NCBI GenBank assembly: GCA_964647025.1
Contig: CAZYFU010000001.1
Coordinates: 293-64,292, forward strand
Source of the DNA: an uncultured Myxococcales bacterium
GTDB taxonomy: Bacteria; Myxococcota_A; Polyangia; Fen-1088
Direction: 5' to 3'
DNA length: 64,000 bases
Shown here: one piece after another, positions 1-64,000 of the stretch
Layout of the letters: every line of letters begins with the position of its first letter
Numbering within the stretch: position 1 is the stretch's first letter
Made by a program: the position numbers and the translations under genes
The notes under the pieces: model-generated
Told to the model about the DNA's origin: nothing
What the model saw: the letters and a program-made list of their open reading frames with translations, nothing else
Database searches by the model: none

Positions 1-1784
1 GGGATCGCCAGGGGGCCGCCGTGGATCAGCAGGACCACGGTGGGACGCCCGCTGGCCAACACCGCACGCGCGAGCTCCATCTGCGCCCCAACCAGCTCGA
101 GACTGCTCCGATCGCCCAAGTGCGTGCTCGACCAGGCCTCGCGCGAAAGCTGCTCGTTCTGGCCGATGACCAAGATCGTCGCGTCTGCAAGAGCGGCGAC
201 CTGCTTCGCCTCCGCAATCAGCCCCCTGTCGCGCGCGGGATCCGACAACGTGACCTCGCTGTCGTTCCAACCGCGGTTTCCCTCCGTCAGGCCGCATCCC
301 TCGGCAGTCACGACTTTGACTCTGTCGCCCAGCCGCGCGCGGATCCCCTCGACGACCGACACGGTCTTGTCCGGGACGCCGCTGTAACCACCGAGGCGGC
401 AGACATCGGCGTTGGGACCAATCACGGCGAGCGACTTCAGCCGCGCGGGATCCAGGGGAAGCAAGTCGCGGTCATTCTTGAGCAGCACGATCGCCCTCTG
501 GGCAGCCCGGCGAGCGAGCGCTCGATCCGCGGCGCGTTCGGGTTCCGGGGTGACGTTCTCGACGTAGGGGTGCTCGAACAGGCCAAGCATCACTTTGAGC
601 CGGAGCACTCGCGACACGGCTTGGTCGACATCGGCCTCGGCGACCCGACCGGATTTCAGGTCCGCGAGCAGCGAGACGAACCCTTCGGGCTCGGGCAGCT
701 CGATGTCCACGCCCGCCGCGAGCGCCGAGCGCCCGGCCGACGGTAGATCCTCGACCACGTAGTGCTTGCGCGCGAGCTCGGCCACGCCGGAGTAGTCCGA
801 CACCACCACGCCCCGGAAGCCCCATTCGCCGCGCAGCAAGTCGGTGAGCATCCAACGGTTCGCGTGTGACGGCACACCGTCGATCTCGTTGTAGCTAGCC
901 ATGACTGACTCGGCCAGACCTTCGCTGAGCGCGGCCTCGAAAGGCGGCAGAAAGACCTCACGCAGGGCGCGCGGTCCGATCGCGGCAGGCGCCGTGTTGC
1001 GTCCGCCTTCGGGCTGCCCGTGGCCGGTCAGGTGCTTGGTGGTCGCGACGACGTGCTCGCCCGCGATGGCGGTGTCGTTGGACGCTCGCCGGCCTTGGAA
1101 TCCCAAGATGGCCGCCACCCCGATGCGACCGGTCAGGTAAGGATCCTCGCCGTACGTCTCCTCGATCCGCCCCCAGCGAGGATCACGAGCCACGTCGAGA
1201 ACCGGGGCCAGCACCTGCGAGACGCCACGGGCACGCATCTGTCGAGCGGCCACCTTGAAAACCTCCTCGACCAGGGACGGGTCGAACGTCGCGGCCAGCG
1301 CGATGGCTTGGGGGAAACTGGTCGCGCCCGGCGCGACGAAGCCATGCAGTCCCTCCTCGTGCAGGATCGCCGGAATCCCGAGCCGCGTCTTCTCGATCAT
1401 GAACCTCTGGAGGGCATTGGCGAACTCCACCGCTTGGCGAGGATCGTGACGATATCCAGGGCGGGTCACGTGACCAATGCCGAGAGGCATCAGCTTGCGC
1501 GCCCTCTCTTCGGAGAATTCACCGGTCCTGCGGTCGAACACGTGGGTGTTGTCCCAATTGACAGACTGCAATTGAGCGACCTTCTCGGCCTGGGTCATCC
1601 TGCCGAGGAGATCGCGGACCCGTTCGCTCAGGGGAAGGTTGGCATTTCGGTAAGCGAAGGCCGCGGCGTTCGCGGCCTTCGCGGTCGAGCTCTCTGCTCT
1701 CGTCAGGCCAGATTTGATAACCCAGCAACCGAATAGAGCAACGATCGTACCCACAATCAGTGTGGCGATCGGTCGTTTCTTCAT
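1..1784 (-). CDS. glycoside hydrolase family 3 (beta-glucosidase/BglX-like); start codon at 1784, C-terminus runs off the window start (not in ORF track because edge-truncated)
   Basis: Manual minus-strand translation from the ATG at 1784 gives MKKRPIATLIVG... with a signal peptide. GH3 hallmarks follow (KHLTGHG, GFRGVVVSDY, catalytic-Asp region). The frame stays open to position 1. Confidence 0.8.
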   Translation of the reverse strand, partial: MKKRPIATLIVGTIVALFGCWVIKSGLTRAESSTAKAANAAAFAYRNANLPLSERVRDLLGRMTQAEKVAQLQSVNWDNTHVFDRRTGEFSEERARKLMPLGIGHVTRPGYRHDPRQAVEFANALQRFMIEKTRLGIPAILHEEGLHGFVAPGATSFPQAIALAATFDPSLVEEVFKVAARQMRARGVSQVLAPVLDVARDPRWGRIEETYGEDPYLTGRIGVAAILGFQGRRASNDTAIAGEHVVATTKHLTGHGQPEGGRNTAPAAIGPRALREVFLPPFEAALSEGLAESVMASYNEIDGVPSHANRWMLTDLLRGEWGFRGVVVSDYSGVAELARKHYVVEDLPSAGRSALAAGVDIELPEPEGFVSLLADLKSGRVAEADVDQAVSRVLRLKVMLGLFEHPYVENVTPEPERAADRALARRAAQRAIVLLKNDRDLLPLDPARLKSLAVIGPNADVCRLGGYSGVPDKTVSVVEGIRARLGDRVKVVTAEGCGLTEGNRGWNDSEVTLSDPARDRGLIAEAKQVAALADATILVIGQNEQLSREAWSSTHLGDRSSLELVGAQMELARAVLASGRPTVVLLIHGGPLAI

Positions 1785-1869
1785 CGTCGCAAAATACACG
1801 ATTCGCCGCGGGTCTGCCGGCCGAAGACGCCGCCGGTGCACGCGCGAATCTAGGATCCCCACAAAATGC

Positions 1870-3186
1870 TCAGACGTCCGTCACTTGCTCGAAGCGCGGG
1901 GCCAACACATGGCCGATACCCCAGGCGAGAAGGTACGCAGAGCCGCACAAACCGAAGAGGATGGCGTAGCCGGCAGTGATGTTGCCGCTCGCCTGAAAAC
2001 GATCGAGAAGCTTGCCGCTGAAGATCGGGAAGACAATCCCGCCGACTGAGCCAGCCATCCCCCCGATGCCCACGACCGACGCGACGGCGCTCTTTGGAAA
2101 CATGTCGGACACGGTGGTGAACAGATTGGCCGACCAGGCCTGATGAGCCGCGCCGGCGATCCCGATGAGGACCACCGCGCCCCAGTCCCCCACTTGCGTG
2201 ACGAAGAGGACTGGCAACACGCTCGCAGCGAAGAGCAACATCGCGACCTTGCGCGCGCGATTGCTGGACCAGCCACGACGGATCAGGTACCCGGCCAGCC
2301 AGCCGCCAACGATGCTCAAGACCGTGACGATGGCGTAGATCGAGACCAAGTGAAGCCAGCTCTTCTCGATGTCGAGGCCACGGGTCTTCTTGAAGAAGTC
2401 GGGCAGCCAGATGAGGAAGAACCACCAAACAGGATCGGTGAGGAGCTTGCCGATGATGAACGCGTACGCCTGGCGGTAGCGAAGGATCTCGAGCCACCTC
2501 AGCGGTCGGCTCGAGCTTTGTTCGTCCCTGTCGGCGCGGATGTAGTCGAGCTCGCTCTGCCGGATGCGGGCGACGCGCTCCGGGACGTCGTAGAACGGCA
2601 ACCACACCACCAGCCATGCCAGCCCGGCGAGCCCGGCGATCACGAACGCGGATCGCCACCCCCACGTGGTGGCGATCAAAGGAATCACCGCTGGCGGCAC
2701 GATGGCGCCCACGTTCGCGCCCGAGTTGAAAAGCGCGGTGGCGAAGGCGCGCTCCTTGCGCGGGAACCACAGGGCGACGGCCTTCACTGCGGAGGGGAAG
2801 TTGCCCCCCTCGCCCACGCCGAGGGCGATGCGCGCGTGCATGAACCCGCCGATGCTGCCCACGAAGGCGTGGGCCACGGCCGCCAGGCTCCAAGCCGTGA
2901 CAGAGACCGCGTAGCCGACCTTGCTGCCCACGCGGTCGACGAATTTCCCGAACAGCAGAAGGCCGACCGCATACGCGGCCGCGAATGCCGCGTTGATGTT
3001 GCCGTACTGCTCGTTCGTCCAATGAAGCTGGTCGTCGAGGATAGGCTTGAGCAGCGCGAGGATCTGCCGGTCGATGTAGTTGATCGTCGTCGCGAGAAAC
3101 AGCAGCAGGCAAATGAGCCAACGGTAGCGACCGACGGACGCTTGCGGCGAGCTTGGGTTCACGGGGGCGACGGCGACGCTAGCCAC
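1870..3186 (-). CDS. MFS transporter, ACS family (hexuronate/sugar-acid transporter ExuT-like)
   Basis: 438 aa with 12 predicted TM segments. It carries the INYIDRQ motif typical of ACS-family MFS. It lies directly upstream of the GH3 gene on the same strand. Confidence 0.8.
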   Translation of the reverse strand: MASVAVAPVNPSSPQASVGRYRWLICLLLFLATTINYIDRQILALLKPILDDQLHWTNEQYGNINAAFAAAYAVGLLLFGKFVDRVGSKVGYAVSVTAWSLAAVAHAFVGSIGGFMHARIALGVGEGGNFPSAVKAVALWFPRKERAFATALFNSGANVGAIVPPAVIPLIATTWGWRSAFVIAGLAGLAWLVVWLPFYDVPERVARIRQSELDYIRADRDEQSSSRPLRWLEILRYRQAYAFIIGKLLTDPVWWFFLIWLPDFFKKTRGLDIEKSWLHLVSIYAIVTVLSIVGGWLAGYLIRRGWSSNRARKVAMLLFAASVLPVLFVTQVGDWGAVVLIGIAGAAHQAWSANLFTTVSDMFPKSAVASVVGIGGMAGSVGGIVFPIFSGKLLDRFQASGNITAGYAILFGLCGSAYLLAWGIGHVLAPRFEQVTDV

Positions 3187-3262
3187 AATCCCAAAGCAAG
3201 TAAAGGCGACGGTACGAATTCGCCAATCATGGCGGCCTCTGGACGCGGACGGTGTAACCTAC

Positions 3263-4345
3263 GTGCGCTTGGCCATCACCATCGAAGAACACGTCCCGCT
3301 CGCGCCGCTCACGACCCTGGGTCTTGGCGGACCCGCGCGCTTTTTCGTCAGGGCTCGAGATCGCGCGGAGATCGAGGCTGCTCTGCGCTGGGCAGCGCAG
3401 CGAGAGCTGCCGACGTTCATCCTGGGCGAAGGATCGAACTTGGTGGTCGGTGACGCCGGGTTCTCCGGCGTGGTCGTGCAGCCCGCCGCCCGGGGACAGA
3501 CGTGGACCGAGACGGAGGATGGGTTCGCAGTCCGGGTCGCAGCAGGCGAGCCATGGGATGACGTGGTGGCCGAGTCGGTACGACGAGGCATCGCGGGCAT
3601 CGAATGCCTGTCCGGGATTCCGGGCCACACCGGCGCAGCACCCGTGCAGAACATCGGCGCCTACGGGCACGAGGTCGCCGAGGTGGTCGAGGCGGTCGAG
3701 GTGATGGATCGCGACTCGCTCGCCGTCATGACCCTGGAGCGCTCGTCCTGCGGATTCGGCTACCGCGACAGCACCTTCAAACGCGAATCAAACCGCTTCG
3801 TGATCCTTTCCGTCACGCTGAAGCTTCGCCGAGACGCAGAGCCCGTGATCCGCTACGCCGAGTTGGCCAGGGCGCTGGCGCCCCAACCACGGCCAAGCCC
3901 GGCGCACGCCCGAGAGGTCGTGCTCGCCCTGCGGCGAAAGAAGGCCATGGTGCTCGACCCCGACGACGAGAACCGCCGGAGCGCGGGATCGTTCTTCACG
4001 AATCCCGTGGTCGACGAGCGGGTTGCGAACGACCTCGTGCAGAGAGCCCTCACCGACGGCATCGTGACCGCCGCCGAGCAGGTCCCCCGCTTCGCCACGT
4101 CCGATGGTCGCGTGAAGCTCGCGGCCGGCTGGCTCATCGAGCGCTCGGGCATCCACAAGGGCCTTCGCATGGGGCCGGTGGGAATATCGACCCGGCACGC
4201 CCTGGCCCTGGTTCACCATGGCGGCGGAACAACCGCCGACCTGCTGCGCCTGGCGACACACGTTCGACAGACCGTGCTTGAACGATTCGGCATTGCGCTC
4301 ACGCCCGAGCCGGTCTTCCTGGGCTTGGATTGGCCTAGCTGCTGA
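3263..4345 (+). CDS. murB: UDP-N-acetylenolpyruvoylglucosamine reductase
   Basis: 360 aa with a GTG start. The FAD-binding N-terminal domain (ILGEGSNLVV) and the MurB C-terminal domain are both conserved. Confidence 0.88.
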   Translation: MRLAITIEEHVPLAPLTTLGLGGPARFFVRARDRAEIEAALRWAAQRELPTFILGEGSNLVVGDAGFSGVVVQPAARGQTWTETEDGFAVRVAAGEPWDDVVAESVRRGIAGIECLSGIPGHTGAAPVQNIGAYGHEVAEVVEAVEVMDRDSLAVMTLERSSCGFGYRDSTFKRESNRFVILSVTLKLRRDAEPVIRYAELARALAPQPRPSPAHAREVVLALRRKKAMVLDPDDENRRSAGSFFTNPVVDERVANDLVQRALTDGIVTAAEQVPRFATSDGRVKLAAGWLIERSGIHKGLRMGPVGISTRHALALVHHGGGTTADLLRLATHVRQTVLERFGIALTPEPVFLGLDWPSC

Positions 4346-4349
4346 GCCA

Positions 4350-4376
4350 AGCCCCCGGCCTATCGGGGCCGGCAGC
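4350..4376. terminator. possible bidirectional stem-loop between convergent murB and the Pro-rich protein gene
   Basis: A GC-rich inverted repeat (ccggcc ... ggccgg) sits in the 32-bp gap between two convergent stop codons. It is weak, with no U-tract. Confidence 0.25.
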
Positions 4377-4377
4377 A

Positions 4378-5424
4378 TTACTGATACGTGGCGACGGCGG
4401 CGAGCCCGAACATCGGACCGCCGAGGGCCCGCAAACCTCCCACGCGATCGCTGCTCACCCGCGAATAGCAGGCGATGGCTTCCACCCCGATGCCCCAGTT
4501 CGGGCCGACCCACCACTCCTTGCCGAAGCCGCCGCGAACCAGCCACGCGGTATTGCTGGAACGCTCCTTCTCCGCGCCGGAGTTGCCGAGCACGTACTGT
4601 CCCAAACCGCCACGCAGCGACCCGAAGAGGTTGTGGTCGGTCATGTAGTACGTTGCACCGACAAGGCCACTGTAGAAGTTGAGCTCGCGATCCTTCGTAT
4701 CCATGGTATCCGAGCGCACGACGCCGCCGCTCTCGATGCGCGAGGAGAGCGTACCCGTGATGCCGGCACCGGCGTGAACCACGAGATTGCGCGCGACCGC
4801 TACGCCCAGGTCGAAGCTCATCGCCACGGCACCGCCCGATATCGACGCGCCCGCTTGCGACTTGGTGTAGGCGTAGCCGACGCCCATTCCCATACGAAAG
4901 AAGAATCCGTCGTGCTCGTGGTAGCCCGGCGGTGGCTGCCACGGCGCCTCTGGCATGGTCGCCACCGGCGCGCCTCCTGGCACCGCATAGGGCGGAGGAT
5001 ATCCATACGCGGGATACGCGCCCGGGGTCGGCACATAGCCGGGCGGCGGAGCGTAGGCAGGCGCCACCGGATAGACCGGCGCAGGCTGCACCGGGTACAC
5101 GGGCGCAGGCACCGGGTAGGCTGGCGCAGGCGCCCAAGTCGGAGCCGGTGCTTCGGCCGACGCCGGCGCAAACACGGGGGCCGGCGGCGGCACGGGTGCG
5201 TCGGGCGGCAGTGGGGCCGGCGGCGGCGCCCAGGCCGGCCCAGGGACAGTCGCGGGGCTCGGGCTCGGCGGCGGGGCTGGAGCGATATCGCTTGGCCCCG
5301 CGGAAGGCGTGCCAGGCGCACCCGGAGTCGCTGTGCCTGTCGCTGGCGCACCCGTGACTTGTGCGTACGCCGTGCTCGCCAACAAGAGGGCCGCCGCAAC
5401 AGCGGACTTCGCTACCACGAGCAT
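4378..5424 (-). CDS. secreted proline-rich protein with a C-terminal outer-membrane beta-barrel-like domain
   Basis: The internal Met MLVVAKSAVAAALLLASTAYAQ is a signal peptide. A roughly 150 aa low-complexity PAP/PVYPV repeat region follows, then a beta-strand-rich C-terminus. The upstream 150 codons of the long ORF 4378..5877 are R/W-rich junk. Confidence 0.6.
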   Translation of the reverse strand: MLVVAKSAVAAALLLASTAYAQVTGAPATGTATPGAPGTPSAGPSDIAPAPPPSPSPATVPGPAWAPPPAPLPPDAPVPPPAPVFAPASAEAPAPTWAPAPAYPVPAPVYPVQPAPVYPVAPAYAPPPGYVPTPGAYPAYGYPPPYAVPGGAPVATMPEAPWQPPPGYHEHDGFFFRMGMGVGYAYTKSQAGASISGGAVAMSFDLGVAVARNLVVHAGAGITGTLSSRIESGGVVRSDTMDTKDRELNFYSGLVGATYYMTDHNLFGSLRGGLGQYVLGNSGAEKERSSNTAWLVRGGFGKEWWVGPNWGIGVEAIACYSRVSSDRVGGLRALGGPMFGLAAVATYQ

Positions 5425-6077
5425 TGCGCGTCTCCACTTCCCGAGCACGAGCCGCTCGAGCCGGTGGCCTGGCAAGTGACCGAGCTGCCATTGCCGTAGG
5501 TCACGGTGGTGTTCCAGCCGACGAGGTTCCCGGAGCCGTCGTAGCGGTATTGGCTCGATGACTGCGATGAGCTCGACGCACAGGAATAGGTGAAGCCGTC
5601 CTTCGAACAGTTGGTGAGCTTGCACGACCGGCTCGTGTTGGATGACGAACCACCGGTGCCGCTGCGGCCACCAGAGCCGCCGAAGCTGCCACCGGAGCCA
5701 CCGCGGCCTCCCGCACCACCTGCCCAGCCCCAGAAGTCCGTCGGGTTGGCGGATGGGCATGAGGTGGGCCCGTAGTTGCCCTCGTAGAGCTGGCACACAC
5801 CGGCGCCACCTTCGTGGGCGCCAGACTCGACACACGTCGGGGCCTGGCTGCTCAGCAGGAGGTCGTAGAGTGGGCATTCCATCTTGTTAGGACAACCGGC
5901 GCCGCTCTGACAAAGGGGCGCGCAGTACTTCTCCGATGCCGAGACCGTCAGACACCCCCGCCCGCTTCCGCAGTCTGCATCGGTCGCACACAGCATGGGA
6001 ACCTTCGCCGACGATTCGCCATCGCATGCCACGCCGATCGCCACGCCTCCCAGCAGCAGGATCGGGACCAGCCGCAT
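5412..6077 (-). CDS. cysteine-rich secreted hypothetical protein (G/S-rich)
   Basis: Start taken at MRLVPILLLGGVAIGVAC (signal or lipobox-like). It has 20 or more Cys residues in CxxC/CxxxC spacing and a GGSGG low-complexity region. Confidence 0.5.
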   Translation of the reverse strand: MRLVPILLLGGVAIGVACDGESSAKVPMLCATDADCGSGRGCLTVSASEKYCAPLCQSGAGCPNKMECPLYDLLLSSQAPTCVESGAHEGGAGVCQLYEGNYGPTSCPSANPTDFWGWAGGAGGRGGSGGSFGGSGGRSGTGGSSSNTSRSCKLTNCSKDGFTYSCASSSSQSSSQYRYDGSGNLVGWNTTVTYGNGSSVTCQATGSSGSCSGSGDAQCSW

Positions 6078-6158
6078 CGCCTTCGTCGCGGGACACCGCA
6101 CAGCTTCCATGGGAAGGACCTAGCACGTGCGTCTCGACGGTTGCAACCGGCCCGGGTC

Positions 6159-6995
6159 TCAGCCCCCGACGGGGAGGAGCTCGCCCAGTGCCACGCCGGC
6201 CAGCGGACCGAGCACGATGGCCAGCCATTCCAACTTGCTCAAGCGCGGCCGCGCGCCGTGCAGAAGGGGCACGGTCACGCCGACCGCGGCCCCCATCACC
6301 GCACCGACCAGTACGTCCGAGTAGAAGTGCATGCCGGCGCGGGTTCGCAGATCCGCCGTGGCCGCCGCCAGCCCGAGCTCGGCAAACCACACCAGCGCCC
6401 GGGCGTTGGTGTCGGACGTGCTTTGCGCGAAGAGCAGCGCCCCCGACACCGACGCCGCGAAGGCCGTGCTCGAATGCCTCGAATAGAAGGACCGATACGC
6501 ATCCTTACCCTCCGACTGCGTGTGCGCGACCAGCGCTGGATCCGCGCCATACGTGTAAGGTCGCGGTCGGCCGACCAGCGGTTTCGCGAGAGAATCGAGC
6601 GCCAAGCTCACCACCAGGGCTTCGCAGTAGATGGCCACCCTGCGTGCCGTATCGGGGGTGAGCCCCTGACCTACGAGCAACGCGGCCGGGACCGCCGCAT
6701 CCACGGCCAGAAGCGCATCGCTGACGTTGGCGGCCTTGGCCGAATAGCGCCCTTCGAGGTGCCGGTCGAACGGTAGGAGCTGCGTGTTCCAGCGTGAGGT
6801 CTGGTCCACCGGAATGGCCAACGACAGCAGCATCGTCGCCCCGGACGCCGCAAACACGGCGCCGTCCCAAGACAGGCTGAGGCGAAGCCTTGTGGCGTCG
6901 CTGACCGCTCGATCCGATTCGGGCTGCGAAGGCTCCGCGCACAGCGGACTTGCCGCCAGACACGTGCTCAGGGCGAGGACGATTGAGAAGCGCAT
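6159..6995 (-). CDS. PAP2 superfamily phosphatase (membrane-associated)
   Basis: PAP2 motifs are present: KxxxxxxRP (KPLVGRPRP), SRHSS, and SRxxxxxHxxxD (RTRAGMHFYSDV). It also has an N-terminal signal. Confidence 0.75.
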   Translation of the reverse strand: MRFSIVLALSTCLAASPLCAEPSQPESDRAVSDATRLRLSLSWDGAVFAASGATMLLSLAIPVDQTSRWNTQLLPFDRHLEGRYSAKAANVSDALLAVDAAVPAALLVGQGLTPDTARRVAIYCEALVVSLALDSLAKPLVGRPRPYTYGADPALVAHTQSEGKDAYRSFYSRHSSTAFAASVSGALLFAQSTSDTNARALVWFAELGLAAATADLRTRAGMHFYSDVLVGAVMGAAVGVTVPLLHGARPRLSKLEWLAIVLGPLAGVALGELLPVGG

Positions 6996-7094
6996 GCGAC
7001 TTCACTCCTACCCGTTGCTCGCGGCACGCACAAGACCGACGGAATTCTCGTCAGGGCAGTTGACGGTGCTGGCCGCCTGTCGGATGCTCGGCCC

Positions 7095-8147
7095 ATGTCG
7101 ACCAGCAAAGCCAACGTGGTTCTCGAGGAAAAGCAGGGCGAGGCCGAAGTCTACCTCCTACGCAATTCGGCCGGGATGCAGGCGCGCATCACCAACTACG
7201 GCGGCACCGTCATGTCCCTCACCGCGCCCGATCGCAACGGCACCTTCGCGGACGTCGTGCTCGGCTACGACAAGGTCGCGGACTACGTCAAGGCCAGCCC
7301 GTACTTCGGCTGTCTCATCGGCCGCTACGGCAACCGGATCGCCAAGGCCAAGTTCTCTCTCGACGGTCAGGAATACGCCTTGGCCGCGAACGACGGACCG
7401 AACTGCCTGCACGGAGGAATCAAGGGTTTCGACAAGGTCCTGTGGAAGGCCCAGCCGGTGCAAAGCGACCTCGGCGCCGCGCTCGAGCTCCGCTACCTGA
7501 GCAAGCACCTCGACGAAGGCTTCCCTGGGAACCTCGACGTGGTGGCGCGCTACACCCTCACCGAGGACGGCAGCCTGCGCGTGGACTTCACGGCGACCAC
7601 CGACCGCAAGACCATCGCCAACTTCACCCACCACTCGTACTTCAACCTGGCCGGGAAGGGCGACATCCTCAGCCACAAGCTCCATCTCAACGCGGAGCGC
7701 TTCACCCCGGTCGACGCCACGCTGATCCCCACCGGCGAGCTGCGCGCCGTCGCAGGCACGCCGTTCGACTTCCGCCAGCCCGCCGCCATCGGCGCTCGCA
7801 TCGATGCCGACGACCAGCAGATCCGATTGGGCGGCGGCTACGATCACAACTGGGTGATCGACAAGCCGCAAGGTGCGCTCGGCCTCGTCGCGCGGGTGTT
7901 CGAGCCCGCATCGGGGCGCGCGCTGGAGGTGCTCTCCACCGAGCCCGCCACGCAGTTCTACACGGGCAACTTCCTCGACGGCACCATCGTCGGCAAGGGT
8001 GGATGGCGCTACCATAAACGCTCTGCCTTCTGCGTCGAGCCGCAACACTACCCGGACACGCCGAACCAACCGAGCTTCCCCAGCGTGCAGCTCTCGCCGG
8101 GCGAGACCTACCAGAGCACGATCGTCTATCGATTCTTCGTGTCGTAA
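7095..8147 (+). CDS. galM: aldose 1-epimerase (galactose mutarotase)
   Basis: 350 aa with conserved mutarotase blocks (NCLHGG, HHSYFNL, EPQHYPD). Confidence 0.85.
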   Translation: MSTSKANVVLEEKQGEAEVYLLRNSAGMQARITNYGGTVMSLTAPDRNGTFADVVLGYDKVADYVKASPYFGCLIGRYGNRIAKAKFSLDGQEYALAANDGPNCLHGGIKGFDKVLWKAQPVQSDLGAALELRYLSKHLDEGFPGNLDVVARYTLTEDGSLRVDFTATTDRKTIANFTHHSYFNLAGKGDILSHKLHLNAERFTPVDATLIPTGELRAVAGTPFDFRQPAAIGARIDADDQQIRLGGGYDHNWVIDKPQGALGLVARVFEPASGRALEVLSTEPATQFYTGNFLDGTIVGKGGWRYHKRSAFCVEPQHYPDTPNQPSFPSVQLSPGETYQSTIVYRFFVS

Positions 8148-8201
8148 CGAGCCCGACTCGAGGCCTGCGACCATGAGTCGCGCACGCTATAGTCCCAGGC
8201 C

Positions 8202-9806
8202 ATGATTCGACGCTTTGCAACTTTCATCTTGTTGTCTTGCTTGGGACTCGGCGCGGGAGCCTGCAGCATGGTGGCGCAGCTCCCGTCGACGCCACGGATG
8301 CAGAACCTGACCGAGGCCCAGGTCTTCTCGATGGCGCCGGCGCCCGAGTGGCCGGTGGTCCAACCCGATAGCCCTGCCACCGCGCCGGTAGACATCGCGT
8401 GCGGTGTGGGCCCCCTGCCCACGAGTGGCTATCTCTACGCGACAGTGGCGGTGCGCGGACGACCTCCGACCGCAACCCTCGCACCCCTCAACGTCGCCTT
8501 GGTGCTCGACCGCTCCGGGTCGATGTCCGGCGATCCCTTCCGCAACATGGTGGGCGCCGCGGAGACCTTCGTGAACCAACTCCGTGACGGCGATCGCGTC
8601 TCCGTGGTCGCCTTCTCGGACGGCGTGTACGAGGCGGTCCCGCCGGTGATCATCGATCCGAACACGCGCAACCTCGCGATCGCCGGCATCCGCGGCCTGC
8701 GAGACGGCGGCGGGACCAACTTCTCGGGCGGCCTCCTCGCCGGCCTCTTCCAGGTCTTCAGCGCCTTCCAGTACTGGCAAGTCAACCAGCTCATCCTCTT
8801 CTCCGACGGACAGCCCAACATCGGGATCACCTCTTCGAGCGAGCTGGCCCGCATCGCCGAGCGCGCAGCCGAGCACGGTGTCAGCGTGACCACCATCGGG
8901 TTCGGCATGGGCCACGACGAGCTGCTCATGCAGGGCATCGCCGATGCCTCGGGCGGCTACTACTACTACGTGGACAAGCCCGGTGACTTCGCCCAGATCT
9001 TCCAACGCGAGGCTGGGGCGATCCTGCGCACCGCCGCCCGCCGCGGCGAGGTCGCCTTCACCTTGCCGTCGACGGTTCAGCTCGACGACGTCCTCGGCTA
9101 CGACTACATCAAGGCAGGTGGCACGGTCTGGGTCCGCATGGGTAGCGTGCCCCACGGCGAGGAACGCTACGTGGTCTTCAAGATGCGCCCACTTGGCCAG
9201 GGCCACCTGCCCATCAACATCGTCTATGCCGATCTCGCCCGTCGCGGACGCTTCGGGGTCTCTTGCAACCCGAGCTTCGACGCCAAGCGCGGCGGCAGCG
9301 ACAACTGGGCGCTCGAGCTCGCCGGCCGAGCCGAGGCGGCCTGGGGCCTGCAGGAGGCCATGGCGTGGGCCGACTCCGGCAGCGAGGTATTCGTGATCTC
9401 GCAGCTCGGCTACACGCGCGGGATCATCGCGGCCATGCGCGATGTGCTGGGGGCGCAGGCCCTCACCGGAGAGGACAACATGCTGCTCGGCGCTCAGGTC
9501 GATCTGGGCCTCAACGTCGCCGAGGGCGCGAAGAGCTCCCTCATGGGCGGCGGTCTGCGCGGCCTGGTGAACTTCGGCGCCAAGCAGGCGGTCAGCAATG
9601 CCACGACGGCCGTCGTGTACAACGTGGACCAGTCCTTCCGCGTGCGGGTCCGTCCGACCGTGGCGGTGACCTTCCAGGGCGCGCCCGGCACACGGCACGT
9701 GGCCCACGGCACGCCGTACAAGCCGCGTGACCGCGACGCCAGCCTTCGCTTCAAGCGCGCCCGCTGGAAGAGCTACGAGATGATGCGTGTTCGACCGGCG
9801 CGGTAG
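8202..9806 (+). CDS. von Willebrand factor type A (VWA) domain lipoprotein
   Basis: Lipobox (LLSCLGLGAGAC) at the N-terminus. VWA MIDAS motif DRSGSMSG, plus the ...SDG... and ...LFSDGQPN blocks. 534 aa. Confidence 0.8.
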   Translation: MIRRFATFILLSCLGLGAGACSMVAQLPSTPRMQNLTEAQVFSMAPAPEWPVVQPDSPATAPVDIACGVGPLPTSGYLYATVAVRGRPPTATLAPLNVALVLDRSGSMSGDPFRNMVGAAETFVNQLRDGDRVSVVAFSDGVYEAVPPVIIDPNTRNLAIAGIRGLRDGGGTNFSGGLLAGLFQVFSAFQYWQVNQLILFSDGQPNIGITSSSELARIAERAAEHGVSVTTIGFGMGHDELLMQGIADASGGYYYYVDKPGDFAQIFQREAGAILRTAARRGEVAFTLPSTVQLDDVLGYDYIKAGGTVWVRMGSVPHGEERYVVFKMRPLGQGHLPINIVYADLARRGRFGVSCNPSFDAKRGGSDNWALELAGRAEAAWGLQEAMAWADSGSEVFVISQLGYTRGIIAAMRDVLGAQALTGEDNMLLGAQVDLGLNVAEGAKSSLMGGGLRGLVNFGAKQAVSNATTAVVYNVDQSFRVRVRPTVAVTFQGAPGTRHVAHGTPYKPRDRDASLRFKRARWKSYEMMRVRPAR

Positions 9807-9856
9807 TCCAACCGCGTTCAGGACGAAGGTGGGGAGACATTGATGTCTCCCCTGCC

Positions 9857-10984
9857 CTACCCGTTCTGGACTTTGCGGGCCGGGAACTCCATCGGCGGCA
9901 AGAAGGTGTCGTAGAAGAAGGCGCAATCGCGGCGGATCTGCTCCTCCGTGAGGCCGTACTTCTCCAGGTTGTACTTGTGCTCGGACTCGTACTTGCGCTG
10001 CTTCTCGCCGAGCTTCGCCACGGTCTCGCGCAACTTGGGGGTCATCTCGTGCCCGAGGAACGCGCACATCTCATCCATCAGGCCCTCGAAGTCCGCCATC
10101 ATGCGGTCGTAGCGGACGATGAACACGCGCTTCTTGTCGATCCTGCCGCTGGTCCAATCGTCGTGGAACCGCCGCAGCAGCGTGATCCAGGCCTGGTACA
10201 TGCGGTCCAGCCATCGCTTGCGGATCGGCTCGGGCAGCGACCAGAACCCGAACGCCTTGTCAAGCACGCCCAGCATGAGGCTGTTCGCGCTGGGAATGAT
10301 CGACAGCGGATCCCGGGCCATGTAGAGGACCTGCGCTTCGGGGCACCTATCGAGGAACTGTGGAAGCCGAATCGCGAGTGAGAACAGCTTCGCGATGTTT
10401 CGGTCTGCCTTGTGCAGAACCAGACTGCGCCGCCACAGCTTGTCGAGCCAGGCCAGATCCCGCTTCGTCGTGTCGCGCAGCTTGGGGTCGACCAACGGCA
10501 GGCGGTCCTGCTCGTCGAACGACAAGAAGAAGCCGTAGAGGAACAGACCATCGAGGTGGCGAAACAGCACGGCCACGTCGTCGGTCTCCACCGATGTGAG
10601 GCTGGTGTCGTGCGCCTTGGTGGCGTGAAACTTGGCCGGGCTGAACTTCTCGAGAAGCGGCAGGAACGGCTTGAACAGCTTCTGGATGATGAGCGACGGA
10701 TAGAGCATGAGGAACAGCTCCATGCCCGAGCCGAAGCCCTCGTCTGCCAGAAACCGCTGCAGGAACGTCGTGCCCGTGCGTGGATTCCCCACGAGGATGA
10801 TGGGGCGATTCGCGCGAACCTTGCGCAAGCTCGGGAACAACAAGTTGTCGAGCAGCATGCCGATACCAACCACCACGCGAACCACGCCAAAGACGATGGC
10901 GATGAAGATTGGCACGACCTTGACCCCGAACGTTCGGCGCAATACACCGTAGACGAGGCCCATCCTCGAAAGAATGCTGTCCAT
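9857..10984 (-). CDS. PAPS-dependent sulfotransferase, membrane-anchored
   Basis: N-terminal TM helix. 5'-PSB motif PRTGTTF and 3'-PB motif RDPLSIIPS are present. 375 aa. Confidence 0.8.
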   Translation of the reverse strand: MDSILSRMGLVYGVLRRTFGVKVVPIFIAIVFGVVRVVVGIGMLLDNLLFPSLRKVRANRPIILVGNPRTGTTFLQRFLADEGFGSGMELFLMLYPSLIIQKLFKPFLPLLEKFSPAKFHATKAHDTSLTSVETDDVAVLFRHLDGLFLYGFFLSFDEQDRLPLVDPKLRDTTKRDLAWLDKLWRRSLVLHKADRNIAKLFSLAIRLPQFLDRCPEAQVLYMARDPLSIIPSANSLMLGVLDKAFGFWSLPEPIRKRWLDRMYQAWITLLRRFHDDWTSGRIDKKRVFIVRYDRMMADFEGLMDEMCAFLGHEMTPKLRETVAKLGEKQRKYESEHKYNLEKYGLTEEQIRRDCAFFYDTFLPPMEFPARKVQNG

Positions 10985-11010
10985 AGCGAGCTCCTGACTT
11001 GTGCGCTGAC

Positions 11011-11985
11011 TTATGCGCCTTGGGCGCGGAACTGGTTCTCGAACGACAGCGCGAAGCCGTCTAGCTCCGCGCTGGGAAGATGGTTGATCCCCGCCGCGGT
11101 CTTGCGGCCGCCCCCCGTCGGAAAACGCCTGCAGAATTCCTCGGCCGATACCTTCGCGTCGCTCGGCACGCGAATGGAAATCAAGTAGCCGCCCTCTTTC
11201 TTCGGCGACACGATGGCGACTGCGCTGCCCTTGTGGGCCTTGGCCAGGTCATTGGCCAAGGTCCCGCTCGCGCGTCTGGCCCAAGCGGCGTCGGGCAGCA
11301 AGAACAGAATTGCACCGTCGACTCTTCGCAACGGCTCGAGCCTGCGTGCCAGCTCCATGTCCTCGTGGAAACCGTCGGCCAGACGGCGGAAGGTAGGCGA
11401 CGCAGCCACGAAGTCCAGCGGATTCGGGTACGGCAGCACCTCACGCGCGAGGTCGGCCGGCGGCACGTGCAGGTCCGCGATGCTCTCGCCGTAGGCGTTG
11501 TAGTTCACCGCCAACCCCAGCTCGCGCAACGACTCGGTGTCCGCATCGCCGAGGCCCGCCTCCTTGGCGGCGGCCCGCCCCTCGTCGGTCAGGCTGTCGC
11601 CGAACGCGCCGGCGGCGGCCCAGGCGCGAAAACGGCCGCCAAGGTGGCCATCGACGATGAGGCTCGTACACAACTTGGGGTTGGGATCGATGTGGATCTC
11701 CAGGTTGCCGTCTCGAGGAATCTCGCCGGCGAAGTGGTGATCGAAGTAGCGGACGCTGGCGCCGGTACCGAGCACCGCCAACAATCCCGCGCGATTGGTG
11801 TCGAGCGAGACATCGAGCACTGTGCACACGTCCCCCGCGCTGGCGCTGACCCTTGCGAGCAAGGCGATGTCGCGCTTCACGCCGGTGACGAGGACGTCCT
11901 CTCCGCCAGGCCCCGCGGCCAGCCGCAGCTGCTGCAAGGCGCACAGCCCGTCGGCGTCACCGTTGAACGCGTAGATACGCTTCAT
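11011..11985 (-). CDS. DHH/DHHA1-family phosphoesterase (NrnA-like; putative 3'-phosphoadenosine-5'-phosphate phosphatase)
   Basis: DHH motifs present: NGDADG, YFDHH, and a GGG-containing DHHA1-like C-terminus. Its stop overlaps the cysNC start by 4 bp. Confidence 0.72.
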
Positions 11986-13922
11986 GGCTCGAGGATTCCG
12001 TGCTCTCGCAGGTAGGCCACGATGGTGTCGGCCGCGGATTCTGGTGTGGTGGTCGTGGTGTCGAGCCAGATCTCGGGCTTCTCCGGGAACTCGTAGGGAG
12101 AATCGATTCCGGTGAAGTTCTTCAGGTCTCCACGTCGGGCCTTCTTGTAAAGCCCCTTCGGGTCGCGCTCCTCGGCCACGTTGATGGGCGTGTCGACGAA
12201 CACCTCGATGAACTCTCCTTCGGCCAGCAGTCCACGCGCCATTGCCCTCTCGGCCCGGAACGGTGAGATGAACGCGGTGCTGACGATGAGGCCGGCGTCG
12301 ACCATCAGCTTGGCAACTTCGGCGATGCGGCGGATGTTCTCCACGCGGTCGGCGTCGGTGAAGCCAAGGTTCTTGTTGAGGCCGTGGCGAACGTTGTCCC
12401 CGTCGAGGAGGTAGGTGTGGCGTCCCAGGCTATGCAGCTTCTTGTCGACCAGGTTGGCGATGGTCGACTTGCCCGCGCCCGAGAGGCCCGTGAACCACAT
12501 CACGCATGGCTTCTGCCCCTTCATCGAGGAGCGCGCGGCCTTGTTCACGTCGATGGCTTGCCACTGGACGTTGCTGGCCCGGCGAAGCGCGAAGTGCAGC
12601 ATACCCGCGCCGACGGTGTCGTTGGTGATGCGGTCGATCAGGATGAAGCCGCCGGTGTCGCGGTTGACCTGGTAGGGGTCGAAGGCGATGGGCCGGTCGA
12701 GCTCGAGATTGCACACGCCGATCTCATTCAGCTCGAGCTTGGCGGCCGGCATCTTCTGTAGGGTGTTGACGTTGATGCGACACTTGAGCGGCGCCACCGT
12801 GCCGGTGACGGTCTTGGTGCCGATCTTCATGAAATAGCTGCGCCCGGGCAGAAGCGGCGCCTCGTTCATCCACACCACGGTGGCCTCGAACTGATCCGCG
12901 ATCTCCGCTGGCTCGTCCGCCGCCACGATCAAGTCGCCCCGCGAGATGTCGATCTCGTCGGCGATGGTGATGGTGACCGACTGTCCCGCCACCGCCTCGT
13001 CCAGCTCGCCGTCGAAGGTCACGATGCGGGTCACCGTGCTCGTGCGCCCGGAGGGCTGGACGCGAATCGGCTGGCCCTTGCGAATGCGGCCACCCACGAT
13101 GGTGCCGGTGAAGCCGCGGAAATCCAGGTGCGGCCGGTTCACCCACTGCACCGGGAAGCGCAGCGGCTGCTCGCGCACGCGGGTCTCATCGACCTCCACC
13201 GTGTTGAGCAACTCCATCAACGTGGGGCCCGTGTACCACGTCATGGTCTTCGAACGGTCGATGATGTTGTCGCCCTTGATCGCCGAGATCGGAATGCAGT
13301 GGATGTCCTCGAGCCCGAGCTCCTTGGCAAAGGCCCGGTAGTCCGCCTCGATCTTCGAGAAGGTCTCCTGCGAATAGTCGACGAGGTCCATCTTGTTCAC
13401 CACGACCACCACGTGGTGAATGCCGAGCAACCGCACCAGGAAGCTGTGCCGCTTGGTCTGGGTGAGGACGCCCTTGCGCGCGTCGATGAGGATCGCGCTC
13501 AGATCGGCGGTCGACGCGCCGGTGACCATGTTGCGCGTGTACTGCTCGTGGCCGGGTGTGTCTGCCACGATGAAGTTGCGCGTCTCGGTCGAGAAGAATC
13601 GGTAGGCGACGTCGATGGTGATGCCCTGCTCGCGCTCGGCGGAGAGGCCGTCGAGCAACAAAGCGTAGTCGATCTCGCCTTGCCGCGTGCCGACCTTCTT
13701 CGAGTCGGCCTCGAGCACCGCCAGTTGATCCTCGAACAGCGACTTCGAATCGTAGAGCAGGCGGCCAATCAACGTGCTCTTGCCATCATCGACGCTGCCG
13801 CAGGTGTTGAAGCGCAGAAGGCTCTTGGCCACGCGCAAGCGAATGCCTGCGTCGGCCACTTCGACGCCCGGCGCGGCCTGTGGCCCCGTGGTGGCGGCGG
13901 TCGGTCTGTTCTCGTGGCTCAT
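11982..13922 (-). CDS. cysNC: bifunctional sulfate adenylyltransferase subunit 1 / adenylylsulfate kinase (CysN-CysC fusion, NodQ-like)
   Basis: 646 aa. GTPase G1-G4 motifs ([18 protein letters not shown]) in the N-terminal part. APS kinase P-loop GLSGAGKST in the C-terminal roughly 200 aa. Confidence 0.9.
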
Positions 13923-14854
13923 CAGAAATACCCTTCCTGCTTCTTGGCTTCCATCGACGAAGGCTGATCGTGATCGATCACGCGGCCTTCCCGTTCGGAC
14001 GTGCGCGCCGCCGCGATCTCGTGGATGACCTCGGCCAGCGTCTCGGCGTTCGACTCCACCGCGCCGGTAAGCGGATAGCAGCCAAGCGTACGGAACCGAA
14101 CCTTCTTCATCATCGGCGTCTCACCGGGCCGCAGCGGCATTCGTTCGTCGTCGACCATGATGAGCGCGCCGTCCCGCTCCACCACCGGACGGACCTTGCT
14201 GTAGTAGAGCGGCACGATGGGGACCTTTTCGAGGTAGAGATACTGCCAGATGTCGAGCTCGGTCCAGTTCGACAGGGGGAACACGCGGATCGATTCGCCG
14301 CGCTGCTTGCGCGCGTTGTACAGGCGCCACAGCTCGGGGCGCTGGTTCTTCGGATCCCAGCGGTGCAGCGAGGTGCGGAAGGAGAATACGCGCTCCTTCG
14401 CCCTGGACTTTTCCTCGTCCCTGCGGGCACCGCCGAAGGCCGCGTCGAAGCCGTACTTGTCGAGCGCCTGCTTGAGGCCCTGCGTCTTCCAGATGTCGGT
14501 GTGGACCGCCGAGCCGTGGGTGAACGGGTTGATGTTCTTCTCCACCGCCTCGGGATTCGTGTAGACCAGCAGCTCCATCCCGGATTCCTTGGCCATGCGC
14601 TCGCGCATCACGTACATGTCGCGGAACTTCCAGGTCGTGTCCACGTGCAGGAGGGGAAACGGCGGGACTGCCGGGTAGAAGGCCTTGCGGGCCAGGTGCA
14701 GCATGACCGAGCTGTCTTTCCCGATCGAGTAGAGCATCACGGGCTTCTCAGCCTCGGCGATGACCTCGCGGATGATGTGGATACTCTCGGCTTCGAGGCG
14801 CTGGAGATGGCTGAGTGTGCTCATAGGTGGCTCGATGGTGAAATTCTCTACCAC
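13922..14854 (-). CDS. cysD: sulfate adenylyltransferase subunit 2
   Basis: 310 aa. PAPS-reductase-like fold with the SIGKDS PP-loop motif. Strong CysD conservation throughout. Confidence 0.9.
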
Positions 14855-14887
14855 ACAAATCGGACCATGACTGTCGGAGATGTGGTG

Positions 14888-15697
14888 CTAACCACGCTCG
14901 ATGTAGTTCGTGGTGAAGTAGTCGTCCTTGGTATCGGGCGCGAAGTTCATCTTGGTCGACTCGAACACAGAACGGCGGCCGTTCTGCTTGTTGATCATCT
15001 CCATGCGCATGGTGCGGTAACGCTTGTTCTTCGCGTCGAGCAGCTTCACGTCCTTCGTGACCAGCTCCTTCAGAACCTTGCCATCGGGCGCATAGAAGAG
15101 CCCACGCATCACGACGTACTTGGTCTTGCTGACCCAGTAAGTCTTCTTCGAGTATCCGTCGCTGGCAGCCACTTCCTTGTTCTTGGGAAGAACATCGACG
15201 ACGTAGCAGGACTCCCCGCCAACCGTCTCGTCCTTGCCGACGCCGTAGGTGAAGTCGTCGAGCGCCGGGATGTTCAGGTCGGCATACGAGAACTCGCTGC
15301 CCATGAAGGCCTGCGAACCCTGCGAGCTCAGGATCCGCCTCGTCTTGCGTAGGGCCGGCATGAATATCCACATGTCGTCGGCCTTGCTCTCGTAGTCGAA
15401 GATGAGGATGCCGGTCCCCTTCACGTCGGCGGGCGACAAGAAGCGAAAGACGCGCTTCTCGGTCTTGCCGCCATCGAAGAGCTTGGTAGCCGACGCGATC
15501 TCGCGCTCGCGCACCTGGCCCTTGTCGTCGAAGATGCTCATCTTGATGGTCGACTCGGAGCCGTCGAGCTTACGCGTGACCGTGACCTTCTCCATGATGT
15601 CGCGGCCGGACTCACCGGCGCGCGCCAGGTCGGCGCCGAACAAACTCGAACCGCAGACCGCGGCGAACATCGACAGCAGGAATCCTCGCTTCGTCAT
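14888..15697 (-). CDS. LolA-like outer-membrane lipoprotein-sorting family protein (periplasmic)
   Basis: Signal peptide, about 250 aa mature. The family resemblance is to LolA_like/DUF1329-type proteins that accompany SSD/MMPL-type lipid exporters. Confidence 0.6.
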   Translation of the reverse strand: MTKRGFLLSMFAAVCGSSLFGADLARAGESGRDIMEKVTVTRKLDGSESTIKMSIFDDKGQVREREIASATKLFDGGKTEKRVFRFLSPADVKGTGILIFDYESKADDMWIFMPALRKTRRILSSQGSQAFMGSEFSYADLNIPALDDFTYGVGKDETVGGESCYVVDVLPKNKEVAASDGYSKKTYWVSKTKYVVMRGLFYAPDGKVLKELVTKDVKLLDAKNKRYRTMRMEMINKQNGRRSVFESTKMNFAPDTKDDYFTTNYIERG

Positions 15698-15709
15698 GTG
15701 CTTCCTTCC

Positions 15710-17206
15710 TCAGAACGTCGAGCGAAGCTCGACGTAACCTGCGCTCAGTTGTTGATCGACCAGACCGAAAAGCGTGCCGCTGGGGCCGGCCAGGACCTCA
15801 CCACCGACGTACGCGATCATGGAATCCGACAGCCTGTAGCCGACCTTCGGCGCCGCCATCCATTCCTTGGTCGAGAAGTTGTACATGCCCAGGGCCGACA
15901 GAGACAGGGTATCGTGCGCGGTCAACCACTCGACGCGCGCCGTGGCCAAGTGCTGGATCTTCTCGGTCTGCGAGAACAGCATCTGATTCGTCTTGCGAAG
16001 GTTCGCGTCCACGGCGCCGCCCGCGGTCCGCGAGTCGACCTGATCCGGCTTGGTCAGCATGGCGGTCGTCAGGCTGGTGTCGGCCGGACCTTTCTCCTTG
16101 GCCCAGTCGAAGGTATAGCGACCGAGGTATTGCACGATGAGGCTCACCGAGCCGAAGTTGTGGTCGCCGCCGATGGCGTACTGCAAGTCGGGTTTGGGCG
16201 CGTGCATCTGGCTTTGGTAGTCGTACGGCCTGCGGTACGCCACCTCGCCGCGAAGCGCGAGCAGGTCACCAATCGCGGTGGAGAAGTCGAAGCCCACCAC
16301 CTGCTGCTTGTATGCGGTCCGGGCGATGATGACGCTCGGGTTGGTTTCGCTGATGGTCACGCTGGAACGGGTCAACCCCGGCATGGGGGCGTATCCGTGC
16401 AGATAGGAGACCGACATCTCGACCGACGGCAGCTCCAGGTGGACACGTCCGGCCAGAAGGCCCTTGTCCAGCTCGGGCTTCGGATACTTCGGGTCGCCAT
16501 AGCTGACGTACTGCGGGAGATTGACGGGAGGCAGCTCGTTCGCGACATAGGACGGAAGCCACACGCCCTCGATGCGCACGGGCGACAGCCGCAGGACCGC
16601 GCGCGCGCCCACGTTGCCCATCCGACGGTCGTCCTCGATGGGCGAGCGCATGCGGAAGTTGACCGGGGTCAGGTTGTTGGTGGGATTGAGCAAGTCCGCC
16701 CGACCCCAGACGATAATCTGCTTGCCGAGGCGAAGATCCAGCGGCCCCAGGTACGTATTCACGTACGCCTCGCGCACGTCGACGGTCGTGCTCTGCTGGG
16801 ACTCGCCGAGCATGCCGTAGCGCAGGCGAACCTCCGCAAACGCATCGCCGAGGTCGTCCTTCTTCGCCCTGGCAATCAGAGCCAGCTCGCCGTATCCGGC
16901 CTTCAGGTTCGCCTGATCGCCGCCAGGGACCTTTCCCACGAAGACATCGCCACGGGTGTAACCGCTGATCTGCAGAGAGGACGAGCCGCCCGTCGGAGCC
17001 GCGGTCTCCGATGGAGTCTGGCTGGCGGAGACGCTCTGCTCGAAAAGGCCGCTTCCTGACTCGGACGAGGCCGGCTCGGCCTGGGCGCCGCCGTCGGAGC
17101 CCCCCGCCTCTGGCGAAGCGGTGGGCGTCTCGGCACGGGCCCCGCCCGCGAAGACGACCGACCCGCAACCGAGCAGGAGTGCCAGCTTCTTCGATCCGCT
17201 AAACAT
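15710..17206 (-). CDS. DUF1302-like outer-membrane beta-barrel protein
   Basis: The internal Met MFSGSKKLALLLGCGSVVFAGGARA is a signal peptide. Block LRLGKQIIVWGRADLLNPTN resembles the DUF1302 signature. Beta-strand-rich. Start 17206 was calculated from the ORF-track frame. Confidence 0.55.
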   Translation of the reverse strand: MFSGSKKLALLLGCGSVVFAGGARAETPTASPEAGGSDGGAQAEPASSESGSGLFEQSVSASQTPSETAAPTGGSSSLQISGYTRGDVFVGKVPGGDQANLKAGYGELALIARAKKDDLGDAFAEVRLRYGMLGESQQSTTVDVREAYVNTYLGPLDLRLGKQIIVWGRADLLNPTNNLTPVNFRMRSPIEDDRRMGNVGARAVLRLSPVRIEGVWLPSYVANELPPVNLPQYVSYGDPKYPKPELDKGLLAGRVHLELPSVEMSVSYLHGYAPMPGLTRSSVTISETNPSVIIARTAYKQQVVGFDFSTAIGDLLALRGEVAYRRPYDYQSQMHAPKPDLQYAIGGDHNFGSVSLIVQYLGRYTFDWAKEKGPADTSLTTAMLTKPDQVDSRTAGGAVDANLRKTNQMLFSQTEKIQHLATARVEWLTAHDTLSLSALGMYNFSTKEWMAAPKVGYRLSDSMIAYVGGEVLAGPSGTLFGLVDQQLSAGYVELRSTF

Positions 17207-18275
17207 GGTCACCGGGGTTCCTTTCCGTCCACTCGCCGGTGGCCAACACGATCGAGAAGCCCGCAGCCGCGCTGCCAAGGGCGATTCTGTCGCCCGGTCG
17301 GACGCTGCGCTCTTCGAGCAACTGATGGTAGGTCACGCCGACGCTCGCGCTGGCCGTGTTCCCGTACTTCGAGTGGGTGTACACGCCTTTCACCGGATCC
17401 ACGCCGGTGTCTTGCAGAATCTTGCGGACCATGATCTCGCTCGGTTGGTGGAAGACGTAGTGGTCGATGTCGCTCGGCTTGAGATTGATGGCGGCCAAGC
17501 GCTCCTTGATCCAAGGCGGAATCATCTTAGCCAAACGCATGAGCTCGACAGAAGACGAAAAAAGTGTTCCGTCGATAGGAACCTGGCACAGGTCCCAATG
17601 ATCCGGCGCCGTGATGGTATCGATGCTGGTGAGCCGAATGCCGCCGCCCGGGAACGGCCGCTTCCGCAACAGCACGCAGGTTGCTGCATTACCGACGGTC
17701 AGAGCGGCGGACTTCATGTGCAGGTCGCGCACCTTCTGGATGTCGTAGCTGAGGAAATGCCGGGATAGCTCCGACGTGCACACCAGGGCGGCCCGGTAGC
17801 TCGGCCGCATGTTGAGGTAGGCCGTAGCGACCTGGATCGCCTCCAGGTGCCCGACGCAGGCAGAGGTCACGTCGAACGCATGGGTCCGACGCAATCCCAG
17901 CTTGGCCGCGACCTCCATGGCCGTCGCCGGCTCGAAGTACTGGCGGGCAATGCCGCCGCAGATCACCAGGTCGACCTCTTCCAGGGAGGCGTCGTTTCGG
18001 CGCAAGCACTCCTTGGCGGCGGCCACCGCGAAGTCGGCCACGCGACCGCTGTCGTCGACCTCCAGGTAGCGCTGCTGGGTCTTGCACAAGCTGAAGATGT
18101 GCTCGATGGCAGACGCCAACCGCGCGAAGTCCTTGTCCGTGCCTTTGAACTTGGCCCGGACACGGCGAATGGTTTCGGCGTTATCGACTAGGGCGCCTGG
18201 GAAACAGACGCCCGGTTTGGAAAGATACAGCTCGGGTAGACTCACCAGCAAACTCCCTGGTTCGACATCATCCAA
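17199..18275 (-). CDS. 3-oxoacyl-ACP synthase III (KAS III/FabH-like)
   Basis: TTG start. Catalytic triad contexts are present: SACVG (Cys), VFHQPS (His), GNTASAS (Asn). 358 aa. Confidence 0.8.
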   Translation of the reverse strand: MDDVEPGSLLVSLPELYLSKPGVCFPGALVDNAETIRRVRAKFKGTDKDFARLASAIEHIFSLCKTQQRYLEVDDSGRVADFAVAAAKECLRRNDASLEEVDLVICGGIARQYFEPATAMEVAAKLGLRRTHAFDVTSACVGHLEAIQVATAYLNMRPSYRAALVCTSELSRHFLSYDIQKVRDLHMKSAALTVGNAATCVLLRKRPFPGGGIRLTSIDTITAPDHWDLCQVPIDGTLFSSSVELMRLAKMIPPWIKERLAAINLKPSDIDHYVFHQPSEIMVRKILQDTGVDPVKGVYTHSKYGNTASASVGVTYHQLLEERSVRPGDRIALGSAAAGFSIVLATGEWTERNPGDHV

Positions 18276-18310
18276 CCCTTTCTAGCCGTTTCAAAGCGCC
18301 AACAACATCG

Positions 18311-19027
18311 TCAGCGATTGTTTTCAAAGAGGGACCGCAGCAAGGGATCGCGAAAATCGCTGCCGGGCGCGAAGTAGCTGCACAGAACGACCTTACGCAC
18401 GCCAAGGTCCTGGTCCGTGCGGTCGACCAGCACCTGGCCGGCCCCGGACACGACCACGGTGCGAACCATGCCAGGCGCGACCTCGTAGATCAACCGGTCA
18501 TGCTTCTCGTACCCGCGCGACTTCAACGCGGCGAACGAATCTGGCAAGCCCTGCATGACCCGTTTTTCCAGACCGGCGTCGATGAGTCCAGCTTTGCGCG
18601 TCTGCTCGAGGTTCTCGCGCACCACCCCAAGCCACCGATCGAGCGAGACGTCGCGCTTGAACTTCATCTGCACGACCCCGCGCTCCGCACCGATTACGGC
18701 ATTGGTGAGCTGATTTGCGAGACCGTCCGAGAACGTCTTTCCGGTCGCCAAGCCGGACAGCTTCGTCTGCGTCGGCTTGTCGATCCGCACCTCGATGGTC
18801 GCCACGTTGATCCTGAGGAAGGTCTTCTGCAGGAGCATATGCATGTACGCATACGCCCCTTGGGCAAGCTCCTTCGACTCCAGCGAGGGAAGATTCGTTT
18901 CGGCCGTCGCGACCAGAGCGCAGCTGGCCAGCAGCCCGGACGCAGCAGCAGCCCAGCGTAGTTTCGTGAGTGACATCGATACTCCCAGTTGCCGATCGTG
19001 AGGTGCGCGGCTCAGGTTCTGCCTCAA
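18311..19027 (-). CDS. secreted hypothetical protein (possible chalcone-isomerase-like fold)
   Basis: Signal peptide (MSLTKLRWAAAASGLLASCALVATA) after a short leader. The start overlaps the upstream gene's stop by 4 bp. The fold assignment is speculative. Confidence 0.45.
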   Translation of the reverse strand: MRQNLSRAPHDRQLGVSMSLTKLRWAAAASGLLASCALVATAETNLPSLESKELAQGAYAYMHMLLQKTFLRINVATIEVRIDKPTQTKLSGLATGKTFSDGLANQLTNAVIGAERGVVQMKFKRDVSLDRWLGVVRENLEQTRKAGLIDAGLEKRVMQGLPDSFAALKSRGYEKHDRLIYEVAPGMVRTVVVSGAGQVLVDRTDQDLGVRKVVLCSYFAPGSDFRDPLLRSLFENNR

Positions 19028-20499
19028 TTTCGATAGAGAACGTCGATGGCCAGGATATGCGATGCCGCGCTGTAACTACCGGCGTTGACCGCCGGCGAGG
19101 GCTGGCCGAGGAAATTGGCGTTGCATTCAGAGGTGCTGGTGTAGGGCGCCTTGCAGGGGCTGCCTGGTACCTGCTGGTAGCCACGGGCGTTCTTCTCGGA
19201 GACATAGACGCTGGGCTGGACTCGCAGGTGGTAGGCCAGGGCCAGCTCCAGCGGGCCGAGGAACATCGAAGCCCCGAGGCCGCCGCCCACTTGGGGACCG
19301 CTCGGAAAATCCACGCTGGCGTAGGCCGGATCCGCAACGGCGGTTTCGTAGTAGCCGCCCGCCCGCAGGGTCAGAAGCGACGGAAGCACGGCATAGTCGC
19401 CGCCCAAGCGCACGGCGATGGTGTCCTTCCAATTCTTGTTGATGTTGATGGTCCCGAGTTCGATGCGGTCGCTCTGGCTCTTGGCCTGCAGACCGCGCGT
19501 ATCGATGGTGAACTTGTTCACACGCGACCAGGTCTGGTACTCGACGTTGAGCTCGAGGTCGAAGAGCTCGCGACTGCCCACGAGGCCTCGGTAACGAACG
19601 CCCGCGCGGAAGAGCATGGGCAGGGGCATGGTGACCTGCACGTCGTTGGCCAGGCTGTTGTTGCGCAGCAGGCTCACGCGCCCGATCTCATCGCCGATGG
19701 GGGTCACGTTCAGGTTGGCGTTGGCGACGATGTTCGCCGGCACCACTTGGCCTGACAGCGCGAACTCGAGGAAGGGGGTTGGCCTCACCCACGTGCCAAG
19801 CACGGCGTTGAACGTGAAGAGCGACGAGCCCCGCATGTCGGCCACGATGTCGTAGCCGCTGGACACGGGATTGGCCGGCTGGGAGAAGACCGTGCCGTCG
19901 ATGACCAACGAGTAGCGCAATCTCGGCATGTGGATCCACTGGAGGCTGGCACCAATCCCGAACACGTCTTGGTAGTTCCAAGCCACGCTGCCCACGTACT
20001 TCAGGAAGATGACCTCGCGACTGACCATCTGGTAGCGTTGCCCACCACCTTCGGGGAAGGCCAGCTTCCCGATGCCAGGAGGCGCATACACGGCCGCGCC
20101 GAAGGTGAAGTCGCGCAGGCCGAGCTTCGACGCGACCCCGAGAAAGGGATCGAGCGCCTGCCAGGGCTGCCCGTTGTTTACGGTATTGAAGGATACGACC
20201 TTGGGCTGGCCGGTGTTCTGGTCGATGTCGCCCCAGTCCTTCGTGGTGTCCCGCGCGTACGAGTATGCGTTGCGAGAGAAGATGTTCCCGAGCTGAAACG
20301 TCGTGCCGGTCGCCTTGGCCAGCCCCGCCGGGTTGATGTCCACCGCGGTCACGTCGTTCGTGGAGGCGACCACCGCCCCGCCCCGCCCGGCCGCTCGCGC
20401 ACCCAGGGTGCCCGAGTAGTAGCCGCCCTCCGCCAGCGCGGGGAGAGCGAAATGAAACACACCCGCGAGGGCGACAGCGCCAACAGCGATCTTCTTCAT
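19024..20499 (-). CDS. FadL/TodX-family outer-membrane hydrophobic-compound channel
   Basis: Signal peptide MKKIAVGAVALAGVFHFALPALA. The N-terminal hatch-domain pattern G..G.agAa......d.....NPAGLA is conserved. About 490 aa, a size consistent with a beta-barrel. Confidence 0.65.
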   Translation of the reverse strand: MKKIAVGAVALAGVFHFALPALAEGGYYSGTLGARAAGRGGAVVASTNDVTAVDINPAGLAKATGTTFQLGNIFSRNAYSYARDTTKDWGDIDQNTGQPKVVSFNTVNNGQPWQALDPFLGVASKLGLRDFTFGAAVYAPPGIGKLAFPEGGGQRYQMVSREVIFLKYVGSVAWNYQDVFGIGASLQWIHMPRLRYSLVIDGTVFSQPANPVSSGYDIVADMRGSSLFTFNAVLGTWVRPTPFLEFALSGQVVPANIVANANLNVTPIGDEIGRVSLLRNNSLANDVQVTMPLPMLFRAGVRYRGLVGSRELFDLELNVEYQTWSRVNKFTIDTRGLQAKSQSDRIELGTININKNWKDTIAVRLGGDYAVLPSLLTLRAGGYYETAVADPAYASVDFPSGPQVGGGLGASMFLGPLELALAYHLRVQPSVYVSEKNARGYQQVPGSPCKAPYTSTSECNANFLGQPSPAVNAGSYSAASHILAIDVLYRN

Positions 20500-20541
20500 G
20501 CGAAAAACCGAGGGCAAAGGGGTGACTCCGATGTCCGGCTG

Positions 20542-21561
20542 CTACGATGGATTCAAGACCACCACGGCAATTGGGGTGGGCACTTGGCACCTCGTGCAGC
20601 GCAAGGCGACCGCCCAGATCCCGTTGCTCTTGGAGAATCCGGTGAACTTGCCGTCTAACGAGGAGCTGGCCGAGGTGAGGTCGGCGCTCTTGACGGGATT
20701 GTCATCGGACTGACTGATCGCCAGCTCGTAGAGTGGCGAAGCCAATCCTGCCACGTCGAGGTCGAGGAACCTCTCCTCCAACTGGCTGACCGTGAGGTCC
20801 GGGTAGAAACCAAGCTGCAGCCTGTCGACGTCGGCAAAGAGAAACTCATTCTGCAGGCCGTCCTTCGTGAGCTTGCTCCAATCGAGCACGTACGGCCCCC
20901 CCGCGGCCACGTCTACTGTGGATGCGGTAAGGTCGGCGGTGAAGTCGAGAATGCTGCAGCTGTCAGTCTGCGCCTTTACCTCAGTGACGCTCGAGCCGTC
21001 GTTTGGTTCAAGAAAAAGCATGGTCCGGCTGCCGCTGCCCAGCTTCGTGCCCCGAGCAAAGAGAAGCATGTAGGTCTTCGTCGACGACACCGTATAGTCG
21101 GTCGTCGGGTTGACCACCGTCGTATCGAGCGAGAACTGCGAAAGCTTGGCGCATGTCGAAGACGCCGTCGTCCTGAACGTACGGGAAATGACCTTCGAGC
21201 TGTCGAGTTGACCGGCGGTGAGCTGCTGTTCGATCTTCGATTCGTCGAGGTTGTTGATCTGCAGGAAGGTCACGCTGTTGATGTCGGAGGACGAGGCATC
21301 GTGACAGAGAAAGTCTTTCGTGATTCCCGTCCAGCAAATGTCCAAGTCGGCTTGCGGCTTGGTCTGAATGCGCGGAATGCTGAGGGCGCTCGTGGCCCTG
21401 TAATTGTTCTGGTCGGTGATGACGATGTTGCCCGTCGAGTCGCTGCTCGTCGCGTTACTGCCACAAGCGGCCGAGAGCAATAGCGAGCCAGCCAACACCG
21501 TCGCCCACCCGCCTCGTCGAGACGAAATCGAGAACCTGCAACCGAGTTTCATGAGGGGCAT
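20542..21561 (-). CDS. lipoprotein, hypothetical (paralog of 24514..25620)
   Basis: Lipobox LLLSAACGS. S/T/N-rich. The C-terminus ALRCTRCQVPTPIAVVVLNPS aligns with the paralog's LALQCGGCRNPSPLYLTIFKPCN. Shared LDWSKLTKDG / LDWGKMTKTS block. Confidence 0.6.
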   Translation of the reverse strand: MPLMKLGCRFSISSRRGGWATVLAGSLLLSAACGSNATSSDSTGNIVITDQNNYRATSALSIPRIQTKPQADLDICWTGITKDFLCHDASSSDINSVTFLQINNLDESKIEQQLTAGQLDSSKVISRTFRTTASSTCAKLSQFSLDTTVVNPTTDYTVSSTKTYMLLFARGTKLGSGSRTMLFLEPNDGSSVTEVKAQTDSCSILDFTADLTASTVDVAAGGPYVLDWSKLTKDGLQNEFLFADVDRLQLGFYPDLTVSQLEERFLDLDVAGLASPLYELAISQSDDNPVKSADLTSASSSLDGKFTGFSKSNGIWAVALRCTRCQVPTPIAVVVLNPS

Positions 21562-21947
21562 TTAAGCTGAAAGCCCCAAACGATTCCAGCGCTAACCGGC
21601 GTCTCCGACGAGATCCAATCCGACGTCGTCCGAAGACACGATCCGGGATCAAAAAAGATCGACTTCCGAAAAGAAAAAATCGCAGAGACCTGCGCGCATG
21701 AAAATACCGGACCGCAGGAAGCTTCTTTCGGAGCAAATGCCGAGGCTGAACAAGGGTGTCAGACTGAATCGTCCGTGAAATCGAAGCCCGTGATCCGCAT
21801 GATGACGTCGTTAGCCATGCGTTGCCGCTTGGCACAGCCGCGAAATATGTCTATCGTTTGCTCCTCGCTTGTATTGTTCCGTCTGCGTGCGCCTTGATGT
21901 CGTTTGAAGAGTGCCCAGCGTTCCCCTTGCCGTAGGAGTCTACTGTC

Positions 21948-22652
21948 GTGCGATTGATCTTTGATCGAGCTGCAACATTGGTCTTGGCCGCCGCGGGTTT
22001 GGTCGGGTGCGGGAGCAATCAATCGGAAAGCTCACATTGGGCCGGGAAGACTTTTCTCCTCGAGTTTCCTGCCAAGCACTGGAACCAACCCTCCAACAAA
22101 AGCGTCGCGCAAGCCGTTGGTGACTTCGTTCCGCAGTTTTTGATCTCCGTCTCCCAATCGGGTGGCAGCGAGAGCGTGACGATCGCCACGGCAGAGAACG
22201 GCGTCCAGGACAAGTCGAACGGCACGCAGCAGACCACGCTGTCGAAATCGAGCTTCCCAGACAGCGAGTTCGTCATCGCGGAGTTCCCCATCAACTTCGA
22301 ACGGACCGACGAGAACACCGGAGAGATCGCCAAGGTTTGCGCGACCATTCGCAACATGACCTTCACGAACATCCTGCCTGGCGAGGACGACACGGCTCGC
22401 ACCGACGGAAAGTTCAAGGCCACGGGAGACATGGGCGCGCTCGCCCCCCTGTTCTTCCTACAGAAGGATCCCACCGCCGAGAGCATCTGCACCATGCTCG
22501 GCGGCGAGCAATACGAAACGCCCTGCGAGACCTGCTCCTTCAACAACAAGCAACAGTGCCTGACAATCGGCGCCATCCAAATCGGCGCAGAGTCGACAAC
22601 CGCATCGGTCGAGCAGCTTTCCTTGAACGATACCGCCGCATCCTGTCTCTAA
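21948..22652 (+). CDS. lipoprotein, hypothetical
   Basis: GTG start with an AGGAG RBS 8 nt upstream. Lipobox LVGCGS. Cys-containing C-terminal half. Confidence 0.55.
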   Translation: MRLIFDRAATLVLAAAGLVGCGSNQSESSHWAGKTFLLEFPAKHWNQPSNKSVAQAVGDFVPQFLISVSQSGGSESVTIATAENGVQDKSNGTQQTTLSKSSFPDSEFVIAEFPINFERTDENTGEIAKVCATIRNMTFTNILPGEDDTARTDGKFKATGDMGALAPLFFLQKDPTAESICTMLGGEQYETPCETCSFNNKQQCLTIGAIQIGAESTTASVEQLSLNDTAASCL

Positions 22653-22712
22653 CGTCAGAGTAAGCCACAGTCACGAAACGTCAGAGCAAGCGACAATCAG
22701 GAGTATACCGCG

Positions 22713-24470
22713 ATGCAACGTATGACAACCGCGCTGGTGATTCTGGGGGGCCTTTGCCTCGGTAGTTATGGCTGCAATCCGACTGGTGACGACCAGGGGG
22801 CAGCTTCGGGAGGAACGAACCAAACCGGGGGAAAGGCCAATGGCGGCTCCTCGGGCAGCGGCGGCAAAGCCGGCGCTGGTGGGTCTTCCACAAATAGCGG
22901 CGGCTCCGCAGGCAGCGGCGGCAAGGCCGGTAGCGGCGGCTCCGCCGGCAGCGGTGGCTCCGCAGGCAACGGCGGCAGCAGCAAAGGTGGAGCGGCAGGC
23001 AGCAGTAGCACCGCAGGCGCGGGCGGCCGAGGTGGAGCTGCGGGCAGCAGTAGCACCGCAGGCACAGGCGGCAGGGGAGGCGCGGCAGGCAGCAGTAGCA
23101 CCGCAGGCGCGGGCGGCCGAGGAGGGGCGGCGGGCAGCAGTAGCACCGCAGGCGCAGGCGGCAGCGCGGGCGGCCCGGGCGGAAACAGCGGCGACTGCAC
23201 CGTCAAGCAGATCTCCGGGACCACCAGCACCGCCATCCAGACGGTTGGGATCGTGACCTGGTCCACCACGCTCTCGAAGGTCAAGACAGCCAAGATCGAC
23301 TTCGGCCTCACCACGTCGTACGGCCAAACCGCGCCGGTGGATCTCACGCAGAAGGACTACCGGACGTTGCTGCTGGGGATGAAGCCGAACAAGACCTACC
23401 ACTACAAGATAACCGCCAGTGACGACTCGAGCAGCTGCTCCAGCGAGGACTACACCATCACCACCGGCGCTCTGATGAGCGGCCTGCCAACCATCAAAGC
23501 CACGACCAAAGACGCGACGAAGCTGGCCGGCGGCTTCCTGATCACCGGCCAATTCGTCCAGTTCTCGTCCGGTAAGGCGCCCGCCTACATCCTCGACGGC
23601 GACAACGAGTTCGTCTGGGCGTTCGCACCCTACACGGCCGACGTGACCTGCGCTCGCATGAACTACGCGGGTACGCACATGTGGCTCAACTCGGCCAACG
23701 TGCCGAATGGCTCCACCCACGTGCACCGCGTGACGATGGACGGCCTCACGAACGAGAACCTGTCCGACAAGTTCACGGGGTTGAACCATTCGCTGACCGT
23801 TCTCCCTGACGAATCGGTGGCGTTCTACGCGTATGGATCGAACAACTGCGACGACATCAAGGAATACAACCCGACCACCAAGACCACGAGGACCATCGTC
23901 AACTCCGGCAAGGCGCAGGGCGGGATCAGCCCCTGCCACGTCAACAACATCCAGTACTCCGAAGAGGACGACACGATCGTGTTCTCGGACCTCGACAGCC
24001 AGGCCGTGGTGAAGGTCAAGCGCAGCGACGGCTCGACCGTGTGGATCGCGAACAGCCCCAAGTCGACCTTCACGGGCGACAGCTGGGCAGGCAGCCAGCA
24101 CGGCGTCCACCTCCTCGATCTCGATCGCTTCCTGGTGTTCAACAACAACAGCAGGATGTCGATGGGCACCATGGGCTCCGCCGGCGGTGACGGCTCGGGC
24201 TCGATCGCCATGGAGTTCACCCTCGACCTGACCGGCAAGAAGATGTCCAGGGTCTGGCAGTACAAGGCGAATCCCGGCATCGACAACGGCGTCATGGGTG
24301 ACCTTCAGCGGCTGCCCAACGGAAACACCATCGTCGGCTACTCGACGAGCGGCATCGTTCACGAGGTGGACTCGAAAGGCACGCTTTTGCAGTCTCTCGA
24401 ATGGCAGAAGCTGACTCAATTTGGCTATATTGAAAAGCGAGCTACGCTCTACGGACCACCCCCGCGCTAG
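22713..24470 (+). CDS. lipoprotein with G/S-rich repeat linker and a large beta-rich C-terminal domain (possible beta-propeller)
   Basis: AGGAG RBS. Lipobox LGSYGC. About 130 aa G/S-rich linker including 4 tandem 15-aa repeats (AAGSSSTAGAGGRGG). The 400-aa C-terminal domain contains an LPNGNT motif. Confidence 0.6.
   Translation: MQRMTTALVILGGLCLGSYGCNPTGDDQGAASGGTNQTGGKANGGSSGSGGKAGAGGSSTNSGGSAGSGGKAGSGGSAGSGGSAGNGGSSKGGAAGSSSTAGAGGRGGAAGSSSTAGTGGRGGAAGSSSTAGAGGRGGAAGSSSTAGAGGSAGGPGGNSGDCTVKQISGTTSTAIQTVGIVTWSTTLSKVKTAKIDFGLTTSYGQTAPVDLTQKDYRTLLLGMKPNKTYHYKITASDDSSSCSSEDYTITTGALMSGLPTIKATTKDATKLAGGFLITGQFVQFSSGKAPAYILDGDNEFVWAFAPYTADVTCARMNYAGTHMWLNSANVPNGSTHVHRVTMDGLTNENLSDKFTGLNHSLTVLPDESVAFYAYGSNNCDDIKEYNPTTKTTRTIVNSGKAQGGISPCHVNNIQYSEEDDTIVFSDLDSQAVVKVKRSDGSTVWIANSPKSTFTGDSWAGSQHGVHLLDLDRFLVFNNNSRMSMGTMGSAGGDGSGSIAMEFTLDLTGKKMSRVWQYKANPGIDNGVMGDLQRLPNGNTIVGYSTSGIVHEVDSKGTLLQSLEWQKLTQFGYIEKRATLYGPPPR
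22991..23170. repeat. in-frame tandem repeat, 4 x 45 bp (encodes AAGSSSTAGAGGRGG x4) inside lipoprotein gene
   Basis: Near-identical 45-bp units are visible directly in the sequence at 22991, 23036, 23081 and 23126. Confidence 0.85.
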
Positions 24471-24513
24471 CAGCAACTGACCGTCTATCACCCATCTCAC
24501 CGGAGGCCTCTGA

Positions 24514-25620
24514 ATGAACCGCAAAGCATCGACGATTGTCGCAGCACTCTTGACCGTTGCCGCGGCTGCCTGTGGCAGCAACGGAAGCAGCGGCGGCGGC
24601 GCTGGCGGCAACGCCAACAATGGAGGCTCCGGTGGAGGCGGTGGAAGTGGTGGAAGTGCAGGAGGTGGGAACGGAGGCAGCGGAGTAACGTGCAGCGGCA
24701 CAACCCTGACGGCCACGGAAGCCAGCAACTTCAAGTTCGAGAGCACCATTTCGCTGCCGCTCACCAAGGTCAAGCCCAACACAGCGCTCGATTTCGACTG
24801 GAGCGAGGCGACGGCCGACCTCCTCGGTCATCCCGTGGACCCCAAGAAGGACCTCAACAGCATCATCGTGATCGAGTGGAAGCTCGACATCAACACTCTG
24901 CAAGACAAGCTCAACTCTGACGAGCTGCAATCGAAGTACATGGTGGGAAACCTGCCCATTCTGTACACGACCGATGGGGCAACGACGTCGGCCAATCTCC
25001 TCAACTTCACCGTCAATGGCGGGCCGATTGGGGTCGATGGCGGCCTCGTTACTGTCGAGACGGTCATGCAGTTCTTCGACCCGAAGGAGCACGATCCTGC
25101 CACGAACACCTTCACGCTCATGGCTGCCACCGGGAAGATCCTCGGACAAGGTACCAAGGCCATCCAGGCCTTCCAGCTCGACCCTGCCTCGGACAACACC
25201 AAGGTGGCCCTGACCAAGGATTCCATCAAGCTCGACTACAAGGCCGACCTGCAGTCCCTGTCGCCGATTGGCATTCCCGCCGGAAAGGCGAACATCAGCT
25301 TGGACTGGGGCAAGATGACCAAGACCTCGATGGGGCAGGACTTCATCGTCACCGACATCACGCGCGTCATCCTGGCCAACTACTCCGAAACGCCGGCAGA
25401 GCTCGAAAAGAAGTTCCTCGACATCGAGCTCATTGCCAAGAAGCTCTACCAGGGCAACATCGAGATCGGCACGAAGGTCGACTTCTCGACCCTGGAAGAC
25501 AGCTCGGGCAACAAGTTCTCCGGCATCGACGGCGATGGCACGTGGCTGCTTGCTCTCCAGTGCGGGGGCTGCCGCAACCCCTCCCCGCTCTACCTGACCA
25601 TCTTCAAGCCCTGCAACTAG
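24514..25620 (+). CDS. lipoprotein, hypothetical (paralog of 20542..21561)
   Basis: GGAGG RBS. Lipobox AAAACGS. G/S/N linker. The C-terminus aligns with the 20542..21561 product. Confidence 0.6.
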   Translation: MNRKASTIVAALLTVAAAACGSNGSSGGGAGGNANNGGSGGGGGSGGSAGGGNGGSGVTCSGTTLTATEASNFKFESTISLPLTKVKPNTALDFDWSEATADLLGHPVDPKKDLNSIIVIEWKLDINTLQDKLNSDELQSKYMVGNLPILYTTDGATTSANLLNFTVNGGPIGVDGGLVTVETVMQFFDPKEHDPATNTFTLMAATGKILGQGTKAIQAFQLDPASDNTKVALTKDSIKLDYKADLQSLSPIGIPAGKANISLDWGKMTKTSMGQDFIVTDITRVILANYSETPAELEKKFLDIELIAKKLYQGNIEIGTKVDFSTLEDSSGNKFSGIDGDGTWLLALQCGGCRNPSPLYLTIFKPCN

Positions 25621-26036
25621 CAGCGGCCCAAGCCGCCACGTCGCCGTTCCGGCAGTCCATGGCCCTCGTGCGGCGTGACGCTTGGGAATCCACGAAACAG
25701 CGTGAACGATGAAGCACACGCTGCGGTAGCAGAGCACTGAGAACCGTCGCCGTGGCAAGGGGAGACGAGTTTGGCCACGGCGGGTGCCAGGGACACGGGC
25801 GTCCACCAGCCGCCACGGGGTGCAGCCGGACGGAACCCGGGAGAAGGCCGCAAGTGAACGGCCAGCCAGCTACCACCGTAGCCGGAGCACACGGCGAGAG
25901 CGGGCCCGAGCGGAAGCAGCTCCTCCGCACCTCTGCTCGTGCAAAGCCTCGCCGCACCTAGGGCCTTGACCCAGGCGCAATGCTTGCGGCTGGCGAGGCC
26001 TAGCGGAGGGAGCACCAGCTACACGGTCGCGCGCCC

Positions 26037-28397
26037 TTACGCGGCCTTGGCGCTATCGGACTTCGAGCGCTGCAGGAACTTGGGGGTAACCCACAGGACC
26101 ACCGACGGGAGGAACGCTACCGTCGCGGCGCTGCTCACGACCATGGTCAGGGCGACCAGCAACCCCAAGAGCACGTGGACCTTGAAGAACGACAGTGCCA
26201 AGCACAGGTAGCCACCGGCCACGGCGCTTGCGACGTACGCGATTGCTTTGCCTGAGGTCGTCAGAGCGGTCGCGGTGGCGATGCGCAGGTCGCCGCTGCG
26301 TTGGAACTCTTCTCGAACGCGGAAGAGGAAATACACGGCGTAGTCGGCGCCGATGCCGACCGCCATCGCGGAGATCGCTGCCGTGCCCATCGCGAGGGGA
26401 ATGCCGGTCCACCCCATCAGACCGAGATTGACCAACGCCGAGGTGGCGAGCGGCAAGAGCACGAGCAGCCCGCCCGCCAGCGAGCGGAGAAGCAACGACG
26501 TGATGACGACGACGAGCAGCGAGATCTGAATCAGGTTGATGGTCTTGCCACGCACCATGGTTTCGTTGAGTGCAATCGCGTTGGTCACCCCGCCGCCAAC
26601 ACGCGCCTTGATCGACGTACCGGCGAACAGCCGGTTGGCCTCGGCGGCCACGGCATCCGTGAGCCCCTTCATGGCACGGTTGTCGTCGGTCTTGAGATAC
26701 ATGGTGATGACCGCGCTCTTGTAATCCCGATCCACGAGTCGGCTCAGGTCCTCCTCGTTGCCGCCCATCCCGTAGAGCAGCAGATACTGGGCGACCGCCT
26801 CAGGCGTCTCGGGAAGCTTGCCCACCGCCGAGTTGTCCATGGCGCGGCTCATCTGCTTGAGCAGGTCGACGATCGACATGACCTTGCCGATGGGGATGGG
26901 CTGGCGGTTGATGAAGGTCGTAAGCTCATCCATGCGCCGCAGGACGTCTGGATTCTTGATGGCATCCGAGGCCTCGCCCTCGACCAGGACCTGAATCACG
27001 CGGGTGCCAGTCAAACGGGAGTCAGCCATCCGGAAACCGTGGATGGGCGCATTGGCCTCGAAGAACTGCGCCGCGAGGCTGTTGTTGGTCTCGAGCCGGG
27101 TGAGACCGACCAGGGCGAGCGCGATGACGCCGGCGAAGACCCAGAGGATGGGCCGCTCACGGCTATTGCGGACGATCGCCGCCAGCTTCTCGAGGATCGG
27201 ATCGAAGTACTCCTCGCGCTTCTCACGCTCGGTCTGCCGCTCCGTGGGCGGCGACATCAGCACCCGGATGGCCGGGATGAAGGTCATCTCGACGGTCAAC
27301 GCAGCCAGGATGCCGAAGGCCGTGCACAGGCCGAAGTTCTTGATCGACGGCAAGCCGAACGCCGCCAACGAGCCGAAGCTCAGCGACGCGATGGTCCCGG
27401 CCGCGAGCATGACGACGCCGACCTTGACGGTCGCCTCGATGACCGCCAGCCGGTTGTGCTCCACCGACGACAGCTCGGGCCGATCCTTCCGGACCCGTGC
27501 GTATTCCTCGTAGTAGCGCTTCAGGATCTGGACCGAGTGCCCTGCCCCTATGGCCAGCAGCAAGATCGGCGTCATGATGTTCCACGGATCCATGGGCGCG
27601 CCGATGAGCCCCATCAGCCCGAGGGCCCACACCACGCCCATGATGGCCGTAACGAGCGGCACGATCATGCCCTGCAGGGTTCGGAAGGCGCGGTAGTGCA
27701 AGTAGCCGATCATGGCCAGCGCCAAGATGAACAGCAGCGACACCCGCTTGGTGTACTGGAGCAACCAGTAAAGCGTGCTCGCCGCGCCGGCCGGGACGAT
27801 CTCGAGATCGGGCTCGCGCTCGGGGTTCACGATCTCTTCGAGCTTGGGAAACAGCCCCTTGGCGCCACCAGCCATTTCGAAGTCCTCGAAGTCGACCACC
27901 ACGGAGGTGGCACGCCCATCGTCGCTCACGAACAGGCTGGTCAAGAATGAATTGGCTTTGACCTTCTCCCGGAAGGCCGCCATCTCGGCGTCGGTCTGCG
28001 GGACCTTGTCCGCTAACGCCGTGATCTCGAGGGCCTCGTCGGTGCTGCGGATGTCCTTCACCCGCGGCGACATGAGCGAAAGGACCGTGCCCTTCTTCAC
28101 CCCGGGCATCGCTTCGACGGCCTCGGTCACGCGCTTGACCTTGGCCAGGATCTTGGGCGTGTAGATCGTGCCCGACGTCGGGTAGAAACCGATGACCGTA
28201 ATGAACTTGCCGCCGAACAGCTTCTCGACGCGTTGGCCGACGACAACCAGGGGGTGCCCCGGCGGAATCTGCGAATCGACGTCCAGCAGCACGCGCAGAC
28301 GGCTGATGAAGAAGCCCAAGGTCAGGGTCACGGCCACTACAACTGCGATTACTGTCTTTGGCCGGCCAACCAACGCGGTTACATATCGGCGTAGCAT
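26037..28397 (-). CDS. MMPL/RND-superfamily transporter with SSD-type 12-TM architecture (HpnN/MmpL-like lipid exporter)
   Basis: Two 6-TM bundles, each preceded by a large periplasmic loop. Start taken at the internal Met MLRRYVTALVG (the upstream 39 codons look non-coding). 786 aa. Confidence 0.75.
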   Translation of the reverse strand: MLRRYVTALVGRPKTVIAVVVAVTLTLGFFISRLRVLLDVDSQIPPGHPLVVVGQRVEKLFGGKFITVIGFYPTSGTIYTPKILAKVKRVTEAVEAMPGVKKGTVLSLMSPRVKDIRSTDEALEITALADKVPQTDAEMAAFREKVKANSFLTSLFVSDDGRATSVVVDFEDFEMAGGAKGLFPKLEEIVNPEREPDLEIVPAGAASTLYWLLQYTKRVSLLFILALAMIGYLHYRAFRTLQGMIVPLVTAIMGVVWALGLMGLIGAPMDPWNIMTPILLLAIGAGHSVQILKRYYEEYARVRKDRPELSSVEHNRLAVIEATVKVGVVMLAAGTIASLSFGSLAAFGLPSIKNFGLCTAFGILAALTVEMTFIPAIRVLMSPPTERQTEREKREEYFDPILEKLAAIVRNSRERPILWVFAGVIALALVGLTRLETNNSLAAQFFEANAPIHGFRMADSRLTGTRVIQVLVEGEASDAIKNPDVLRRMDELTTFINRQPIPIGKVMSIVDLLKQMSRAMDNSAVGKLPETPEAVAQYLLLYGMGGNEEDLSRLVDRDYKSAVITMYLKTDDNRAMKGLTDAVAAEANRLFAGTSIKARVGGGVTNAIALNETMVRGKTINLIQISLLVVVITSLLLRSLAGGLLVLLPLATSALVNLGLMGWTGIPLAMGTAAISAMAVGIGADYAVYFLFRVREEFQRSGDLRIATATALTTSGKAIAYVASAVAGGYLCLALSFFKVHVLLGLLVALTMVVSSAATVAFLPSVVLWVTPKFLQRSKSDSAKAA

Positions 28398-28467
28398 GTG
28401 CAGCACATGCAAGTTGTCATGGTTGCCACTCGGGTGGCAAGAAGTAATGGGCTCGATCTGGCTGCGG

Positions 28468-30150
28468 TCACTGCAACGAATAACTCGACAAAAGTGATCC
28501 GCCCAGAGCCACAAAATCGACTACCACTTGTGTCGGGCTAACTGTGACACGCGCGTGACCAGCGTCCGACCAGTACTGCTCATAACCAGTCGTTGAAGTG
28601 TCGAATTTCCAGGGCGCGCCCGAGCTGCCGGGCAGCGTGTAGTGGATGCCGTCGACAACCATGTCCGTGAAGACATGGTCGTGTCCGTAGAAGAATATCT
28701 GGACACCGTACGTGAGCAGCATCTGGTGAATCACGGCCTGCTCGCCGACATTGGCCGCACGACCGCCGCCGCGGCCATAGGCGGAATTCGAGCTGTCGCC
28801 TGCGTTGCCGCCAACGGCGTGGTGAATGAAAGTGAAGCGCCACTTCGAGGTCGCGTTGGCCAGCGTGGATTCCAACCACGCCAGCTGCGCCTGCCCGAGG
28901 GTCCAGTCGTCTGGCAGCCCCACCGGCCCGCTCAACAAATGGCACGTGGGCGTGTAGGTCATGACGTTGAGAACCACGAAGAGGGCGTCGCCCCACGTGA
29001 AAGCATAATAATCCTCGTTCGGGCTGCCGCCCTCGGGGTACGTGTCGGCCTTGGGGCCCGGCAAGTACAACTTGCGTTGGCTCGAAGAGCGCTCGATCGC
29101 CTCGCTCGGATTGCAGCCGCTCTCCCCCTCCCAATTGCCGATGGTGAGGAAATGCGCCGCGACGCCCAGGGTGTCCACCATCAAGCGTCGGTAGTTGAGG
29201 TAGGCCAGCCGGGCCCAGTGGCTGTCTGGTGGCGGCTCGTTGAAACCGAAGCGATGGTAGTCGAGCATGTCGCCCAGGTGGATGACGAAGTCGGGCTGGT
29301 CCTTGCGGATCCCGGCGGAAACGTCGAGCAGCGTGGTCTGGGCCTCCGACAAGTAGTCGTCGCCGCAGATGCTGGTACCTTCCGCGAGCGAGTCACACGG
29401 CTGGATGTGCGAGTCCGCCAGAATGTCGAAGGTGAACGATGCTCCAGCGGCGCGTTTGGTCATCGCGGAGCCAGTCGACAAGACGAGGGTCGCCCCGCCG
29501 TCCACGCCGTCTACGGCGAACACCTCGTACTGGTAGAGCCGACCACCGGCCAGGCCGGTGACTGCCCATTCGGCCACATCGGAGGCGGGCGTCGAAGGCG
29601 GCCCCAGCTCGGTCCACGGGGTGGTCCCCGCCTGGCGTACGCGTGCTCGAATCTCGCGAGGGTCGCCGAAGCGTAACACCGCGTTCAGTCCGAAGCCTTC
29701 GCTCGTGGGTGCCGACACCAGCGCCGCACCCACCAAGGTCGGGGCCGGCGAGCCGTCGACCGCGCCCGCGTCCGGGTCCGGGACCTCAGGCGTGCCCATC
29801 GGCACGTCGACGCCTTCGTCGACGGTCTGCTCGGTGTCGATCACGGTGGCATCCACGTCGAGAGGCGACGAATCCAATGGGGCCGCGTCCGTCTGTCGGG
29901 GCAGATCCGCGGCGTCCATCGCGGGCAACGACCGGGCCTCGCTCGAGGCTGCGTCAGGATGGGGCGGAGCCGTGCTGTCGACGCCAACGCCAAGGTCAAC
30001 GGCAGGCGCGGGAGCGTCCTCGCCACCGGTGCTCGGCAAGCTGTGGTCCCCGGGCGTCCTGGCGTCCACTCCCGACCGACGAGACATCCCCCCACAGGCG
30101 ACGAACAAGACGGACGAGACAATCCAGGTCACGACTCGGACTGCTTTCAT
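28468..30150 (-). CDS. calcineurin-like metallophosphoesterase lipoprotein (purple-acid-phosphatase-like)
   Basis: Start at MKAVRVVTWIVSSVLFVACGG (lipobox). Metallophosphatase motifs present: GDMLDYH, GNWE, GHDH. The upstream 417 codons of the 977-aa ORF are R/D/G-rich ghost sequence overlapping the opposite-strand regulator gene. Confidence 0.7.
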   Translation of the reverse strand: MKAVRVVTWIVSSVLFVACGGMSRRSGVDARTPGDHSLPSTGGEDAPAPAVDLGVGVDSTAPPHPDAASSEARSLPAMDAADLPRQTDAAPLDSSPLDVDATVIDTEQTVDEGVDVPMGTPEVPDPDAGAVDGSPAPTLVGAALVSAPTSEGFGLNAVLRFGDPREIRARVRQAGTTPWTELGPPSTPASDVAEWAVTGLAGGRLYQYEVFAVDGVDGGATLVLSTGSAMTKRAAGASFTFDILADSHIQPCDSLAEGTSICGDDYLSEAQTTLLDVSAGIRKDQPDFVIHLGDMLDYHRFGFNEPPPDSHWARLAYLNYRRLMVDTLGVAAHFLTIGNWEGESGCNPSEAIERSSSQRKLYLPGPKADTYPEGGSPNEDYYAFTWGDALFVVLNVMTYTPTCHLLSGPVGLPDDWTLGQAQLAWLESTLANATSKWRFTFIHHAVGGNAGDSSNSAYGRGGGRAANVGEQAVIHQMLLTYGVQIFFYGHDHVFTDMVVDGIHYTLPGSSGAPWKFDTSTTGYEQYWSDAGHARVTVSPTQVVVDFVALGGSLLSSYSLQ

Positions 30151-30267
30151 GCAACCTCCGGACGGCAATCGAGATTGTAGCGACGTGACCGCAGCGACGC
30201 CACGCCCATGTCGATAGACGGCCGTTAATTCCATTCCATCGCACGTCGGGATCGTTATAGTGGCGAT

Positions 30268-31800
<1,533 letters not shown>

Positions 31801-31855
31801 CCCTCCGTCTTTCCATTTGACACACTGGTGGAAAGCCGACTAGCACTGGCAGGCC

Positions 31856-33118
31856 ATGGACGCATTGACCCTCGGGGAAGCGCGCTTCCCGTCTCCTATT
31901 CCGAACCCTGTTGACGACCGCATCCGGATCCCGATCCAAATCGCGACGGTCCCCGGCGAGTCGGTGAAAGACGCTGGATCGTTCGAGCTGGCGGGCCCGC
32001 GTGCCCGACTGTTCTTCGATCCCAAAGCGACCCGCGCCGGCATCGTCACCTGCGGCGGCCTTTGCCCGGGTCTCAACAACGTCATTCGCTCGCTCTACCT
32101 CGAGCTGCACCACATCTACCAGGCCAAGGAGGTGCTGGGGTTCCGCAACGGGTACCAGGGGCTCGATCCCGCGGTCGGCGCCGCCCCCATCGTCCTCACC
32201 GACGACTTCGTCGAGGACATCCACAAGGAAGGCGGGACGGTGCTGGGAACGTCGCGCGGGCCCGCCAACGTAGAGAAGGCGGTGGACAACCTGATTCGCC
32301 TGGGCGTCGATATCCTGTTCACGGTCGGAGGCGATGGCACCCAGCGCGGAGCCAACGCCCTCTTTCAGGAGGCGCGCAGGCGAGGACACGCGCTCGCCGT
32401 GGTCGGCATCCCCAAGACCATCGACAACGACGTGGCGTTCGTCTCCCAGAGCTTCGGCTACCTGACCGCGGTCGAGGAAGCGGCCGAGGTCATCGAGCGC
32501 GCCCACACCGAGGCCCACAGCGTGCACAACGGAGTCTCGCTGGTGAAGCTGATGGGCCGCGACGCCGGCTTCGTCGCCGCCGGCGCCACCATCGCCAGCC
32601 AGGACGTGAACTTCACCCTGATCCCCGAGCAGCCGTTCAAGTTGGAGGGCGAGCACGGCTTGCTGGTGGCACTCGAGCGCCGCCTGCAGAAGCGCGCCCA
32701 CGCTGTCATCGTCGTCGCCGAGGGTGCCGGCCAAGACCTGTTCCCGTCGGCCAGCAGCGATCGGGATGCGTCGGGCAACCTCAAGATCAAGGACATCGGG
32801 TTGCTGCTCAAGGAGAAGATCGAGGCCTACTTCAAGGCGGAGAAGATGCCGATGGTTCTCCGCTACTTCGATCCCAGCTACTTCGTGCGCAGCAGCCGCG
32901 CGGACTCCGAAGACTCGATTCTGTGCGATCGCTTCGCCCGCAACGCGGTACACGCCGCCATGGCCGGCAAGACGGGCGTCGTCATCGGCCACATGCACGA
33001 TCACTTCGTGCACGTCCCCATCGAACGGCTCACCAGCACGAAGAAGCGGCTCGATCTGAATAGCAGCCAGTGGCGCGCGGTGCTGTCCTCGACGGGGCAG
33101 CCGCACGCCTTCACGTAG
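31856..33118 (+). CDS. pfk: 6-phosphofructokinase (PfkA family, long/PPi-type-like)
   Basis: Motifs GGLCPGLN, GGDGT and PKTIDND are present. 420 aa. Confidence 0.85.
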   Translation: MDALTLGEARFPSPIPNPVDDRIRIPIQIATVPGESVKDAGSFELAGPRARLFFDPKATRAGIVTCGGLCPGLNNVIRSLYLELHHIYQAKEVLGFRNGYQGLDPAVGAAPIVLTDDFVEDIHKEGGTVLGTSRGPANVEKAVDNLIRLGVDILFTVGGDGTQRGANALFQEARRRGHALAVVGIPKTIDNDVAFVSQSFGYLTAVEEAAEVIERAHTEAHSVHNGVSLVKLMGRDAGFVAAGATIASQDVNFTLIPEQPFKLEGEHGLLVALERRLQKRAHAVIVVAEGAGQDLFPSASSDRDASGNLKIKDIGLLLKEKIEAYFKAEKMPMVLRYFDPSYFVRSSRADSEDSILCDRFARNAVHAAMAGKTGVVIGHMHDHFVHVPIERLTSTKKRLDLNSSQWRAVLSSTGQPHAFT

Positions 33119-33135
33119 AACGAAGACCGGGCGCT

Positions 33136-34548
33136 CTAGACGGCGATCCGCTCCGACTCGACCAGCTTGGCCTTCTCGACGATAGCGGCCCGGAGGCGCG
33201 CCAGCTCGCGCACCATGAACACCGCGCCGACTACCGCGAAGGGCAGATCCGCCAGCGGCGCCGCAAGGTACATGCCGTAGAACCCGAACAAGTGCGGGAG
33301 CCCGAGGAAGAGCGGAATGGCGAGGACCTGGCGACCGAGCAACAGGATCGAGGCCTTGCGCGGCTCGTGCACGCTCAGGAAGTAATGGGCCATGCCTCCC
33401 GCCAGGCTGAACAGGGAGATGGGAACCACGAACCACGGGAGCCCGCGAGCGACCATCTCGATGAGCTCGGGGTCGGACTTGCTGAACAGCCCGGCCACGG
33501 GCCCAGGAAAGGCCGCGATCATGACCGAGAACAGCACTCCCATCCCGGCGCAGCTGAGCAAGACCCGAATCAGGATGGCGCGGACCCGGTCGAGGCGGTC
33601 GGCACCTTTGTTGAATCCAACGAGCGGCATCATCGCCTGCATCACGCCCAGCGAGGGATAGATGAGCAACATGGCGACCGTGTTGAGCACCCCGAGCGTG
33701 GCCAAGCCGCGACTGCCCGCCTGGCTGGCGGCGCCGTGATTCGCGGCCAGGAAGACCGCGGTGGCCAGAATCTGCATGAGCCCGAAGGGCGCGCCCAGCG
33801 TGATGATGGCGCGAGCGGTGGCGCGGTCGGAGCGCAGCAAGTGCCCGCGAATGGCGAGCACGCTATGCCGACTCTGCACGAACGCCACGACCAACGCGCA
33901 GCCGACGACCTGGGACACCGCTGTCGCCAGCGCGGTGCCGATCACCCCCCAGTGCAGGACGAAGACCGCGACCAGCGCAAGGCACACGTTCAGCACGTTG
34001 CTACCCAGCATGAAGCCGAGACCGAGCATGGGGCGCCCCTGCACGCGCAGGATGTTGCCCATCGCGATGAGCACGATCACGAAGATCTGTCCGACCGCCA
34101 GGACGCGCGCGAAGGGAACCGCCATGGGCAGGAGCCGGACCTCGCACCCGCAAGCCAAGAGCAAAGGCCGCGTGAACGCGAACGTGACCAGCGCGAGCAC
34201 GACGCCGAAAATCAGCGCGAGACGCACGCTTTGCCCGAGCACACGCTCGGCGCCGTCGCGATCCTTCTGTCCCAGCAGAACCGAGATCCGATTGCCGGTG
34301 CCCGTGCCGAGCAGCAGCGCGGCCGCCATCCCGACGATGGATAGCGGAAATGCGGCGGTGACGGCGGCCATCGCGTCGGTACCGACGCCCCGACCCACGA
34401 TAATCCGATCCGCGAACTGGTAGAGGGCGTTCGCGAGGAAGCCAGCGATGGCGGGCAGCGAATAGCGGGCGAGCAACCGACCGACTGGCTGTTCGCCCAT
34501 GTGTCGTACTTGTTCCATAGGACTGCGAGTGGCTAGCACGCCTGCCAA
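33136..34548 (-). CDS. MATE-family efflux transporter
   Basis: 12 TM segments with MATE-like N-terminal conservation (LPAIAGFLANALYQFADRIIVGR). The true start is possibly an internal Met around 34500. Confidence 0.75.
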   Translation of the reverse strand: MAGVLATRSPMEQVRHMGEQPVGRLLARYSLPAIAGFLANALYQFADRIIVGRGVGTDAMAAVTAAFPLSIVGMAAALLLGTGTGNRISVLLGQKDRDGAERVLGQSVRLALIFGVVLALVTFAFTRPLLLACGCEVRLLPMAVPFARVLAVGQIFVIVLIAMGNILRVQGRPMLGLGFMLGSNVLNVCLALVAVFVLHWGVIGTALATAVSQVVGCALVVAFVQSRHSVLAIRGHLLRSDRATARAIITLGAPFGLMQILATAVFLAANHGAASQAGSRGLATLGVLNTVAMLLIYPSLGVMQAMMPLVGFNKGADRLDRVRAILIRVLLSCAGMGVLFSVMIAAFPGPVAGLFSKSDPELIEMVARGLPWFVVPISLFSLAGGMAHYFLSVHEPRKASILLLGRQVLAIPLFLGLPHLFGFYGMYLAAPLADLPFAVVGAVFMVRELARLRAAIVEKAKLVESERIAV

Positions 34549-34768
34549 AGATTCCGCAAGCCTGGCTCGACGGTTCGTTACGGCAAGAGCCCCCCGAAGA
34601 CGTAGCCTCCAGGCAGCCCGGCGCGGCTTTGCGGGAACACCTCGTTACCATCTCGAACGATCGGCACGACTCGAAGGCGGCGCCCGACGCCGTTCCCCTG
34701 GCGCTTTCTCTTTCCACGCCAGCCCACTTGGCCCCTCGGCGCCGCCTGAACAAGCGACAATCCCATGA

Positions 34769-36034
34769 TTGTCCTGTCCCGCTCCGAGTACGGTGGCATA
34801 TTTGCATGGTGACTGGGTTCAGGCATTCATGACTATCCAGGCCAACACATCGCCTCGTGAGACCACGGACCGCGGCAGACTCCACGACGAGATCCTGCAC
34901 ACCGAGGAACGCTTCCGTCTGCTCGTGAATAGCGTGCAGGACTACGCGATCTTCATGCTCGACGCCGAGGGCATCGTGGCGACATGGAACAGTGGCGCCG
35001 AGCGGATCAAGGGCTACAAGGCAGAAGAGATCATCGGTCGCCACTTCTCGCTGTTTCGGACGCCCGAGGAGGCCCGCTCGGGGGTTTGCGAGCGCGAGCT
35101 CGCCGTTGCCGCGCGCGACGGCAAGCTGGAGGAGGAAGGCTGGCGCCTCCGCAAGGACGGCTCCCGGTTCTGGGCCAACGTGGTGCTTACCGCGATCCGC
35201 GGGCGTGACGGCGAGCTCATCGGTTTCGCGAAGGTGACGCGAGATCTGACTCAACGACAGCTGCTCGACAGCGAGCGGCTGCAACGTGCCCGGGCGGAGG
35301 AGGCGGTGCGCTTGCGGGACGAGTTCCTCCTCATTGCCGCACACGAGCTGCGGACCCCGTTGACCTCCCTGCGCCTCGATCTCTACGGCATCGAGCAGGA
35401 GGTCTCCCGGCCGCAATCGACCGATTCCTCCAAGGCCCCCGCGAAGATCGCCAAGAAGGTCGAACGGGCCGTACGGAACTCGGAGCGGCTGGCCGCCCTC
35501 ATCGACTCGCTGCTCAACGTGTCCCGCTTGGCGCACGGCAAGCTCGTCCTCAAGCCCGTTCGGCTCGACTTGGTCCAGGTCGTCGCACACTCGGTCGAGG
35601 GCATTCGAAGCCAGGCGGCGAAGGCCGGCTGCGAGATCGTCTCCTCGTCGGCGGAGCAGCTTCTCGGGGTCTGGGATCCGCTGCGTATGGAACAGGTCTT
35701 CATGAACCTTCTGTCCAATGCCCTGAAGTACGGCGCCGGTTCACCTGTGGAGATTCGCGTCTTCGCCGAAGGCGAGGACGCCGCCGTGGAGATCAGTGAC
35801 CGCGGCCCCGGCATTCCCGAGACCGACCTCGATCGGATCTTCGATCGATTCGAGAGAGGGTCTGCGGCAGGCAGCCAAGGCGGCCTCGGCCTCGGCTTGT
35901 TCATCTCGCGCGAGATCATACGCGCCCACGCAGGCTCCATTCGCGCCTCCAACCGCGCAGGCGGGGGAGCGACGTTCATGGTTCGGTTGCCCATGCAGAG
36001 ACACGGCGTGCCGCCCACACTCGGGGAACCGTGA
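34769..36034 (+). CDS. PAS-domain sensor histidine kinase
   Basis: PAS domain (VATWNSGAERIKGY). HisKA H-box HELRTPLTSL. HATPase_c G-boxes (DRGPGIP, GLGLGL). Confidence 0.85.
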   Translation: MSCPAPSTVAYLHGDWVQAFMTIQANTSPRETTDRGRLHDEILHTEERFRLLVNSVQDYAIFMLDAEGIVATWNSGAERIKGYKAEEIIGRHFSLFRTPEEARSGVCERELAVAARDGKLEEEGWRLRKDGSRFWANVVLTAIRGRDGELIGFAKVTRDLTQRQLLDSERLQRARAEEAVRLRDEFLLIAAHELRTPLTSLRLDLYGIEQEVSRPQSTDSSKAPAKIAKKVERAVRNSERLAALIDSLLNVSRLAHGKLVLKPVRLDLVQVVAHSVEGIRSQAAKAGCEIVSSSAEQLLGVWDPLRMEQVFMNLLSNALKYGAGSPVEIRVFAEGEDAAVEISDRGPGIPETDLDRIFDRFERGSAAGSQGGLGLGLFISREIIRAHAGSIRASNRAGGGATFMVRLPMQRHGVPPTLGEP

Positions 36035-36435
36035 TGTCGGCACCGCGCCAGGCCGATCGGGCTGTGTTGGTCGTTGATGACGACGACGACATCCGCGAGA
36101 GCCTGATAGGGTTCCTGGAGGCGGAGGGCTATTGTCCGATCGGCGCGCCCAACGGAAAACGAGCGCTCGAGCTGCTCGCCGCCCTCGAATCACCCCCGCG
36201 CCTCATCGTCCTGGATCTGATGATGCCGGTCATGGATGGTCGCGTCTTCAGAAAGGAACAGCAGCGTTCCCCGACGCTGGCAAAGATACCGGTCGTGCTC
36301 ATCTCTGCTTATGCGCCCGATCCTGCCGAGGTTGCCCGGGAGCTTCGAATCCCCGACTTCTTGTCGAAGCCCGTCGATCCGGTCGTGTTGCTGCAGTTGA
36401 TTGGCGACAGATTCGACAAGGCTGGCTGCTCGTAG
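36031..36435 (+). CDS. single-domain response regulator (CheY-like receiver)
   Basis: VLVVDDDDDIRE ... LDLMMPVMDG ... K in the SKP block. Its start overlaps the kinase stop by 4 bp. Confidence 0.85.
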   Translation: MMSAPRQADRAVLVVDDDDDIRESLIGFLEAEGYCPIGAPNGKRALELLAALESPPRLIVLDLMMPVMDGRVFRKEQQRSPTLAKIPVVLISAYAPDPAEVARELRIPDFLSKPVDPVVLLQLIGDRFDKAGCS

Positions 36436-36438
36436 CCG

Positions 36439-36834
36439 CTATGGCGAGGCCGTCGACGCCGGAGCCGAAACGCCGGCGTCGATCGGAGGCGAGATTCCGT
36501 GCTGGGCTTCGGCCGCGCCCCTTCGCAGCTCGGCCGCCGATGCGTCCACGGATCGGCTGGCCTTGGCCAGGGCCTTGATACCCAGGACCACCCCCAAGGC
36601 GAGAACGGCGCCAAATACCGCCAGCGCGATGCTCGCGCCTCGTTGGTGAGGGACCTTGTCGAAATCGCCGGTGCGCAATCTGCGCGCGCGCAGCTCGTCT
36701 TCGGCCAAATCGGGGACGTCTTGCCACGCCGAGGCTTCGTGCTTTTCCCCCTCACTGAAGAAGCGCAGGGTCGTGTGGCCAAACGGTTGGCTCCTTCGCC
36801 TGGGTGGCTCGACGCGCTTGTTGTCGAATGGCAT
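36439..36834 (-). CDS. hypothetical membrane protein
   Basis: 131 aa with one TM helix (IALAVFGAVLALGVVLGI). GC3-rich codon usage. No family assigned. Confidence 0.35.
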   Translation of the reverse strand: MPFDNKRVEPPRRRSQPFGHTTLRFFSEGEKHEASAWQDVPDLAEDELRARRLRTGDFDKVPHQRGASIALAVFGAVLALGVVLGIKALAKASRSVDASAAELRRGAAEAQHGISPPIDAGVSAPASTASP

Positions 36835-36861
36835 GCGACTACTTCTCCCCTCGCCGACCCG

Positions 36862-37164
36862 TCACGGATTCAGTTGTCGCTTGGCCATCTCCTCCATCGC
36901 GTGGGCCAACTTCGCGTCCAAAGACGAAATGCCCCCGAGGTCGTGCGTGGAGAGCGCGATGCGCACCATGTTCCAACTGTTGGACCAGTCCGGGTGGTGG
37001 CCCATCTCCTGTGCAACCAAGGCCACACTCGTCATGAAGCTGAAGGCCGCGATGAAGTTCATGAACTGGTACTCGCGGCACAGCTTCCCACCGTCCAGGC
37101 GCCAATTGGGCAGCTTGGCCAAGACGCCAGACAACTCCGCTTCGCTCAGCTTGTTTGCAGTCAT
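36862..37164 (-). CDS. phhB: 4a-hydroxytetrahydrobiopterin dehydratase (pterin-4-alpha-carbinolamine dehydratase)
   Basis: C-terminal 100 aa (MTANKLSEAELSGVLAKLPNWRL ... HHPDWSNSWN ... STHD) matches the PCD family. The upstream part of the 177-aa ORF is not PCD-like. Confidence 0.7.
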   Translation of the reverse strand: MTANKLSEAELSGVLAKLPNWRLDGGKLCREYQFMNFIAAFSFMTSVALVAQEMGHHPDWSNSWNMVRIALSTHDLGGISSLDAKLAHAMEEMAKRQLNP

Positions 37165-37276
37165 GTCCGGAACGAGGGGCAAGTCCAATGCCATCGGGTT
37201 CTCTTGCCCGCGATCGGCGCGAATACCGCCGTCATCGGCACGGCCGAGCCCAAGCCTTCGCTTCAGCATCGTAGGG

Positions 37277-37822
37277 GGCATGTCAAGCGCGGCGAGGCCG
37301 AGGGAGGTGGCGGTAACCGGATTGGGCGTGATCAGCGCGCCTGGCTCGACCCCGGCGCAGTACTGGGAACGGGTGCGAGGTGCCACCACGAGCATGCAGA
37401 CCGTGGCGCCCGCAGCGGCGGATTCGTCAATCGCGCCGTATCAGGCCGCGGTCGACGATCTCGTGTTGAATCAGGAGCTCGACAGGTTACGCATTCGTGC
37501 GCCCGGGCGCGTGGTTCAGCTGGCCGCCGCGCTCCGTGACGCCGGCTGCGAGCCGTCGCAGGTCGGGTACGTCAACGCCCACGGCACCGCGACGAGAGAG
37601 AACGACCTGGCCGAGGCCAAGGCCATGCATCGGGTATTCGGCGAGCGCCAACAACAGCCGCCCATCTCGTCGATCAAGCCGGTCACGGGGCGCACGCTTG
37701 GCGCATCGGGTGCCCTGGAAGCGGTCGCCATCATCAAGGCACTGGAGGCCGGCATCATGCCGCCCAATGCGAATCTGTCAGCGCCCGACCCGGCCTGTGC
37801 TGTCCATGCCCTGCGCGAGCCT
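37277..37822 (+). pseudogene. beta-ketoacyl synthase (KAS I/II-type) remnant with internal deletion
   Basis: KS N-terminus (REVAVTGLGVISAPG) is joined directly to the KS C-terminal roughly 110 aa (GYVNAHGTATRENDLAEAKA...SSIKPVTGRTLGASGA). The central roughly 250 aa including the active-site Cys are absent. The frame then degenerates. Confidence 0.6.
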
Positions 37823-37824
37823 TC

Positions 37825-38043
37825 GTGCTGCTCGAATCCACGCGCCTCCGAGAGGACCTGGGGCTCGATTCGTTCGCCGCCGTGGAGTTGGTCTTCGAAG
37901 TGGAGGACCTGTTCGACGTCCGCATTCCGCAGGCCACCGCGATGACCTTCCAGACGGTCGCGGACGTGATCTCCTACCTGTCCGTCGAGCTGGCGCCGCC
38001 GCGCCCGAGTGTCCCCCTTCCGAGCGGTGCCGGTGCTCCCTGA
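37825..38043 (+). pseudogene. acyl carrier protein remnant (N-terminally truncated)
   Basis: The LGLDSFAAVEL phosphopantetheine-site motif lies only 16 aa from a GTG start, so helix I is missing. It is in a different frame from the KS remnant. Confidence 0.5.
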
Positions 38044-38760
38044 CCACGAGGTCCTCGTCCTCGGCGGGGGGCCCGCCGGCAGCATGGCCGCGCTCACCCT
38101 CGCCAGCGCTGGTGTTGCGTGCCGGCTGGTCGAACGCAACGACGAGATCCCGCCCAGGGCCTGCGGCGACTTCCTGTCGGCCGAGGCGGTGCAGCGCTTG
38201 CGAGTGCTGGGGTTCCCCTGGGCCGAGGCTCAGGCGAGCAGCGTGCGCGCGATCCAGCTTCAGGCCCAGGGGCGTGCGGTGACGGCGAAGCTTCCGTTCG
38301 AAGGGCGCACCGTGGGCCGGGGATTTCTCGATGCTTGGCTCGGGCAAGTACGGACGCGCACGCTGATCCTGGCGTGCGGCAAGCACGGGCTCGGGCCGTT
38401 CCACGAACGACGCGTCGACCGCGGCCAGATCCTCGTGGGGTGGAAGATGAGCTTCACTCACCTCGGTCGCGCGGTGTCGCGGGCGCTCGACGAAACACTC
38501 TGCCTCTTCGCCTTCGCCGGTGGGTATGGAGGCATCGTCCGAAGAGACCCCGCTCCTTGCGCTGCTTCTGGCCGAGTCCGAGCCCACGTGGGATCGACCG
38601 AAGACCGTCGCCAACCTGCCCTACGGTTACTGCGAGGACCGCAGCCAGCCCGGGCTATTTCCCGTCGGCGACCAGTTTGCGGTCTTGCCCTCGTTCACCG
38701 GCACGGGCGTCTCTTTCGCCATGGCCAGCGGCGTAGCGGCGGCGAGAGCCATCCTTCGCT
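38009..38760 (+). pseudogene. FAD-dependent oxidoreductase (geranylgeranyl-reductase/flavin monooxygenase-like), frameshifted
   Basis: The N-terminal GxGxxG (VLVLGGGPAGSMAA) is in frame A. The C-terminal GD..AV.PSFTGTGVSFAM.SG motif is in frame B starting around 38520. A frameshift lies between 38500 and 38590. Confidence 0.55.
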
Positions 38761-38849
38761 CACCGGGTCCCGAGGCGGCGAGCCGCTACTTCCGCGATGG
38801 CCAGCGGATGGCCCGGCCCGTGCTGCGCAGGGCGCTGCCGCTTCACCGG

Positions 38850-39230
38850 CTGCTGCAAGACCCTGGCTTCGTGCGATTGGGGATGCACCTCGTCGACTGG
38901 GTGCCGAGCTTGATCTCGGCCCTTCCCCCCGTGTTCTCGGCGCTGCTCGACTCGCTTGCTGTCGACCGGGGCGACATTCGACATTGGGCCGTTCATCCCG
39001 GCGGCCCGGCCATCTTGGACCAAGCAAAGGCAGCGCTGGGAATCGATGAAGGTGCCGTGGCGACGGCCCGACAGCTCCTCGCCGAGCACGGCAACATGAG
39101 CTCGGCCACGATTTGGTTTCTCCTCGACCGTATTCGCCGGCAAGCACAGACGGGGCTGGTCTACGCCTGCGGCTTCGGTCCCGGACTGACGCTGGAGTCC
39201 GCGGTGCTCTCACATCGAGGCGTGGGCTGA
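38850..39230 (+). pseudogene. type III polyketide synthase (chalcone/stilbene synthase family) C-terminal fragment, fused in frame to the oxidoreductase remnant
   Basis: WAVHPGGPAILDQ ... GNMSSATIWFLLD ... GFGPGLTLESAVL aligns with the last roughly 130 aa of type III PKS. The N-terminal roughly 250 aa including the catalytic Cys are absent. Confidence 0.6.
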
Positions 39231-39951
39231 TGCTCGCCTTCGAAGAGCGTGCCTTCCTGCCCGAAGCGATGGACGCGCACGATGCCGACCGACGCAAGCT
39301 CGAGCGCAGCTACCAGCAGCTCGCCACCATCAATCGCTACCTCTCTCGCATGCGTGGGCTGCTTTGGCGCAACGTGGTTGCGCCGGCACGGCGCTCGGGC
39401 AACTCGCCCACGGTGCTGGAGGTGGACTGCGGCGGTGGCGACGTTCTCGGCTGGCTCGAGTTGGCAGGACGGAAGGCGGGCGTCCGGCTGCGCCTGCTGG
39501 GGATCGATCCCGATCCAAGGCGGTCGCACACGCGCGCACGACCGTCGCGGCATTTCCCGAGGTGACGGTGCAGCAGGGCGACATCACCGACCTCGGGGGC
39601 GATGGCATGGTCGCGGACTACGTGTTCTGCAATCACGTCCTTCATCACATCCCGCCGCCTGCGATCGCAGCCGCCCTGCGTTCGCTGCGACGGGCTGCCA
39701 AACGCCGCCTGCTGGTGAACGACCTCGAACGCTCCGTCGCCGCCTACGCCGCGTTCTCGGTGTTGGCCCGGGTCGCCTTTCACGACAGCTTCGTCCGTGA
39801 TGACGGGCGACTATCCATTCGCAAGGGATTTCGAGTTTCCGAGCTTTGGGCCGCGTGCAGGCAGGCGGAGTTCCCGCGCAACTCGCGGGTCTTTCGCCTT
39901 CCGCCGTGGCGGGTGGTGATCGCGGCCCCGGGCGGCTACGGGGATGACTGA
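39230..39951 (+). pseudogene. class I SAM-dependent methyltransferase, frameshifted near 39525
   Basis: Motif I VLEVDCGGGDVLGWL is in frame 1, which ends ...LGIDPDPR. The continuation ...AVAHARTTVAAFPEVTVQQGDITD... and motifs II/III (DYVFCNHVLHHIP) are in frame 2. Confidence 0.6.
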
Positions 39952-40018
39952 GGGTCAGGGCAGATCTCGGCCCTCGGCAGACTGCCGCACGACCTGCCCG
40001 CACCGCAGGAAACCGCGG

Positions 40019-40237
40019 TCAGACGTCTTCGTGAGCGGACGCCGCCAACATCGCCCCCAGCGGCGCCCCCACGCTGGCGCCCAGGACAGCCATCACGACG
40101 GCGACGACATCACCTTGAGCAGCGCCCAGCACGCCACAAATCGCCGCCGCCGTCAGCCCGCCTGCGGCGGTGCCCAAGGGGTGGTTGGATATCCGCTCCG
40201 CCAGACTGTGCTTCTTCAGGTTGATGCTATTTGCCAT
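40019..40237 (-). CDS. small glycine-zipper membrane protein
   Basis: Start at MANSINLKK. Two Gly/Ala-zipper TM segments (GTAAGGLTAAAICGVLGAAQG; AVLGASVGAPLGAMLAA). Confidence 0.45.
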   Translation of the reverse strand: MANSINLKKHSLAERISNHPLGTAAGGLTAAAICGVLGAAQGDVVAVVMAVLGASVGAPLGAMLAASAHEDV

Positions 40238-40426
40238 CACAGACCTCCATCCATCCAAGCAAAGCAACCGAACGACCCGACTTCCTGATGCACGAGCCGA
40301 CCTACCGCCGGCCGACTCACAACCCTGTCAATTCCAATACCCCCGACGCAGCCCGGATGCAAACCATTCCGCTTCGTGCCGAGCAAACACGAATCGCTGC
40401 GCGGCTTTCTGCTATTCTCCTTCGTC

Positions 40427-41398
40427 ATGCATAGCAGCTCGAAAGCCCGCGCGTTCCTTGGACTGTTCGTCTCGGCGGTGATGACGACCGCGGTCGCCTG
40501 TGGCAGCGACAGTGAGCAGACCGGCCCCGCCGACGCGAGCATTGGTGTGCCCGACGCCCCCATGAACGACCGCGACGCGCATGTCTCCGAGGCGCACGCC
40601 GCCGTCGATCTTTCGGAGGCCGGGCCAGCAGGGATCCCCGTGGCGGGATACTGCACCAGCAAGCCAGCGATTCCCACGGTCACGAGCATCTCGGGCACCT
40701 GGGTGATCCGCGCCGTCGCCACGCAACTGGTGAGCGTCCTCGGAGGCACGCTGCGCCCGCAGACCCTGTTCTACATGGTCACCACCATGTCCCAGGCGGG
40801 CGACAAGGTCACGGCCAGCGGCTTCTACTGCGATCGCGCGCAAATCGATCAACCGGGTTCGATGGTCGCCGTGATCATGCCCGACAAGTGGGCGCACACC
40901 GAGAAGGTGGTGAATCGCTCGGGCACGCTCACGGTGGGCGCGGACCACGTTCCGCTGCTCCAGTTCGCCCCGTTGGTCGAGCTGGCAGGCGCCGTGCCCG
41001 GGCCCGACACCGATGCAGTGCCCACGACCCTCGACGATCCGCGCGTGATTGACGAGGACCAAGACGGCCATCCCGGCATCACGATCAACGTCACCGGCCT
41101 GGCCACCGGCAGCCTCTATGCCGTGCAACGGCAGGTGACCGCCATCGCGGCGATCCCCGTGGCGACGGATCGTTTCGAGGGCACCTTGACCTTCAGCTCT
41201 GAACAGAAGGTCCTCGACAGCAACCCGGCTGGACTCACCGTCATATATGCCACGGCGCAAGCCACCACCGACAGCACCCCATGTGCCAGCAACTTCAGCA
41301 TGGTCAAGGTCGCGGAGTCAGCCACTTCGATCGACGCAGGCCCGGCGGTCAGCTGCGCGTGGGTACGCGACAACGAGGGCGTCCTCTTTCCCAAGTAG
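40427..41398 (+). CDS. lipoprotein, hypothetical
   Basis: Internal Met followed by signal plus lipobox (AVMTTAVACGS). No family assigned. Confidence 0.5.
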   Translation: MHSSSKARAFLGLFVSAVMTTAVACGSDSEQTGPADASIGVPDAPMNDRDAHVSEAHAAVDLSEAGPAGIPVAGYCTSKPAIPTVTSISGTWVIRAVATQLVSVLGGTLRPQTLFYMVTTMSQAGDKVTASGFYCDRAQIDQPGSMVAVIMPDKWAHTEKVVNRSGTLTVGADHVPLLQFAPLVELAGAVPGPDTDAVPTTLDDPRVIDEDQDGHPGITINVTGLATGSLYAVQRQVTAIAAIPVATDRFEGTLTFSSEQKVLDSNPAGLTVIYATAQATTDSTPCASNFSMVKVAESATSIDAGPAVSCAWVRDNEGVLFPK

Positions 41399-41400
41399 CT

Positions 41401-42882
41401 CTATCTGGCGATACGAAAGGTCGCGCCTGCCCCGACCATGTATCCGGTGCTCTTCCAGCCTGGATATCCCGGATTGTTGGTCTGCAGGCCCGCCGTCCCT
41501 TCCGCCGCGAGGCCCGTGCGGAGGTCGATCGCCGTATCTGGGTGTTCGTCCACAACCGGATTGGCGGCGTTCGGGTCCTTGGTGACGTCCCGTGGAAGGA
41601 AGAGGGAGCCAAACACGCTGATGCCGGCTTCAAGGTCCTTGCCAAGAAACCTGACCGGCGCCTCGATGCCCAGGCTGGCGAGTAGGCGGGCGTTGTCGAC
41701 ATAGTTGGTGCGGCCGGTCTGGGCCGGCACGGGCGACGGGACGTAGCCGAGGTCCATGGTGATGTGTCGCTCCCGCCACAGGAAACCTCCCCCTACCGCG
41801 TAGCTGATGGTGTTGGTCCAGCTATCGAGGGGCTGAGCGCCCTGACGATTGCGATAGTCGGTCCACTGCTGCCACAGAAGCTGGCCCCCGATCTCCCAGG
41901 ATGCCCGGCCGTCCTCGCGAAGCGCCCCCCGATAGCTGCCGCCCAGCCCCACCCGCAGGGGGAGGCTGCCTTGCGTGAAGGTGTAGGTCTGCTTCACGTA
42001 GCTCTGCCCTTCGGGGTAACTGTAGTTCCAGAAACGCAGATCGTTCTCGCCCTGGGTCTCGTTCGCCGCCGGCAAGTGCACCGTCGCCACCACCGAGCTC
42101 GACGGGCGCGGTCGCACGGTGACCCCGAAATAGGGGTTGAATCGACTGTCGGTGTGAATGTCCTGCGCGATGAAGATCTTGGTTTGGTTCGCGGCGTTCG
42201 GCAGGTAGGCGGTCATCTTGGTTTGCGTGAAGATCGAAATGTCGATGCCCGCGCCCAGCGAGATCCACTCGGCGAGCTGCGAGCCCACCGCGAAGCTGAT
42301 GGACGTGGCCGCCAAGCGATCGCCGAGCAGCTCGAAGTGCAGTTGGTTCGAGAAGTACTGCTCGCGCTCGTCGGGCCAGAAGCCCTTCTGGTCGACGAAG
42401 GCCCGCACGGGCAGAAGCGCATGGAAGCCGAAGACCAAGGCCCTGCCCGCCAGCGGGCGAACCATCCCGAGGGACGCGTAGGTGACGCTCTGGTCGGCAT
42501 TGGTATTCGCGCGGCGGTTGGGCAGCTGCGAGGTAGGCAGTGGCCGCAAGTCGTCCGCGTTCGCCCCCGGGATCAGCGTGGAGTAGATGCTGTCCGGCAC
42601 GTCGACGCCCTCTGGCCGTTCCCTGAGGCGAATCTTGCCTTGCACGCCGACGGCGAAGAGCCCGATCTCTAGCTTCGGCATGGCTTCGGGCAGTAGCGAA
42701 GGGTTGAAGTACGTGACCGCCGAGCCGCGCGAGAGAACACGAGCCGTGAGCTGATTTCCGCCGGTCGTGGCGCCCAAGGTCTCGAGCACGCTGGACGCGC
42801 GCGCGACAGCGGCCCAACCTGGTGCGAGCGCGAGACAGGCCAGCAAGGCAAGGCGGCGGACTGAACGGCGGGACGTATGCAT
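41401..42882 (-). CDS. secreted outer-membrane-type hypothetical protein
   Basis: Signal peptide (RRLALLACLALAPGWAAVARA). Beta-rich, with an aromatic C-terminal residue pattern typical of OM barrels. Confidence 0.5.
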   Translation of the reverse strand: MHTSRRSVRRLALLACLALAPGWAAVARASSVLETLGATTGGNQLTARVLSRGSAVTYFNPSLLPEAMPKLEIGLFAVGVQGKIRLRERPEGVDVPDSIYSTLIPGANADDLRPLPTSQLPNRRANTNADQSVTYASLGMVRPLAGRALVFGFHALLPVRAFVDQKGFWPDEREQYFSNQLHFELLGDRLAATSISFAVGSQLAEWISLGAGIDISIFTQTKMTAYLPNAANQTKIFIAQDIHTDSRFNPYFGVTVRPRPSSSVVATVHLPAANETQGENDLRFWNYSYPEGQSYVKQTYTFTQGSLPLRVGLGGSYRGALREDGRASWEIGGQLLWQQWTDYRNRQGAQPLDSWTNTISYAVGGGFLWRERHITMDLGYVPSPVPAQTGRTNYVDNARLLASLGIEAPVRFLGKDLEAGISVFGSLFLPRDVTKDPNAANPVVDEHPDTAIDLRTGLAAEGTAGLQTNNPGYPGWKSTGYMVGAGATFRIAR

Positions 42883-42988
42883 GGTGGCCTTGATGCTACG
42901 GGATCTGGCCTACCCCGGCAGACGAAATTTGCCGCTCGAGCAGGACGCACACAGGCGGTCTATCGAGAGAGAGCCTCTCCTCCGCAGG

Positions 42989-43441
42989 TCATGAAGGCTT
43001 GCTAGCAGGAGGAAGGACCAGGACTGGACAGGGGGCCGATGAGAGCAAGGCGTCGCGCACGCTACCGAACATGGTGTGGAAGAGCCGTCCGTGGTGGTGC
43101 GATCCCAGCACGATGAGATCGGCGTGGATCCTCTCGGCCGTCTCGCGGATCTGCTCGGCGGCCGAACCACGTCGGCACATGCAATCTACGTCGGGAACAC
43201 CGCTTGCTTCGGCCATCGCGTGCAGCTTGCCGAGCGACGACCGGAGCTCGTACCGGTCGACCTCCATGATGGCGGGCGAATACGCGCCACCGCTCCAGGC
43301 CATTCCGGCCATGGGTGCCGACGGCGGCATGGTGTGGAGAATGGCCAGGTCGGCCCGCTCCGTGCGAGCCATTTCGGCGGAAGCCGCAAGCACCTGCGGC
43401 GTGGAGTCGGAAAAATCCACAGCGGCCAAAATGCGATGCAT
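42989..43441 (-). CDS. universal stress protein (UspA family)
   Basis: Start at MHRILAAVDFSD. C-terminal ATP-binding motif ...LIVLGSHHHG...GSV... Confidence 0.75.
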   Translation of the reverse strand: MHRILAAVDFSDSTPQVLAASAEMARTERADLAILHTMPPSAPMAGMAWSGGAYSPAIMEVDRYELRSSLGKLHAMAEASGVPDVDCMCRRGSAAEQIRETAERIHADLIVLGSHHHGRLFHTMFGSVRDALLSSAPCPVLVLPPASKPS

Positions 43442-43607
43442 GACGAATCCCCCTTTCCCAACACGAGCGCTCACGGCGAGCGCACCATCCAATCGTGCCT
43501 GCCGTAAGTATGCAACCTTCGAGGCTCGTGTTCCCCTCCCAGGTTGTCACGCAGGGAAGCCCCGGAATCCAAACAGCATTCCCCGAGCCGCTTCGCGCGA
43601 TCCCGGA

Positions 43608-44177
43608 CTACCTCCAGCCCAAGTACCGCGCGGTTCGCTCGCAGTAGGCGGCGTAGGCGTCGCCGTACCGTCTGGCGCAGGCGCGCTCCTCGGCCAGGAT
43701 CATCGGATGTTGGACGACCAGCATCGCGAGCAGCGTAGCCGACAGCAGTGGGTTGCCTGTGGCGATGCACGCCCCGAGAAATACGAGCGTGGCCGACACG
43801 TAGAGCGGGTTGCGCGAGAAACGGTACGGTCCAGACAGAATCGGCTGGTCGAGGGGCGTCTTGCTGAACACGCCGAGCGTCGCGAGAAAGCCAGCGGTCC
43901 CCAGCGAGGAAACGAGAACGCCCGCGACGAGCCACGCTCCGAACGAGGCAAGAGGAGCCAACGTCGATATCGCGACGAAGACGTAGGGCAGGAGGGAAGC
44001 CGTCACGGTGAAGAGCTTCTCCCGGATTCCATAACCCGTCATGTCCGACAAACGCTTGGCGACCTGCTTGTGTGGTAGCACGGCGAGCATGCCGATGATC
44101 AGCATGGGCGCGCAGAGCAGCCAAGCATTCCAGAAACCGAGGACGAGCGTCGGCGTAGCGTTCACAACGGCGAGCAT
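43608..44177 (-). CDS. isoprenylcysteine carboxyl methyltransferase (ICMT/PEMT)-family membrane methyltransferase
   Basis: Signature ILSGPYRFSRNPLYVS is present, in a multi-TM protein. The start is uncertain (Met at 44177 chosen). Confidence 0.6.
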   Translation of the reverse strand: MLAVVNATPTLVLGFWNAWLLCAPMLIIGMLAVLPHKQVAKRLSDMTGYGIREKLFTVTASLLPYVFVAISTLAPLASFGAWLVAGVLVSSLGTAGFLATLGVFSKTPLDQPILSGPYRFSRNPLYVSATLVFLGACIATGNPLLSATLLAMLVVQHPMILAEERACARRYGDAYAAYCERTARYLGWR

Positions 44178-44236
44178 ACATCGCGGTGGGATATGGGAGA
44201 GGTCGCCTCGGTCACAGTCCGCCCCGCTTTGGCAGA

Positions 44237-44587
44237 TCAGTACGCGTGGCAGCCGAAACAATCCGGGGTCACGCCAGCTTGTTCATGGCAGCGATCGCAG
44301 AACTGCTGCCGGTTGGCGTGACAGCCCTGGCACGAAGAGATCCCTTGAGCCTGCGCGCTCCGGTCGCCGCTCCTCACCACGCGATCACGCATCGCCTTGA
44401 GGTGGGTCATGTGCTGGTAGCGCATCTCTGCTCTCGGCAGGACGCAACGGGTGCCCGCGCGTGCAGGCTCGAGCCATGGCGAGGATGGCGAGGGGCGCGC
44501 CGCGAAGCCAACCAGCGCCACCAGCAGCGGTACCACCAGCGCGGCGAGGCCAAGAACGACAACCCGCCGAGACCGCCTGGCGCTCAT
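44237..44587 (-). CDS. DsrJ-like triheme cytochrome c (second copy), translationally coupled to qmoC
   Basis: 116 aa. Signal anchor MSARRSRRVVVLGLAALVVPLLVALVG. Three CxxCH motifs (CQGCH, CDRCH, CFGCH). ATGA overlap with the qmoC stop and a GGAGG RBS. Paralogous to dsrJ at 62817. Confidence 0.75.
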   Translation of the reverse strand: MSARRSRRVVVLGLAALVVPLLVALVGFAARPSPSSPWLEPARAGTRCVLPRAEMRYQHMTHLKAMRDRVVRSGDRSAQAQGISSCQGCHANRQQFCDRCHEQAGVTPDCFGCHAY

Positions 44588-45813
44588 ACCTTGCCTCCGT
44601 CTCGGGACGGCTGCTCGGCCCGCTCGCGATGGAAGCCGCGACGACCGGTGTGCTCGGCATAGACCATCGCCACGGTCCGGTACACCACGTGCGCGAGCTT
44701 GCTGTAGGGCACAAGCAGGATCAACGCGAACACCAACGCGAGGTGAACCAGGTAAACCGCGTGGCGAAGGGGCTCGACGCGCAGCCAGTGCAGGCCCTCG
44801 GAGGCAAAGCCTGACAGACCAATCAGAAGCAGAAGCGCCAGCAAGATCCAATCCGAGCTGCGCGTGGCGCCCGAGCTCTCCGGCCTTCGCCAGCGTTCCC
44901 ACAGCATGAGAGACGTCCCGAGCAAGAGTGACGCCCCTCCCAGGTTCGCCAGGATCTTCCAGGGACTCCACAAGGCGAACGGATACACGGTGCCGGCGAG
45001 CAGCGGATTCCAGCGCGCCGTCACGGCCCAGAAGCTCGTCAGCACGAGCGCGCCGCAGCCGAAGACGACGAAGAGGTGATGTCTGCGCCGGACTTGGTTG
45101 GTCGCACACGCGGCGAAGTCGTCGTGGAACACGATACGCGACAGGACCGCGCGCAGGCTCGAACCGATCGGCCGTCCGCGTGGTCTTCCGTCGGCGGCGG
45201 ACATGCTTCGCCAGAACGTGCTCGCGCCGCGCACCAGCACCGCCATGTCGAACGCCAACAGCGCACCGAACAGGCTGCCCAGCAGCCAGTGGGGCAAGCC
45301 ATTCCAAAAAGGAAACACCGCCCGGGGACCAGTCAGCGACAGCTCGAACGAAGTCGCGCCCAGCGCCTGCCACATGCTCGAAGCACCCAGCAACACGACG
45401 AGCGCGCCCGCCACGATCACGAGCACGTTGACCGGTCGGTTCGCCCACCGGCCGAACCAACGTGGCGACGAGTGATGGATGATGTGCTCACGCCTGAGCG
45501 CGGCCATCACGTCGCTCGGCCGAGCGCCCCGAGGGCAACGCCGCGTGCAGTCTCCGCACTGGTGACAAAGCCACGGGTCGGGGTCGCTCATCAAGCGATC
45601 CCGCAGGCCCCATTGCGCCCAGAGCATCTCCTTGCGGGGCCCCGGCGACTCGGCAGCGAGGATCTCGCACACGCTGGAGCAGGTCGCGCACTGCATGCAC
45701 TTACGCAAGTCCTCACCGCCGCTTGCCAGCACGCCCGCGAGCAAGTCCCGGTCCGGCCGCAGGCGCTGCCTGCGACCTTCGACCTGACGCTCGCTTGGAC
45801 TTCCGTCGGACAT
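44584..45813 (-). CDS. qmoC: quinone-interacting membrane-bound oxidoreductase subunit C (HdrC-like FeS domain fused to HdrE-like membrane cytochrome b)
   Basis: Two CxxCxxCxxxC ferredoxin motifs (CMQCATCSSVC, CHQCGDCTRRCP) followed by 5-6 TM helices with conserved His residues. Start taken at the Met just after the qmoB stop. Confidence 0.8.
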   Translation of the reverse strand: MSDGSPSERQVEGRRQRLRPDRDLLAGVLASGGEDLRKCMQCATCSSVCEILAAESPGPRKEMLWAQWGLRDRLMSDPDPWLCHQCGDCTRRCPRGARPSDVMAALRREHIIHHSSPRWFGRWANRPVNVLVIVAGALVVLLGASSMWQALGATSFELSLTGPRAVFPFWNGLPHWLLGSLFGALLAFDMAVLVRGASTFWRSMSAADGRPRGRPIGSSLRAVLSRIVFHDDFAACATNQVRRRHHLFVVFGCGALVLTSFWAVTARWNPLLAGTVYPFALWSPWKILANLGGASLLLGTSLMLWERWRRPESSGATRSSDWILLALLLLIGLSGFASEGLHWLRVEPLRHAVYLVHLALVFALILLVPYSKLAHVVYRTVAMVYAEHTGRRGFHRERAEQPSRDGGKV

Positions 45814-45817
45814 GGGG

Positions 45818-48055
45818 CTACGAATCCTTGAAGGGATTGGGACCCAGGGCATCCAGGTGCTTGACGAAGTCGTCGATCAGCTTGGGCAAGGTCAGGTAGT
45901 CCGCGAGGGTCACGTGATCCACGCGCACCCGCTGGTCTTCGAGAGCCATCTGCTTGAGCTTCTGCTTGATGTTTTCGCTGCGCGTGGCCAGGAGCTCACT
46001 GCCTCGGGTGTAGTGACACTGGGTCTGCTCGCCAGGTTTGCAGCCCAGCATGAGCACGCCGTCGAAGCCGCGCGCGAACGCATCCGCCAGCCACACCACG
46101 TTGATGGCACCCAAGCATCGAACGGGGATCGCCCTGACGAAGGCGCTCCAACGCTGCCCATGGAAGCCCGCCAGCTCGAGCGCGGGGAAGGCGTCGTTCT
46201 CGCACAGAAGCATCAGGATGCGCGGCTTCTCGTCGAACTCGCCCGGAACCTCGATGGACTTGATCATCCGCGAGACCAGATCGATCGAATAGTCGGCGTA
46301 CGAGATGATGCGCTCGGGGCAGGCGCCCAGGCAGATACCGCAGCGTCGACAACGGCCGGGATTCGGCTTCGGCGTGCCCTTTTCGTCTTCGTCGAGCGTA
46401 CCGAACGGACACTCCTCCGTGCAACGCTTGCACTGGGTGCAACGCTGGAGATTGAAGGCGGGGGGCGAGATGTCACCCCAGCGCGGGTGCATGGCCTCGC
46501 CGAGCGCGCAGTGCTCGATGGCCTGGATGGCCTTGAGCGCCGCTCCCTCGCCATCGACGATGCAGCCCGCCAGGTCGCCTGGCGCCCGCAAACAGCCCGC
46601 GGCATAGATGCCGGTCCGCCGGGTCTCGTACGGGAAACAGATGAAGTGCGAATCCGGAAAGCCGTACTCGAGCGCCGGCAAATCCGGGCCCTGACGGTAG
46701 GTGAGCCCGAGAATCTCGGTGCCCTCGATGGGCGACAGTCGGTCGACGGTGGCCTGCAAGACCTCGACGTTGCCCTCGCCCTTCGCGAGGTTCTTGCGCG
46801 CATCCTTCAGCTCGCGCAGGGCCAGCCCGTCCGCCGCCGCCGGCACCATGCCCACTGCGAGCACCACCAGATCGGCCTCTAGATCGATCGCGTCGCCGAG
46901 CTGGCTCTTGCCGAGTTGGACGAGCAATCCGTCGGCAGAGGGCTCCACGCCGGTCACGTCACCCTTGCAGATAAAGATGCCCCGATCCTCTTGCGCCCGT
47001 CGGTAGAAATCCTCGTGCAGCCCCGGCGTGCGAATCTCCTTCGCGACCACGTAGGCCTCGCAACTCGGCTCCAGCTCGCGCAGCCACAGGGCCTGCTTGA
47101 GCGTCACGCGACAGCACACGTTCGAGCAGTACGGCAGGTGCTGGGGATCACGCGAACCGGCGCATTGGATGAAGGCGATGCGCGTGGGTTTCTTGCCGTC
47201 GGATGGACGACGAACCTTCCCCTCGCCCAGCATACGCTCGAGCTCGACGCTGGTGACGACGTCCGGCGATTTGCCGTAGCCCAAGTGCGGAAGCTTGTGC
47301 GCGTCGTACGGCCGAAAACCGGTCGCCTGCACGATGGCGCCGACGCGGGTCGAGACCTCTCGCTCGCCCACGCTCAGCACGACCTCGAACTGCCCCGGCT
47401 GCCCCGAGATCGACTTCACCGTCGCGCCGCAGTGAACCTCGATGTTGGGATCGGCCGCGATCGCCTCGCAGCGGTTCGCCAGATCCGGTTCCTGCAGGTC
47501 CCGACACGGCGCGCAGCTCGGGAGCACGCGCTTCCAGGTGCGCAACCAGCCGCCCAAGGACTCCGCCTTCTCGACCACGACGACCTTGTACCCGGCCCGC
47601 GCGGCACCGGACGCCGCCGCCATCCCCGTGGGACCGCCGCCGACCACCAGCACGGTCCGCTCGGCTGGCAATGGCTGTGCCTGCGGAAGCTCGACGCGCG
47701 AGGCCCGGATGGTGCCCATGCGAATGACGTCCTCGGCCAGCATCTGCGTGTCTTCGTGCTTCGGCTCGTGGCTCGCCACCACCAGCTCGCGCAGACTGAC
47801 ACGCTCGACGTGACAGCCCGGGCGCGCGAAGGCATCGGCATGAAACCGCGCCGAGCACGCCGCGACCACCAGCGCGCCCGCCCCACCGGCCAGCGCCTCG
47901 TCGATGACTGGGGTCGCGGCCTGTCCGCACAGAAGCGGTACGGACTTCACCAGCGCGACGCCCTCTAATTTCGCGGCGGTCTTCTCCAGCTTCGGCAGGT
48001 CGAGCGACTCGCCGATCTTGCAGCTCTGGCAGATGAGGACGGCAGCCTTGGCCAT
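45818..48055 (-). CDS. qmoB: Qmo subunit B (HdrA-like flavoprotein with ferredoxin and MvhD-like domains)
   Basis: 745 aa. FAD-binding VLVVGGGPTGMAAA. Multiple 4Fe-4S Cys clusters (CTQCKRCTEECP, CRRCGICLGACP). Typical QmoB length and domain order. Confidence 0.85.
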   Translation of the reverse strand: MAKAAVLICQSCKIGESLDLPKLEKTAAKLEGVALVKSVPLLCGQAATPVIDEALAGGAGALVVAACSARFHADAFARPGCHVERVSLRELVVASHEPKHEDTQMLAEDVIRMGTIRASRVELPQAQPLPAERTVLVVGGGPTGMAAASGAARAGYKVVVVEKAESLGGWLRTWKRVLPSCAPCRDLQEPDLANRCEAIAADPNIEVHCGATVKSISGQPGQFEVVLSVGEREVSTRVGAIVQATGFRPYDAHKLPHLGYGKSPDVVTSVELERMLGEGKVRRPSDGKKPTRIAFIQCAGSRDPQHLPYCSNVCCRVTLKQALWLRELEPSCEAYVVAKEIRTPGLHEDFYRRAQEDRGIFICKGDVTGVEPSADGLLVQLGKSQLGDAIDLEADLVVLAVGMVPAAADGLALRELKDARKNLAKGEGNVEVLQATVDRLSPIEGTEILGLTYRQGPDLPALEYGFPDSHFICFPYETRRTGIYAAGCLRAPGDLAGCIVDGEGAALKAIQAIEHCALGEAMHPRWGDISPPAFNLQRCTQCKRCTEECPFGTLDEDEKGTPKPNPGRCRRCGICLGACPERIISYADYSIDLVSRMIKSIEVPGEFDEKPRILMLLCENDAFPALELAGFHGQRWSAFVRAIPVRCLGAINVVWLADAFARGFDGVLMLGCKPGEQTQCHYTRGSELLATRSENIKQKLKQMALEDQRVRVDHVTLADYLTLPKLIDDFVKHLDALGPNPFKDS

Positions 48056-48058
48056 GCC

Positions 48059-49330
48059 CTACCCTCCCCCCGCCGAGCAGACGGCCAGGGCCCGCAGGAC
48101 CGCGGCGGTCGCATCGCGGACCGCACAGGCGACGTCCATCGGTTCACGCGCACAGCCGGCGACCAGCTGGCCTGCCGATGGCTGCATCTGGCTGAGGAAA
48201 CCGTAGCGGTCGCGCGCCAGATCTGGCTTGGCTGGGGACGAGACTATGCCCGTGGCCAGCACCACCAGATCGACACGGTGGCGAAGACGCTTGCCCTGGT
48301 TCGTGTCCTCGACGTCGAGGATCGGTTTGCCTGCGTCCACCGTCACTTTCGACACCTTGCCCGGAACGAAGTGGATCTTGGGATCCCGCTCCGTCTCGGC
48401 CAGGAAGGTCTCCTGCCGGCCAGTGGCTCGTCGGTCGATGTAGTAGATGGAGATCTCGGCATCCGGGAGCTGCGCGCGCACGTAGCGCGCATGCTTGATC
48501 GAGGCCATGCAACAAAGTCCCGAGCAGTAGGGCAAATGGGCATCGTCGCGGGAGCCCGCACACTGGACGAAGGCCACGCTGGCAGGCGCACCACCGTCGG
48601 ACGGGCACACAACGCGGCCCGCGGTCGGGCCGTGAGGCGACGCCAGCCTTTCCATCATCATGTTGGTGATGATGTCCGGGTGCGCGCCGATGCCGAGGTC
48701 GGTGAGGTTCGAGGCCTCGTACGGTTGCCATCCCGTGGCCCAGATGACGGCCGCCACATCCAGGTCGAAAGGCCGTGGTTGCATGGACAAGTCAATGGCC
48801 TGCGAGGGACACGCGGAAGCGCACTTTGCGCAGCTTGCGCCGGTGCACGCCTCGCCGTCGATGGTGTAGCGGGTGGGGAAGGCCCCTGGGTACGTCAGGT
48901 ACGCCGCCTTGCTCTTGCCGAGCCCGAAGTCGAAAGCGCTGGGCCGCTCGACCGGACACACGGACGCGCAGGTTCCGCACGCCGAACAGTGCTCGGCGAT
49001 GAAGCGCGGCTCCTGCCGAAGCGAGACCCGGTACTTCCCCGGCGCTCCCGACACGGCCAACACCTCGGTCAATGTGTGAACCGTGATGCGTGGGCTGGTG
49101 CGGATGCGACGCAGGTTGATCTCCAAGCCGCACACCGGCGGGCACAGCTTGGGGAAGTACTGGTACATCTGGGCCACGCGGCCGCCGAGGTTCGGCTCGC
49201 GCTCGACCAGCACGACGTCGCACCCGGCCTCCGCCGCCTCGACGGCGGCGGAGATCCCGGCAATGCCTCCGCCGACGACGAGCAGCTTGCCGCGCGTCCG
49301 GCCGGGTGCTGTGGTGCTTGGGGTGGTCAC
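48059..49330 (-). CDS. qmoA: Qmo subunit A (HdrA-like flavoprotein)
   Basis: FAD-binding LLVVGGGIAGISAA. HdrA-like Cys motifs (CSACGTCASVCP, CAKCASACP). A GTG start at 49330 overlaps the aprA stop (GTGA). The ORF-track ATG at 49381 would overlap aprA by 55 nt. Confidence 0.8.
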   Translation of the reverse strand: MTTPSTTAPGRTRGKLLVVGGGIAGISAAVEAAEAGCDVVLVEREPNLGGRVAQMYQYFPKLCPPVCGLEINLRRIRTSPRITVHTLTEVLAVSGAPGKYRVSLRQEPRFIAEHCSACGTCASVCPVERPSAFDFGLGKSKAAYLTYPGAFPTRYTIDGEACTGASCAKCASACPSQAIDLSMQPRPFDLDVAAVIWATGWQPYEASNLTDLGIGAHPDIITNMMMERLASPHGPTAGRVVCPSDGGAPASVAFVQCAGSRDDAHLPYCSGLCCMASIKHARYVRAQLPDAEISIYYIDRRATGRQETFLAETERDPKIHFVPGKVSKVTVDAGKPILDVEDTNQGKRLRHRVDLVVLATGIVSSPAKPDLARDRYGFLSQMQPSAGQLVAGCAREPMDVACAVRDATAAVLRALAVCSAGGG

Positions 49331-51231
49331 CGCTCGGAGTCGCGCGTGAGGTACTTCACCGGGCGCTTGATCATCGTCCATTCGCCCGTCTGCGGATCCC
49401 GTTTGGTGTTGCAGAACGCCAGCCAGTTGGCCTGGTCCAGCGTCGGCTTGTCAGAGCGCACGTAGTAGCCGGGCCACCGGGTCTCGTCCCGGAACAGCAT
49501 GGACCGCATGTGCGCCTCGGCTTGCAGCAGGCGGTGCCGGTTCTCCCAGCAGCGCATCAGCTCGTGCAGGGTCTCGGCGCCCAGCTTGTCTGCGTCCTCG
49601 CGCAGGAAGGCCAGCATCTCCAGGCCCTTTTCGAGCTGGGTCTTGCTGGTGGCGAGCTGGGTGGACACGCCGCCCGCGTACTCGTCCATGATCTTCTGCA
49701 AGCGAGCCATCATCTGCTTCGGGCGCAGGTAGGCGGGGTTGATGTCCGGATCCGTGGTCTCCTCCTTGTGCTGCTCGAAGTTCGAGAGGGGCTTGAGCAT
49801 CTCGCCGATCATCCCCTGAACCTGAGCGTCAGAGACCGGCGCCCCCGCGCCCTTGTCGACGATGAACTGCAGCGCCGCTTTGCCGGCGATGCGCCCCTCG
49901 GTGAACGAACCCGACGAGAACTTGTGGCTGGAGGCGCCGCTGGCGTCCCCCGCCGCGAACAGCCCCTGCACGGTGGTCATGTTCGCGTAGCCCCAGAAGT
50001 ACTCGTTCTCGGTGTCGCCGGTCTGCAGATCCTTCGGCCCCGACACCCACGCGCCCGAGGCGCCCGAGTGCGATCCGATGAAGTAGGGCTCGCAGGCCAT
50101 GATCTCCGACGGCTTCTTGTCGGGCTCGACGTTGGTGGACGCCCACAAGAGCGCCTGGGCGATGGTCATGTCCAGGAAGTCCTCCCACGCCTCGCTCTCC
50201 AGCTCCTTCAGCTTCTTCTTGGCTGCCTTCTCGTCGGGCATCGACTGGCTGATCTTCTTGATCGCCTCTTCGGTGCGCATGTAGATGGGGCCCTTGCCCT
50301 TCTGGATGTCGAGCATCATGAGCCAATTGCGCAGGTTGGCCGGGGTCGGCTTGGCCTGGCCGTACGGCCCCCACTTGGTCAGCTCGGCGGCGTTGGTGGT
50401 CATGTAGTCTTCGCCGAGGGCGTTGGTGGCGAGCGACTTGAACAGCAGGAACCACGCGCCCACGGGGCCGTATGCATCCTTGAAGCGCACGGGGACGAAG
50501 CGGACTTCCTGGCAGGTCATCTCGGCACCCGCCGAGATGGTGAACGCGGCGCTGCCGGCCGAGTTGAAGGGCGGATACCACGAGCGGCCGAGGCCCTCGC
50601 CGGTGGAGCGCGGGCGGAACACGTGCACCGCGCCGCCCATGGTGGCCAGCACGGCCTTGGCCTTGAAGATATAGACCGTGTTCTCGCGGTTCGAGAAGCC
50701 GACGGCGCCCACGCAACGGCCTTCGGACATCAGCGGGTGCGTGATGAACACGCGCTCGAAGTACTGGCCACCACACTCGGCCAGCGCCTTCTTGGCGGCC
50801 TCGGCGACGATGACCTTGTACGACTCGCCGCTGATCATGACCTGCCAGCGCCCCTCGTGGACGTAGTTGCCGGCGTCATCCTTCCAGATGGGCAGGCCCC
50901 ACTTCTCGAACATGTGCACCGTGGAATCCACGTGGCGGGCGATGTTGGCCACGAGGTCCTCGCGGGTGATGCCCATCAGGTCGTTGCGCACGTAGTCGAC
51001 ATAGTCGCGCAGGGTGTTCTTCCCGCCGTTCGAGTCGAGATAGAGATTGATGGCGGACAGGCCCATGGCGACGGCACCAGATCTGTCCATGGCGGCCTTG
51101 TCCACCAAGGTGACCTTGAGCCCGTGCTTCTTCGCCCAGTGGGCGGTCTCGACCGCGGCTCCGCAAGCGGCCATACCGCCGCCGCAGATGAGGAGGTCGG
51201 TTTCGACCACGACTGTTTTGAAATCCGACAT
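49327..51231 (-). CDS. aprA: adenylylsulfate (APS) reductase alpha subunit
   Basis: Start at MSDFKTVVVETDLLICGGGMAACGAA (FAD fold) with a GGAGGA RBS. 634 aa. AprA-specific blocks conserved throughout. The upstream 121 codons of the long ORF are junk. Confidence 0.9.
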   Translation of the reverse strand: MSDFKTVVVETDLLICGGGMAACGAAVETAHWAKKHGLKVTLVDKAAMDRSGAVAMGLSAINLYLDSNGGKNTLRDYVDYVRNDLMGITREDLVANIARHVDSTVHMFEKWGLPIWKDDAGNYVHEGRWQVMISGESYKVIVAEAAKKALAECGGQYFERVFITHPLMSEGRCVGAVGFSNRENTVYIFKAKAVLATMGGAVHVFRPRSTGEGLGRSWYPPFNSAGSAAFTISAGAEMTCQEVRFVPVRFKDAYGPVGAWFLLFKSLATNALGEDYMTTNAAELTKWGPYGQAKPTPANLRNWLMMLDIQKGKGPIYMRTEEAIKKISQSMPDEKAAKKKLKELESEAWEDFLDMTIAQALLWASTNVEPDKKPSEIMACEPYFIGSHSGASGAWVSGPKDLQTGDTENEYFWGYANMTTVQGLFAAGDASGASSHKFSSGSFTEGRIAGKAALQFIVDKGAGAPVSDAQVQGMIGEMLKPLSNFEQHKEETTDPDINPAYLRPKQMMARLQKIMDEYAGGVSTQLATSKTQLEKGLEMLAFLREDADKLGAETLHELMRCWENRHRLLQAEAHMRSMLFRDETRWPGYYVRSDKPTLDQANWLAFCNTKRDPQTGEWTMIKRPVKYLTRDSER

Positions 51232-51233
51232 GA

Positions 51234-51731
51234 CTACTTTCCTCCGTTCTGCGATCGGGTCAGGGCAAGCTCCGGAAGGCCGGCGTGCTTGACGGGTCCT
51301 TGTTCCGTGTTGAGGGCCGCGGGCTCTCCGACCAAAAGCGGGCTCGACAGCTCCTCGGATGCCGTGGGGAAGTGGCCGTACGGCTCCACCTGGCCTTCGG
51401 ACACGCCCCGTCGGATGGGGAACTTGAAACGCTTGGGTCTGATCTCGGGATTGCGGAACTGCACGGTCCACATGATCTCCTCCGTGCTGCGCATGGCGCT
51501 CACGCTGGCGCCCATGGGGACGAAGTCCGAGTAGCCGCGCACCTCGATGGCCTGGTTCGGACAGAGCTTCACGCAATTGAAGCACTCCCAGCACATCACG
51601 GGGTCTCGGTTGTACGCCTTCATCTTCTGACGATCCAAGGTCATCAGATCATTGGGGCAGATGTACTGACAGGCCGTCTTGTCCAAGGCCTTGCACCCAT
51701 CACACTTGCTGGCGATGACATAACTTGGCAT
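51234..51731 (-). CDS. aprB: APS reductase beta subunit (2x[4Fe-4S])
   Basis: Start at MPSYVIASKCDGCK. Cys clusters CDGC...C...CP and CWECFNCVKLCP. 165 aa. Stop/start overlap (TGATG) with the upstream dsrP-like gene. Confidence 0.88.
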   Translation of the reverse strand: MPSYVIASKCDGCKALDKTACQYICPNDLMTLDRQKMKAYNRDPVMCWECFNCVKLCPNQAIEVRGYSDFVPMGASVSAMRSTEEIMWTVQFRNPEIRPKRFKFPIRRGVSEGQVEPYGHFPTASEELSSPLLVGEPAALNTEQGPVKHAGLPELALTRSQNGGK

Positions 51732-52963
51732 CAGGTCTCCATTGGCGCGGCCCCTGCCATGCCCGGTTGGCGCGCGGTTGAGGGTGGTTGTTGTTCTGCA
51801 TGGACTGAAACAGGCACGCTTGCCTGGGCGATCGCGAAGATGGGACGGGCGAGCAGGAACGCCAAAGCACCGCCGGCGTAGATGCCGACGACGATGGCGA
51901 CCTCGGGCAAACTCGGCCGGTAGTCGCTGACATAGCCGAGCGGCGACGGAACGAAACCGGAGGTGACCAGGCAAAGTCCTTTGTCGACGAGGACCGAGAC
52001 GAGAATCGAAGCCGTGGCGACGGTCGCGAGCGCCGGACGGCGCCGAAGGGCCGGCACCAACAGCACGACCAGCGCGAACAGAAGCAGACCCCAGGAGAGG
52101 TAGTTGAAGGCGAGAAGTCCGTTGTGGCCGTCGAGCCCCAAGAAGAGGTATGCGAGGTGCTCCCGCGCATCCGGAACTCCGGAGTACAGCGCGGTGAACG
52201 CCTCCAGCCCTGCCAACAGCAGGCTCAGGACGGCGGCGTAGGTCATGACCACCGAGAGCCGCACGATGGCCTCACGGCCGACATCGAACACCTTGGCGCG
52301 TGCCAAGGCCCCGGCGAGCAGGATCAACAAGGCCGGCCCCGATGCGAAGGCCGTTGCCAAAAAGCGCGGCGCCAGCACCGCCGTCATCCACGCGGGCCGG
52401 GCCGACAGCCCCGCGTAGAGCAGCGCCGTCACCACGTGGATACCAATGGCCCAAGGAATGGTGGCGAGCGCCAAGCCTCGTGCCCACTTCGCCGACGAGG
52501 GCCCGCGCGAGAACAGGGCCAGGAAGAGACCGACGACCGACAGCCCGAGATAGCCCGTCAACGTCAGACAGTCCCAGAACATCAAGGACGACGGCGACGG
52601 GTAGAGCAGGATGTTGAGCAGCCGCCGCGGCTGACCGAGATCCACGAAGATGCACGACAGCGCCTGGCAGAGCGCGATGATGGCGACCACCTCTCCCAAA
52701 ATCAGCGCCCGAGCGAACACCTTCTGGCGGTGCACGTAGTACGGCAGCAGCACCGTGACCGCCGACGCCCCGATGCCCACCAGGAAGGTGAACTGCGCGA
52801 TGTAGAGCCCCCAGGGTACGTCGCGCGAGAGGCCCGTCACGCCGAGGCCATCGCGGCTCTGCACGGCGTACGCGACCGCGCCAAGCAGGGCCAGAAGGAA
52901 CAGCACCGCCATCGCGACTCGACCGAACGTGCGGGTAGGCGTTTGTTGCGGCATCGGCGTCAC
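51731..52963 (-). CDS. NrfD/PsrC-family integral membrane protein (DsrP-like quinone-interacting subunit)
   Basis: 410 aa, about 10 TM helices, NrfD-family architecture. It is coupled (ATGA) to the upstream FeS subunit gene. Confidence 0.75.
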   Translation of the reverse strand: MTPMPQQTPTRTFGRVAMAVLFLLALLGAVAYAVQSRDGLGVTGLSRDVPWGLYIAQFTFLVGIGASAVTVLLPYYVHRQKVFARALILGEVVAIIALCQALSCIFVDLGQPRRLLNILLYPSPSSLMFWDCLTLTGYLGLSVVGLFLALFSRGPSSAKWARGLALATIPWAIGIHVVTALLYAGLSARPAWMTAVLAPRFLATAFASGPALLILLAGALARAKVFDVGREAIVRLSVVMTYAAVLSLLLAGLEAFTALYSGVPDAREHLAYLFLGLDGHNGLLAFNYLSWGLLLFALVVLLVPALRRRPALATVATASILVSVLVDKGLCLVTSGFVPSPLGYVSDYRPSLPEVAIVVGIYAGGALAFLLARPIFAIAQASVPVSVHAEQQPPSTARQPGMAGAAPMET

Positions 52964-53745
52964 AGCAGATAGAAGATGCTCGGTTCGGTGCCGAGCCCGG
53001 GCTTACGGCGCAGCACCTGACGGGACGCCAAGAGCTGCCTGAGCGGTGAGCTGGCGTCCTCCAGATTGCCGAAGGTCAGCGCCGCCGTTCCACGCACGCG
53101 ACAAGTGTCCACGCACAAGGGGATCTGCCCTGCGTCCAGCCGCTCCACGCACAGGTTGCACTTCTCGACCACTCCCGCGGTTCGCGCGGGATAGTTGTTC
53201 GCGGTCTGTTCGGGCTTCGGATTCTCCCAATTGAAGCTGCGGGCACCGAAGGGGCACGCGGTCATGCAGTAGCGGCAACCGATGCAACGATGCGCATCCA
53301 TCGCCACCACGCCATCGCTGCGGCGCCAAGTCGCTTGCGTGGGGCACACCCGGGTGCAAGGGGCGTTCGTGCAGTGGTTGCACAGCACCAGCACGGGCAT
53401 CTGCCGACGAGCATCGCTGTCGTAGGGATGGGCTTGCTCGGGGAAGACACGAGCATAGTGCTCCTTCCATAACCACTTGATCTCGTGTTTGGGATCCGCC
53501 ATCACCGGCACCCGGTGGGCAGCGTGGCAGGCGTCGATACAGGCCCGACACCCCGACTGGCTGGCGCAGCGACCGAGGTCGACGGCCATTCCCCAGCGCG
53601 GGATCGCCCGCCCCGCGACGCTTGCCAGCCCCGTGCGCGACGAGACCCCCGTGACCGCCGCCGCCCCCAGCGCGGCCCCACCTGCGGTCAGCAGAGCCCG
53701 CCGGCTGAGCTCGCACGTCTCGAGCGGTCCTTGGGCCCGCTTCAT
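52960..53745 (-). CDS. periplasmic 4x[4Fe-4S] ferredoxin subunit with Tat signal (DsrO/PsrB/HmcB-like)
   Basis: Twin-arginine motif SRRALLTAGGAALGAAAV. Four Cys clusters: CASQSGCRACIDAC, CNHCTNAPCTRVCP, CIGCRYCMTACP, CNLCVE...CVDTC. Start taken at MKRAQGPL. Confidence 0.75.
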   Translation of the reverse strand: MKRAQGPLETCELSRRALLTAGGAALGAAAVTGVSSRTGLASVAGRAIPRWGMAVDLGRCASQSGCRACIDACHAAHRVPVMADPKHEIKWLWKEHYARVFPEQAHPYDSDARRQMPVLVLCNHCTNAPCTRVCPTQATWRRSDGVVAMDAHRCIGCRYCMTACPFGARSFNWENPKPEQTANNYPARTAGVVEKCNLCVERLDAGQIPLCVDTCRVRGTAALTFGNLEDASSPLRQLLASRQVLRRKPGLGTEPSIFYLL

Positions 53746-53801
53746 CGCTTGCGCTCCAGCGCTCGTCGGCATCGGCACACGTGCACGCCCGCTGGCACAG
53801 C

Positions 53802-53817
53802 ACAAACCGTGCCGATC
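53802..53817 (-). promoter_or_regulatory. candidate sigma-54 (-24/-12) promoter for the dsrO-like..qmo operon
   Basis: The minus strand reads cGGCACG-gttt-gTGCt, close to the TGGCACG-N4-TTGCW consensus, with -12 GC and -24 GG at the correct spacing. It lies about 60 nt upstream of the start at 53745. Confidence 0.3.
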
Positions 53818-54189
53818 TCACGCCCTGCTTGGATGCGGCGAATTCGCGCGATTTGGCACCGTCCGAAAAGGCCGAACGGCCCGTCCCATCATATTTACTG
53901 GGCCGCTCCCATCAAATAGCCTGGCTCGCCGAAGACCGCCGTTCAGGGCGAGACGGGGTCGATGATCGCGAACAGCGATCCCGTCGCGAGCAAGACGTAC
54001 TCGACCAGATTGCGCATGATTCTCCCAAGTATGGATTGCCTTCGGCGCTCGTCCTGGAACGCCACACCAGCAAATGTCACGGGCTCATCCGTGGTCCTCG
54101 GGCCGGGCTCGGCGAAGCGCGCGCAGCAGGGTACGCGTTTTCCAGCGTTCCAATGCCGAATTGCGCTTTTCCCCTTCTCGCTGGATATG

Positions 54190-54205
54190 CGGCACGGCGT
54201 TTGCT
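54190..54205 (+). promoter_or_regulatory. candidate sigma-54 (-24/-12) promoter upstream of dsrA
   Basis: cGGCACG-GCGT-TTGCT matches TGGCACG-N4-TTGCW except for the first T. It lies about 25 nt upstream of the dsrA GTG at 54230. Confidence 0.35.
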
Positions 54206-54229
54206 GTGCGCAGGTAGCCGAGAAATCCC

Positions 54230-55408
54230 GTGAGCAAAGACAGCAAGACTCCCAAGGTCGATGAGCTCGAGTCCGGTCCCTGGCCGAGCTTCGTCAGAGA
54301 GATCAGAAGAAGCGCCGACAACCCGATGTCGGCTGACCTGTTGGGCGTCCTCGAACGCTCCTACAACGAGAAGATCGGGCACTGGAAACACGGCGGCCTG
54401 GTTGGCGTGAAAGGCTACGGCGGCGGCGTGATCGGCCGGTACAACGACCTCAGCGCCGAGTTCCCCGAGGCGGCCGAGTTCCACACCGTGCGAATCAATC
54501 CCCCGGCCGGCTGGTTCTACACCTCGGACGTGATCCGCAAGCTGTGCGACATCTGGGAAAGGCACGGCTCGGGCCTGACCAATTTCCACGGCGCCACGGG
54601 GGATGCCGTCTTCCTCGGCGCCAAGACCAGCGAGCTCGAACCGCTCTTCGACGAACTGCTGGCGGCCGGCTTCGATCTCGGCGGCTCCGGGTCGGCGCTT
54701 CGCACGCCGAGCTGCTGCGCCGGCAAGGCCCGTTGCGAGTGGGCCTGCTTCGACACGATGGACGTCACGCAGGAGATGACCCAGTCGTTCCAAGACGAGA
54801 TGCACCGCCCGGCGTTCCCATACAAGTTCAAGATCAAGGCGTCGGGGTGCCCCAACGATTGCGTGGGCGCCATCGCGCGCTCGGATCTCTCCATCATCGG
54901 GACCTGGCGTGACGACATCCAGATCGACCAAGCGGCCTTCGCCAAGTACGTCGCCGACGACAAGATCGACATTCAGCGCGACGTGATCGATCGATGCCCC
55001 ACCCGATGCATGAAGCTCGCCGGGGCCGAGCTTGCCATCGACAACGATGAGTGCGCCAAGTGCATGCATTGTATCAACGCCCTGCCGAACGCCCTCTCGC
55101 CCGGCAAGGACCGTGGCGCCATGCTGCTCGTCGGAGGGAAAGCCCCCATCCTCGGCGGTGCGCTGCTCTCGTCGGTGCTGGTTCCGTTCATCAAGCTCGA
55201 GGCCCCGTACGATGACATCAAGGAGCTCCTGACCGCGGTCTGGGACCTCTGGGCCGAGCACGGCAAACACCGCGAGCGGGTCGGCGAGTTCATCCAACGC
55301 ATTGGCCTGGCCAACTTCCTCGAACAAATCGGTCTCGACCCGCAGCCCGAGATGGTGGCGCACCCGAGAACCAACCCGTACATCGCCCACCGCGAGGACA
55401 AACCATGA
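54230..55408 (+). CDS. dsrA: dissimilatory sulfite reductase alpha subunit
   Basis: 392 aa. Siroheme/FeS-binding blocks ([17 protein letters not shown]; CP.RC...C) and a ferredoxin insert ([12 protein letters not shown]). Confidence 0.88.
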
Positions 55409-56511
55409 GCGCTTCCCCCACCGGCAAACGCAAGACCGACATCGGCGCCCCCGACTACCGCAAGTTCCTTCCGCCCGTGATCGCGCGCAACTATGGACAG
55501 TGGGTTCGCCACGAGATCCCGCGCCCCGGCGTCCTGGTCCACACGGCCGAGTCCGGCGAGAAGCTCTTCACGGTGCGCGCCGGCTCGCCACGTCTGCTCA
55601 GCACGAAGACACTGCGCCTGTTCGCCGACCTGGCCGACCAGTTCTCGCAGGGCTTCTTCCGCTTCACCAGCCGCAACAACGTCGAGTTCCTCCTGGCTGA
55701 CGAAAGCAAGGTCGAGCCGCTGATCGCGCGCCTCGCGGCCGAGGGCTATCCCGTCGGCGGCACCGGCCCCTCGATCACCAGCATCGTGCACACGCAGGGC
55801 TGGGTTCACTGCCATTCGGCGGCGTCCGACGCGTCCGGCGTGGTCAAGTCGGTGATGGACGAGCTGTTCCCGTATTTCGGCAGCATGAAGCTTCCGGCCC
55901 GCATCCGCATCGCGTTCGCCTGCTGCCTGAACATGTGCGGCGCGGTTCACTGCTCTGACATCGCCATCCTGGGCCTGCACCGCAAGCCGCCCAAGATCAA
56001 CCACGGAACCCTGTTCAAGACCTGCGAGATCCCGACCACGGTCGCATCGTGCCCCACCGGCGCAGTTCGCCCGGTCACCGTCGACGGCAAGCCCTCGCTA
56101 GAGGTCATCGAAGGCCAGTGCGTGTTCTGCGGCAACTGCTACACCGTGTGCCCGTCCATGCCGCTCAACGATCCCGAAGACGGGGTGTCGATCTGGGTCG
56201 GCGGCAAGGTCTCGAACGCCCGCAGCGAGCCCATGTTCTCCAAGCTCGCCATTCCGTTCATACCCAACAATCCGCCGCGCTGGCCCGAGGTGACCGCTGC
56301 GGTCAGGGCCATCGTCGAGCTGTACGCCGCCCACGCGCGGCCATTCGAGCGCATGGGCGAGTGGATCGGCCGTATCGGCTGGCCGCGCTTCTTCCGCATG
56401 GCCGACATTCCTTTCACCCGCGACCACATCGACGACTTCACGCACGCCGGAGAGACCTACAAGCGGTCGACCCAGCTTCGGCGTTCACCTGCCTGGAACG
56501 GTGGAGGCTAG
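55405..56511 (+). CDS. dsrB: dissimilatory sulfite reductase beta subunit
   Basis: 368 aa. The [13 protein letters not shown] and CPTGA...[10 protein letters not shown] motifs are present. ATGA overlap with dsrA. Confidence 0.88.
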
Positions 56512-56514
56512 CCC

Positions 56515-56748
56515 ATGGAGAACCTGACCGCAGAAGCACTCGCCGACGCCATGTACGCCATGGTCAAGGACTGCCACGGCAAGCGCCAGCTCAAGCCTCT
56601 CGATCTGACCAAGGCCATGATGGAACGCTTCGGCGAGGGCTGCGACAAGAGCCTGTGCAAAGAGGCCATCCGGCTGCTCATCGACGACGAGCGCTGCACC
56701 TATTCCTACGCGGGCGGCAGCTACATCGTTCTTCCTCCGGAGAAGTAG
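56515..56748 (+). CDS. dsrD: DsrD (small winged-helix protein of reductive-type dsr operons)
   Basis: 77 aa, located immediately after dsrB. The C-terminal pattern LLIDDERCTYSYAGGSYIVL resembles DsrD's ...L..DevleYwSSGSTtmY. Confidence 0.7.
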   Translation: MENLTAEALADAMYAMVKDCHGKRQLKPLDLTKAMMERFGEGCDKSLCKEAIRLLIDDERCTYSYAGGSYIVLPPEK

Positions 56749-56751
56749 GCT

Positions 56752-58434
56752 ATGGCGCTGCTGCGAAAGAAGGAGGGCACGAAGCCGCTGCAGTTTCGCA
56801 CCAGCGCGCCGTCCAGCAGCGCGGTCTCCACGCTGCGCCCCCGGCGCACCCCCAAGTCGAGCCCCTGCCAGTCCTCTTGCCTGGCCGGGACCGACGTGCG
56901 CGGCGTGGTGGCTCTGCTCGCGCAGCGAGAGAAGCTGGGGCTGACGGTCGACCAGGCCTGCGAGCGCGCGTTCGCCCTGATCGCCGAGACCAATCCCTTC
57001 CCCGCCACGACGGGCCGCATCTGCCCCCATCGCTGCGAGGAGAACTGCAGTCGCCATCAGAAGGACGGCGGCGTTGCCGTCGGCACCATCGAGCGCTTCA
57101 TCGGAGACTTTGCCCTAGAGCATGGTCTAGCCTTGCCCGGCGGCCCGGCCTCCCCGACCCAGACCGAGAGAGTAGCGATCATCGGAGCCGGACCAGCCGG
57201 GCTTTCTTGCGCCTACCAGCTCGTGCGTCGCGGGTACGCATGCACGTTGTTCGAGGGCATGCCACAGCCCGGCGGCATGCTCCGGTACGGCATCCCGTCG
57301 TACAGACTTCCCGCGCACGTCTTCGAGGGTGAGATCGACCGCATCCTTCAGCTCGGGGTCGAGCTGCGAACGCGAACCATGATCGGTCGTGACGTCAGCT
57401 TGGACGAGCTTCGCCAGCAGTTCGCCGCCGTGTTCGTCGCCCCCGGTGCGGCGGTCAGCCGCGCAGTCGACATCCCGGGCGCGAAAGGCGCCTGTGTCTT
57501 CAGGGCCGTGGATTTCCTGCGCGACGTCGCCAGGCATGCCCCTCCAGGCCTCGGTCGTCACGTGGTCGTGGTGGGCGGGGGAAACACCGCCATCGACGCG
57601 GCCCGGGTGTCCGCACGCCTGCTCGGAGGGCACGGTGAGATCACCCTGCTTCGGCAGGAGAACGAAACCGTAGACGAGGATCTTCGCGACGCCATGGAGG
57701 AGGGCGTCTCGGTGGAGTTCCTGTCGACGTTGGACTCGGTGGTCCGCGACGCCATGGGCGGCATCGATCACGTCGTCATCCAGCGCATCGAGTTGGGAGA
57801 GAAGGACGGAAATGGCTTCCCGACGCTGATCCCCTTGGCTGGCAAGAGCTACGAGCTGCGCGCCGATGCCGTCATCCTGGCGCTGGGACAGAAGCCCAAC
57901 GTGAGCCCGATCTTCCACGAGAACCCCGACCAGTACGAGCCCGACGCCACGGGGAAGACCAAGGCGGCGCGGGTGTGGCGTGGCGGCGACGCGGTCACTC
58001 CCAGCTTCGCCGCGGTGGTCATCGGCCAGGGTCGCCAGGTTGCGTTGTCCATCGACGCCGAGCTGCGAGGCCGTCCGCTCGAAGAACCGGCCAAGCTGCC
58101 CGACCTGGCCACGAGCCGGCTCAAGCTCGAGTGCTACGATCGGATGCCGAGGCTCGGCCGGCGGCTCATTCCGGTGCGAGAGCGCCTCGCGGATCTGCAA
58201 AGCGAGATCGAGCCCGGCTACGAGCCCACCGCGGTGTTGCGAGAAGCCGCTCGCTGTCTGTCGTGCGGCAACTGCTTCGGCTGCGAGCGCTGCTGGATGT
58301 ACTGCACGCCCGGCTGCTTCTCGAAGGTCGCAAAGACGGAACCAGGAACCTACTTCACCATCAACCTCGAGAAATGCGACGGCTGCCGCAAGTGCGCCGA
58401 AGAGTGTCCGTCGAGCTTCTTGGAAATGGGCTGA
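56752..58434 (+). CDS. dsrL: GltD-family NAD(P)H:acceptor oxidoreductase with C-terminal ferredoxin domain (DsrL-like)
   Basis: FAD fold (VAIIGAGPAGLSCA) and NAD(P) fold (VVVVGGGNTAIDAA) are present. N-terminal Cys cluster (CPHRCEENC) and C-terminal 2x4Fe-4S (CLSCGNCFGCERC; CDGCRKCAEECP). Position within the dsr operon supports the call. Confidence 0.7.
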   Translation: MALLRKKEGTKPLQFRTSAPSSSAVSTLRPRRTPKSSPCQSSCLAGTDVRGVVALLAQREKLGLTVDQACERAFALIAETNPFPATTGRICPHRCEENCSRHQKDGGVAVGTIERFIGDFALEHGLALPGGPASPTQTERVAIIGAGPAGLSCAYQLVRRGYACTLFEGMPQPGGMLRYGIPSYRLPAHVFEGEIDRILQLGVELRTRTMIGRDVSLDELRQQFAAVFVAPGAAVSRAVDIPGAKGACVFRAVDFLRDVARHAPPGLGRHVVVVGGGNTAIDAARVSARLLGGHGEITLLRQENETVDEDLRDAMEEGVSVEFLSTLDSVVRDAMGGIDHVVIQRIELGEKDGNGFPTLIPLAGKSYELRADAVILALGQKPNVSPIFHENPDQYEPDATGKTKAARVWRGGDAVTPSFAAVVIGQGRQVALSIDAELRGRPLEEPAKLPDLATSRLKLECYDRMPRLGRRLIPVRERLADLQSEIEPGYEPTAVLREAARCLSCGNCFGCERCWMYCTPGCFSKVAKTEPGTYFTINLEKCDGCRKCAEECPSSFLEMG

Positions 58435-58437
58435 CCC

Positions 58438-59889
58438 GTGCAAGCCCGGACCATCGCCATCCCCAGGATCGTCATCGCGGGCCTCGCAGGGGACTCCGGC
58501 AAGACCCTGGTGGCGGCCGGGCTCGTTCGGGCGCTCGCCAGGCGAGGCGTCCGGGTTGCACCGTACAAGAAAGGCCCTGACTACATCGATCCCGCCTGGC
58601 TCGCCGCTGCCGCCGGTCGTCCAGCCCGGACCCTCGACACGTATTTGATGTCCAGCTCGGCGTTGCGCGAATCCCTCGCCAGCGCTGGCGATGCCGATCT
58701 GGTCGTCATCGAAGGGAACCGAGGACTCTTCGATGGCATGGATGTGCAGGGCAGACATTCCACGGCCGAGCTGGCAAAGACTCTTCACGCCTCGGTCGTC
58801 CTGGTAGTCGACGTCAGCAAGGCGACCCGCACCGTCGCCGCGTTGGTGCTTGGCTGTCTGGCGTTGGATCCCTCGCTCCCTCTGGCTGGCGTGATTCTCA
58901 ATCGCGTGGGGACCCGGCGACAAGAGCAGCTGATCCGCGACGTCCTGGCCGCCACCACCTCGGTGCCAGTCCTGGGTGCGATCCCCAGGCTGAGATCAGA
59001 GCTGCTGCCTGCCCGGCACCTCGGACTCCTCATGCCCAGCGAACGGCCAGATTGCAGACAGGCTCTCGATCAGATGGCGGATGCCGTCGACGCGGGCGTC
59101 GACTGCGAGGCCATCGTCCACTTCGCCAGCGCCGCACCGCCCTTGCCGTGTGCCGAGGTCCCAGCGGCGCAGGGGCACGGAGACGCAACGGTCACCGTCG
59201 GGTACCTCAAGGACGAAGCCTTCTGTTTCTACTACTCGGAAAATCTCGCCGCCTTGGAGGCCGCCGGTGCCAAGCTGGTGCCGGTATCGCCGATTCGAGA
59301 CCGCTCGCTGCCCGCGCTCGATGCGCTATACGCCGGTGGCGGCTATCCCGAGGAGCACGCGGCTGCTCTGTCGGCGAACGGAGACTTCCGGGGCGCCCTC
59401 GCCGGCCGCATCGCCTCGGGCTTGCCGGTCTGGGCCGAGTGCGGTGGCCTCATGTACCTGGCATCGACGTTGATCACGAAGGGCAATGCCTTCCCCATGG
59501 TGGGCGCCTTGCCGTTGACTGTCGAGCAGACCAATCGGGTCCAGGCGCATGGCTACGTGGAGGCCACCGTCGACACGCCCAATCCGTTTCTTTCGGTGGG
59601 AACCAAGCTCCGAGGCCACGAGTTCCACTACTCGAAGTTGGCAGAGCCGACGGCTCCGTTGACCAGCGCACTGTTCCTCGATCGCGGCGTCGGCGTGGGC
59701 GCCGGTCGCGACGGAATCGTCCAGGGCCGGGTCTTTGCCAGCTACGCACACGTCTTCGCGCCTGGTACGCCGACGTGGGCGCCCGCACTGGTGCGCGCGG
59801 CGCACGAAGCGCGACGACAGACTTGCCCCAACCCCATCGCAATAGGAGACCGCTGTGGCATCAATAACAGTCCAGAACCTGCAAATTGA
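58438..59889 (+). CDS. dsrN: cobyrinic acid a,c-diamide synthase homolog (siroheme amidase DsrN)
   Basis: CbiA/CobB family: N-terminal ATPase (AGLAGDSGKT) plus C-terminal glutamine amidotransferase domain (GLPVWAECGGLMYL). GTG start. Located in the dsr operon. Confidence 0.8.
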   Translation: MQARTIAIPRIVIAGLAGDSGKTLVAAGLVRALARRGVRVAPYKKGPDYIDPAWLAAAAGRPARTLDTYLMSSSALRESLASAGDADLVVIEGNRGLFDGMDVQGRHSTAELAKTLHASVVLVVDVSKATRTVAALVLGCLALDPSLPLAGVILNRVGTRRQEQLIRDVLAATTSVPVLGAIPRLRSELLPARHLGLLMPSERPDCRQALDQMADAVDAGVDCEAIVHFASAAPPLPCAEVPAAQGHGDATVTVGYLKDEAFCFYYSENLAALEAAGAKLVPVSPIRDRSLPALDALYAGGGYPEEHAAALSANGDFRGALAGRIASGLPVWAECGGLMYLASTLITKGNAFPMVGALPLTVEQTNRVQAHGYVEATVDTPNPFLSVGTKLRGHEFHYSKLAEPTAPLTSALFLDRGVGVGAGRDGIVQGRVFASYAHVFAPGTPTWAPALVRAAHEARRQTCPNPIAIGDRCGINNSPEPAN

Positions 59890-60172
59890 AATCGACGAGG
59901 ACGGTTTCATTCAAGAGCCCGACAAGTGGAGCGAGGCCGTCGCCGCCGCATTGGCTGCCACCGAGGGCGTGGGTGAGCTTGGCGAAAGACACTGGGTGCT
60001 GATCAACTATCTGCGCGACTACTACAAGAAGTTCGGCATGGCCCCCATGATTCGAAAGATGTGCAAGGAGGTGAACATGAAGCTTACCGAGGTCTACGAG
60101 CTGTTCCCGACCGGCCCGGCCAAGGGCGCCTGCAAAGCCGCGGGCCTGCCCAAGCCCACGGGTTGCGTTTGA
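59855..60172 (+). CDS. dsrC: DsrC (TusE/DsrC family sulfur carrier)
   Basis: 105 aa. N-terminal VDEDGF motif. C-terminal arm ...CKAAGLPKPTGCV carries the two conserved Cys. Confidence 0.9.
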   Translation: MASITVQNLQIEIDEDGFIQEPDKWSEAVAAALAATEGVGELGERHWVLINYLRDYYKKFGMAPMIRKMCKEVNMKLTEVYELFPTGPAKGACKAAGLPKPTGCV

Positions 60173-60182
60173 GGCTCGCCAC

Positions 60183-61193
60183 ATGGGCAGACACCTGACG
60201 ATGCACCTGGGCGGCGCGCTCGGCGCCGTGCTCATCGCTTGCGGTCTGCCCATGTTGGCCGTCGCCGTCACTGGACGCGGCTGGCTGGTGGCGCTCTCGG
60301 TGGCGGTTCTTGCCGTACCGTTCCTCGTCGTGGGCTTCGTCGCGAAGCTTCTCCGGTGGATTCGCGTTCCCATCCCCTTCCGCATTCCACTCACGGTCGG
60401 GCAGCAGCGCTCGTTGCGCACGGTCGGCCATCAGCGAACCCTCACACCTCACACCGCGCCCCAGGCCGTCGCCCGAGCAGTCCTCGACATCGGCCTCTTT
60501 CGTCCCCTGACCCGAACCACGCCCAGCGCCCGCTCGCTCGGCGACGGCTTGGACCACGGCGCCACGCGGACACTCTGGCTCGCGGCCGGACTGCTCCACC
60601 TTTCCCTGGCCGTGATCCTCGTTCGCCACGCGCGCATGTTCCTCGAGCCCGTGCCGAGCTTCGTCGTCTGGCTGGAGGACATCGACTCGGTGGGTGAGGT
60701 CACGCTGCCGAGACTTCACGCGAGCAGCCTGGTGTTCGGTTTCGCGCTCCTGTTCCTGCTTGGCAGGCGGCTCTGGCTGGCCAGACTGCGCTACATCTCC
60801 CTGGCTGCCGACTACTTCCCGCTGCTGTTGCTCTTGGCTATCGCCACCTTCGGCCTGCTCACCAGGCACGTGACCGGCTCCGACGTTCCGGCGCTGAAGC
60901 AAGCGCTCGTCGGCCTGACCGGGGGATCGCTCGCGCTCCCCGCGACGATGGATCTCTTCCTGGTCGTGCATGTGTTCCTGATTGGTGTGCTCCTGGTCTA
61001 CTTCCCACTGAGCAAGCTCATGCACGCCCCCGGGGCTTGGCTGAGCCCGACGCTGACCATGGCGAACACGAACCGCGAGCGGCGCCACGAGAACCCCAAC
61101 AATGCTTCCGTCGAGGTCCTCCACTACGCCGACTACGAGGACGCCTTTCGTGGCCCGATGATCGCCGCGGGTCTGCCAGTCGAGAAGGAGTGA
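60183..61193 (+). CDS. dsrM: DsrM (NarI/HdrE-like membrane cytochrome b)
   Basis: 336 aa with 5-6 TM helices and conserved His in TM2/TM5. Located immediately upstream of dsrK. Confidence 0.8.
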   Translation: MGRHLTMHLGGALGAVLIACGLPMLAVAVTGRGWLVALSVAVLAVPFLVVGFVAKLLRWIRVPIPFRIPLTVGQQRSLRTVGHQRTLTPHTAPQAVARAVLDIGLFRPLTRTTPSARSLGDGLDHGATRTLWLAAGLLHLSLAVILVRHARMFLEPVPSFVVWLEDIDSVGEVTLPRLHASSLVFGFALLFLLGRRLWLARLRYISLAADYFPLLLLLAIATFGLLTRHVTGSDVPALKQALVGLTGGSLALPATMDLFLVVHVFLIGVLLVYFPLSKLMHAPGAWLSPTLTMANTNRERRHENPNNASVEVLHYADYEDAFRGPMIAAGLPVEKE

Positions 61194-61194
61194 C

Positions 61195-62817
61195 ATGGCG
61201 GCCAAACCCGACAGCCCCGACTACTACGACAAGGCCCGGCTGGAACGGGTCGATCACCGCCCACCACACGCGCCGTGGCGAGACCTGGCGACGACCTTCC
61301 AGCCCGGCAATTTCCTTCACCCCGCGAAACCCAAGAACCTCGAGGCCATGGGGTTGCCGTCCGCGCACGCGTGGTCCCCGCTCGATGAGGACTGGAAGCT
61401 GCCCGACAACTGGAAGCAGATAGTCATCGATGGCATGCGCGAGCGGCTGGCCGCCTCGCGAACCCTGCGCCTGTTCATGGACACCTGCGTGCGTTGCGGT
61501 GCCTGCGCCGAGAAGTGTCCTATCTTCATCGGGACCGGCGATCCAAAGAACATGCCGGTGTTGAGGGCCGAGCTTCTACGCTCGGTCTACCGAAGGTACT
61601 TCACCACGGCTGGCCGTATCATGGGCGAGCTGGCAGGCGCCCGCGAGCTCGACGAGGCGGTCATCAAGGAATGGTTCAAGTACTTCTTCCAATGCACCGA
61701 GTGCCGACGCTGCGCCGTCTTCTGCCCCTACGGCATCGACACCGCCGAGATCACCATGCTGGGCCGCGATCTGCTGCTGCGACTGGGCCTGTCGGCCAAC
61801 TGGGTCATGGAGCCGGTCGCGAACTCATACCGCACCGGCAATCACCTGGGCATCCAGCCCCAAGGGGTGAAGGACTCGCTGGAGTTCCTGGCCGATGAGC
61901 TGGAAGAGGTGACCGGCATCCGCGTCGACGTACCCATCAACCGAAAGGGCGCCGACATCCTGTTCGTCACACCGTCGGGAGACTTGATTGCCGATCCCGG
62001 AACCTACACGGCGATGGGGTACCTGGCCCTGTTTCACGAGCTGGGGCTCAACTACACCTTCAGCACTTACGCTTCCGAGGGCGGCAACTTCGGGCTGTTC
62101 GCGTCGCCCGAGCTGATGAAACGTCTGAACGCGAAGATCTACGCCGAGGCCAAGCGGCTGGGCGTGAAATGGATCCTGGGTGGCGAGTGCGGACACATGT
62201 GGCGCGTGGTCCACCAGTACATGGACACCATGAACGGCCAGGCGAGCTTCCTCGAGGTGCCGACCTCACCCATCACCGGCACGCGCTTCGAGCACGCCCG
62301 CGGGACCAAGATGGTCCACATCGCGGAGTTCACCGCCGACCTCATCGCGCACGGCAAGCTCAGGCTCGACCCGAGCCGCAACGCCGCGGTGCGAGCCACG
62401 TTTCACGACTCCTGCAACCCTGCCCGGGCCATGGGGCTTCTGGAAGAGCCGCGCGACATCTTGCGTGCCGTCTGCAGCGAGTTCCACGAGATGGCAGCGG
62501 ACACCATCCGCGAGCGCACCCTGTGCTGCGGGGGCGGTGCCGGCCTGGCCGCCGACGAGAACATGGAGGTCCGTTTGCGCGCCGGCATGGGGCGGGGCAA
62601 GGCGGTGCAGCAGGTTCGCGATGCGCACGGCGTGAACACCCTGGTCACCATCTGCGCCATCGACCGAGCCACCTTGACCACGGTGTGCGACTACTGGTCC
62701 CCCGGCGTCCGCGTGGCGGGGCTTCACGAGCTGGTTGCCAATGCCCTGGTGATGAAGGGCGAGAAGCCGCGCGAATTGAACCTCCGCCAGGAACCCATCG
62801 CCGCGAGGCAAGCGTGA
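61195..62817 (+). CDS. dsrK: DsrK (HdrD-like, CCG-domain FeS protein)
   Basis: 540 aa. 2x4Fe-4S motifs (CVRCGACAEKCP, CTECRRCAVFCP). CCG-domain Cys (CCGGGAG, C..C). AAGGAG RBS. Confidence 0.88.
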   Translation: MAAKPDSPDYYDKARLERVDHRPPHAPWRDLATTFQPGNFLHPAKPKNLEAMGLPSAHAWSPLDEDWKLPDNWKQIVIDGMRERLAASRTLRLFMDTCVRCGACAEKCPIFIGTGDPKNMPVLRAELLRSVYRRYFTTAGRIMGELAGARELDEAVIKEWFKYFFQCTECRRCAVFCPYGIDTAEITMLGRDLLLRLGLSANWVMEPVANSYRTGNHLGIQPQGVKDSLEFLADELEEVTGIRVDVPINRKGADILFVTPSGDLIADPGTYTAMGYLALFHELGLNYTFSTYASEGGNFGLFASPELMKRLNAKIYAEAKRLGVKWILGGECGHMWRVVHQYMDTMNGQASFLEVPTSPITGTRFEHARGTKMVHIAEFTADLIAHGKLRLDPSRNAAVRATFHDSCNPARAMGLLEEPRDILRAVCSEFHEMAADTIRERTLCCGGGAGLAADENMEVRLRAGMGRGKAVQQVRDAHGVNTLVTICAIDRATLTTVCDYWSPGVRVAGLHELVANALVMKGEKPRELNLRQEPIAARQA

Positions 62818-63194
62818 TGGACGTCGGGAAGATCGTCGGCGGAGCCGTCATCGCGGCCGTGATCGCCGCCGGCCCGCTGTGGGTCGCCACCGTGCGCGGC
62901 GCGAAGACCGAACCACTTGCGCAGCCCATCGGGACTGGGCCATGCATCGAGGCCGCGGACGCCATGCGCACGCGCCACCCGGCCCTGCTCTCCACATGGC
63001 GCGAACAGGTGGTTCGCGAAGGCCAGCGCGCCTATCACACCACCGATGGACGCGACGTACGCATCGGCCTCGGCGAGACCTGCCTCGGCTGCCACGGCGA
63101 GGCCAGCAAGTTCTGCGACCGCTGCCACGCCCAGAATGCCGTCACGCTCTCTTGCTGGCAGTGCCATGCACAGTCGCCGATCGCGCGACCTTAG
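62817..63194 (+). CDS. dsrJ: DsrJ (periplasmic triheme cytochrome c)
   Basis: 125 aa. TM/signal anchor at the N-terminus. Three CxxCH motifs (CLGCH, CDRCH, CWQCH). Start overlaps the dsrK stop (ATGA-type). Confidence 0.8.
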   Translation: MDVGKIVGGAVIAAVIAAGPLWVATVRGAKTEPLAQPIGTGPCIEAADAMRTRHPALLSTWREQVVREGQRAYHTTDGRDVRIGLGETCLGCHGEASKFCDRCHAQNAVTLSCWQCHAQSPIARP

Positions 63195-63254
63195 GGTCCC
63201 TCGAGCTGCTATGAGTAAGAGCTAGTCCGGAAGAAACAAGGAAGAGAAGACCGC

Positions 63255-64000
63255 ATGTACCCCATCATGCTCGATCTGCGCGGGCGGCCCTGTCTGCTCG
63301 TCGGCGCAGGCCCCATCGCGCATCGCAAGCTAATGTCTTTGCTGGCCGAAGACGCGCGCGTGACGGTGGTCGCGCCGACCGCGATAGAACCGATCGCGCA
63401 GCTAGCCGCAGCCGGAGCCATCGCACTGCACAAGCGGCCTTTCGCCGACGACGATGTGTCCGGCGCCGCGCTGGTGTTCGTCGCCACCGGCAAGCCCGAG
63501 GTCGACGAAAAGGTCGCGCAGGCCGCGCGGACTCGCGGTGTCTGGATCAACGTCGCGGACGTGCCTGCGCTTTGCGACTTTCACCTGCCGTCGCGCATTC
63601 AGCGCGGCGACCTCCAGATGGCCATCGCGTCGGGGGGGAACGCCCCGTTCGCGGTGCGCAGGTTGCGACAACTGCTCGACGCGAGGCTGGGTCCGGCGTG
63701 GATCGGGTGGATAGCCGCGGCCAAGAGATTCCGTCAGCGCGTGCAAGCAGCCAAGCTTCCTCCGGCTGCGGCCGACGGGGCGTTCGACCGCTTCGTGGCC
63801 AAGACCGTGGATCCGTCGACGCTCGCGGTGCGCGCCCCCACGGCCGATGAAGAGACCGCGTGGCTTTCCGACGACGCCCCCGCGAAGCCAGGACGCGTCG
63901 CCCTGGTCGGCGCGGGGCCGGGCAACCCCGGGCTGCTCACGGTGCGAGGCCTGCAGCTCCTGCGCACGGCCGACGCCGTCGTGTACGACCGACTGGCGAT
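63255..64000 (+). CDS. cysG: siroheme synthase (CysG: precorrin-2 dehydrogenase/ferrochelatase N-domain + uroporphyrinogen-III C-methyltransferase); runs off window end
   Basis: Manual translation from the ATG at 63255 gives [26 protein letters not shown]... (NAD-binding CysG-N). The methyltransferase motif [19 protein letters not shown]...ADAVVYDRL appears near the window end. Confidence 0.8.

Follow-up and report, generated by a model that had tools for sequence, protein, structure and literature searches.

The locus described here raises the question whether QmoABC can have a periplasmic, quinone-reactive arm and, if so, which genes supply it. To our knowledge, characterised QmoABC complexes have no periplasmic subunits, whereas in the window (the whole 64-kb stretch of DNA that was analysed) a cytochrome gene is coupled to the end of qmoC, and O- and P-type genes head the same operon. 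The first-pass annotation had read these genes as a candidate Qmo-JOP transmembrane complex. In our analysis a dsrOP pair that was relocated and is possibly shared, together with a Qmo-type J, describes the locus better than a dedicated Qmo-JOP set, and we give a probability of about 0.6 to the reading as a whole: an apr-qmo operon with a Qmo-type cytochrome, J2, and a relocated Dsr-type OP pair that would be shared by the Dsr and Qmo modules.

Organization of the apr-qmo operon

Eight close-packed genes, dsrO-dsrP-aprB-aprA-qmoA-qmoB-qmoC-J2, occupy the minus strand from 53745 to 44237, which bears out the gene set and couplings of the first-pass annotation. In order of transcription the features are:

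53888..53915, minus strand: sigma-70-like promoter candidate TTGATG-16-TATGAT upstream of dsrO, a consensus match only
52960..53745, minus strand: dsrO, Tat-exported protein with four [4Fe-4S] clusters, Dsr-type by sequence (Fer4_11; DsrO model 275 bits)
51731..52954, minus strand: dsrP, NrfD-family membrane subunit with predicted quinol site, Dsr-type by sequence (NrfD 121 bits, DsrP model 317 bits)
51234..51731, minus strand: aprB (aprB model 188 bits)
49327..51231, minus strand: aprA (aprA model 864 bits)
48059..49330, minus strand: qmoA, GTG start, 423 aa, matching the call in the relative L084
45818..48055, minus strand: qmoB, HdrA-like with a C-terminal MvhD/FlpD domain
44584..45813, minus strand: qmoC, HdrC-like FeS domain and six-helix cytochrome b domain, J-linked subtype (qmoC model 319 bits)
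44237..44587, minus strand: J2, Qmo-linked triheme cytochrome c, 116 aa (DsrJ model 75 bits)

The promoter candidate lies in the 484-bp divergent intergenic region between dsrO and dsrA and is the sole site of its kind within 43400-54400. The ATG of aprB overlaps the dsrP stop as TGATG, aprA and qmoA overlap as GTGA, and qmoC and J2 share ATGA with GGAGG 8 nt upstream, the strong ribosome binding site noticed at first pass; the remaining gaps between operon genes are at most 6 nt. Two starts have alternatives, a GTG at 52963 for dsrP, which would overlap the dsrO stop, and an upstream ATG at 49381 for qmoA, which would yield 440 aa. Interruption by terminators had been named beforehand as an argument against a single unit, but terminator-like hairpins are not enriched (8 versus 6.2 +/- 2.9 in shuffles) and none falls at a gene junction. 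The same gene order is kept in relatives with AprA identities of 87% (L004, L005), 93% (L090) and 99% (L084). J2 is followed by a PEMT-family gene and then a Usp gene. A single operon from 53745 to 44237, transcribed divergently from dsrABDLNCMKJ-cysG-dsrM2K2, is the best explanation of this arrangement.

The QmoABC set is complete, with two HdrA-like flavoproteins (FlpD domain in QmoB), the HdrC-HdrE fusion recognized earlier in QmoC, and aprBA adjoining. Domain content and aprBA linkage are those of canonical aprBA-qmoABC in Desulfovibrio, Archaeoglobus and Chlorobaculum, and QmoC exceeds its NCBIfam equivalog cut-off (319 versus 300 bits).

A Qmo-linked cytochrome family behind qmoC

J2 has an N-terminal hydrophobic anchor (N-terminus VVVLGLAALVVPLLVALVGFAA) and three heme motifs, CQGCH, CDRCH and CFGCH. 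Its ligand set is that of DsrJ, namely one Cys, one His and three CxxCH; C48 and H59 are invariant across both J classes, and M55 is also conserved. In the cryo-EM structure of DsrMKJOP, one of the DsrJ hemes has a His ligand supplied by DsrO, and electrons pass from P to O, J, M and K. The ligand set of J2 is consistent with such a His, as is H152, conserved in both types of O protein, and the presence of only one conserved His outside CxxCH for three hemes suggests that J2 still depends on an O-type partner for a His. The J2 gene follows qmoC instead of lying between dsrK and dsrO as dsrJ does. On the DsrJ model (NF038038, cut-off 100 bits) J2 reaches 75.4 bits, in line with other Qmo-linked J' proteins (65-76 bits), versus 115 bits for J1, the DsrJ encoded behind dsrK in the window. 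It falls into the Qmo-linked cytochrome clade in a neighbor-joining (NJ) tree (split bootstrap 0.88; all NJ trees here use tblastn-derived ORFs, have bootstraps of 0.70-0.88 and carry no outgroup). The first-pass description as a triheme paralog of DsrJ holds with regard to homology, but a stray dsrJ copy is ruled out, and J2 belongs to a large unannotated triheme family encoded directly behind qmoC. It is under purifying selection, with dN/dS of 0.10-0.16 against relatives, similar to QmoC, DsrO and DsrP.

A survey of related loci for flanking genes of this kind had been suggested by the first-pass annotation. J2-type cytochromes were found behind qmoC in 56 loci and J1-type behind dsrK in 20, counts biased by the search pattern of this J-based survey; no DsrJ-type cytochrome stood behind qmoC in any of the 56. 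J2-type calls behind a Dsr gene occurred only in L138, whose J is placed among the D-type J proteins by the tree, and in L152, which is probably a cut qmoC. Where there was room downstream, an O-type gene (O') directly followed J' in 35 of 45 qmoC-J' loci. The resulting six-gene module qmoABC-J'O'P' occurs in Planctomycetota, Zixibacteria, KSB1, Acidobacteriota and others. Its J', O' and P' are paralogous to DsrJ, DsrO and DsrP, since qmoABC-J'O'P' is found alongside dsrMKJOP in L057/L116 and in L163. P' is about 70% conserved across phyla, and the 4-nt overlap of qmoC and J' recurs in L001, L084, L085 and L087 and is kept in unrelated lineages. We conclude that qmoABC-J'O'P' is a widespread gene module, of which the window locus is one variant: the coupled J' gene and a J-linked QmoC are present, Qmo-type O'P' behind J' are absent. 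The first-pass annotation knew of no described system with this arrangement; our literature search likewise found no publication on a qmoC-J'(O'P') module, which is apparently not yet described.

The QmoC proteins point in the same direction. All 32 J-linked QmoC, the window protein among them, form an exclusive NJ clade (bootstrap 0.88) versus 50 J-less QmoC, and the class-specific columns (7 of 7) lie in predicted periplasmic loops, in a topology derived from hydrophobic segments and charge. In the window protein they read T265, L271, W285, H342, R345, P348 and R350. The loop between TM1 and TM2 is longer in J-linked QmoC, while the J-less proteins, including those from Desulfobacteraceae MAGs, have no such signature in their periplasmic loops and cluster separately.

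These loops bear on whether J' touches Qmo at all. J'O'P' (here J2) could be a separate periplasm-facing quinone-reactive complex, co-expressed with Qmo and in contact with it through the quinone pool only (quinone cycling), as was formerly the model for DsrJOP and DsrMK; qmoABC-J'O'P' often stands apart from aprBA (L085, L087, L123), so that co-location alone defines the module. We regard this as very improbable. In the cryo-EM structure DsrJ is attached to DsrM and the cofactors run in an unbroken P-O-J-M-K chain; translational coupling ties J' to qmoC, beside which it persists where O'P' have been lost; and J-linked QmoC has conserved periplasmic loops of its own. We infer instead a physical association of J2 with QmoC.

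Sequence type of the O and P subunits

The O and P proteins of the window fall on the other side of the Dsr/Qmo division. DsrO has a twin-arginine signal (SRRALL) and 16 cluster cysteines and scores 275 bits on the DsrO model (NF045797, cut-off 200), although this model is blind to type, Qmo-type O' scoring 273-295 bits. The NJ tree places it apart from the Qmo-linked O' clade (bootstrap 0.70), and it carries D-type states at the diagnostic residues H77, K90, M149 and E201. DsrP reaches 317 bits on the DsrP model (NF045798), slightly under the cut-off of 350, versus 73-82 bits for Qmo-type P', and groups with Dsr-linked P proteins (split bootstrap 0.83). Judged by sequence, both are of Dsr type, orthologues of DsrO and DsrP and not Qmo-type paralogs. 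The phylogenies proposed at first pass thus divide the genes: J2 is Qmo-linked, whereas O and P go with bona fide DsrO and DsrP. The Qmo-JOP idea holds in so far as a qmoABC-J'O'P' cluster with its own QmoC clade exists in many lineages; for the window, the DsrP scores, the diagnostic residues and the NJ trees argue against it.

Qmo-type O'P' might be encoded elsewhere in the genome and serve QmoABC-J2, leaving the window dsrOP to DsrMKJ alone. Close relatives in the same J2 clade (L093, L094, L096, L097, L098, L100) still have O' right after J2, L074 has a stand-alone O'/P'-like pair without J', and about 70 kb of the genome (window plus extensions) was examined. Nevertheless, we hold this to be improbable: no O'/P' occurs in the 64-kb window or its extensions, O' normally sits directly behind J', and its absence behind J2, together with that of P', is conserved in at least eight loci of the window lineage. 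The Dsr-type pair is hence the only one in sight.

A dsrMKJ operon without dsrOP

The plus-strand operon has the order dsrABDLNCMKJ, followed by cysG and dsrM2K2 in place of dsrOP, as had been observed at first pass:

60183-61193, plus strand: dsrM, presumed ancestral partner of dsrOP
61195-62817, plus strand: dsrK, presumed ancestral partner of dsrOP
62817-63194, plus strand: dsrJ1, presumed ancestral partner of dsrOP, above the DsrJ cut-off
63256 onward, plus strand: cysG, directly after dsrJ1

Among 16 informative dsrK-J1 loci, dsrO is missing behind J1 in the window only. The operon closes with cysG-dsrM2K2, and unrelated genes lie beyond it, in the window population as well as in a relative whose DsrK is 91.5% identical. 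A second dsrOP pair elsewhere, which had been named as counter-evidence to the first reading, was not seen, as the 64-kb window holds no second O/P-like gene. dsrMKJ1 and dsrOP are thus not contiguous and lie in different, divergent operons. A partial precedent is given by cable bacteria, with dsrTMKJ and a separate dsrOhPh-tetrahaem locus (PMC13047784; bioRxiv 10.64898/2026.08.25.746951). There too dsrMKJ has no adjoining dsrOP and OP homologues lie in another gene cluster, but these form a distinct clade with tetrahaem cytochromes, whereas the window O/P are canonical Dsr-type and part of the apr-qmo operon.

This precedent fits a simple shuffling of gene order, in which dsrOP serve an ordinary DsrMKJOP only and their place before aprBA has no meaning for Qmo. 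J2 and QmoC would then work without any OP, QmoC keeping its own quinol site and J2 serving, for instance, as a periplasmic site at which electrons from other cytochromes enter or leave. Several observations agree with it: the O and P type, the dependence of dsrMKJ1 on an OP partner in the cryo-EM model, and the qmoC-J' loci of a second lineage (L012, L118), where no O/P is nearby and J' has persisted without a dedicated O'P'. J2 also keeps the Qmo-type state at the few columns separating the J types, with no shift towards D-type residues, so that its sequence gives no support to docking on a Dsr-type O. Moreover, with two divergent and probably co-regulated operons, the position of dsrOP may lack mechanistic meaning. 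On the other hand, out of 66 loci of the AprA survey that extend 2.5 kb or more upstream of aprB, dsrOP abuts aprB in the window lineage only, and it does so together with the absence of O'P' behind J2 in every locus of this lineage that spans both ends (the window, L084, L090, L005). dsrP and aprB are translationally coupled, and the single extra His of J2 speaks for an O-type partner. We therefore regard mere shuffling as rather unlikely; most likely DsrMKJ and QmoABC-J2 both receive electrons from a single quinol-oxidase module, DsrOP.

Proposed electron path and comparison with known systems

We infer the sharing of DsrOP and, by analogy with the DsrMKJOP structure, the electron path. J2 would be the membrane-anchored subunit of a cytochrome-bearing Qmo subtype and lie against the di-heme QmoC on its periplasmic side, in the way DsrJ lies against DsrM. 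In the complete six-gene module, which encodes this subtype in most lineages, quinol would be oxidised at the NrfD-type P', with protons released outside, and electrons would travel by way of the O' protein with its four FeS clusters and the three hemes of J' to the two hemes b of QmoC, thereby crossing the membrane. Their further route would lead via the QmoC FeS domain and QmoB/A to AprBA, where APS would be reduced with cytoplasmic protons; the P'-O'-J'-QmoC path would be an electrogenic redox-loop half. In the window lineage the Qmo-type O'P' would have been lost, and the only visible OP pair, of Dsr type, would have left its place after dsrMKJ and become the front of the apr-qmo operon. 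This single DsrOP would most likely feed J1 (towards DsrMK and DsrC trisulfide) as well as J2 (towards Qmo, Apr and APS). Mixed DsrMK-J1/QmoABC-J2 assemblies might even form, because DsrMKJOP dimerises via O-O and P-P contacts. That DsrOP is common to DsrMK-J1 and QmoABC-J2, perhaps in such assemblies, and that QmoABC-J'O'P' is a real six-subunit complex, we put forward tentatively, with the odds somewhat against it.

The closest known system is DsrMKJOP (the Hme complex of Archaeoglobus; also in sulfate reducers and sulfur oxidisers). Shared with it are a di-heme membrane subunit of the NarI/HdrE type and its Hdr-like FeS partner in the cytoplasm, a triheme cytochrome c anchored in the membrane, a Tat-exported four-[4Fe-4S] protein and an NrfD-type quinol subunit. 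It differs on the cytoplasmic side, where the module has QmoC-QmoB-QmoA leading to AprBA and APS instead of DsrK and DsrC trisulfide, and J' and P' score under the DsrJ and DsrP cut-offs. QrcABCD, NrfABCD, PsrABC and alternative complex III have a similar two-subunit quinone-reactive plug-in of FeS and NrfD proteins, but in none of them is it combined with a cytoplasmic module of the Qmo/HdrA type; with the QrcD and NrfD models P' reaches no more than 44-54 bits. QmoAB-HdrBC and QmoAB-HdrD of Gram-positive sulfate reducers likewise vary the membrane end of Qmo, yet they lose the membrane anchor, whereas J'-bearing Qmo gains periplasmic and NrfD subunits.

The first-pass annotation had expected the arrangement to bear on how menaquinol oxidation by Qmo becomes energetically feasible. 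The module would relocate the quinol site, and by itself leaves the thermodynamic problem of menaquinol-driven APS reduction in place; it could nevertheless account for the wiring of APS reduction to the membrane. If the proposed reading is true, a single NrfD-type quinol site would supply both reductive steps of sulfate respiration, and in many uncultured sulfate reducers APS reduction would be linked electrogenically to the quinone pool in the manner of DsrMKJOP.

Gene organization of the apr-qmo and dsr loci

Raw ORF lists were noisy because the window has a G+C content of ~65%; the gene map was built from third-position GC and family searches. The genes considered here are the following:

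52960-53745, minus strand, dsrO
51731-52954, minus strand, dsrP
51234-51731, minus strand, aprB
49327-51231, minus strand, aprA
48059-49330, minus strand, qmoA
45818-48055, minus strand, qmoB
44584-45813, minus strand, qmoC
44237-44587, minus strand, J2, a 116-aa triheme cytochrome
62817-63194, plus strand, dsrJ (J1), 125 aa

All junctions within the set of eight minus-strand genes are overlapping or at most 6 nt long, with TGATG at dsrP/aprB, GTGA at aprA/qmoA and ATGA at qmoC/J2, the latter preceded by GGAGG 8 nt upstream. No intergenic terminator-like hairpins were found in this set, where the number of hairpins equals background, and the sole sigma-70-like site in a scan of the operon region lies upstream of dsrO. 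Map, junctions, hairpin scan and promoter scan show the gene layout and couplings described in the first-pass annotation to be right in every checkable detail, and the terminators that it had named as evidence against a single operon are absent between the genes. The dsrO set is separated by a 484-bp gap from a plus-strand set in the order dsrA, dsrB, dsrD, dsrL-like, dsrN, dsrC, dsrM, dsrK, dsrJ, cysG, of which cysG continues past the window end. In this reductive-type dsrAB operon dsrD (77 aa) and, immediately behind it, the dsrL-like gene together occupy 56515-58434; the dsrL-like gene encodes an NAD(P)-binding FeS flavoprotein of 560 aa (476 bits with NF009410, cut-off 516). Such a pairing of DsrD and DsrL has been reported in new lineages, peatland Acidobacteria among them. 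Directly downstream of J2 and on the same strand (42989-44261) are genes for a PEMT/ICMT-family membrane methyltransferase, whose ORF (43608-44261), read from a TTG start, would overlap the end of J2, and for a universal stress protein, which is found in the same position in the metagenome contig L084.

A Qmo-linked family of J, O and P proteins

Window O matches the NCBIfam DsrO model with 275 bits (cut-off 200) and QmoC the qmoC model with 319 bits (cut-off 300), while P reaches 317 bits on DsrP (cut-off 350) and 121 bits on Pfam NrfD (cut-off 25.8). On the DsrJ model (cut-off 100) J1 scores 115 bits and J2 75 bits; J2 has no match in Pfam. An AprA scan with one genome per species yielded 80 loci; of the 57 informative ones, four have a triheme gene behind qmoC: L005, L006 (Planctomycetota MAG), L012 (Acidobacteriaceae MAG) and L057 (Acidobacteriota MAG). 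In L006 and L057 a Tat-FeS gene and an NrfD gene come after the cytochrome. A profile of five qmoC-following cytochromes matched at least 1006 protein clusters, none of which carries a name or a Pfam domain. We then have two clean classes among the J neighbourhoods (three profile hits and 80 metagenome loci fetched by profile, a survey biased by its own search pattern). J2-type genes follow qmoC at 56 loci, with O' and P', the Qmo-linked paralogs of DsrO and DsrP, next in 35, the contig end in 11, and room but no O in 10. J1-type genes follow dsrK at 20 loci, with dsrO next in 15 and the contig end in 4; the single locus with room but no dsrO is the window. A J1-type gene after qmoC was not found in any surveyed locus. 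Two apparent exceptions to the classes are a borderline tblastn call that groups with Dsr-linked (D-type) J in the tree (L138) and a contig cut inside qmoC (L152). L057/L116 and L163 carry both qmoABC-J'O'P' and dsrMK-J-O-P, which are therefore paralogs within one genome. Carriers of J'O'P' that have a name include Planctomycetota, Zixibacteria, KSB1, LCP-89 and Acidobacteriota; their P' proteins share ~70% identity, and the annotation goes no further than 'NrfD/PsrC family'. The NrfD, FeS and triheme genes which the first-pass annotation proposed to look for at related apr-qmo loci are widespread as J'O'P' after qmoC, the window itself being without O'P'.

The neighbourhoods of the module vary. 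In L085 (Zixibacteria) and L087 (unassigned lineage) it lies away from aprBA, with genes for a PAS histidine kinase and a response regulator behind it; sdhCAB precedes it in L087. In L006, a contig of Planctomycetota, sat comes next (coordinates: L085 12431-14351; L087 12638-14531 and 1684-5008; L006 11331-12589). A CD-NTase and Cap15-type effector pair, resembling CBASS defence, is located ~6 kb downstream of the Zixibacteria cluster (L085 18612-20167). The Acidobacteria UBA6911 contig L074 (35-1165 and 4434-6367) has a J-less qmoC and, ~3 kb on, a stand-alone O'/P'-like pair without a cytochrome gene, so that O'P' can occur without J'; its P groups with the Qmo type, and its O falls outside the Qmo-linked clade, yet has a Qmo-type protein as nearest labelled neighbour by identity.

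Neighbor-joining trees without outgroups, calculated on ORFs recovered from tblastn matches, split Qmo-linked from Dsr-linked proteins with bootstrap values of 0.70 for O, 0.83 for P and 0.88 for J. The sharpest marker is P, as Qmo-type P' scores 73-82 bits on the DsrP model versus 317 for window P. O' reaches 273-295 bits on the DsrO model, above the cut-off, and annotation pipelines will therefore call it DsrO. Four columns part the O types (H77, K90, M149 and E201 in the D-type; N, H, V and H in the Q-type), and window O has all four D-type states. By these sequence criteria J2 is Qmo-type, and window O and P are Dsr-type, likewise O and P of L004, L005, L084 and L090; the comparison with bona fide DsrJOP suggested earlier thus upholds a Qmo-linked J and not an OP pair dedicated to Qmo. 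The ligand inventory of J' and J2 is that of DsrJ (one Cys, one His, three CxxCH), and H152 in the DxHRCIGC motif is kept in both O types. A PDB search returned no DsrJ or DsrO chain (best O matches of PsrB/NrfC type, none for J2); H152 would correspond to His148 of Archaeoglobus DsrO.

Co-variation of QmoC with the cytochrome

Of 84 QmoC sequences placed in a tree, the 32 whose gene precedes a J' form an exclusive clade (bootstrap 0.88), and all 50 J-less sequences fall outside it, including those of Gemmatimonadota, Acidobacteriota, Desulfobacteraceae and Bacteroidota MAGs. Seven columns (T265, L271, W285, H342, R345, P348 and R350) hold one residue in ≥90% of J-linked and the same residue in ≤10% of J-less QmoC. 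In J-linked proteins the motifs NPL...YPFxFWSPWK and HyxRxePhRh are also strongly conserved, and the loop between TM1 and TM2 is ~8 residues longer. On the premise of a cytoplasmic N-terminal HdrC-like domain and six hydrophobic segments, we infer that the seven positions belong to two periplasmic loops (TM3-4 and TM5-6), a pattern to be expected of a docking surface for a periplasmic cytochrome. It echoes the remodelling of the DsrM periplasmic face that is reported to accompany DsrJ acquisition (2026 DsrMKJOP cryo-EM preprint). An hhalign comparison with DsrM-2 for the arginines that block the quinol site aligned TM4-6 alone (probability 95.6%), and R345 and R350 had no clear counterpart. 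We estimate a probability of about three in four that J2 is a Qmo subunit of the DsrJ-like kind.

Probable loss of O'P' and relocation of dsrOP in the window lineage

The closest two loci of the AprA scan, L004 ('Myxococcales bacterium fen_1138') and L005 ('uncultured delta proteobacterium'), both with 87% AprA identity, share the order dsrOP-aprBA-qmoABC(-J2) facing dsrAB, and the layout is repeated in the metagenome contigs L084 (AprA 99%, J2 91%) and L090 (AprA 93%, J2 80%). Outside this lineage no dsrOP abutting aprB was found among 66 loci with ≥2.5 kb upstream of aprB. The nearest 15 J2 sequences, 49-91% identical to that of the window, group in a single clade. O' directly follows J2 in L093, L094, L096, L097, L098 and L100 and is missing after J2 in the window, L084, L090, L005, L089, L091, L092 and L095; L099 is uninformative, being cut 75 nt after J2. 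L097 retains J2-O'-P' although its AprA is 85% identical to that of the window, which points to a recent loss of O'P'. The J2 subtree, built on a short protein, mixes members with and without O' and is compatible with single as well as repeated loss. Every orphan-J2 locus reaching far enough upstream (window, L084, L090, L005) has Dsr-type dsrOP before aprB, and L004, cut within qmoA, has the same upstream end.

A location of dsrOP just past the window, after cysG, was ruled out: L169, an extension of the window's own population, L170 (91.5% DsrK identity) and a JGI contig all read dsrK-dsrJ-cysG-dsrM2-dsrK2, then unrelated genes, with no O/P matches. The earlier observation that dsrMKJ is not followed by dsrOP therefore holds beyond the window end, and no second OP pair is present in the 64 kb of the window. 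The cysG-like gene (window 63256-64000) encodes a fused precorrin-2 dehydrogenase and uroporphyrinogen methyltransferase of 572 aa. The stretch cysG-dsrM2K2 (L169 754-4768, L170 1728-5955) continues with a NarI/DsrM-like protein of 297-305 aa and a DsrK-like protein of 528-532 aa (302 bits on the DsrK model, cut-off 400); judged by sequence, dsrM2K2 is a paralog pair at the operon's end. A sigma-54 activator is encoded near dsrM2K2 in L171, and in the window a sigma-54 enhancer-binding protein (30229-31800), a phosphofructokinase, a MatE exporter and a PAS histidine kinase (34769-36034) are encoded 8-14 kb from the operon (30229-36034).

J2 is under purifying selection, with a dN/dS of 0.10-0.16 at dS up to >1, compared with 0.19-0.29 for QmoC, 0.11-0.16 for DsrO and 0.11-0.20 for DsrP. 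Together with the intact set of ligands this excludes a decaying dsrJ duplicate. On a parsimonious view, the relocated DsrOP would serve J1 and J2 alike; that it feeds J2 we consider a tentative proposal, with the odds slightly against it. Its main rival is a gene-order shuffle without meaning, with J2 acting without OP. This would agree with the orphan J' in a second, unrelated lineage labelled Acidobacteriaceae, where L012 (15572-17165) and L118 (8812-10345), with an AprA 76% identical to that of the window, carry aprBA-qmoABC-J' and have no O/P-like gene within ~5 kb behind it or in any upstream part of the locus. It would also agree with the lack of D-type adaptation in J2, which keeps the Qmo-type state with no shift towards docking on DsrO, as read from only 3-4 discriminating columns. 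A less likely rival, judged on ~70 kb of sequence, is an unlinked O'P' pair elsewhere in the genome.

Proposed electron path

According to the 2026 DsrMKJOP cryo-EM preprint, DsrP is the site of quinol oxidation, as proposed for the sulfite branch, and electrons move on through DsrO, DsrJ and both hemes of DsrM until they reach DsrK. The preprint places DsrJ on the periplasmic side of DsrM, with one DsrJ heme receiving a His ligand from DsrO, and reports an occluded NarI-type quinol site in DsrM. QmoC belongs to the same class of membrane module as DsrM/DsrK, with a NarI/HdrE-like di-heme domain and an HdrC-like domain, here fused. Because this module kind, the J ligand set and H152 match DsrMKJOP, the best-supported model for qmoABC-J'O'P' would have quinol oxidised at P' with protons released outside, and electrons would flow from P' via O' and J' to the QmoC hemes b, and on through the QmoC FeS centers and QmoB/A to AprBA. 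The first-pass annotation had expected a second, periplasm-facing quinol site to bear on the energetics of menaquinol oxidation. In the model above the module moves the site and makes the electron path explicit; by itself it leaves the near-zero driving force from menaquinol to APS in place.

Significance for sulfate respiration

No description of a Qmo-linked J/O/P set was found in the main comparative literature, in line with the novelty claimed at first; the literature covered includes Neukirchen et al. 2023, Diao et al. 2023, DiSCo 2021, Hausmann et al. 2018, Calisto and Pereira 2021, a 2026 cable-bacteria genomics paper and the 2026 DsrMKJOP preprint, and the BBA 2021 review of the NrfD family might mention one. 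Neukirchen et al. noted DsrO-homologous clades beside NrfD genes 'whose function is not clear', and these may include O'. The module is a new and widespread combination of known parts, of which the window is a further derived form. J' and P', currently annotated merely as 'hypothetical protein' or 'NrfD/PsrC family', provide a marker set for it. The window lineage represents a natural experiment in which the Qmo cytochrome was kept, the dedicated O'P' lost and dsrOP re-sited by apr-qmo. An open point in sulfate respiration is the transfer of menaquinol electrons through QmoABC to APS reductase, including whether this step conserves energy, and our finding offers a concrete, testable electron path for it. 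If Qmo has its own J, O and P proteins, many sulfate reducers would apply the DsrMKJOP solution to the APS branch as well, among them uncultured Planctomycetota, Zixibacteria, KSB1, Acidobacteriota and Myxococcota-like bacteria from peat, sediment and groundwater.

Follow-up and report, generated by a model that had tools for sequence, protein, structure and literature searches.

Qmo-linked DsrJ-like triheme cytochromes in Myxococcota and other phyla

QmoABC draws on quinol oxidation for a reduction of APS that is thermodynamically marginal, and the way in which it couples the two is an open question. Qmo complexes have been described without a periplasmic cytochrome c, either as QmoABC or as QmoAB-HdrBC (PMC10504309, PMC10591310). 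For DsrJ (HmeE), the triheme cytochrome subunit of DsrMKJOP, a His/Cys, His/Met, and His/His scheme of distal heme ligands has been proposed (PMC10861901). DsrJOP has been described only within DsrMKJOP (PMC10861901, PMC10504309, PMC10591310, PMC8477390), and its function was called an enigma in the 2024 PNAS paper on that complex (PMC10861901). DsrJOP is co-distributed with type I QmoABC, according to a supplement that describes no qmoC-J-O-P cluster (PMC10504309 supplement). In Desulfovibrio vulgaris, the qmo operon has a further, promoter-distal gene, DVU0851, which is reported to lack homologues outside Desulfovibrio (PMC3125180). Because it is reported to be specific to that genus, DVU0851 is no precedent for the gene described here. 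Genes of the Dsr pathway have been reported in Myxococcota (10.1101/2021.07.06.451402, PMC10591310). In full-text literature searches, which covered papers other than subscription-only ones, no account of a Qmo-linked DsrJ or JOP turned up.

Here we analyze a 64-kb stretch of DNA (the window) from an uncultured Myxococcales bacterium. It encodes two DsrJ-family cytochromes, J1 after dsrK and J2 after qmoC. We find that J2 is one of a widespread group of DsrJ-like cytochromes, apparently not described before, whose genes accompany qmoC and in two cases are fused to it.

Two DsrJ-family genes in the window

The J2 gene occupies 44237..44587 on the minus strand. The 116-aa product of its open reading frame, which starts with MSARRSRRVVVLGLAALVVPLLVALVGFAARPS and ends with SSCQGCHANRQQFCDRCHEQAGVTPDCFGCHAY, is a DsrJ-like triheme cytochrome c that is anchored in the membrane at its N terminus. 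By hydropathy, the N-terminal signal-anchor is a single hydrophobic helix (residues 9 to 27) with an Arg-rich stretch before it. The last 31 residues hold all three CxxCH motifs (SCQGCH...FCDRCH...DCFGCHAY), namely, CQGCH at 86 to 90, CDRCH at 97 to 101, and CFGCH at 110 to 114. In a six-frame scan of the window, J2 and J1 were the only ORFs with at least two CxxCH motifs. J2 matches the NCBIfam DsrJ model, NF038038, from end to end with 75.4 bits (E 4.6e-21), which is less than the equivalog cut-off of 100 bits. It carries the DsrJ-family residues Cys48, Met55, and His59, and it retains candidates for the His/Cys, His/Met, and His/His distal heme ligands described for DsrJ. Neither J2 nor J1 has a significant Pfam domain. 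The PDB, searched with the J2 sequence and profile, returned no DsrJ relative, and the sole match to J2, a DPY30 domain protein (E 0.028), was rejected as spurious. The AF2 model of J2 has a mean pLDDT of 67.7 and a poor heme domain, and a Foldseek search against the PDB gave nothing at E < 1.

J2 is the last of eight minus-strand genes, all abutting or overlapping, in the 5' to 3' order dsrO-dsrP-aprB-aprA-qmoA-qmoB-qmoC-J2. A promoter scan placed a promoter-like site 5' of dsrO, at 53915-53888 on the minus strand. The first gene, dsrO (52960..53817), encodes an FeS protein that scores 275 bits with NF045797 (cut-off of 200). The second, dsrP (51731..52963), encodes an NrfD-family protein with 317 bits for NF045798. 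This pair, at 51731-53817, is the only O/P pair in the 64 kb. Next come aprB (51234..51731), whose ORF reads MPSYVIASKCDGCK... and whose orthologues have the APS-reductase_C Pfam domain, and aprA (49327..51231), with 863 bits for TIGR02061. The HdrA-like gene qmoA (48059..49381) was assigned by synteny; its start codon is uncertain and is probably near the aprA stop codon. The product of qmoB (45818..48055) is also HdrA-like, has a FlpD/VhuD-like C terminus, and is syntenic in all relatives. The qmoC gene (44584..45852, exact start uncertain) encodes an HdrC-like FeS domain followed by a membrane domain of six hydrophobic segments, which we take to be an HdrE-like cytochrome b from what is known of the family. 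With 318.6 bits for NF038018, QmoC passes the equivalog cut-off of 300, and the window has a regular aprBA-qmoABC set.

The qmoC stop codon and the J2 start codon overlap in the sequence GTATGA, with 4 nt (ATGA) shared. A ribosome-binding site, GGAGG, can be read at 44594..44598 on the minus strand, 6 nt 5' of the J2 ATG and within the 3' end of qmoC. A scan for terminators and promoters around J2 gave nothing decisive and no terminator directly 3' of the gene.

The divergent plus-strand operon consists of dsrA, dsrB, a 77-aa ORF, a dsrL-like gene, dsrN, dsrC, dsrM (60081..61193; 309 bits for NF038037), dsrK (61162..62817; 680 bits for NF045796), J1, and cysG. J1 (62817..63194, plus strand) is a 125-aa DsrJ whose ATG overlaps the dsrK stop codon (TGATG). 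Its score with NF038038, 115.1 bits, is above the cut-off of 100. The neighbors that a first-pass annotation had given for the two genes agree with this map, in which J2 is preceded by aprA, qmoA, qmoB, and qmoC and J1 by dsrM and dsrK. The DsrMKJOP genes are split in the window: dsrMK-J1 is in the dsr operon, and dsrOP lead the apr-qmo operon, of which J2 is the last gene. This split had been overlooked in the first-pass annotation.

Qmo-linked J genes in Myxococcota and other phyla

We searched 5.8 billion proteins for J2 homologues and found 27 clusters with 51 to 91% identity, followed by a gap down to 42% or less. All 27 clusters are annotated as unnamed or hypothetical proteins. Among contigs of GTDB genomes, one genome per species, every match with at least 47% identity to J2 is from a MAG labelled Myxococcales, Polyangiaceae, or "delta proteobacterium." A profile HMM of the J2 clade matched 812 of 1.84 billion representative proteins at E < 1e-3. 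The clade itself is small, because only four of these matches reached E < 1e-30. The block dsrO-dsrP-aprB-aprA-qmoA-qmoB-qmoC-J2 is present in every J2-clade locus that is long enough, in about 10 species-level MAGs labelled Myxococcota. One contig carries both a J1 orthologue (P0042), in the order dsrAB-76aa-L-N-C-M-K-J1-cysG, and a J2 orthologue (P0004). Therefore, the two-copy state is conserved.

What follows J2 varies by lineage. The next gene is PEMT-like in the window, DPBB_1 in locus L001, and GH11 in L004. L006/L012, L013, and L014 have a second FeS/NrfD pair (O'P') after J2, in which O' is 37 to 41% identical to the window DsrO and P' is 28% identical to the window DsrP. The window and most relatives have no O'P' 3' of J2.

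The absence of O'P' beside J2 raises one alternative, that J2 is a functionless remnant of a former qmoABC-J-O'-P' cluster. This reading would account for the missing pair in the window and most relatives and for a score under the curated DsrJ cut-off. However, J2 is under purifying selection. The dN/dS ratio of its mature part against relatives is 0.06 to 0.36, values that are rough since dS is near saturation. Against the closest relative, L001, it is 0.10, and both lineages are without O'P' 3' of J2. Across 18 to 27 homologues, there is no or almost no variation at the heme motifs and candidate ligands, the ribosome-binding site and the translational coupling are intact, and a related lineage without O'P' has J fused to QmoC (see below). 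We consider a remnant left by loss of O'P' extremely unlikely, and we rejected a pseudogene or decaying gene on the grounds of the dN/dS ratio and the invariant motifs.

To describe the gene context beyond the J2 clade, we mapped the window proteins onto the 80 most J2-like genome loci, which hold 82 J genes. The J gene is directly 3' of qmoC in 38 of the 82 and 3' of dsrK in 15; for the other 29, mostly from Magnetococcales, the upstream gene was not recognised. These frequencies, which cover at least five phylum labels for the qmoC-linked genes, are biased because the loci are the 80 most J2-like matches. Twenty-eight qmoC-J loci lie outside the Myxococcota J2 clade and come from Planctomycetota/Phycisphaerae, Gemmatimonadota, Acidobacteriota, and unclassified MAGs. 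Outside Myxococcota, the arrangement is mostly qmoA-qmoB-qmoC-J-O'-P'. Thus, it is common for MAGs of Planctomycetota, Gemmatimonadota, Acidobacteriota, and Myxococcota to have a second J that is linked to Qmo and that usually comes with O'P' of its own. DsrJ had been taken to be normally a single-copy gene in the first-pass annotation, which is right for the model organisms.

On a complete Gemmatimonadota chromosome (L039), qmoABC-J-O'-P' stands alone among unrelated neighbors, with no apr or dsr gene within 10 kb. Its QmoC (367.6 bits) and O' (294.7 bits) are above the QmoC and DsrO equivalog cut-offs. Its J (70.9 bits, for a DsrJ cut-off of 100) and P' (81.7 bits, for a DsrP cut-off of 350) both fall short.

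Type assignment of the J, O, and P proteins

J1 and J2 had been proposed to be two paralogous DsrJ-family triheme cytochromes, and the alignment bears this out. In a BLASTP comparison they are 37% identical over 104 columns (E 5e-17), so the likeness reaches well past the heme motifs, and both match NF038038. No sign was seen in this alignment that the two proteins are unrelated outside the CxxCH motifs. The proposal had also pointed to the FCDRCH heme site, which is indeed identical in the two copies. However, FCDRCH is essentially invariant in the 81 DsrJ-family proteins that we compared. Because it is a family-wide signature, its presence in both J1 and J2 says nothing about how recent or how close their relationship is. 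Cys48, the candidate heme-ligating Cys of J2, is present in both copies and in 81/81 proteins, as are His59, Leu63, Arg67, Arg72, Phe96, and the three CxxCH motifs. Met55 (77/81), Arg56, Gly74, Asp98, and Arg99 are nearly invariant.

We then built neighbor-joining trees of the O, P, and J proteins, with 100 bootstraps for O and P. The O and P proteins each fall into two clades that are split with 100% bootstrap support. Clade (a) joins the operon-head O and P of Myxococcota with proteins that are dsrK-linked in Acidobacteriota, Planctomycetota, and Desulfobacterota. The window DsrO belongs here with 100% bootstrap, and the window DsrP groups with dsrK-linked DsrP, also at 100%; both are of the canonical reductive Dsr type. 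Clade (b) contains the proteins of Magnetococcales and Nitrospinota and all of the qmoC-linked O' and P', including those after J2 in L006, L013, and L014. Inside clade (b), the qmoC-linked O' and P' are monophyletic with weak bootstrap support (28 to 37%). The idea that the operon-head dsrOP are partners of J2 by descent was ruled out by these trees, because the pair joins canonical dsrK-linked DsrOP at 100% bootstrap and the O'P' of the relatives are in the other clade.

Resolution in the J tree was poor, and Myxococcota J2 did not form a single clade with the other Qmo-linked J. Since J is too short for a resolved tree, we typed the J proteins by their scores with group profiles and by signature columns. 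A phylogeny had been suggested as a check on the two copies; the J tree did not provide it, and the O/P trees and the profiles do separate two types. The window J2 scores 118.4 bits with the Qmo-linked profile, 85.4 with the dsrK-linked reductive profile, 97.6 with the Magnetococcales profile, and 106.8 with the Nitrospinota profile. All ten Myxococcota J2 proteins score best with the profile of Qmo-linked J from other phyla (105 to 122 bits, versus 80 to 98 for dsrK-linked reductive, 79 to 105 for Magnetococcales, and 89 to 107 for Nitrospinota), and the margin over the next-best group is only 4 to 35 bits. J1 gives the opposite result, with its best score, 124.5 bits, for the dsrK-linked reductive profile and 75.7 bits for the Qmo-linked profile. 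J2 and the other Qmo-linked J share a short linker between VVRxG and heme 1, Asp109, Phe111, Gly112, and a C terminus of the form ...DCFGCHxY.

By these criteria, J1 is of the canonical reductive type that is linked to dsrK, and we place J2 in a different type that is linked to Qmo. DsrMK-J1 and the operon-head DsrOP are predicted to make up a canonical reductive-type complex. A recent tandem duplication of J1 as the source of J2 was ruled out by the 37% identity and the different types in profile scoring. The label "duplicated DsrJ" in the first-pass annotation, read as a local or recent duplication, does not hold for the same reason. A more fitting description of J2 is as one member of a Qmo-linked family of DsrJ-like proteins that is widespread.

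QmoC::J fusions and comparison with known complexes

In two proteins, which were among the top matches of the J2-clade HMM, QmoC and J are a single polypeptide. P0058 (561 aa, found on 6 contigs) and P0060 (545 aa, found on 3 contigs) each begin with a complete QmoC (296.3 and 373.6 bits, respectively, for NF038018). A linker and a seventh hydrophobic helix then lead to a triheme domain that is DsrJ-like. Both score 59 to 62 bits with NF038038, below the DsrJ cut-off. Because each was found on several contigs from different samples, they are not one-off assembly errors. The gene for P0058 is in a block of the Myxococcota type, O-P-aprBA-qmoAB-[qmoC::J], and no O'P' come after it. The gene for P0060 is in qmoAB-[qmoC::J]-O'-P', the order seen in the other phyla. 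Judged from their sequences and contexts, P0058 and P0060 are two independent Rosetta-stone QmoC::J fusions from unrelated lineages. The hydropathy of the fusions, with six plus one helices, fits a cytoplasmic QmoC C terminus and a periplasmic heme domain. The C terminus of QmoC is expected to be cytoplasmic because six helices follow the N-terminal FeS domain, which should be cytoplasmic by homology to HdrC. With this topology, the anchor of J would place the heme domain on the periplasmic side.

On balance, we favor the view that J2 belongs to the Qmo complex as a cytochrome subunit that faces the periplasm, a counterpart of DsrJ in DsrMKJOP. The first-pass annotation had proposed that the qmoC-adjacent copy is dedicated to Qmo, and the qmoC linkage of 38 of the 82 J genes, the conserved Myxococcota block, and the two QmoC::J fusions all make it look so. 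J2 would dock on QmoC as an extra, fourth subunit of QmoABC, much as DsrJ is placed in DsrMKJOP. It may derive from a Qmo-linked "JOP" module made up of J, a DsrO-like FeS protein, and an NrfD-like membrane protein, which several phyla encode as qmoABC-J-O'-P'. Since O'P' are not beside J2 in the window, J2 would either act on QmoC alone or use the canonical DsrOP of the operon head, which would be co-transcribed with it. For the same reason, its role may differ from that in organisms with qmoABC-J-O'-P'.

The electron path may run, in either direction, between the periplasmic face or a quinone site (O/P), the c hemes of J2, the b hemes of QmoC, QmoAB, and AprBA. In this path, J2 would link the outer heme b of QmoC to an FeS/NrfD quinone pair (here possibly DsrOP) or to redox partners in the periplasm. 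A second quinone connection, or a periplasmic one, would thereby become available for APS reduction (or sulfite oxidation). We infer the physical association of J2 with QmoC, the heme ligation, the O/P partner, and the direction and energetics of electron flow from sequence. Gene linkage and fusion imply the association without proving it.

A different partner for J2 is conceivable. J2 could be an alternative DsrJ isoform that swaps with J1 in DsrMK plus DsrOP, for example, according to redox or sulfur conditions, and its position after qmoC would then reflect only co-regulation in a sulfate-reduction regulon. In favor of this, J2 keeps every invariant residue of the DsrJ family and shares an operon with canonical dsrOP, and the dsr genes lie next to the apr/qmo genes and are transcribed away from them. 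However, the type that accompanies canonical DsrK, DsrO, and DsrP is J1, not J2. In two lineages J is fused to QmoC and not to a Dsr subunit, the Gemmatimonadota qmoABC-J-O'-P' cluster has no dsr neighbors, and three relatives have a non-canonical O'P' pair of their own beside J2. We regard an exchange of J2 with J1 as unlikely.

Alternatively, J2 and the operon-head DsrOP could form a separate JOP complex, a periplasmic cytochrome:quinone oxidoreductase independent of both QmoC and DsrMK. One operon does encode O, P, and J2, and NrfCD-type modules are known as portable quinone-interacting units (PMC10861901). Against this, the QmoC::J fusions point to direct contact with QmoC, and the operon-head O and P are of the canonical Dsr type, for which the usual partner type is J1. 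An independent complex of this kind seems to us quite improbable.

The wider proposal, which we hold with about even confidence, is that QmoABC has its own DsrJOP-type module, QmoABC-J(-O'P'), in Myxococcota, Planctomycetota, Gemmatimonadota, and Acidobacteriota, in parallel to DsrMKJOP. If so, JOP would be a portable device for energy coupling or for connection to the periplasm that works on different HdrE-type cytochrome b subunits, DsrM or QmoC. JOP would not be specific to the reduction of the DsrC trisulfide, and Qmo could have a second quinone or periplasmic connection. A J(OP) attached to Qmo would also join two questions, the purpose of DsrJOP with its unusual His/Cys heme and the coupling mechanism of Qmo. 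The fusion proteins, the lineages that have J without O'P', and the stand-alone qmoABC-J-O'-P' clusters are natural experiments. Under the same proposal, the QmoC::J fusions and an organism with J2 but without O'P' would be simplified systems in which to study the role of the His/Cys-heme cytochrome. There is also a consequence for genome surveys. Because Qmo-linked J falls below the DsrJ cut-off, counts of "DsrJOP" in MAGs can misassign O'P' as DsrOP or miss J. Together, these results suggest that the complex that supplies electrons to APS reductase has its own periplasmic cytochrome in many bacteria.

J2 resembles DsrJ in its fold family, its N-terminal anchor, its three CxxCH motifs with the same spacing, its invariant Cys (the candidate His/Cys ligand), Met, and His, and its FCDRCH motif. 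It differs from DsrJ in having a shorter linker before heme 1 and a chain that ends right after heme 3 (...DCFGCHAY). It also falls below the DsrJ cut-off (75 versus 100 bits) and is only 37% identical to the canonical DsrJ of its own genome, and its gene follows qmoC instead of dsrK, with no O/P genes after it. The published QmoABC is a three-subunit complex that lacks a periplasmic cytochrome c, whereas the window adds a fourth, translationally coupled cytochrome gene. A combination of an HdrE/NarI-like cytochrome b with a periplasmic cytochrome c, in some cases with an NrfCD-like module, is found in DsrMKJOP, Hmc, and Tmc. The putative QmoABC-J(-O'P') complex would be like DsrMKJOP in having an HdrE/NarI-type heme-b subunit, a J cytochrome, and an FeS/NrfD pair, although P' matches the DsrP model poorly (about 80 bits, for a cut-off of 350). 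The main difference would be on the cytoplasmic side, where DsrMKJOP has DsrK, a CCG-type DsrC-trisulfide reductase, and the complex considered here would have QmoAB, HdrA-like flavoproteins that serve APS reductase.

Two locations of the DsrMKJOP genes

The DsrMKJOP gene set lies in two places in the window, at 51731 to 53817 on the minus strand versus 60081 to 63194 on the plus strand. The first place holds dsrOP, which are genes 1 and 2 of the aprBA-qmoABC-J2 operon, J2 being the 116-aa DsrJ-like triheme cytochrome c encoded directly after qmoC. The second holds dsrMK and J1, the canonical 125-aa DsrJ, inside the dsrAB operon, and the 3′ neighbor of dsrMK-J1 is cysG, not dsrOP. This separation is kept in all Myxococcota-labelled relatives examined. 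In a close relative (locus L094, 12187 to 14681), a DsrMK-like paralogue, made up of a second NarI-like and CCG-domain pair, comes after J1 and cysG. The matching position lies beyond the end of the window.

Association of J2-like proteins with Qmo

Two natural QmoC::DsrJ-like fusions were found, a 561-aa protein on six independent contigs (P0058, loci L089 to L091) and a 545-aa protein on three (P0060, loci L092 and L093), and their operon contexts differ. A complete Gemmatimonadota chromosome (CP070812.1; L039, 5194 to 12361) carries a qmoA-qmoB-qmoC-J-O′-P′ cluster, in which O′P′ is the second, Qmo-linked FeS/NrfD pair. This cluster stands alone, with no apr or dsr genes within 10 kb. To judge from this arrangement, the six genes may in some phyla also work with a partner besides APS reductase. 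Another locus (L011) has a second J2-like fragment at 13640 to 13849, 3.3 kb downstream of its intact J2 and 54% identical over about 70 aa. The ORF of this fragment contains no CxxCH motif, and therefore it may be a decayed duplicate.

Genes downstream of J2

A gene for a PEMT/ICMT-like membrane methyltransferase lies directly 3′ of J2 (43608 to 44261, minus strand), a position at which it is not conserved in relatives. Its longest ORF runs over the stop codon of J2, and translation therefore probably begins at a site farther 3′. Two more ORFs, of 493 aa (minus strand) and 340 aa (plus strand), occupy 40376 to 42882 and have no family match. Loci L001 and L002 carry a similar pair of 499 and 330 aa, likewise with no Pfam match, at the equivalent place 3′ of J2. 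These ORFs may form a conserved pair with no assigned function.

Sulfate activation and the dsr operon

An assimilatory-type sulfate activation set is encoded at 9857 to 14887 on the minus strand. In this set, cysN and cysC are fused (EF-Tu GTPase plus APS kinase), and cysD and a sulfotransferase accompany them. Within the window there was no sign of a dissimilatory sat gene.

In the dsr operon, dsrC (about 59852 to 60169, plus strand) lies between dsrN and dsrM, probably starts with GTG, and keeps both C-terminal cysteines (…CKAAGLPKPTGCV). Further 5′, dsrB is separated from the dsrL-like gene by a 77-aa ORF (MENLTAEALADAMYAMVKDCHGKRQLKPLDL...; 56515 to 56748, plus strand). This ORF has no Pfam match, and syntenic ORFs of 76 to 77 aa are present in relatives L004 and L094. 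Its location would be compatible with a divergent DsrD-like protein. The dsrL position is occupied by a gene for a GltD-like NAD(P)-binding FeS flavoprotein (56749 to 58434, plus strand), accompanied by reductive-type dsr genes. Therefore, gene content does not settle whether the pathway runs towards reduction or oxidation, and the arrangement is similar to the DsrL-2 situation that PMC10591310 discusses for Myxococcota and Acidobacteriota.

Follow-up and report, generated by a model that had tools for sequence, protein, structure and literature searches.

Does a locus that carries both a DsrD-like gene and dsrL next to dsrAB encode a reductive sulfur pathway, and what distinguishes it from the systems already described? 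In the window, i.e. the whole stretch of 64,000 nt analyzed here, we identified what appears to be the central part of an island for dissimilatory sulfate/sulfite reduction of an uncultured Myxococcota, a reading to which we assign, mechanism and clade traits included, a probability of roughly 0.7. The MAGs most closely related to it come from peat, fen, and soil and bear the label Myxococcales or Polyangiaceae.

The dsrA-dsrJ operon and its proposed pathway

The forward strand contains nine genes at 54230-63194, in the order dsrA-B-(77 aa)-L-N-C-M-K-J, with successive junctions of -4, +3, +3, +3, -35, +10, +1, and -1 nt. This confirms the gene order and coordinates of the preliminary description, which had proposed a single operon joined throughout by ATGA overlaps or short gaps and followed by cysG. 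The sulfite reductase is encoded by dsrA (alpha subunit, 392 aa, 54230-55408; TIGR02064, 550 bits against a cutoff of 393), whose translation displays the CX5C and CX3C siroheme/FeS motifs, and by dsrB (beta subunit, 368 aa, 55405-56511; TIGR02066, 485 bits against a cutoff of 342), which overlaps dsrA by a 4-nt ATGA. After the 77-aa ORF (56515-56748) come dsrL (56752-58434), coding for an iron-sulfur flavoprotein of 560 aa that is by homology an NAD(P)H:acceptor oxidoreductase (NF009410, 476 bits; Fer4_20, Pyr_redox_2, and Fer4_21), and dsrN (58438-59889), a homologue of CobB-type siroheme a,c-diamide synthase of 483 aa (NF002204 (CobB), 432 bits; PF07685 and PF01656). The dsrC product (105 aa, 59855-60172; PF04358, 126 bits; TIGR03342, 117 bits) has both cysteines, C93 and C104, in its translation (...GACKAAGLPKPTGCV), as the check suggested in the preliminary description anticipated. 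The operon ends with dsrM (membrane di-haem b subunit, 60183-61193; NF038037, 310 bits), dsrK (HdrD-like FeS catalytic subunit, 61195-62817; NF045796, 680 bits), and dsrJ (62817-63194; NF038038, 115 bits), a membrane-anchored trihaem cytochrome c with the CxxCH motifs CLGCH, CDRCH, and CWQCH. The 5' part of the siroheme synthase gene cysG (63255-64000, plus strand; NF007922 and PF13241) starts 60 nt past dsrJ and continues beyond the window end; in a near-identical contig (L166) the full-length product has 572 aa, and a dsrM2K2-like pair follows.

A sigma-54-type -24/-12 element, CGGCAC-N5-TTGCT, lies on the plus strand at 54190-54205, 25 nt 5' of the dsrA start codon. In the window alone such elements are not above chance (2 matches versus 1.8 expected); the relatives L004-L007, however, also have GGCAC-N5-TTGCT ahead of dsrA, at a distance of 37-69 nt. 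We regard a dependence of dsrA transcription on sigma-54 as a probable trait of this clade.

Gene functions were assigned by homology, and the mechanism follows the established Dsr pathway. AprBA, fed by QmoABC, would convert APS to sulfite, and DsrAB and DsrC would convert sulfite to a DsrC trisulfide, with DsrL as the putative source of the first two electrons for DsrAB and the DsrD-like protein as a candidate activator of the reaction. The trisulfide would then be reduced to sulfide by DsrK of DsrMK(J)(OP), with menaquinol as electron source. Speaking against this reading, sat could not be found among the window ORFs scanned, which yielded only cysD and cysNC.

DsrAB type, DsrL lineage, and pathway direction

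Judged by its sequence, DsrAB belongs to the reductive bacterial side, outside the oxidative type. In neighbor-joining trees rooted by the DsrA/DsrB paralogy, where the oxidative references are A. vinosum-like clusters only, this dsrEFH-linked clade is monophyletic and excludes the window in 100/100 replicates, so the phylogenetic check put forward in the preliminary description spoke against an oxidative-type DsrAB. A grouping of the window with D. vulgaris and further lineages that carry DsrD is recovered in 99 of the 100 replicates for DsrA and in 64 for DsrB. In the trimmed tree alignment, DsrA is 90% identical to that of the relative L005 (88% by tblastn), and 56% identical to that of D. 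vulgaris versus 48-52% for dsrEFH-linked rDsrA.

Concerning DsrL, its attribution to type 2 in the preliminary description holds for tree position and cluster ligand, but not for the defining motif. The protein falls inside the YRR-type DsrL-2 group in 200/200 replicates of a neighbor-joining tree that has no DsrL-1B, DsrL-2A/2B, or Desulfurella references, and shares 27-32% identity with DsrL-1A across full-length matches. Its S26 and R29 align with the C39 and C42 positions of NfnB, and such Ser/Arg N-terminal ligands are tied to reductive-type partners (Loffler 2020). However, the YRR motif by which DsrL-2 is defined (Loffler 2020) is missing: the plus-strand codons at 57646-57666 encode L299-L300-R301-Q302-E303-N304-E305 in place of the YRR(T) NADPH-phosphate motif, and alignment to NfnB (4YLF, Y310-R311-R312) and other PDB relatives matches YRR to LLR or LRQ, followed by E/N/E. 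The ITLL-RQENE stretch is conserved in L004-L009, L012/L013, L015, and most of the 77 nearest database clusters, while L010/L011 and a minority of these clusters have RRRN or other YRR-less variants. By phylogeny and its Arg cluster ligand this is a type 2 DsrL, yet one lacking the defining motif; its preference for NADPH has probably been lost, and NADH may serve as its donor.

The direction of the pathway is not readable from sequence, and the missing motif weakens reduction as the best explanation, since NADPH has been argued to be necessary for sulfite reduction (Loffler 2020). It is conceivable, if unlikely, that the cluster is mainly oxidative or disproportionating, or reversible: DsrL would then reduce NAD+ with electrons from DsrAB, like DsrL-1 in sulfur oxidisers, and AprBA-QmoABC would turn sulfite into APS. 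The loss of YRR, with LLR or LRQ and then acidic E/N/E in its place, indeed makes the nucleotide site resemble that of DsrL-1, which has non-phosphate-binding residues at these positions and uses NAD(H) (Loffler 2020). Moreover, reductive-type DsrAB can operate in sulfide oxidation or disproportionation (Thorup 2017), and reverse operation of reductive-type clusters has been proposed (Hausmann 2018, PMC6018796; Thorup 2017). However, window DsrAB falls outside the oxidative clade, neither dsrE nor dsrEFH could be found within the window, and a DsrD-like gene is present, whereas all known sulfur oxidisers with rDsrAB are devoid of DsrD (Ferreira 2022). The nesting of DsrL in the reductive-associated DsrL-2 group, and an Arg ligand like that of the DsrL-2 that partners reductive DsrAB, likewise argue for the reductive pathway, which we favor.

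A probable remote relative of DsrD

The 77-aa ORF was taken for DsrD in the preliminary description, an identification that fails with the Pfam model and single-sequence alignment but is remotely supported by profile alignment. Preceded by a ribosome-binding site (GGTGGAGG), it has 392 homologues, each of about 77 aa, and is a member of the family known in the literature as acidobacterial DsrD. Its AF2 model (pLDDT 91), with topology a1-b1-a2-a3-b2-b3, confidently predicts a winged-helix protein. The link to canonical DsrD would be a remote one, through profile alignment, fold, and gene position.

It is rather improbable, although several observations point that way, that this is a different small winged-helix protein merely sitting in the DsrD position and not functionally equivalent to it, such as a DNA-binding regulator or a thiol-/metal-dependent partner of DsrN. 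We could not find any PF08679 or NCBIfam match, even at E<=10, nor any PDB sequence match, including to 1UCR, the D. vulgaris DsrD that PF08679 does cover; 1UCR is also absent from the top 50 Foldseek matches, which are generic winged-helix domains. Identity to the D. vulgaris protein is about 18%, and its YWSSGSTT motif is replaced by YSYAGGSY. Canonical DsrD is Lys-rich and Cys-free, whereas the 77-aa family has three conserved cysteines (C43 in 68/80 loci, C48 in 78/80, and C61 in 80/80). Among distant family members, MCM4_WHD or TBPIP matches are as many as DsrD matches, and in Acidobacteriota the gene accompanies dsrN and not dsrB. Against this, the family and canonical DsrD profiles align collinearly over their full length (hhalign E=1e-3, 66 columns, although with a probability of 20%), with a score reached by 0/120 shuffles, and the two proteins share winged-helix topology and size (77 versus 78 aa). 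The gene is flanked by dsrB and dsrN/L, an order also seen in the canonical dsrABDN of D. vulgaris, the 3-nt gaps on either side imply stoichiometric co-expression with DsrAB, and published surveys have scored this family as DsrD. The acidobacterial dsrD-dsrN pairs that have been described (Hausmann 2018, PMC6018796) match our loci L037-L083.

The divided membrane complex and known systems

Divergently from dsrA, the minus strand carries an operon dsrO-dsrP-aprB-aprA-qmoA-qmoB-qmoC that ends in a second dsrJ-like gene. The periplasmic FeS subunit gene dsrO (52960-53745/53805; NF045797, 275 bits) likely starts at the ATG at 53745, ahead of the Tat motif SRRALL, and overlaps by 4 nt dsrP (51731-52963; NF045798, 317 bits), which codes for an NrfD-type membrane subunit. 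The aprB gene (165 aa, 51234-51731; MPSYVIASKCDGCK...), whose ATG shares 1 nt with the stop codon of dsrP, has an identical-length counterpart in L166 that matches PF12139 APS-reductase_C; aprA (634 aa, 49327-51231; TIGR02061, 863 bits) follows. We assigned qmoA (48059-49381, or with its start at 49330) and qmoB (45818-48055) by HdrA-like matches, and qmoC (44584-45813/45852) by NF038018 (319 bits), in each case also considering the lengths in L166 and L168. The terminal dsrJ2 (44237-44587), found by tblastn and overlooked previously, encodes a 116-aa paralogue with three CxxCH motifs, 37% identical to DsrJ (NF038038, 75 bits, E=5e-21); its ATG and the stop codon of qmoC overlap, and the exact protein occurs downstream of qmoC in three independent assemblies.

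The preliminary description had called the MKJ/OP split atypical, and indeed dsrMKJO is contiguous in 40/45 related loci. The split is common to the five closest Myxococcota genomes (L004-L008), which have the exact layout of the window, and L166 has the same gene order and a DsrL 98% identical to that of the window. An assembly or binning artefact, considered since the DNA probably stems from a metagenome assembly, found no supporting evidence and is refuted by the same divergent dsrPO/dsrA arrangement in these five independent species-level MAGs and in two near-identical Logan contigs, and by the dsrP/aprB and dsrO/dsrP overlaps. We regard the placement of dsrOP at the head of the aprBA-qmoABC-dsrJ2 operon as particular to this clade.

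Nor is the joint presence of DsrD and DsrL confined to a few unusual lineages, as had been claimed: DsrD with DsrL-2 is listed in Acidobacteriota, Zixibacteria, Bdellovibrionota, Armatimonadota, Actinomycetota, Myxococcota, Kapabacteria, and several candidate phyla (Diao et al. 2023, PMC10591310), and Myxococcota with reductive DsrAB, DsrD, and DsrL-2C have been reported (Diao 2023; Klier 2024). With the DsrL-2C clusters of Acidobacteriota and other phyla (Hausmann 2018; Loffler 2020; Diao 2023), the window shares the gene set (dsrAB, D, L, N, C, MKJOP, aprBA, and qmoABC), a DsrAB on the reductive side, a DsrD-like family 51-66% identical to the 77-aa ORF, and a short DsrL of about 550-575 aa with Ser/Arg N-terminal ligands. 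It differs from them by a DsrL without YRR, by a dsrD between dsrB and dsrL rather than after dsrP with dsrN, and by dsrOP shifted to the apr-qmo operon with an extra dsrJ past qmoC. The DsrL-2 of Desulfurella amilsii, a characterised NADPH:acceptor oxidoreductase (Loffler 2020), is similar in domain architecture and reductive DsrAB association, but, by its published description, has YRR and uses NADP(H) only, where window DsrL has LLRQENE. Allochromatium vinosum DsrL-1A (dsrABEFHCMKLJOPN) is likewise a YRR-less FeS flavoprotein partner of DsrAB, but has Cys at the NfnB-C42 position instead of Arg, an insertion of roughly 32 aa, and a longer linker (640-652 aa), and its gene follows dsrK rather than dsrB and the 77-aa ORF. 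All five subunits of the canonical DsrMKJOP operon are present, each matching its NCBIfam equivalog model, but dsrMKJ and dsrOP lie on opposite strands and qmoC is accompanied by a paralogous dsrJ. The kind of system and the pairing of DsrD with DsrL-2 are therefore already known, including in Myxococcota; what sets this clade apart is a YRR-less DsrL with a conserved LLRQENE and an unusual arrangement of the membrane-complex genes.

Gene content of the main operon and affiliation of DsrAB

Nine forward-strand ORFs fill positions 54230-63194 of the window (G+C content 65%), with junctions of -4, +3, +3, +3, -35, +10, +1 and -1 nt. The sulfite reductase genes dsrA and dsrB match the NCBIfam models TIGR02064 (550 bits, cutoff 393) and TIGR02066 (485 bits, cutoff 342), and an exact-sequence look-up of DsrA gave no record. 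Beyond a 77-aa ORF lie a 560-aa DsrL, identified by NCBIfam/Pfam as a GltD/NfnB-like FeS flavoprotein with the N- and C-terminal ferredoxin domains of the DsrL architecture, a CobB-type amidase corresponding to DsrN (NCBIfam/Pfam), DsrC (PF04358, 126 bits), DsrM and DsrK (NF038037 and NF045796), and a DsrJ with three CxxCH motifs (NF038038). The C-terminal arm of DsrC, ending in ...GACKAAGLPKPTGCV, carries both cysteines of the conserved pair that the preliminary description had singled out for checking, C93 and C104, in the arrangement CysB-X10-CysA with CysA penultimate, as expected for a functional DsrC and not for TusE/RspA.

A homologue of cysG starts at 63255 (+), 60 nt past dsrJ, and runs beyond the end of the window. 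In L166, a near-identical Logan contig with the same gene order and a DsrL that is 98% identical, full-length cysG codes for 572 aa; behind it lies a second pair of dsrM-like (297 aa) and dsrK-like (532 aa) genes (L166 16504-20707), as in acidobacterial dsrM2K2. Upstream of the operon, a sigma-54-type element (GGCAC-N5-TTGCT, 54190-54205, +) lies 25 nt 5' of dsrA and is conserved in the related loci L004-L007. Genes for a sigma-54-dependent activator and a PAS histidine kinase (30229-31800, +, and 34769-36034, +) lie 18-24 kb 5' of the cluster, and in a further relative, L011, a sigma-54 activator lies directly 5' of dsrA.

The main operon with cysG and the divergent operon together provide for the reduction of APS (AprBA-QmoABC) and of sulfite (DsrAB, DsrC, DsrL and a DsrD-like protein), for the supply of cofactors (CysG, DsrN), and for quinone-coupled reduction of the trisulfide (DsrMK, J, O, P). 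Following the established pathway (Santos 2015; Loffler 2020; Ferreira 2022), electrons from NAD(P)H would enter DsrAB via DsrL, and the resulting DsrC trisulfide would then be reduced by DsrK. Concerning sulfate activation, the window ORFs scanned yielded no sat, only cysD (13922-14887, -) and cysNC (11982-14120, -), the latter a bifunctional gene for the ATP sulfurylase large subunit and APS kinase; CysDN would be a candidate source of APS for the dissimilatory pathway. The same pattern is recorded for a Polyangia o_Fen-1088 MAG in Diao 2023 (Table S1: sat=0, cysD=1, cysN=1).

For the DsrAB phylogeny, A. vinosum DsrE (verified against PDB 2HY5) was used to fetch oxidative dsrAB-EFH-C-MK-L-JOP-N clusters from metagenomes, and the reductive side was represented by a dsrABDN locus of D. 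vulgaris type (L164); a plasmid search for oxidative-type references (tblastn, DsrA query) returned only AsrC-like matches. In a joint neighbour-joining tree of DsrA and DsrB, where each paralogue roots the other and all oxidative references are A. vinosum-like (gammaproteobacterial-like), the dsrEFH-linked sequences are monophyletic to the exclusion of the window in 100 of 100 replicates for both subunits. The window and its Myxococcota relatives fall inside a clade with D. vulgaris and all lineages having the DsrD-like gene (99/100 for DsrA, 64/100 for DsrB). On the trimmed tree alignment, DsrA shares 90% identity with that of the related locus L005, 56% with D. vulgaris and 48-52% with rDsrA. 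The reductive affiliation proposed in the preliminary description thus holds in this paralogue-rooted tree, where the window branches outside the oxidative clade. Moreover, a tblastn search of the 64-kb window with A. vinosum DsrE gave nothing better than E=0.6.

A DsrD-like protein with conserved cysteines

The 77-aa ORF (56515-56748, +) has a good ribosome-binding site and gaps of 3 nt to both neighbours, dsrB and dsrL, and its position directly 3' of dsrAB is the same as that of dsrD in the D. vulgaris locus. It had been called DsrD from the outset, and the literature treats the family likewise (Hausmann 2018; Diao 2023, whose Table S1 scores dsrD=1 in MAGs of Polyangia and Acidobacteriota). 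Position and predicted fold agree with this identification, whereas Pfam and single-sequence alignment do not, and the profile alignment is remote. We could not find any match of the ORF to PF08679 even at E<=10, nor to any NCBIfam model, nor to the DsrD structure 1UCR in PDB by sequence (phmmer) or profile (hmmsearch). The family comprises 392 homologues, nearly all of 76-81 aa, and a precomputed Pfam domain is absent from all of the best 120 of these, unlike canonical DsrD homologues, which all have PF08679.

The AF2 model (pLDDT 91) has a winged-helix topology, with helices at residues 6-20, 28-42 and 45-57 and strands at 62-64 and 70-72. Its Foldseek matches are all winged-helix domains (among them MCM4 WHD, SSV1 F-93, cullin WHB, Fur, Z-alpha), and 1UCR is not among the best 50. 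At the profile level, a HMMER search of the family yielded 135 representatives, 41 of which form a diverse alignment. With hhalign, this alignment matches 1UCR at E=0.003 over 58 columns, the corresponding values for a shallow alignment being E=0.3 and only 19 columns. Against an alignment of canonical DsrD, the diverse set gives E=1.1e-3 with a probability of 20% over 66 collinear columns. The observed score of 24.3 is reached by none of 120 controls (mean 10.9, maximum 21.95), the null here being column shuffles and not other winged-helix families. PF08679 is matched at E<0.01 by 3 of the 41 members, and equal numbers match other winged-helix families.

Where canonical DsrD has the motif YWSSGSTT, the aligned segment of the ORF reads YSYAGGSY. 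A further difference concerns cysteines: canonical DsrD is Cys-free (Ferreira 2022), and the ORF has C20, C43, C48 and C61, the last three conserved across phyla in 68, 78 and all 80 of 80 species loci (L004-L083), respectively, and perhaps of redox or metal function. More distant members of the family lose the conserved Cys. The ORF probably represents a divergent DsrD-like subfamily homologous to DsrD, and its product may bind DsrAB and activate it allosterically as DsrD does. That the family falls outside PF08679 and has conserved cysteines appears not to have been pointed out before.

A DsrL-2 without the YRR motif, and the direction of the pathway

In the window, dsrL lies 3 nt past the DsrD-like gene, and its product has the domains PF14691 (36-125), PF07992 (140-426) and PF14697 (507-559). 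According to the criteria of Loffler et al. 2020, DsrL-1A has two insertions of ~30 aa, DsrL-2 paired with reductive DsrAB has an Arg at the position of NfnB Cys42, and the YRR motif of DsrL-2, equivalent to Y310-R311-R312 of T. maritima NfnB, binds the NADPH 2'-phosphate. The window protein carries the reductive-partner signature, reading S26-T-L-R29-P where our DsrL-1A references read T-S-H/Y-K-C-P. These references are also longer (640-652 aa), with an insertion of ~32 aa in the NAD(P) domain that is missing from the window protein and a linker longer by ~30 aa. In place of YRR they show S-L-F, as published.

The YRR motif itself is missing from the window DsrL. The sequence at residues 299-305 is L-L-R-Q-E-N-E, and LLR, LRQ or a 4-residue gap falls opposite the motif in alignments to 4YLF, 9N5U and 9BOV. 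The YRR-less segment is common to the window and the related loci L004-L013 and L015; L014 and L016-L082 carry (I/L/V)(L/V)YRRT...EMPA, with the exception of L077. In this uncultured bacterium (ERP019367_co2_29), the DsrL encoded next to dsrAB and a DsrD-like gene lacks YRR and reads VTVLAKFAKD. Since this DsrL is unrelated to the window clade, YRR may have been lost more than once.

In neighbour-joining trees rooted on DsrL-1A, and built without DsrL-1B or DsrL-2A/2B references, the YRR-less clade is monophyletic in 200 of 200 replicates. It groups with L014, L016, L019, L020, L025 and L027 to the exclusion of acidobacterial and gemmatimonadal DsrL-2, equally in 200/200, and the YRR types are monophyletic in 0/200. 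The YRR-less clade is therefore nested inside YRR-type DsrL-2, indicating that the loss is derived. Tree and Arg ligand hence bear out the DsrL-2 type suggested in the preliminary description, and the motif that defines this type is lacking.

In a database of 5.8 billion proteins, the 77 nearest clusters (at least 51% identity) are all without YRR, and YRR is found in all clusters from rank 78 on (<=49% identity). ITLL-RQENE-x-x-D is conserved in most of the 77, and a minority has RRRN or similar; no source gives the name DsrL to any of these proteins. Such conservation of the replacement segment argues for a nucleotide site that is altered but functional, and the window DsrL may by inference prefer NADH. 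None of the three papers in the searched library that mention YRR together with DsrL describes a YRR-less DsrL-2 variant, and the subfamily appears to be undescribed. We tentatively propose a coherent and environmentally widespread Myxococcota subfamily of DsrL-2 (at least 78 YRR-less clusters, mostly ITLL-RQENE) that secondarily lost the NADPH-specifying YRR and kept its coupling to DsrAB of reductive type and to a DsrD-like protein, a combined claim that is possible more than it is probable. A published census scored one Polyangia (o_Fen-1088) MAG as dsrL=0, possibly because the MAG is incomplete or because the profile fails to recognise the YRR-less variant.

Taken together, the DsrAB clade, the DsrD-like gene, the lack of dsrEFH in the window and the Arg-type DsrL-2 favour the reductive direction, to which we would assign a probability of about 0.7 from sequence data. 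Reversible or disproportionating use of the same genes would fit the loss of YRR from DsrL and has precedents in reductive-type systems running in reverse; set against the four features just named, we consider it rather unlikely. If, under the favoured reductive direction, DsrL uses NADH, the clade would carry out NADH-driven sulfite reduction, at odds with the prevailing view that NADPH is needed; otherwise, NADH use would point to a reversible reductive-type Dsr system. The clade offers a natural test of the need for NADPH in feeding DsrAB in the reductive direction.

The divergent operon and comparison with known dsr loci

A second operon diverges from dsrA across a gap of ~424-484 bp. It is headed by dsrO (-; NF045797), whose ATG at 53745 precedes the Tat signal SRRALL, and by dsrP (-), which overlaps dsrO by 4 nt and scores 317 bits with NF045798, slightly under the 350-bit cutoff. 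Then follow aprB (-), overlapping dsrP by 1 nt, aprA and qmoABC. The operon ends with a second dsrJ-like gene (dsrJ2; 44237-44587, -), whose ATG overlaps the qmoC stop codon. Its 116-aa trihaem product (CQGCH, CDRCH, CFGCH) scores 75 bits with NF038038 and shares 37% identity with DsrJ, and exactly the same protein recurs 3' of qmoC in three independent Logan assemblies.

Gene callers put an ORF of 150-259 aa over the dsrO/dsrA intergenic region (53781-54233, +, in the window; 6703-7482 in L166), truncating dsrO to 180 aa. In the window this ORF is antisense to the 5' end of dsrO and to the intergenic region, its translation is rich in Arg, and we rejected it as spurious; the call over this region is probably false, and it covers the putative promoter.

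All five DsrMKJOP subunits are thus encoded, each matching its model (NF038037, NF045796, NF038038, NF045797 and NF045798), and their genes are not in one operon: dsrMKJ (+) and dsrOP (-) lie ~6.4 kb apart, with dsrOP heading the apr-qmo operon. Among 45 loci that are informative 3' of dsrJ, dsrO is contiguous in 40, divergent in four and absent nearby in one, and L005, on a truncated contig, is a fifth locus with the divergent arrangement. The split is therefore real, clade-specific and, as had been suspected from the sequence, atypical. An assembly artefact is ruled out by the same layout in related loci and in L166.

The pairing of qmoC with dsrJ2 also occurs in the relatives L002/L011, L003 and L012/L013, and is older than the move of dsrOP. 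As a dsrJ paralogue is fixed 3' of qmoC in the clade and dsrOP heads the aprBA-qmoABC operon in the closest genomes, there is a possibility that a periplasmic/quinone module of J, O and P works for the Qmo-Apr branch in addition to DsrMK. Both the position of dsrOP at the head of an aprBA-qmoABC-dsrJ2 operon and the qmoC-linked dsrJ paralogue appear to be undescribed.

With the 77-aa family as query, a scan limited to one genome per species gave 138 loci, onto which all window proteins were mapped. The closest matches (71-82% identical) come from MAGs of fen, peat and soil projects that bear the labels Myxococcales, Polyangiaceae or 'delta proteobacterium', followed by Acidobacteriota, Gemmatimonadota and others. 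FabH/type III PKS-like ketosynthases and an MMPL/HAE3 transporter (17199-18281, -; 38451-39230, +; 26037-28520, -), amid many ORFs with no NCBIfam match, are consistent with a secondary-metabolism neighbourhood of myxobacterial type. The clade marks peat and soil Myxococcota as probable players in the sulfur cycle, in which the DsrJOP and Qmo modules are wired in an unusual way.

The layout of the window, qmoBA-aprA-dsrPO diverging from dsrABD-L-N-C-M-K-J, is identical in L004-L008, with cysG also present in L007. In more distant Myxococcota and in other phyla, dsrAB-D-(L)-N-C-MKJOP forms a single string, and Acidobacteriota loci differ in having dsrAB-L-C-MKJOP followed by a dsrD-dsrN pair, the arrangement reported by Hausmann et al. 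2018 (PMC6018796). The co-occurrence of DsrD and DsrL, initially taken to be unusual, is no novelty, as reductive DsrAB with DsrD and DsrL-2(C) has already been documented across many phyla including Myxococcota. The presence of dsrD, the DsrL type and the YRR motif serve as genomic markers for sulfur reduction versus oxidation in uncultured organisms, and the clade breaks two of these marker rules, having a DsrD-like gene that is invisible to the Pfam model and a DsrL-2 without YRR.
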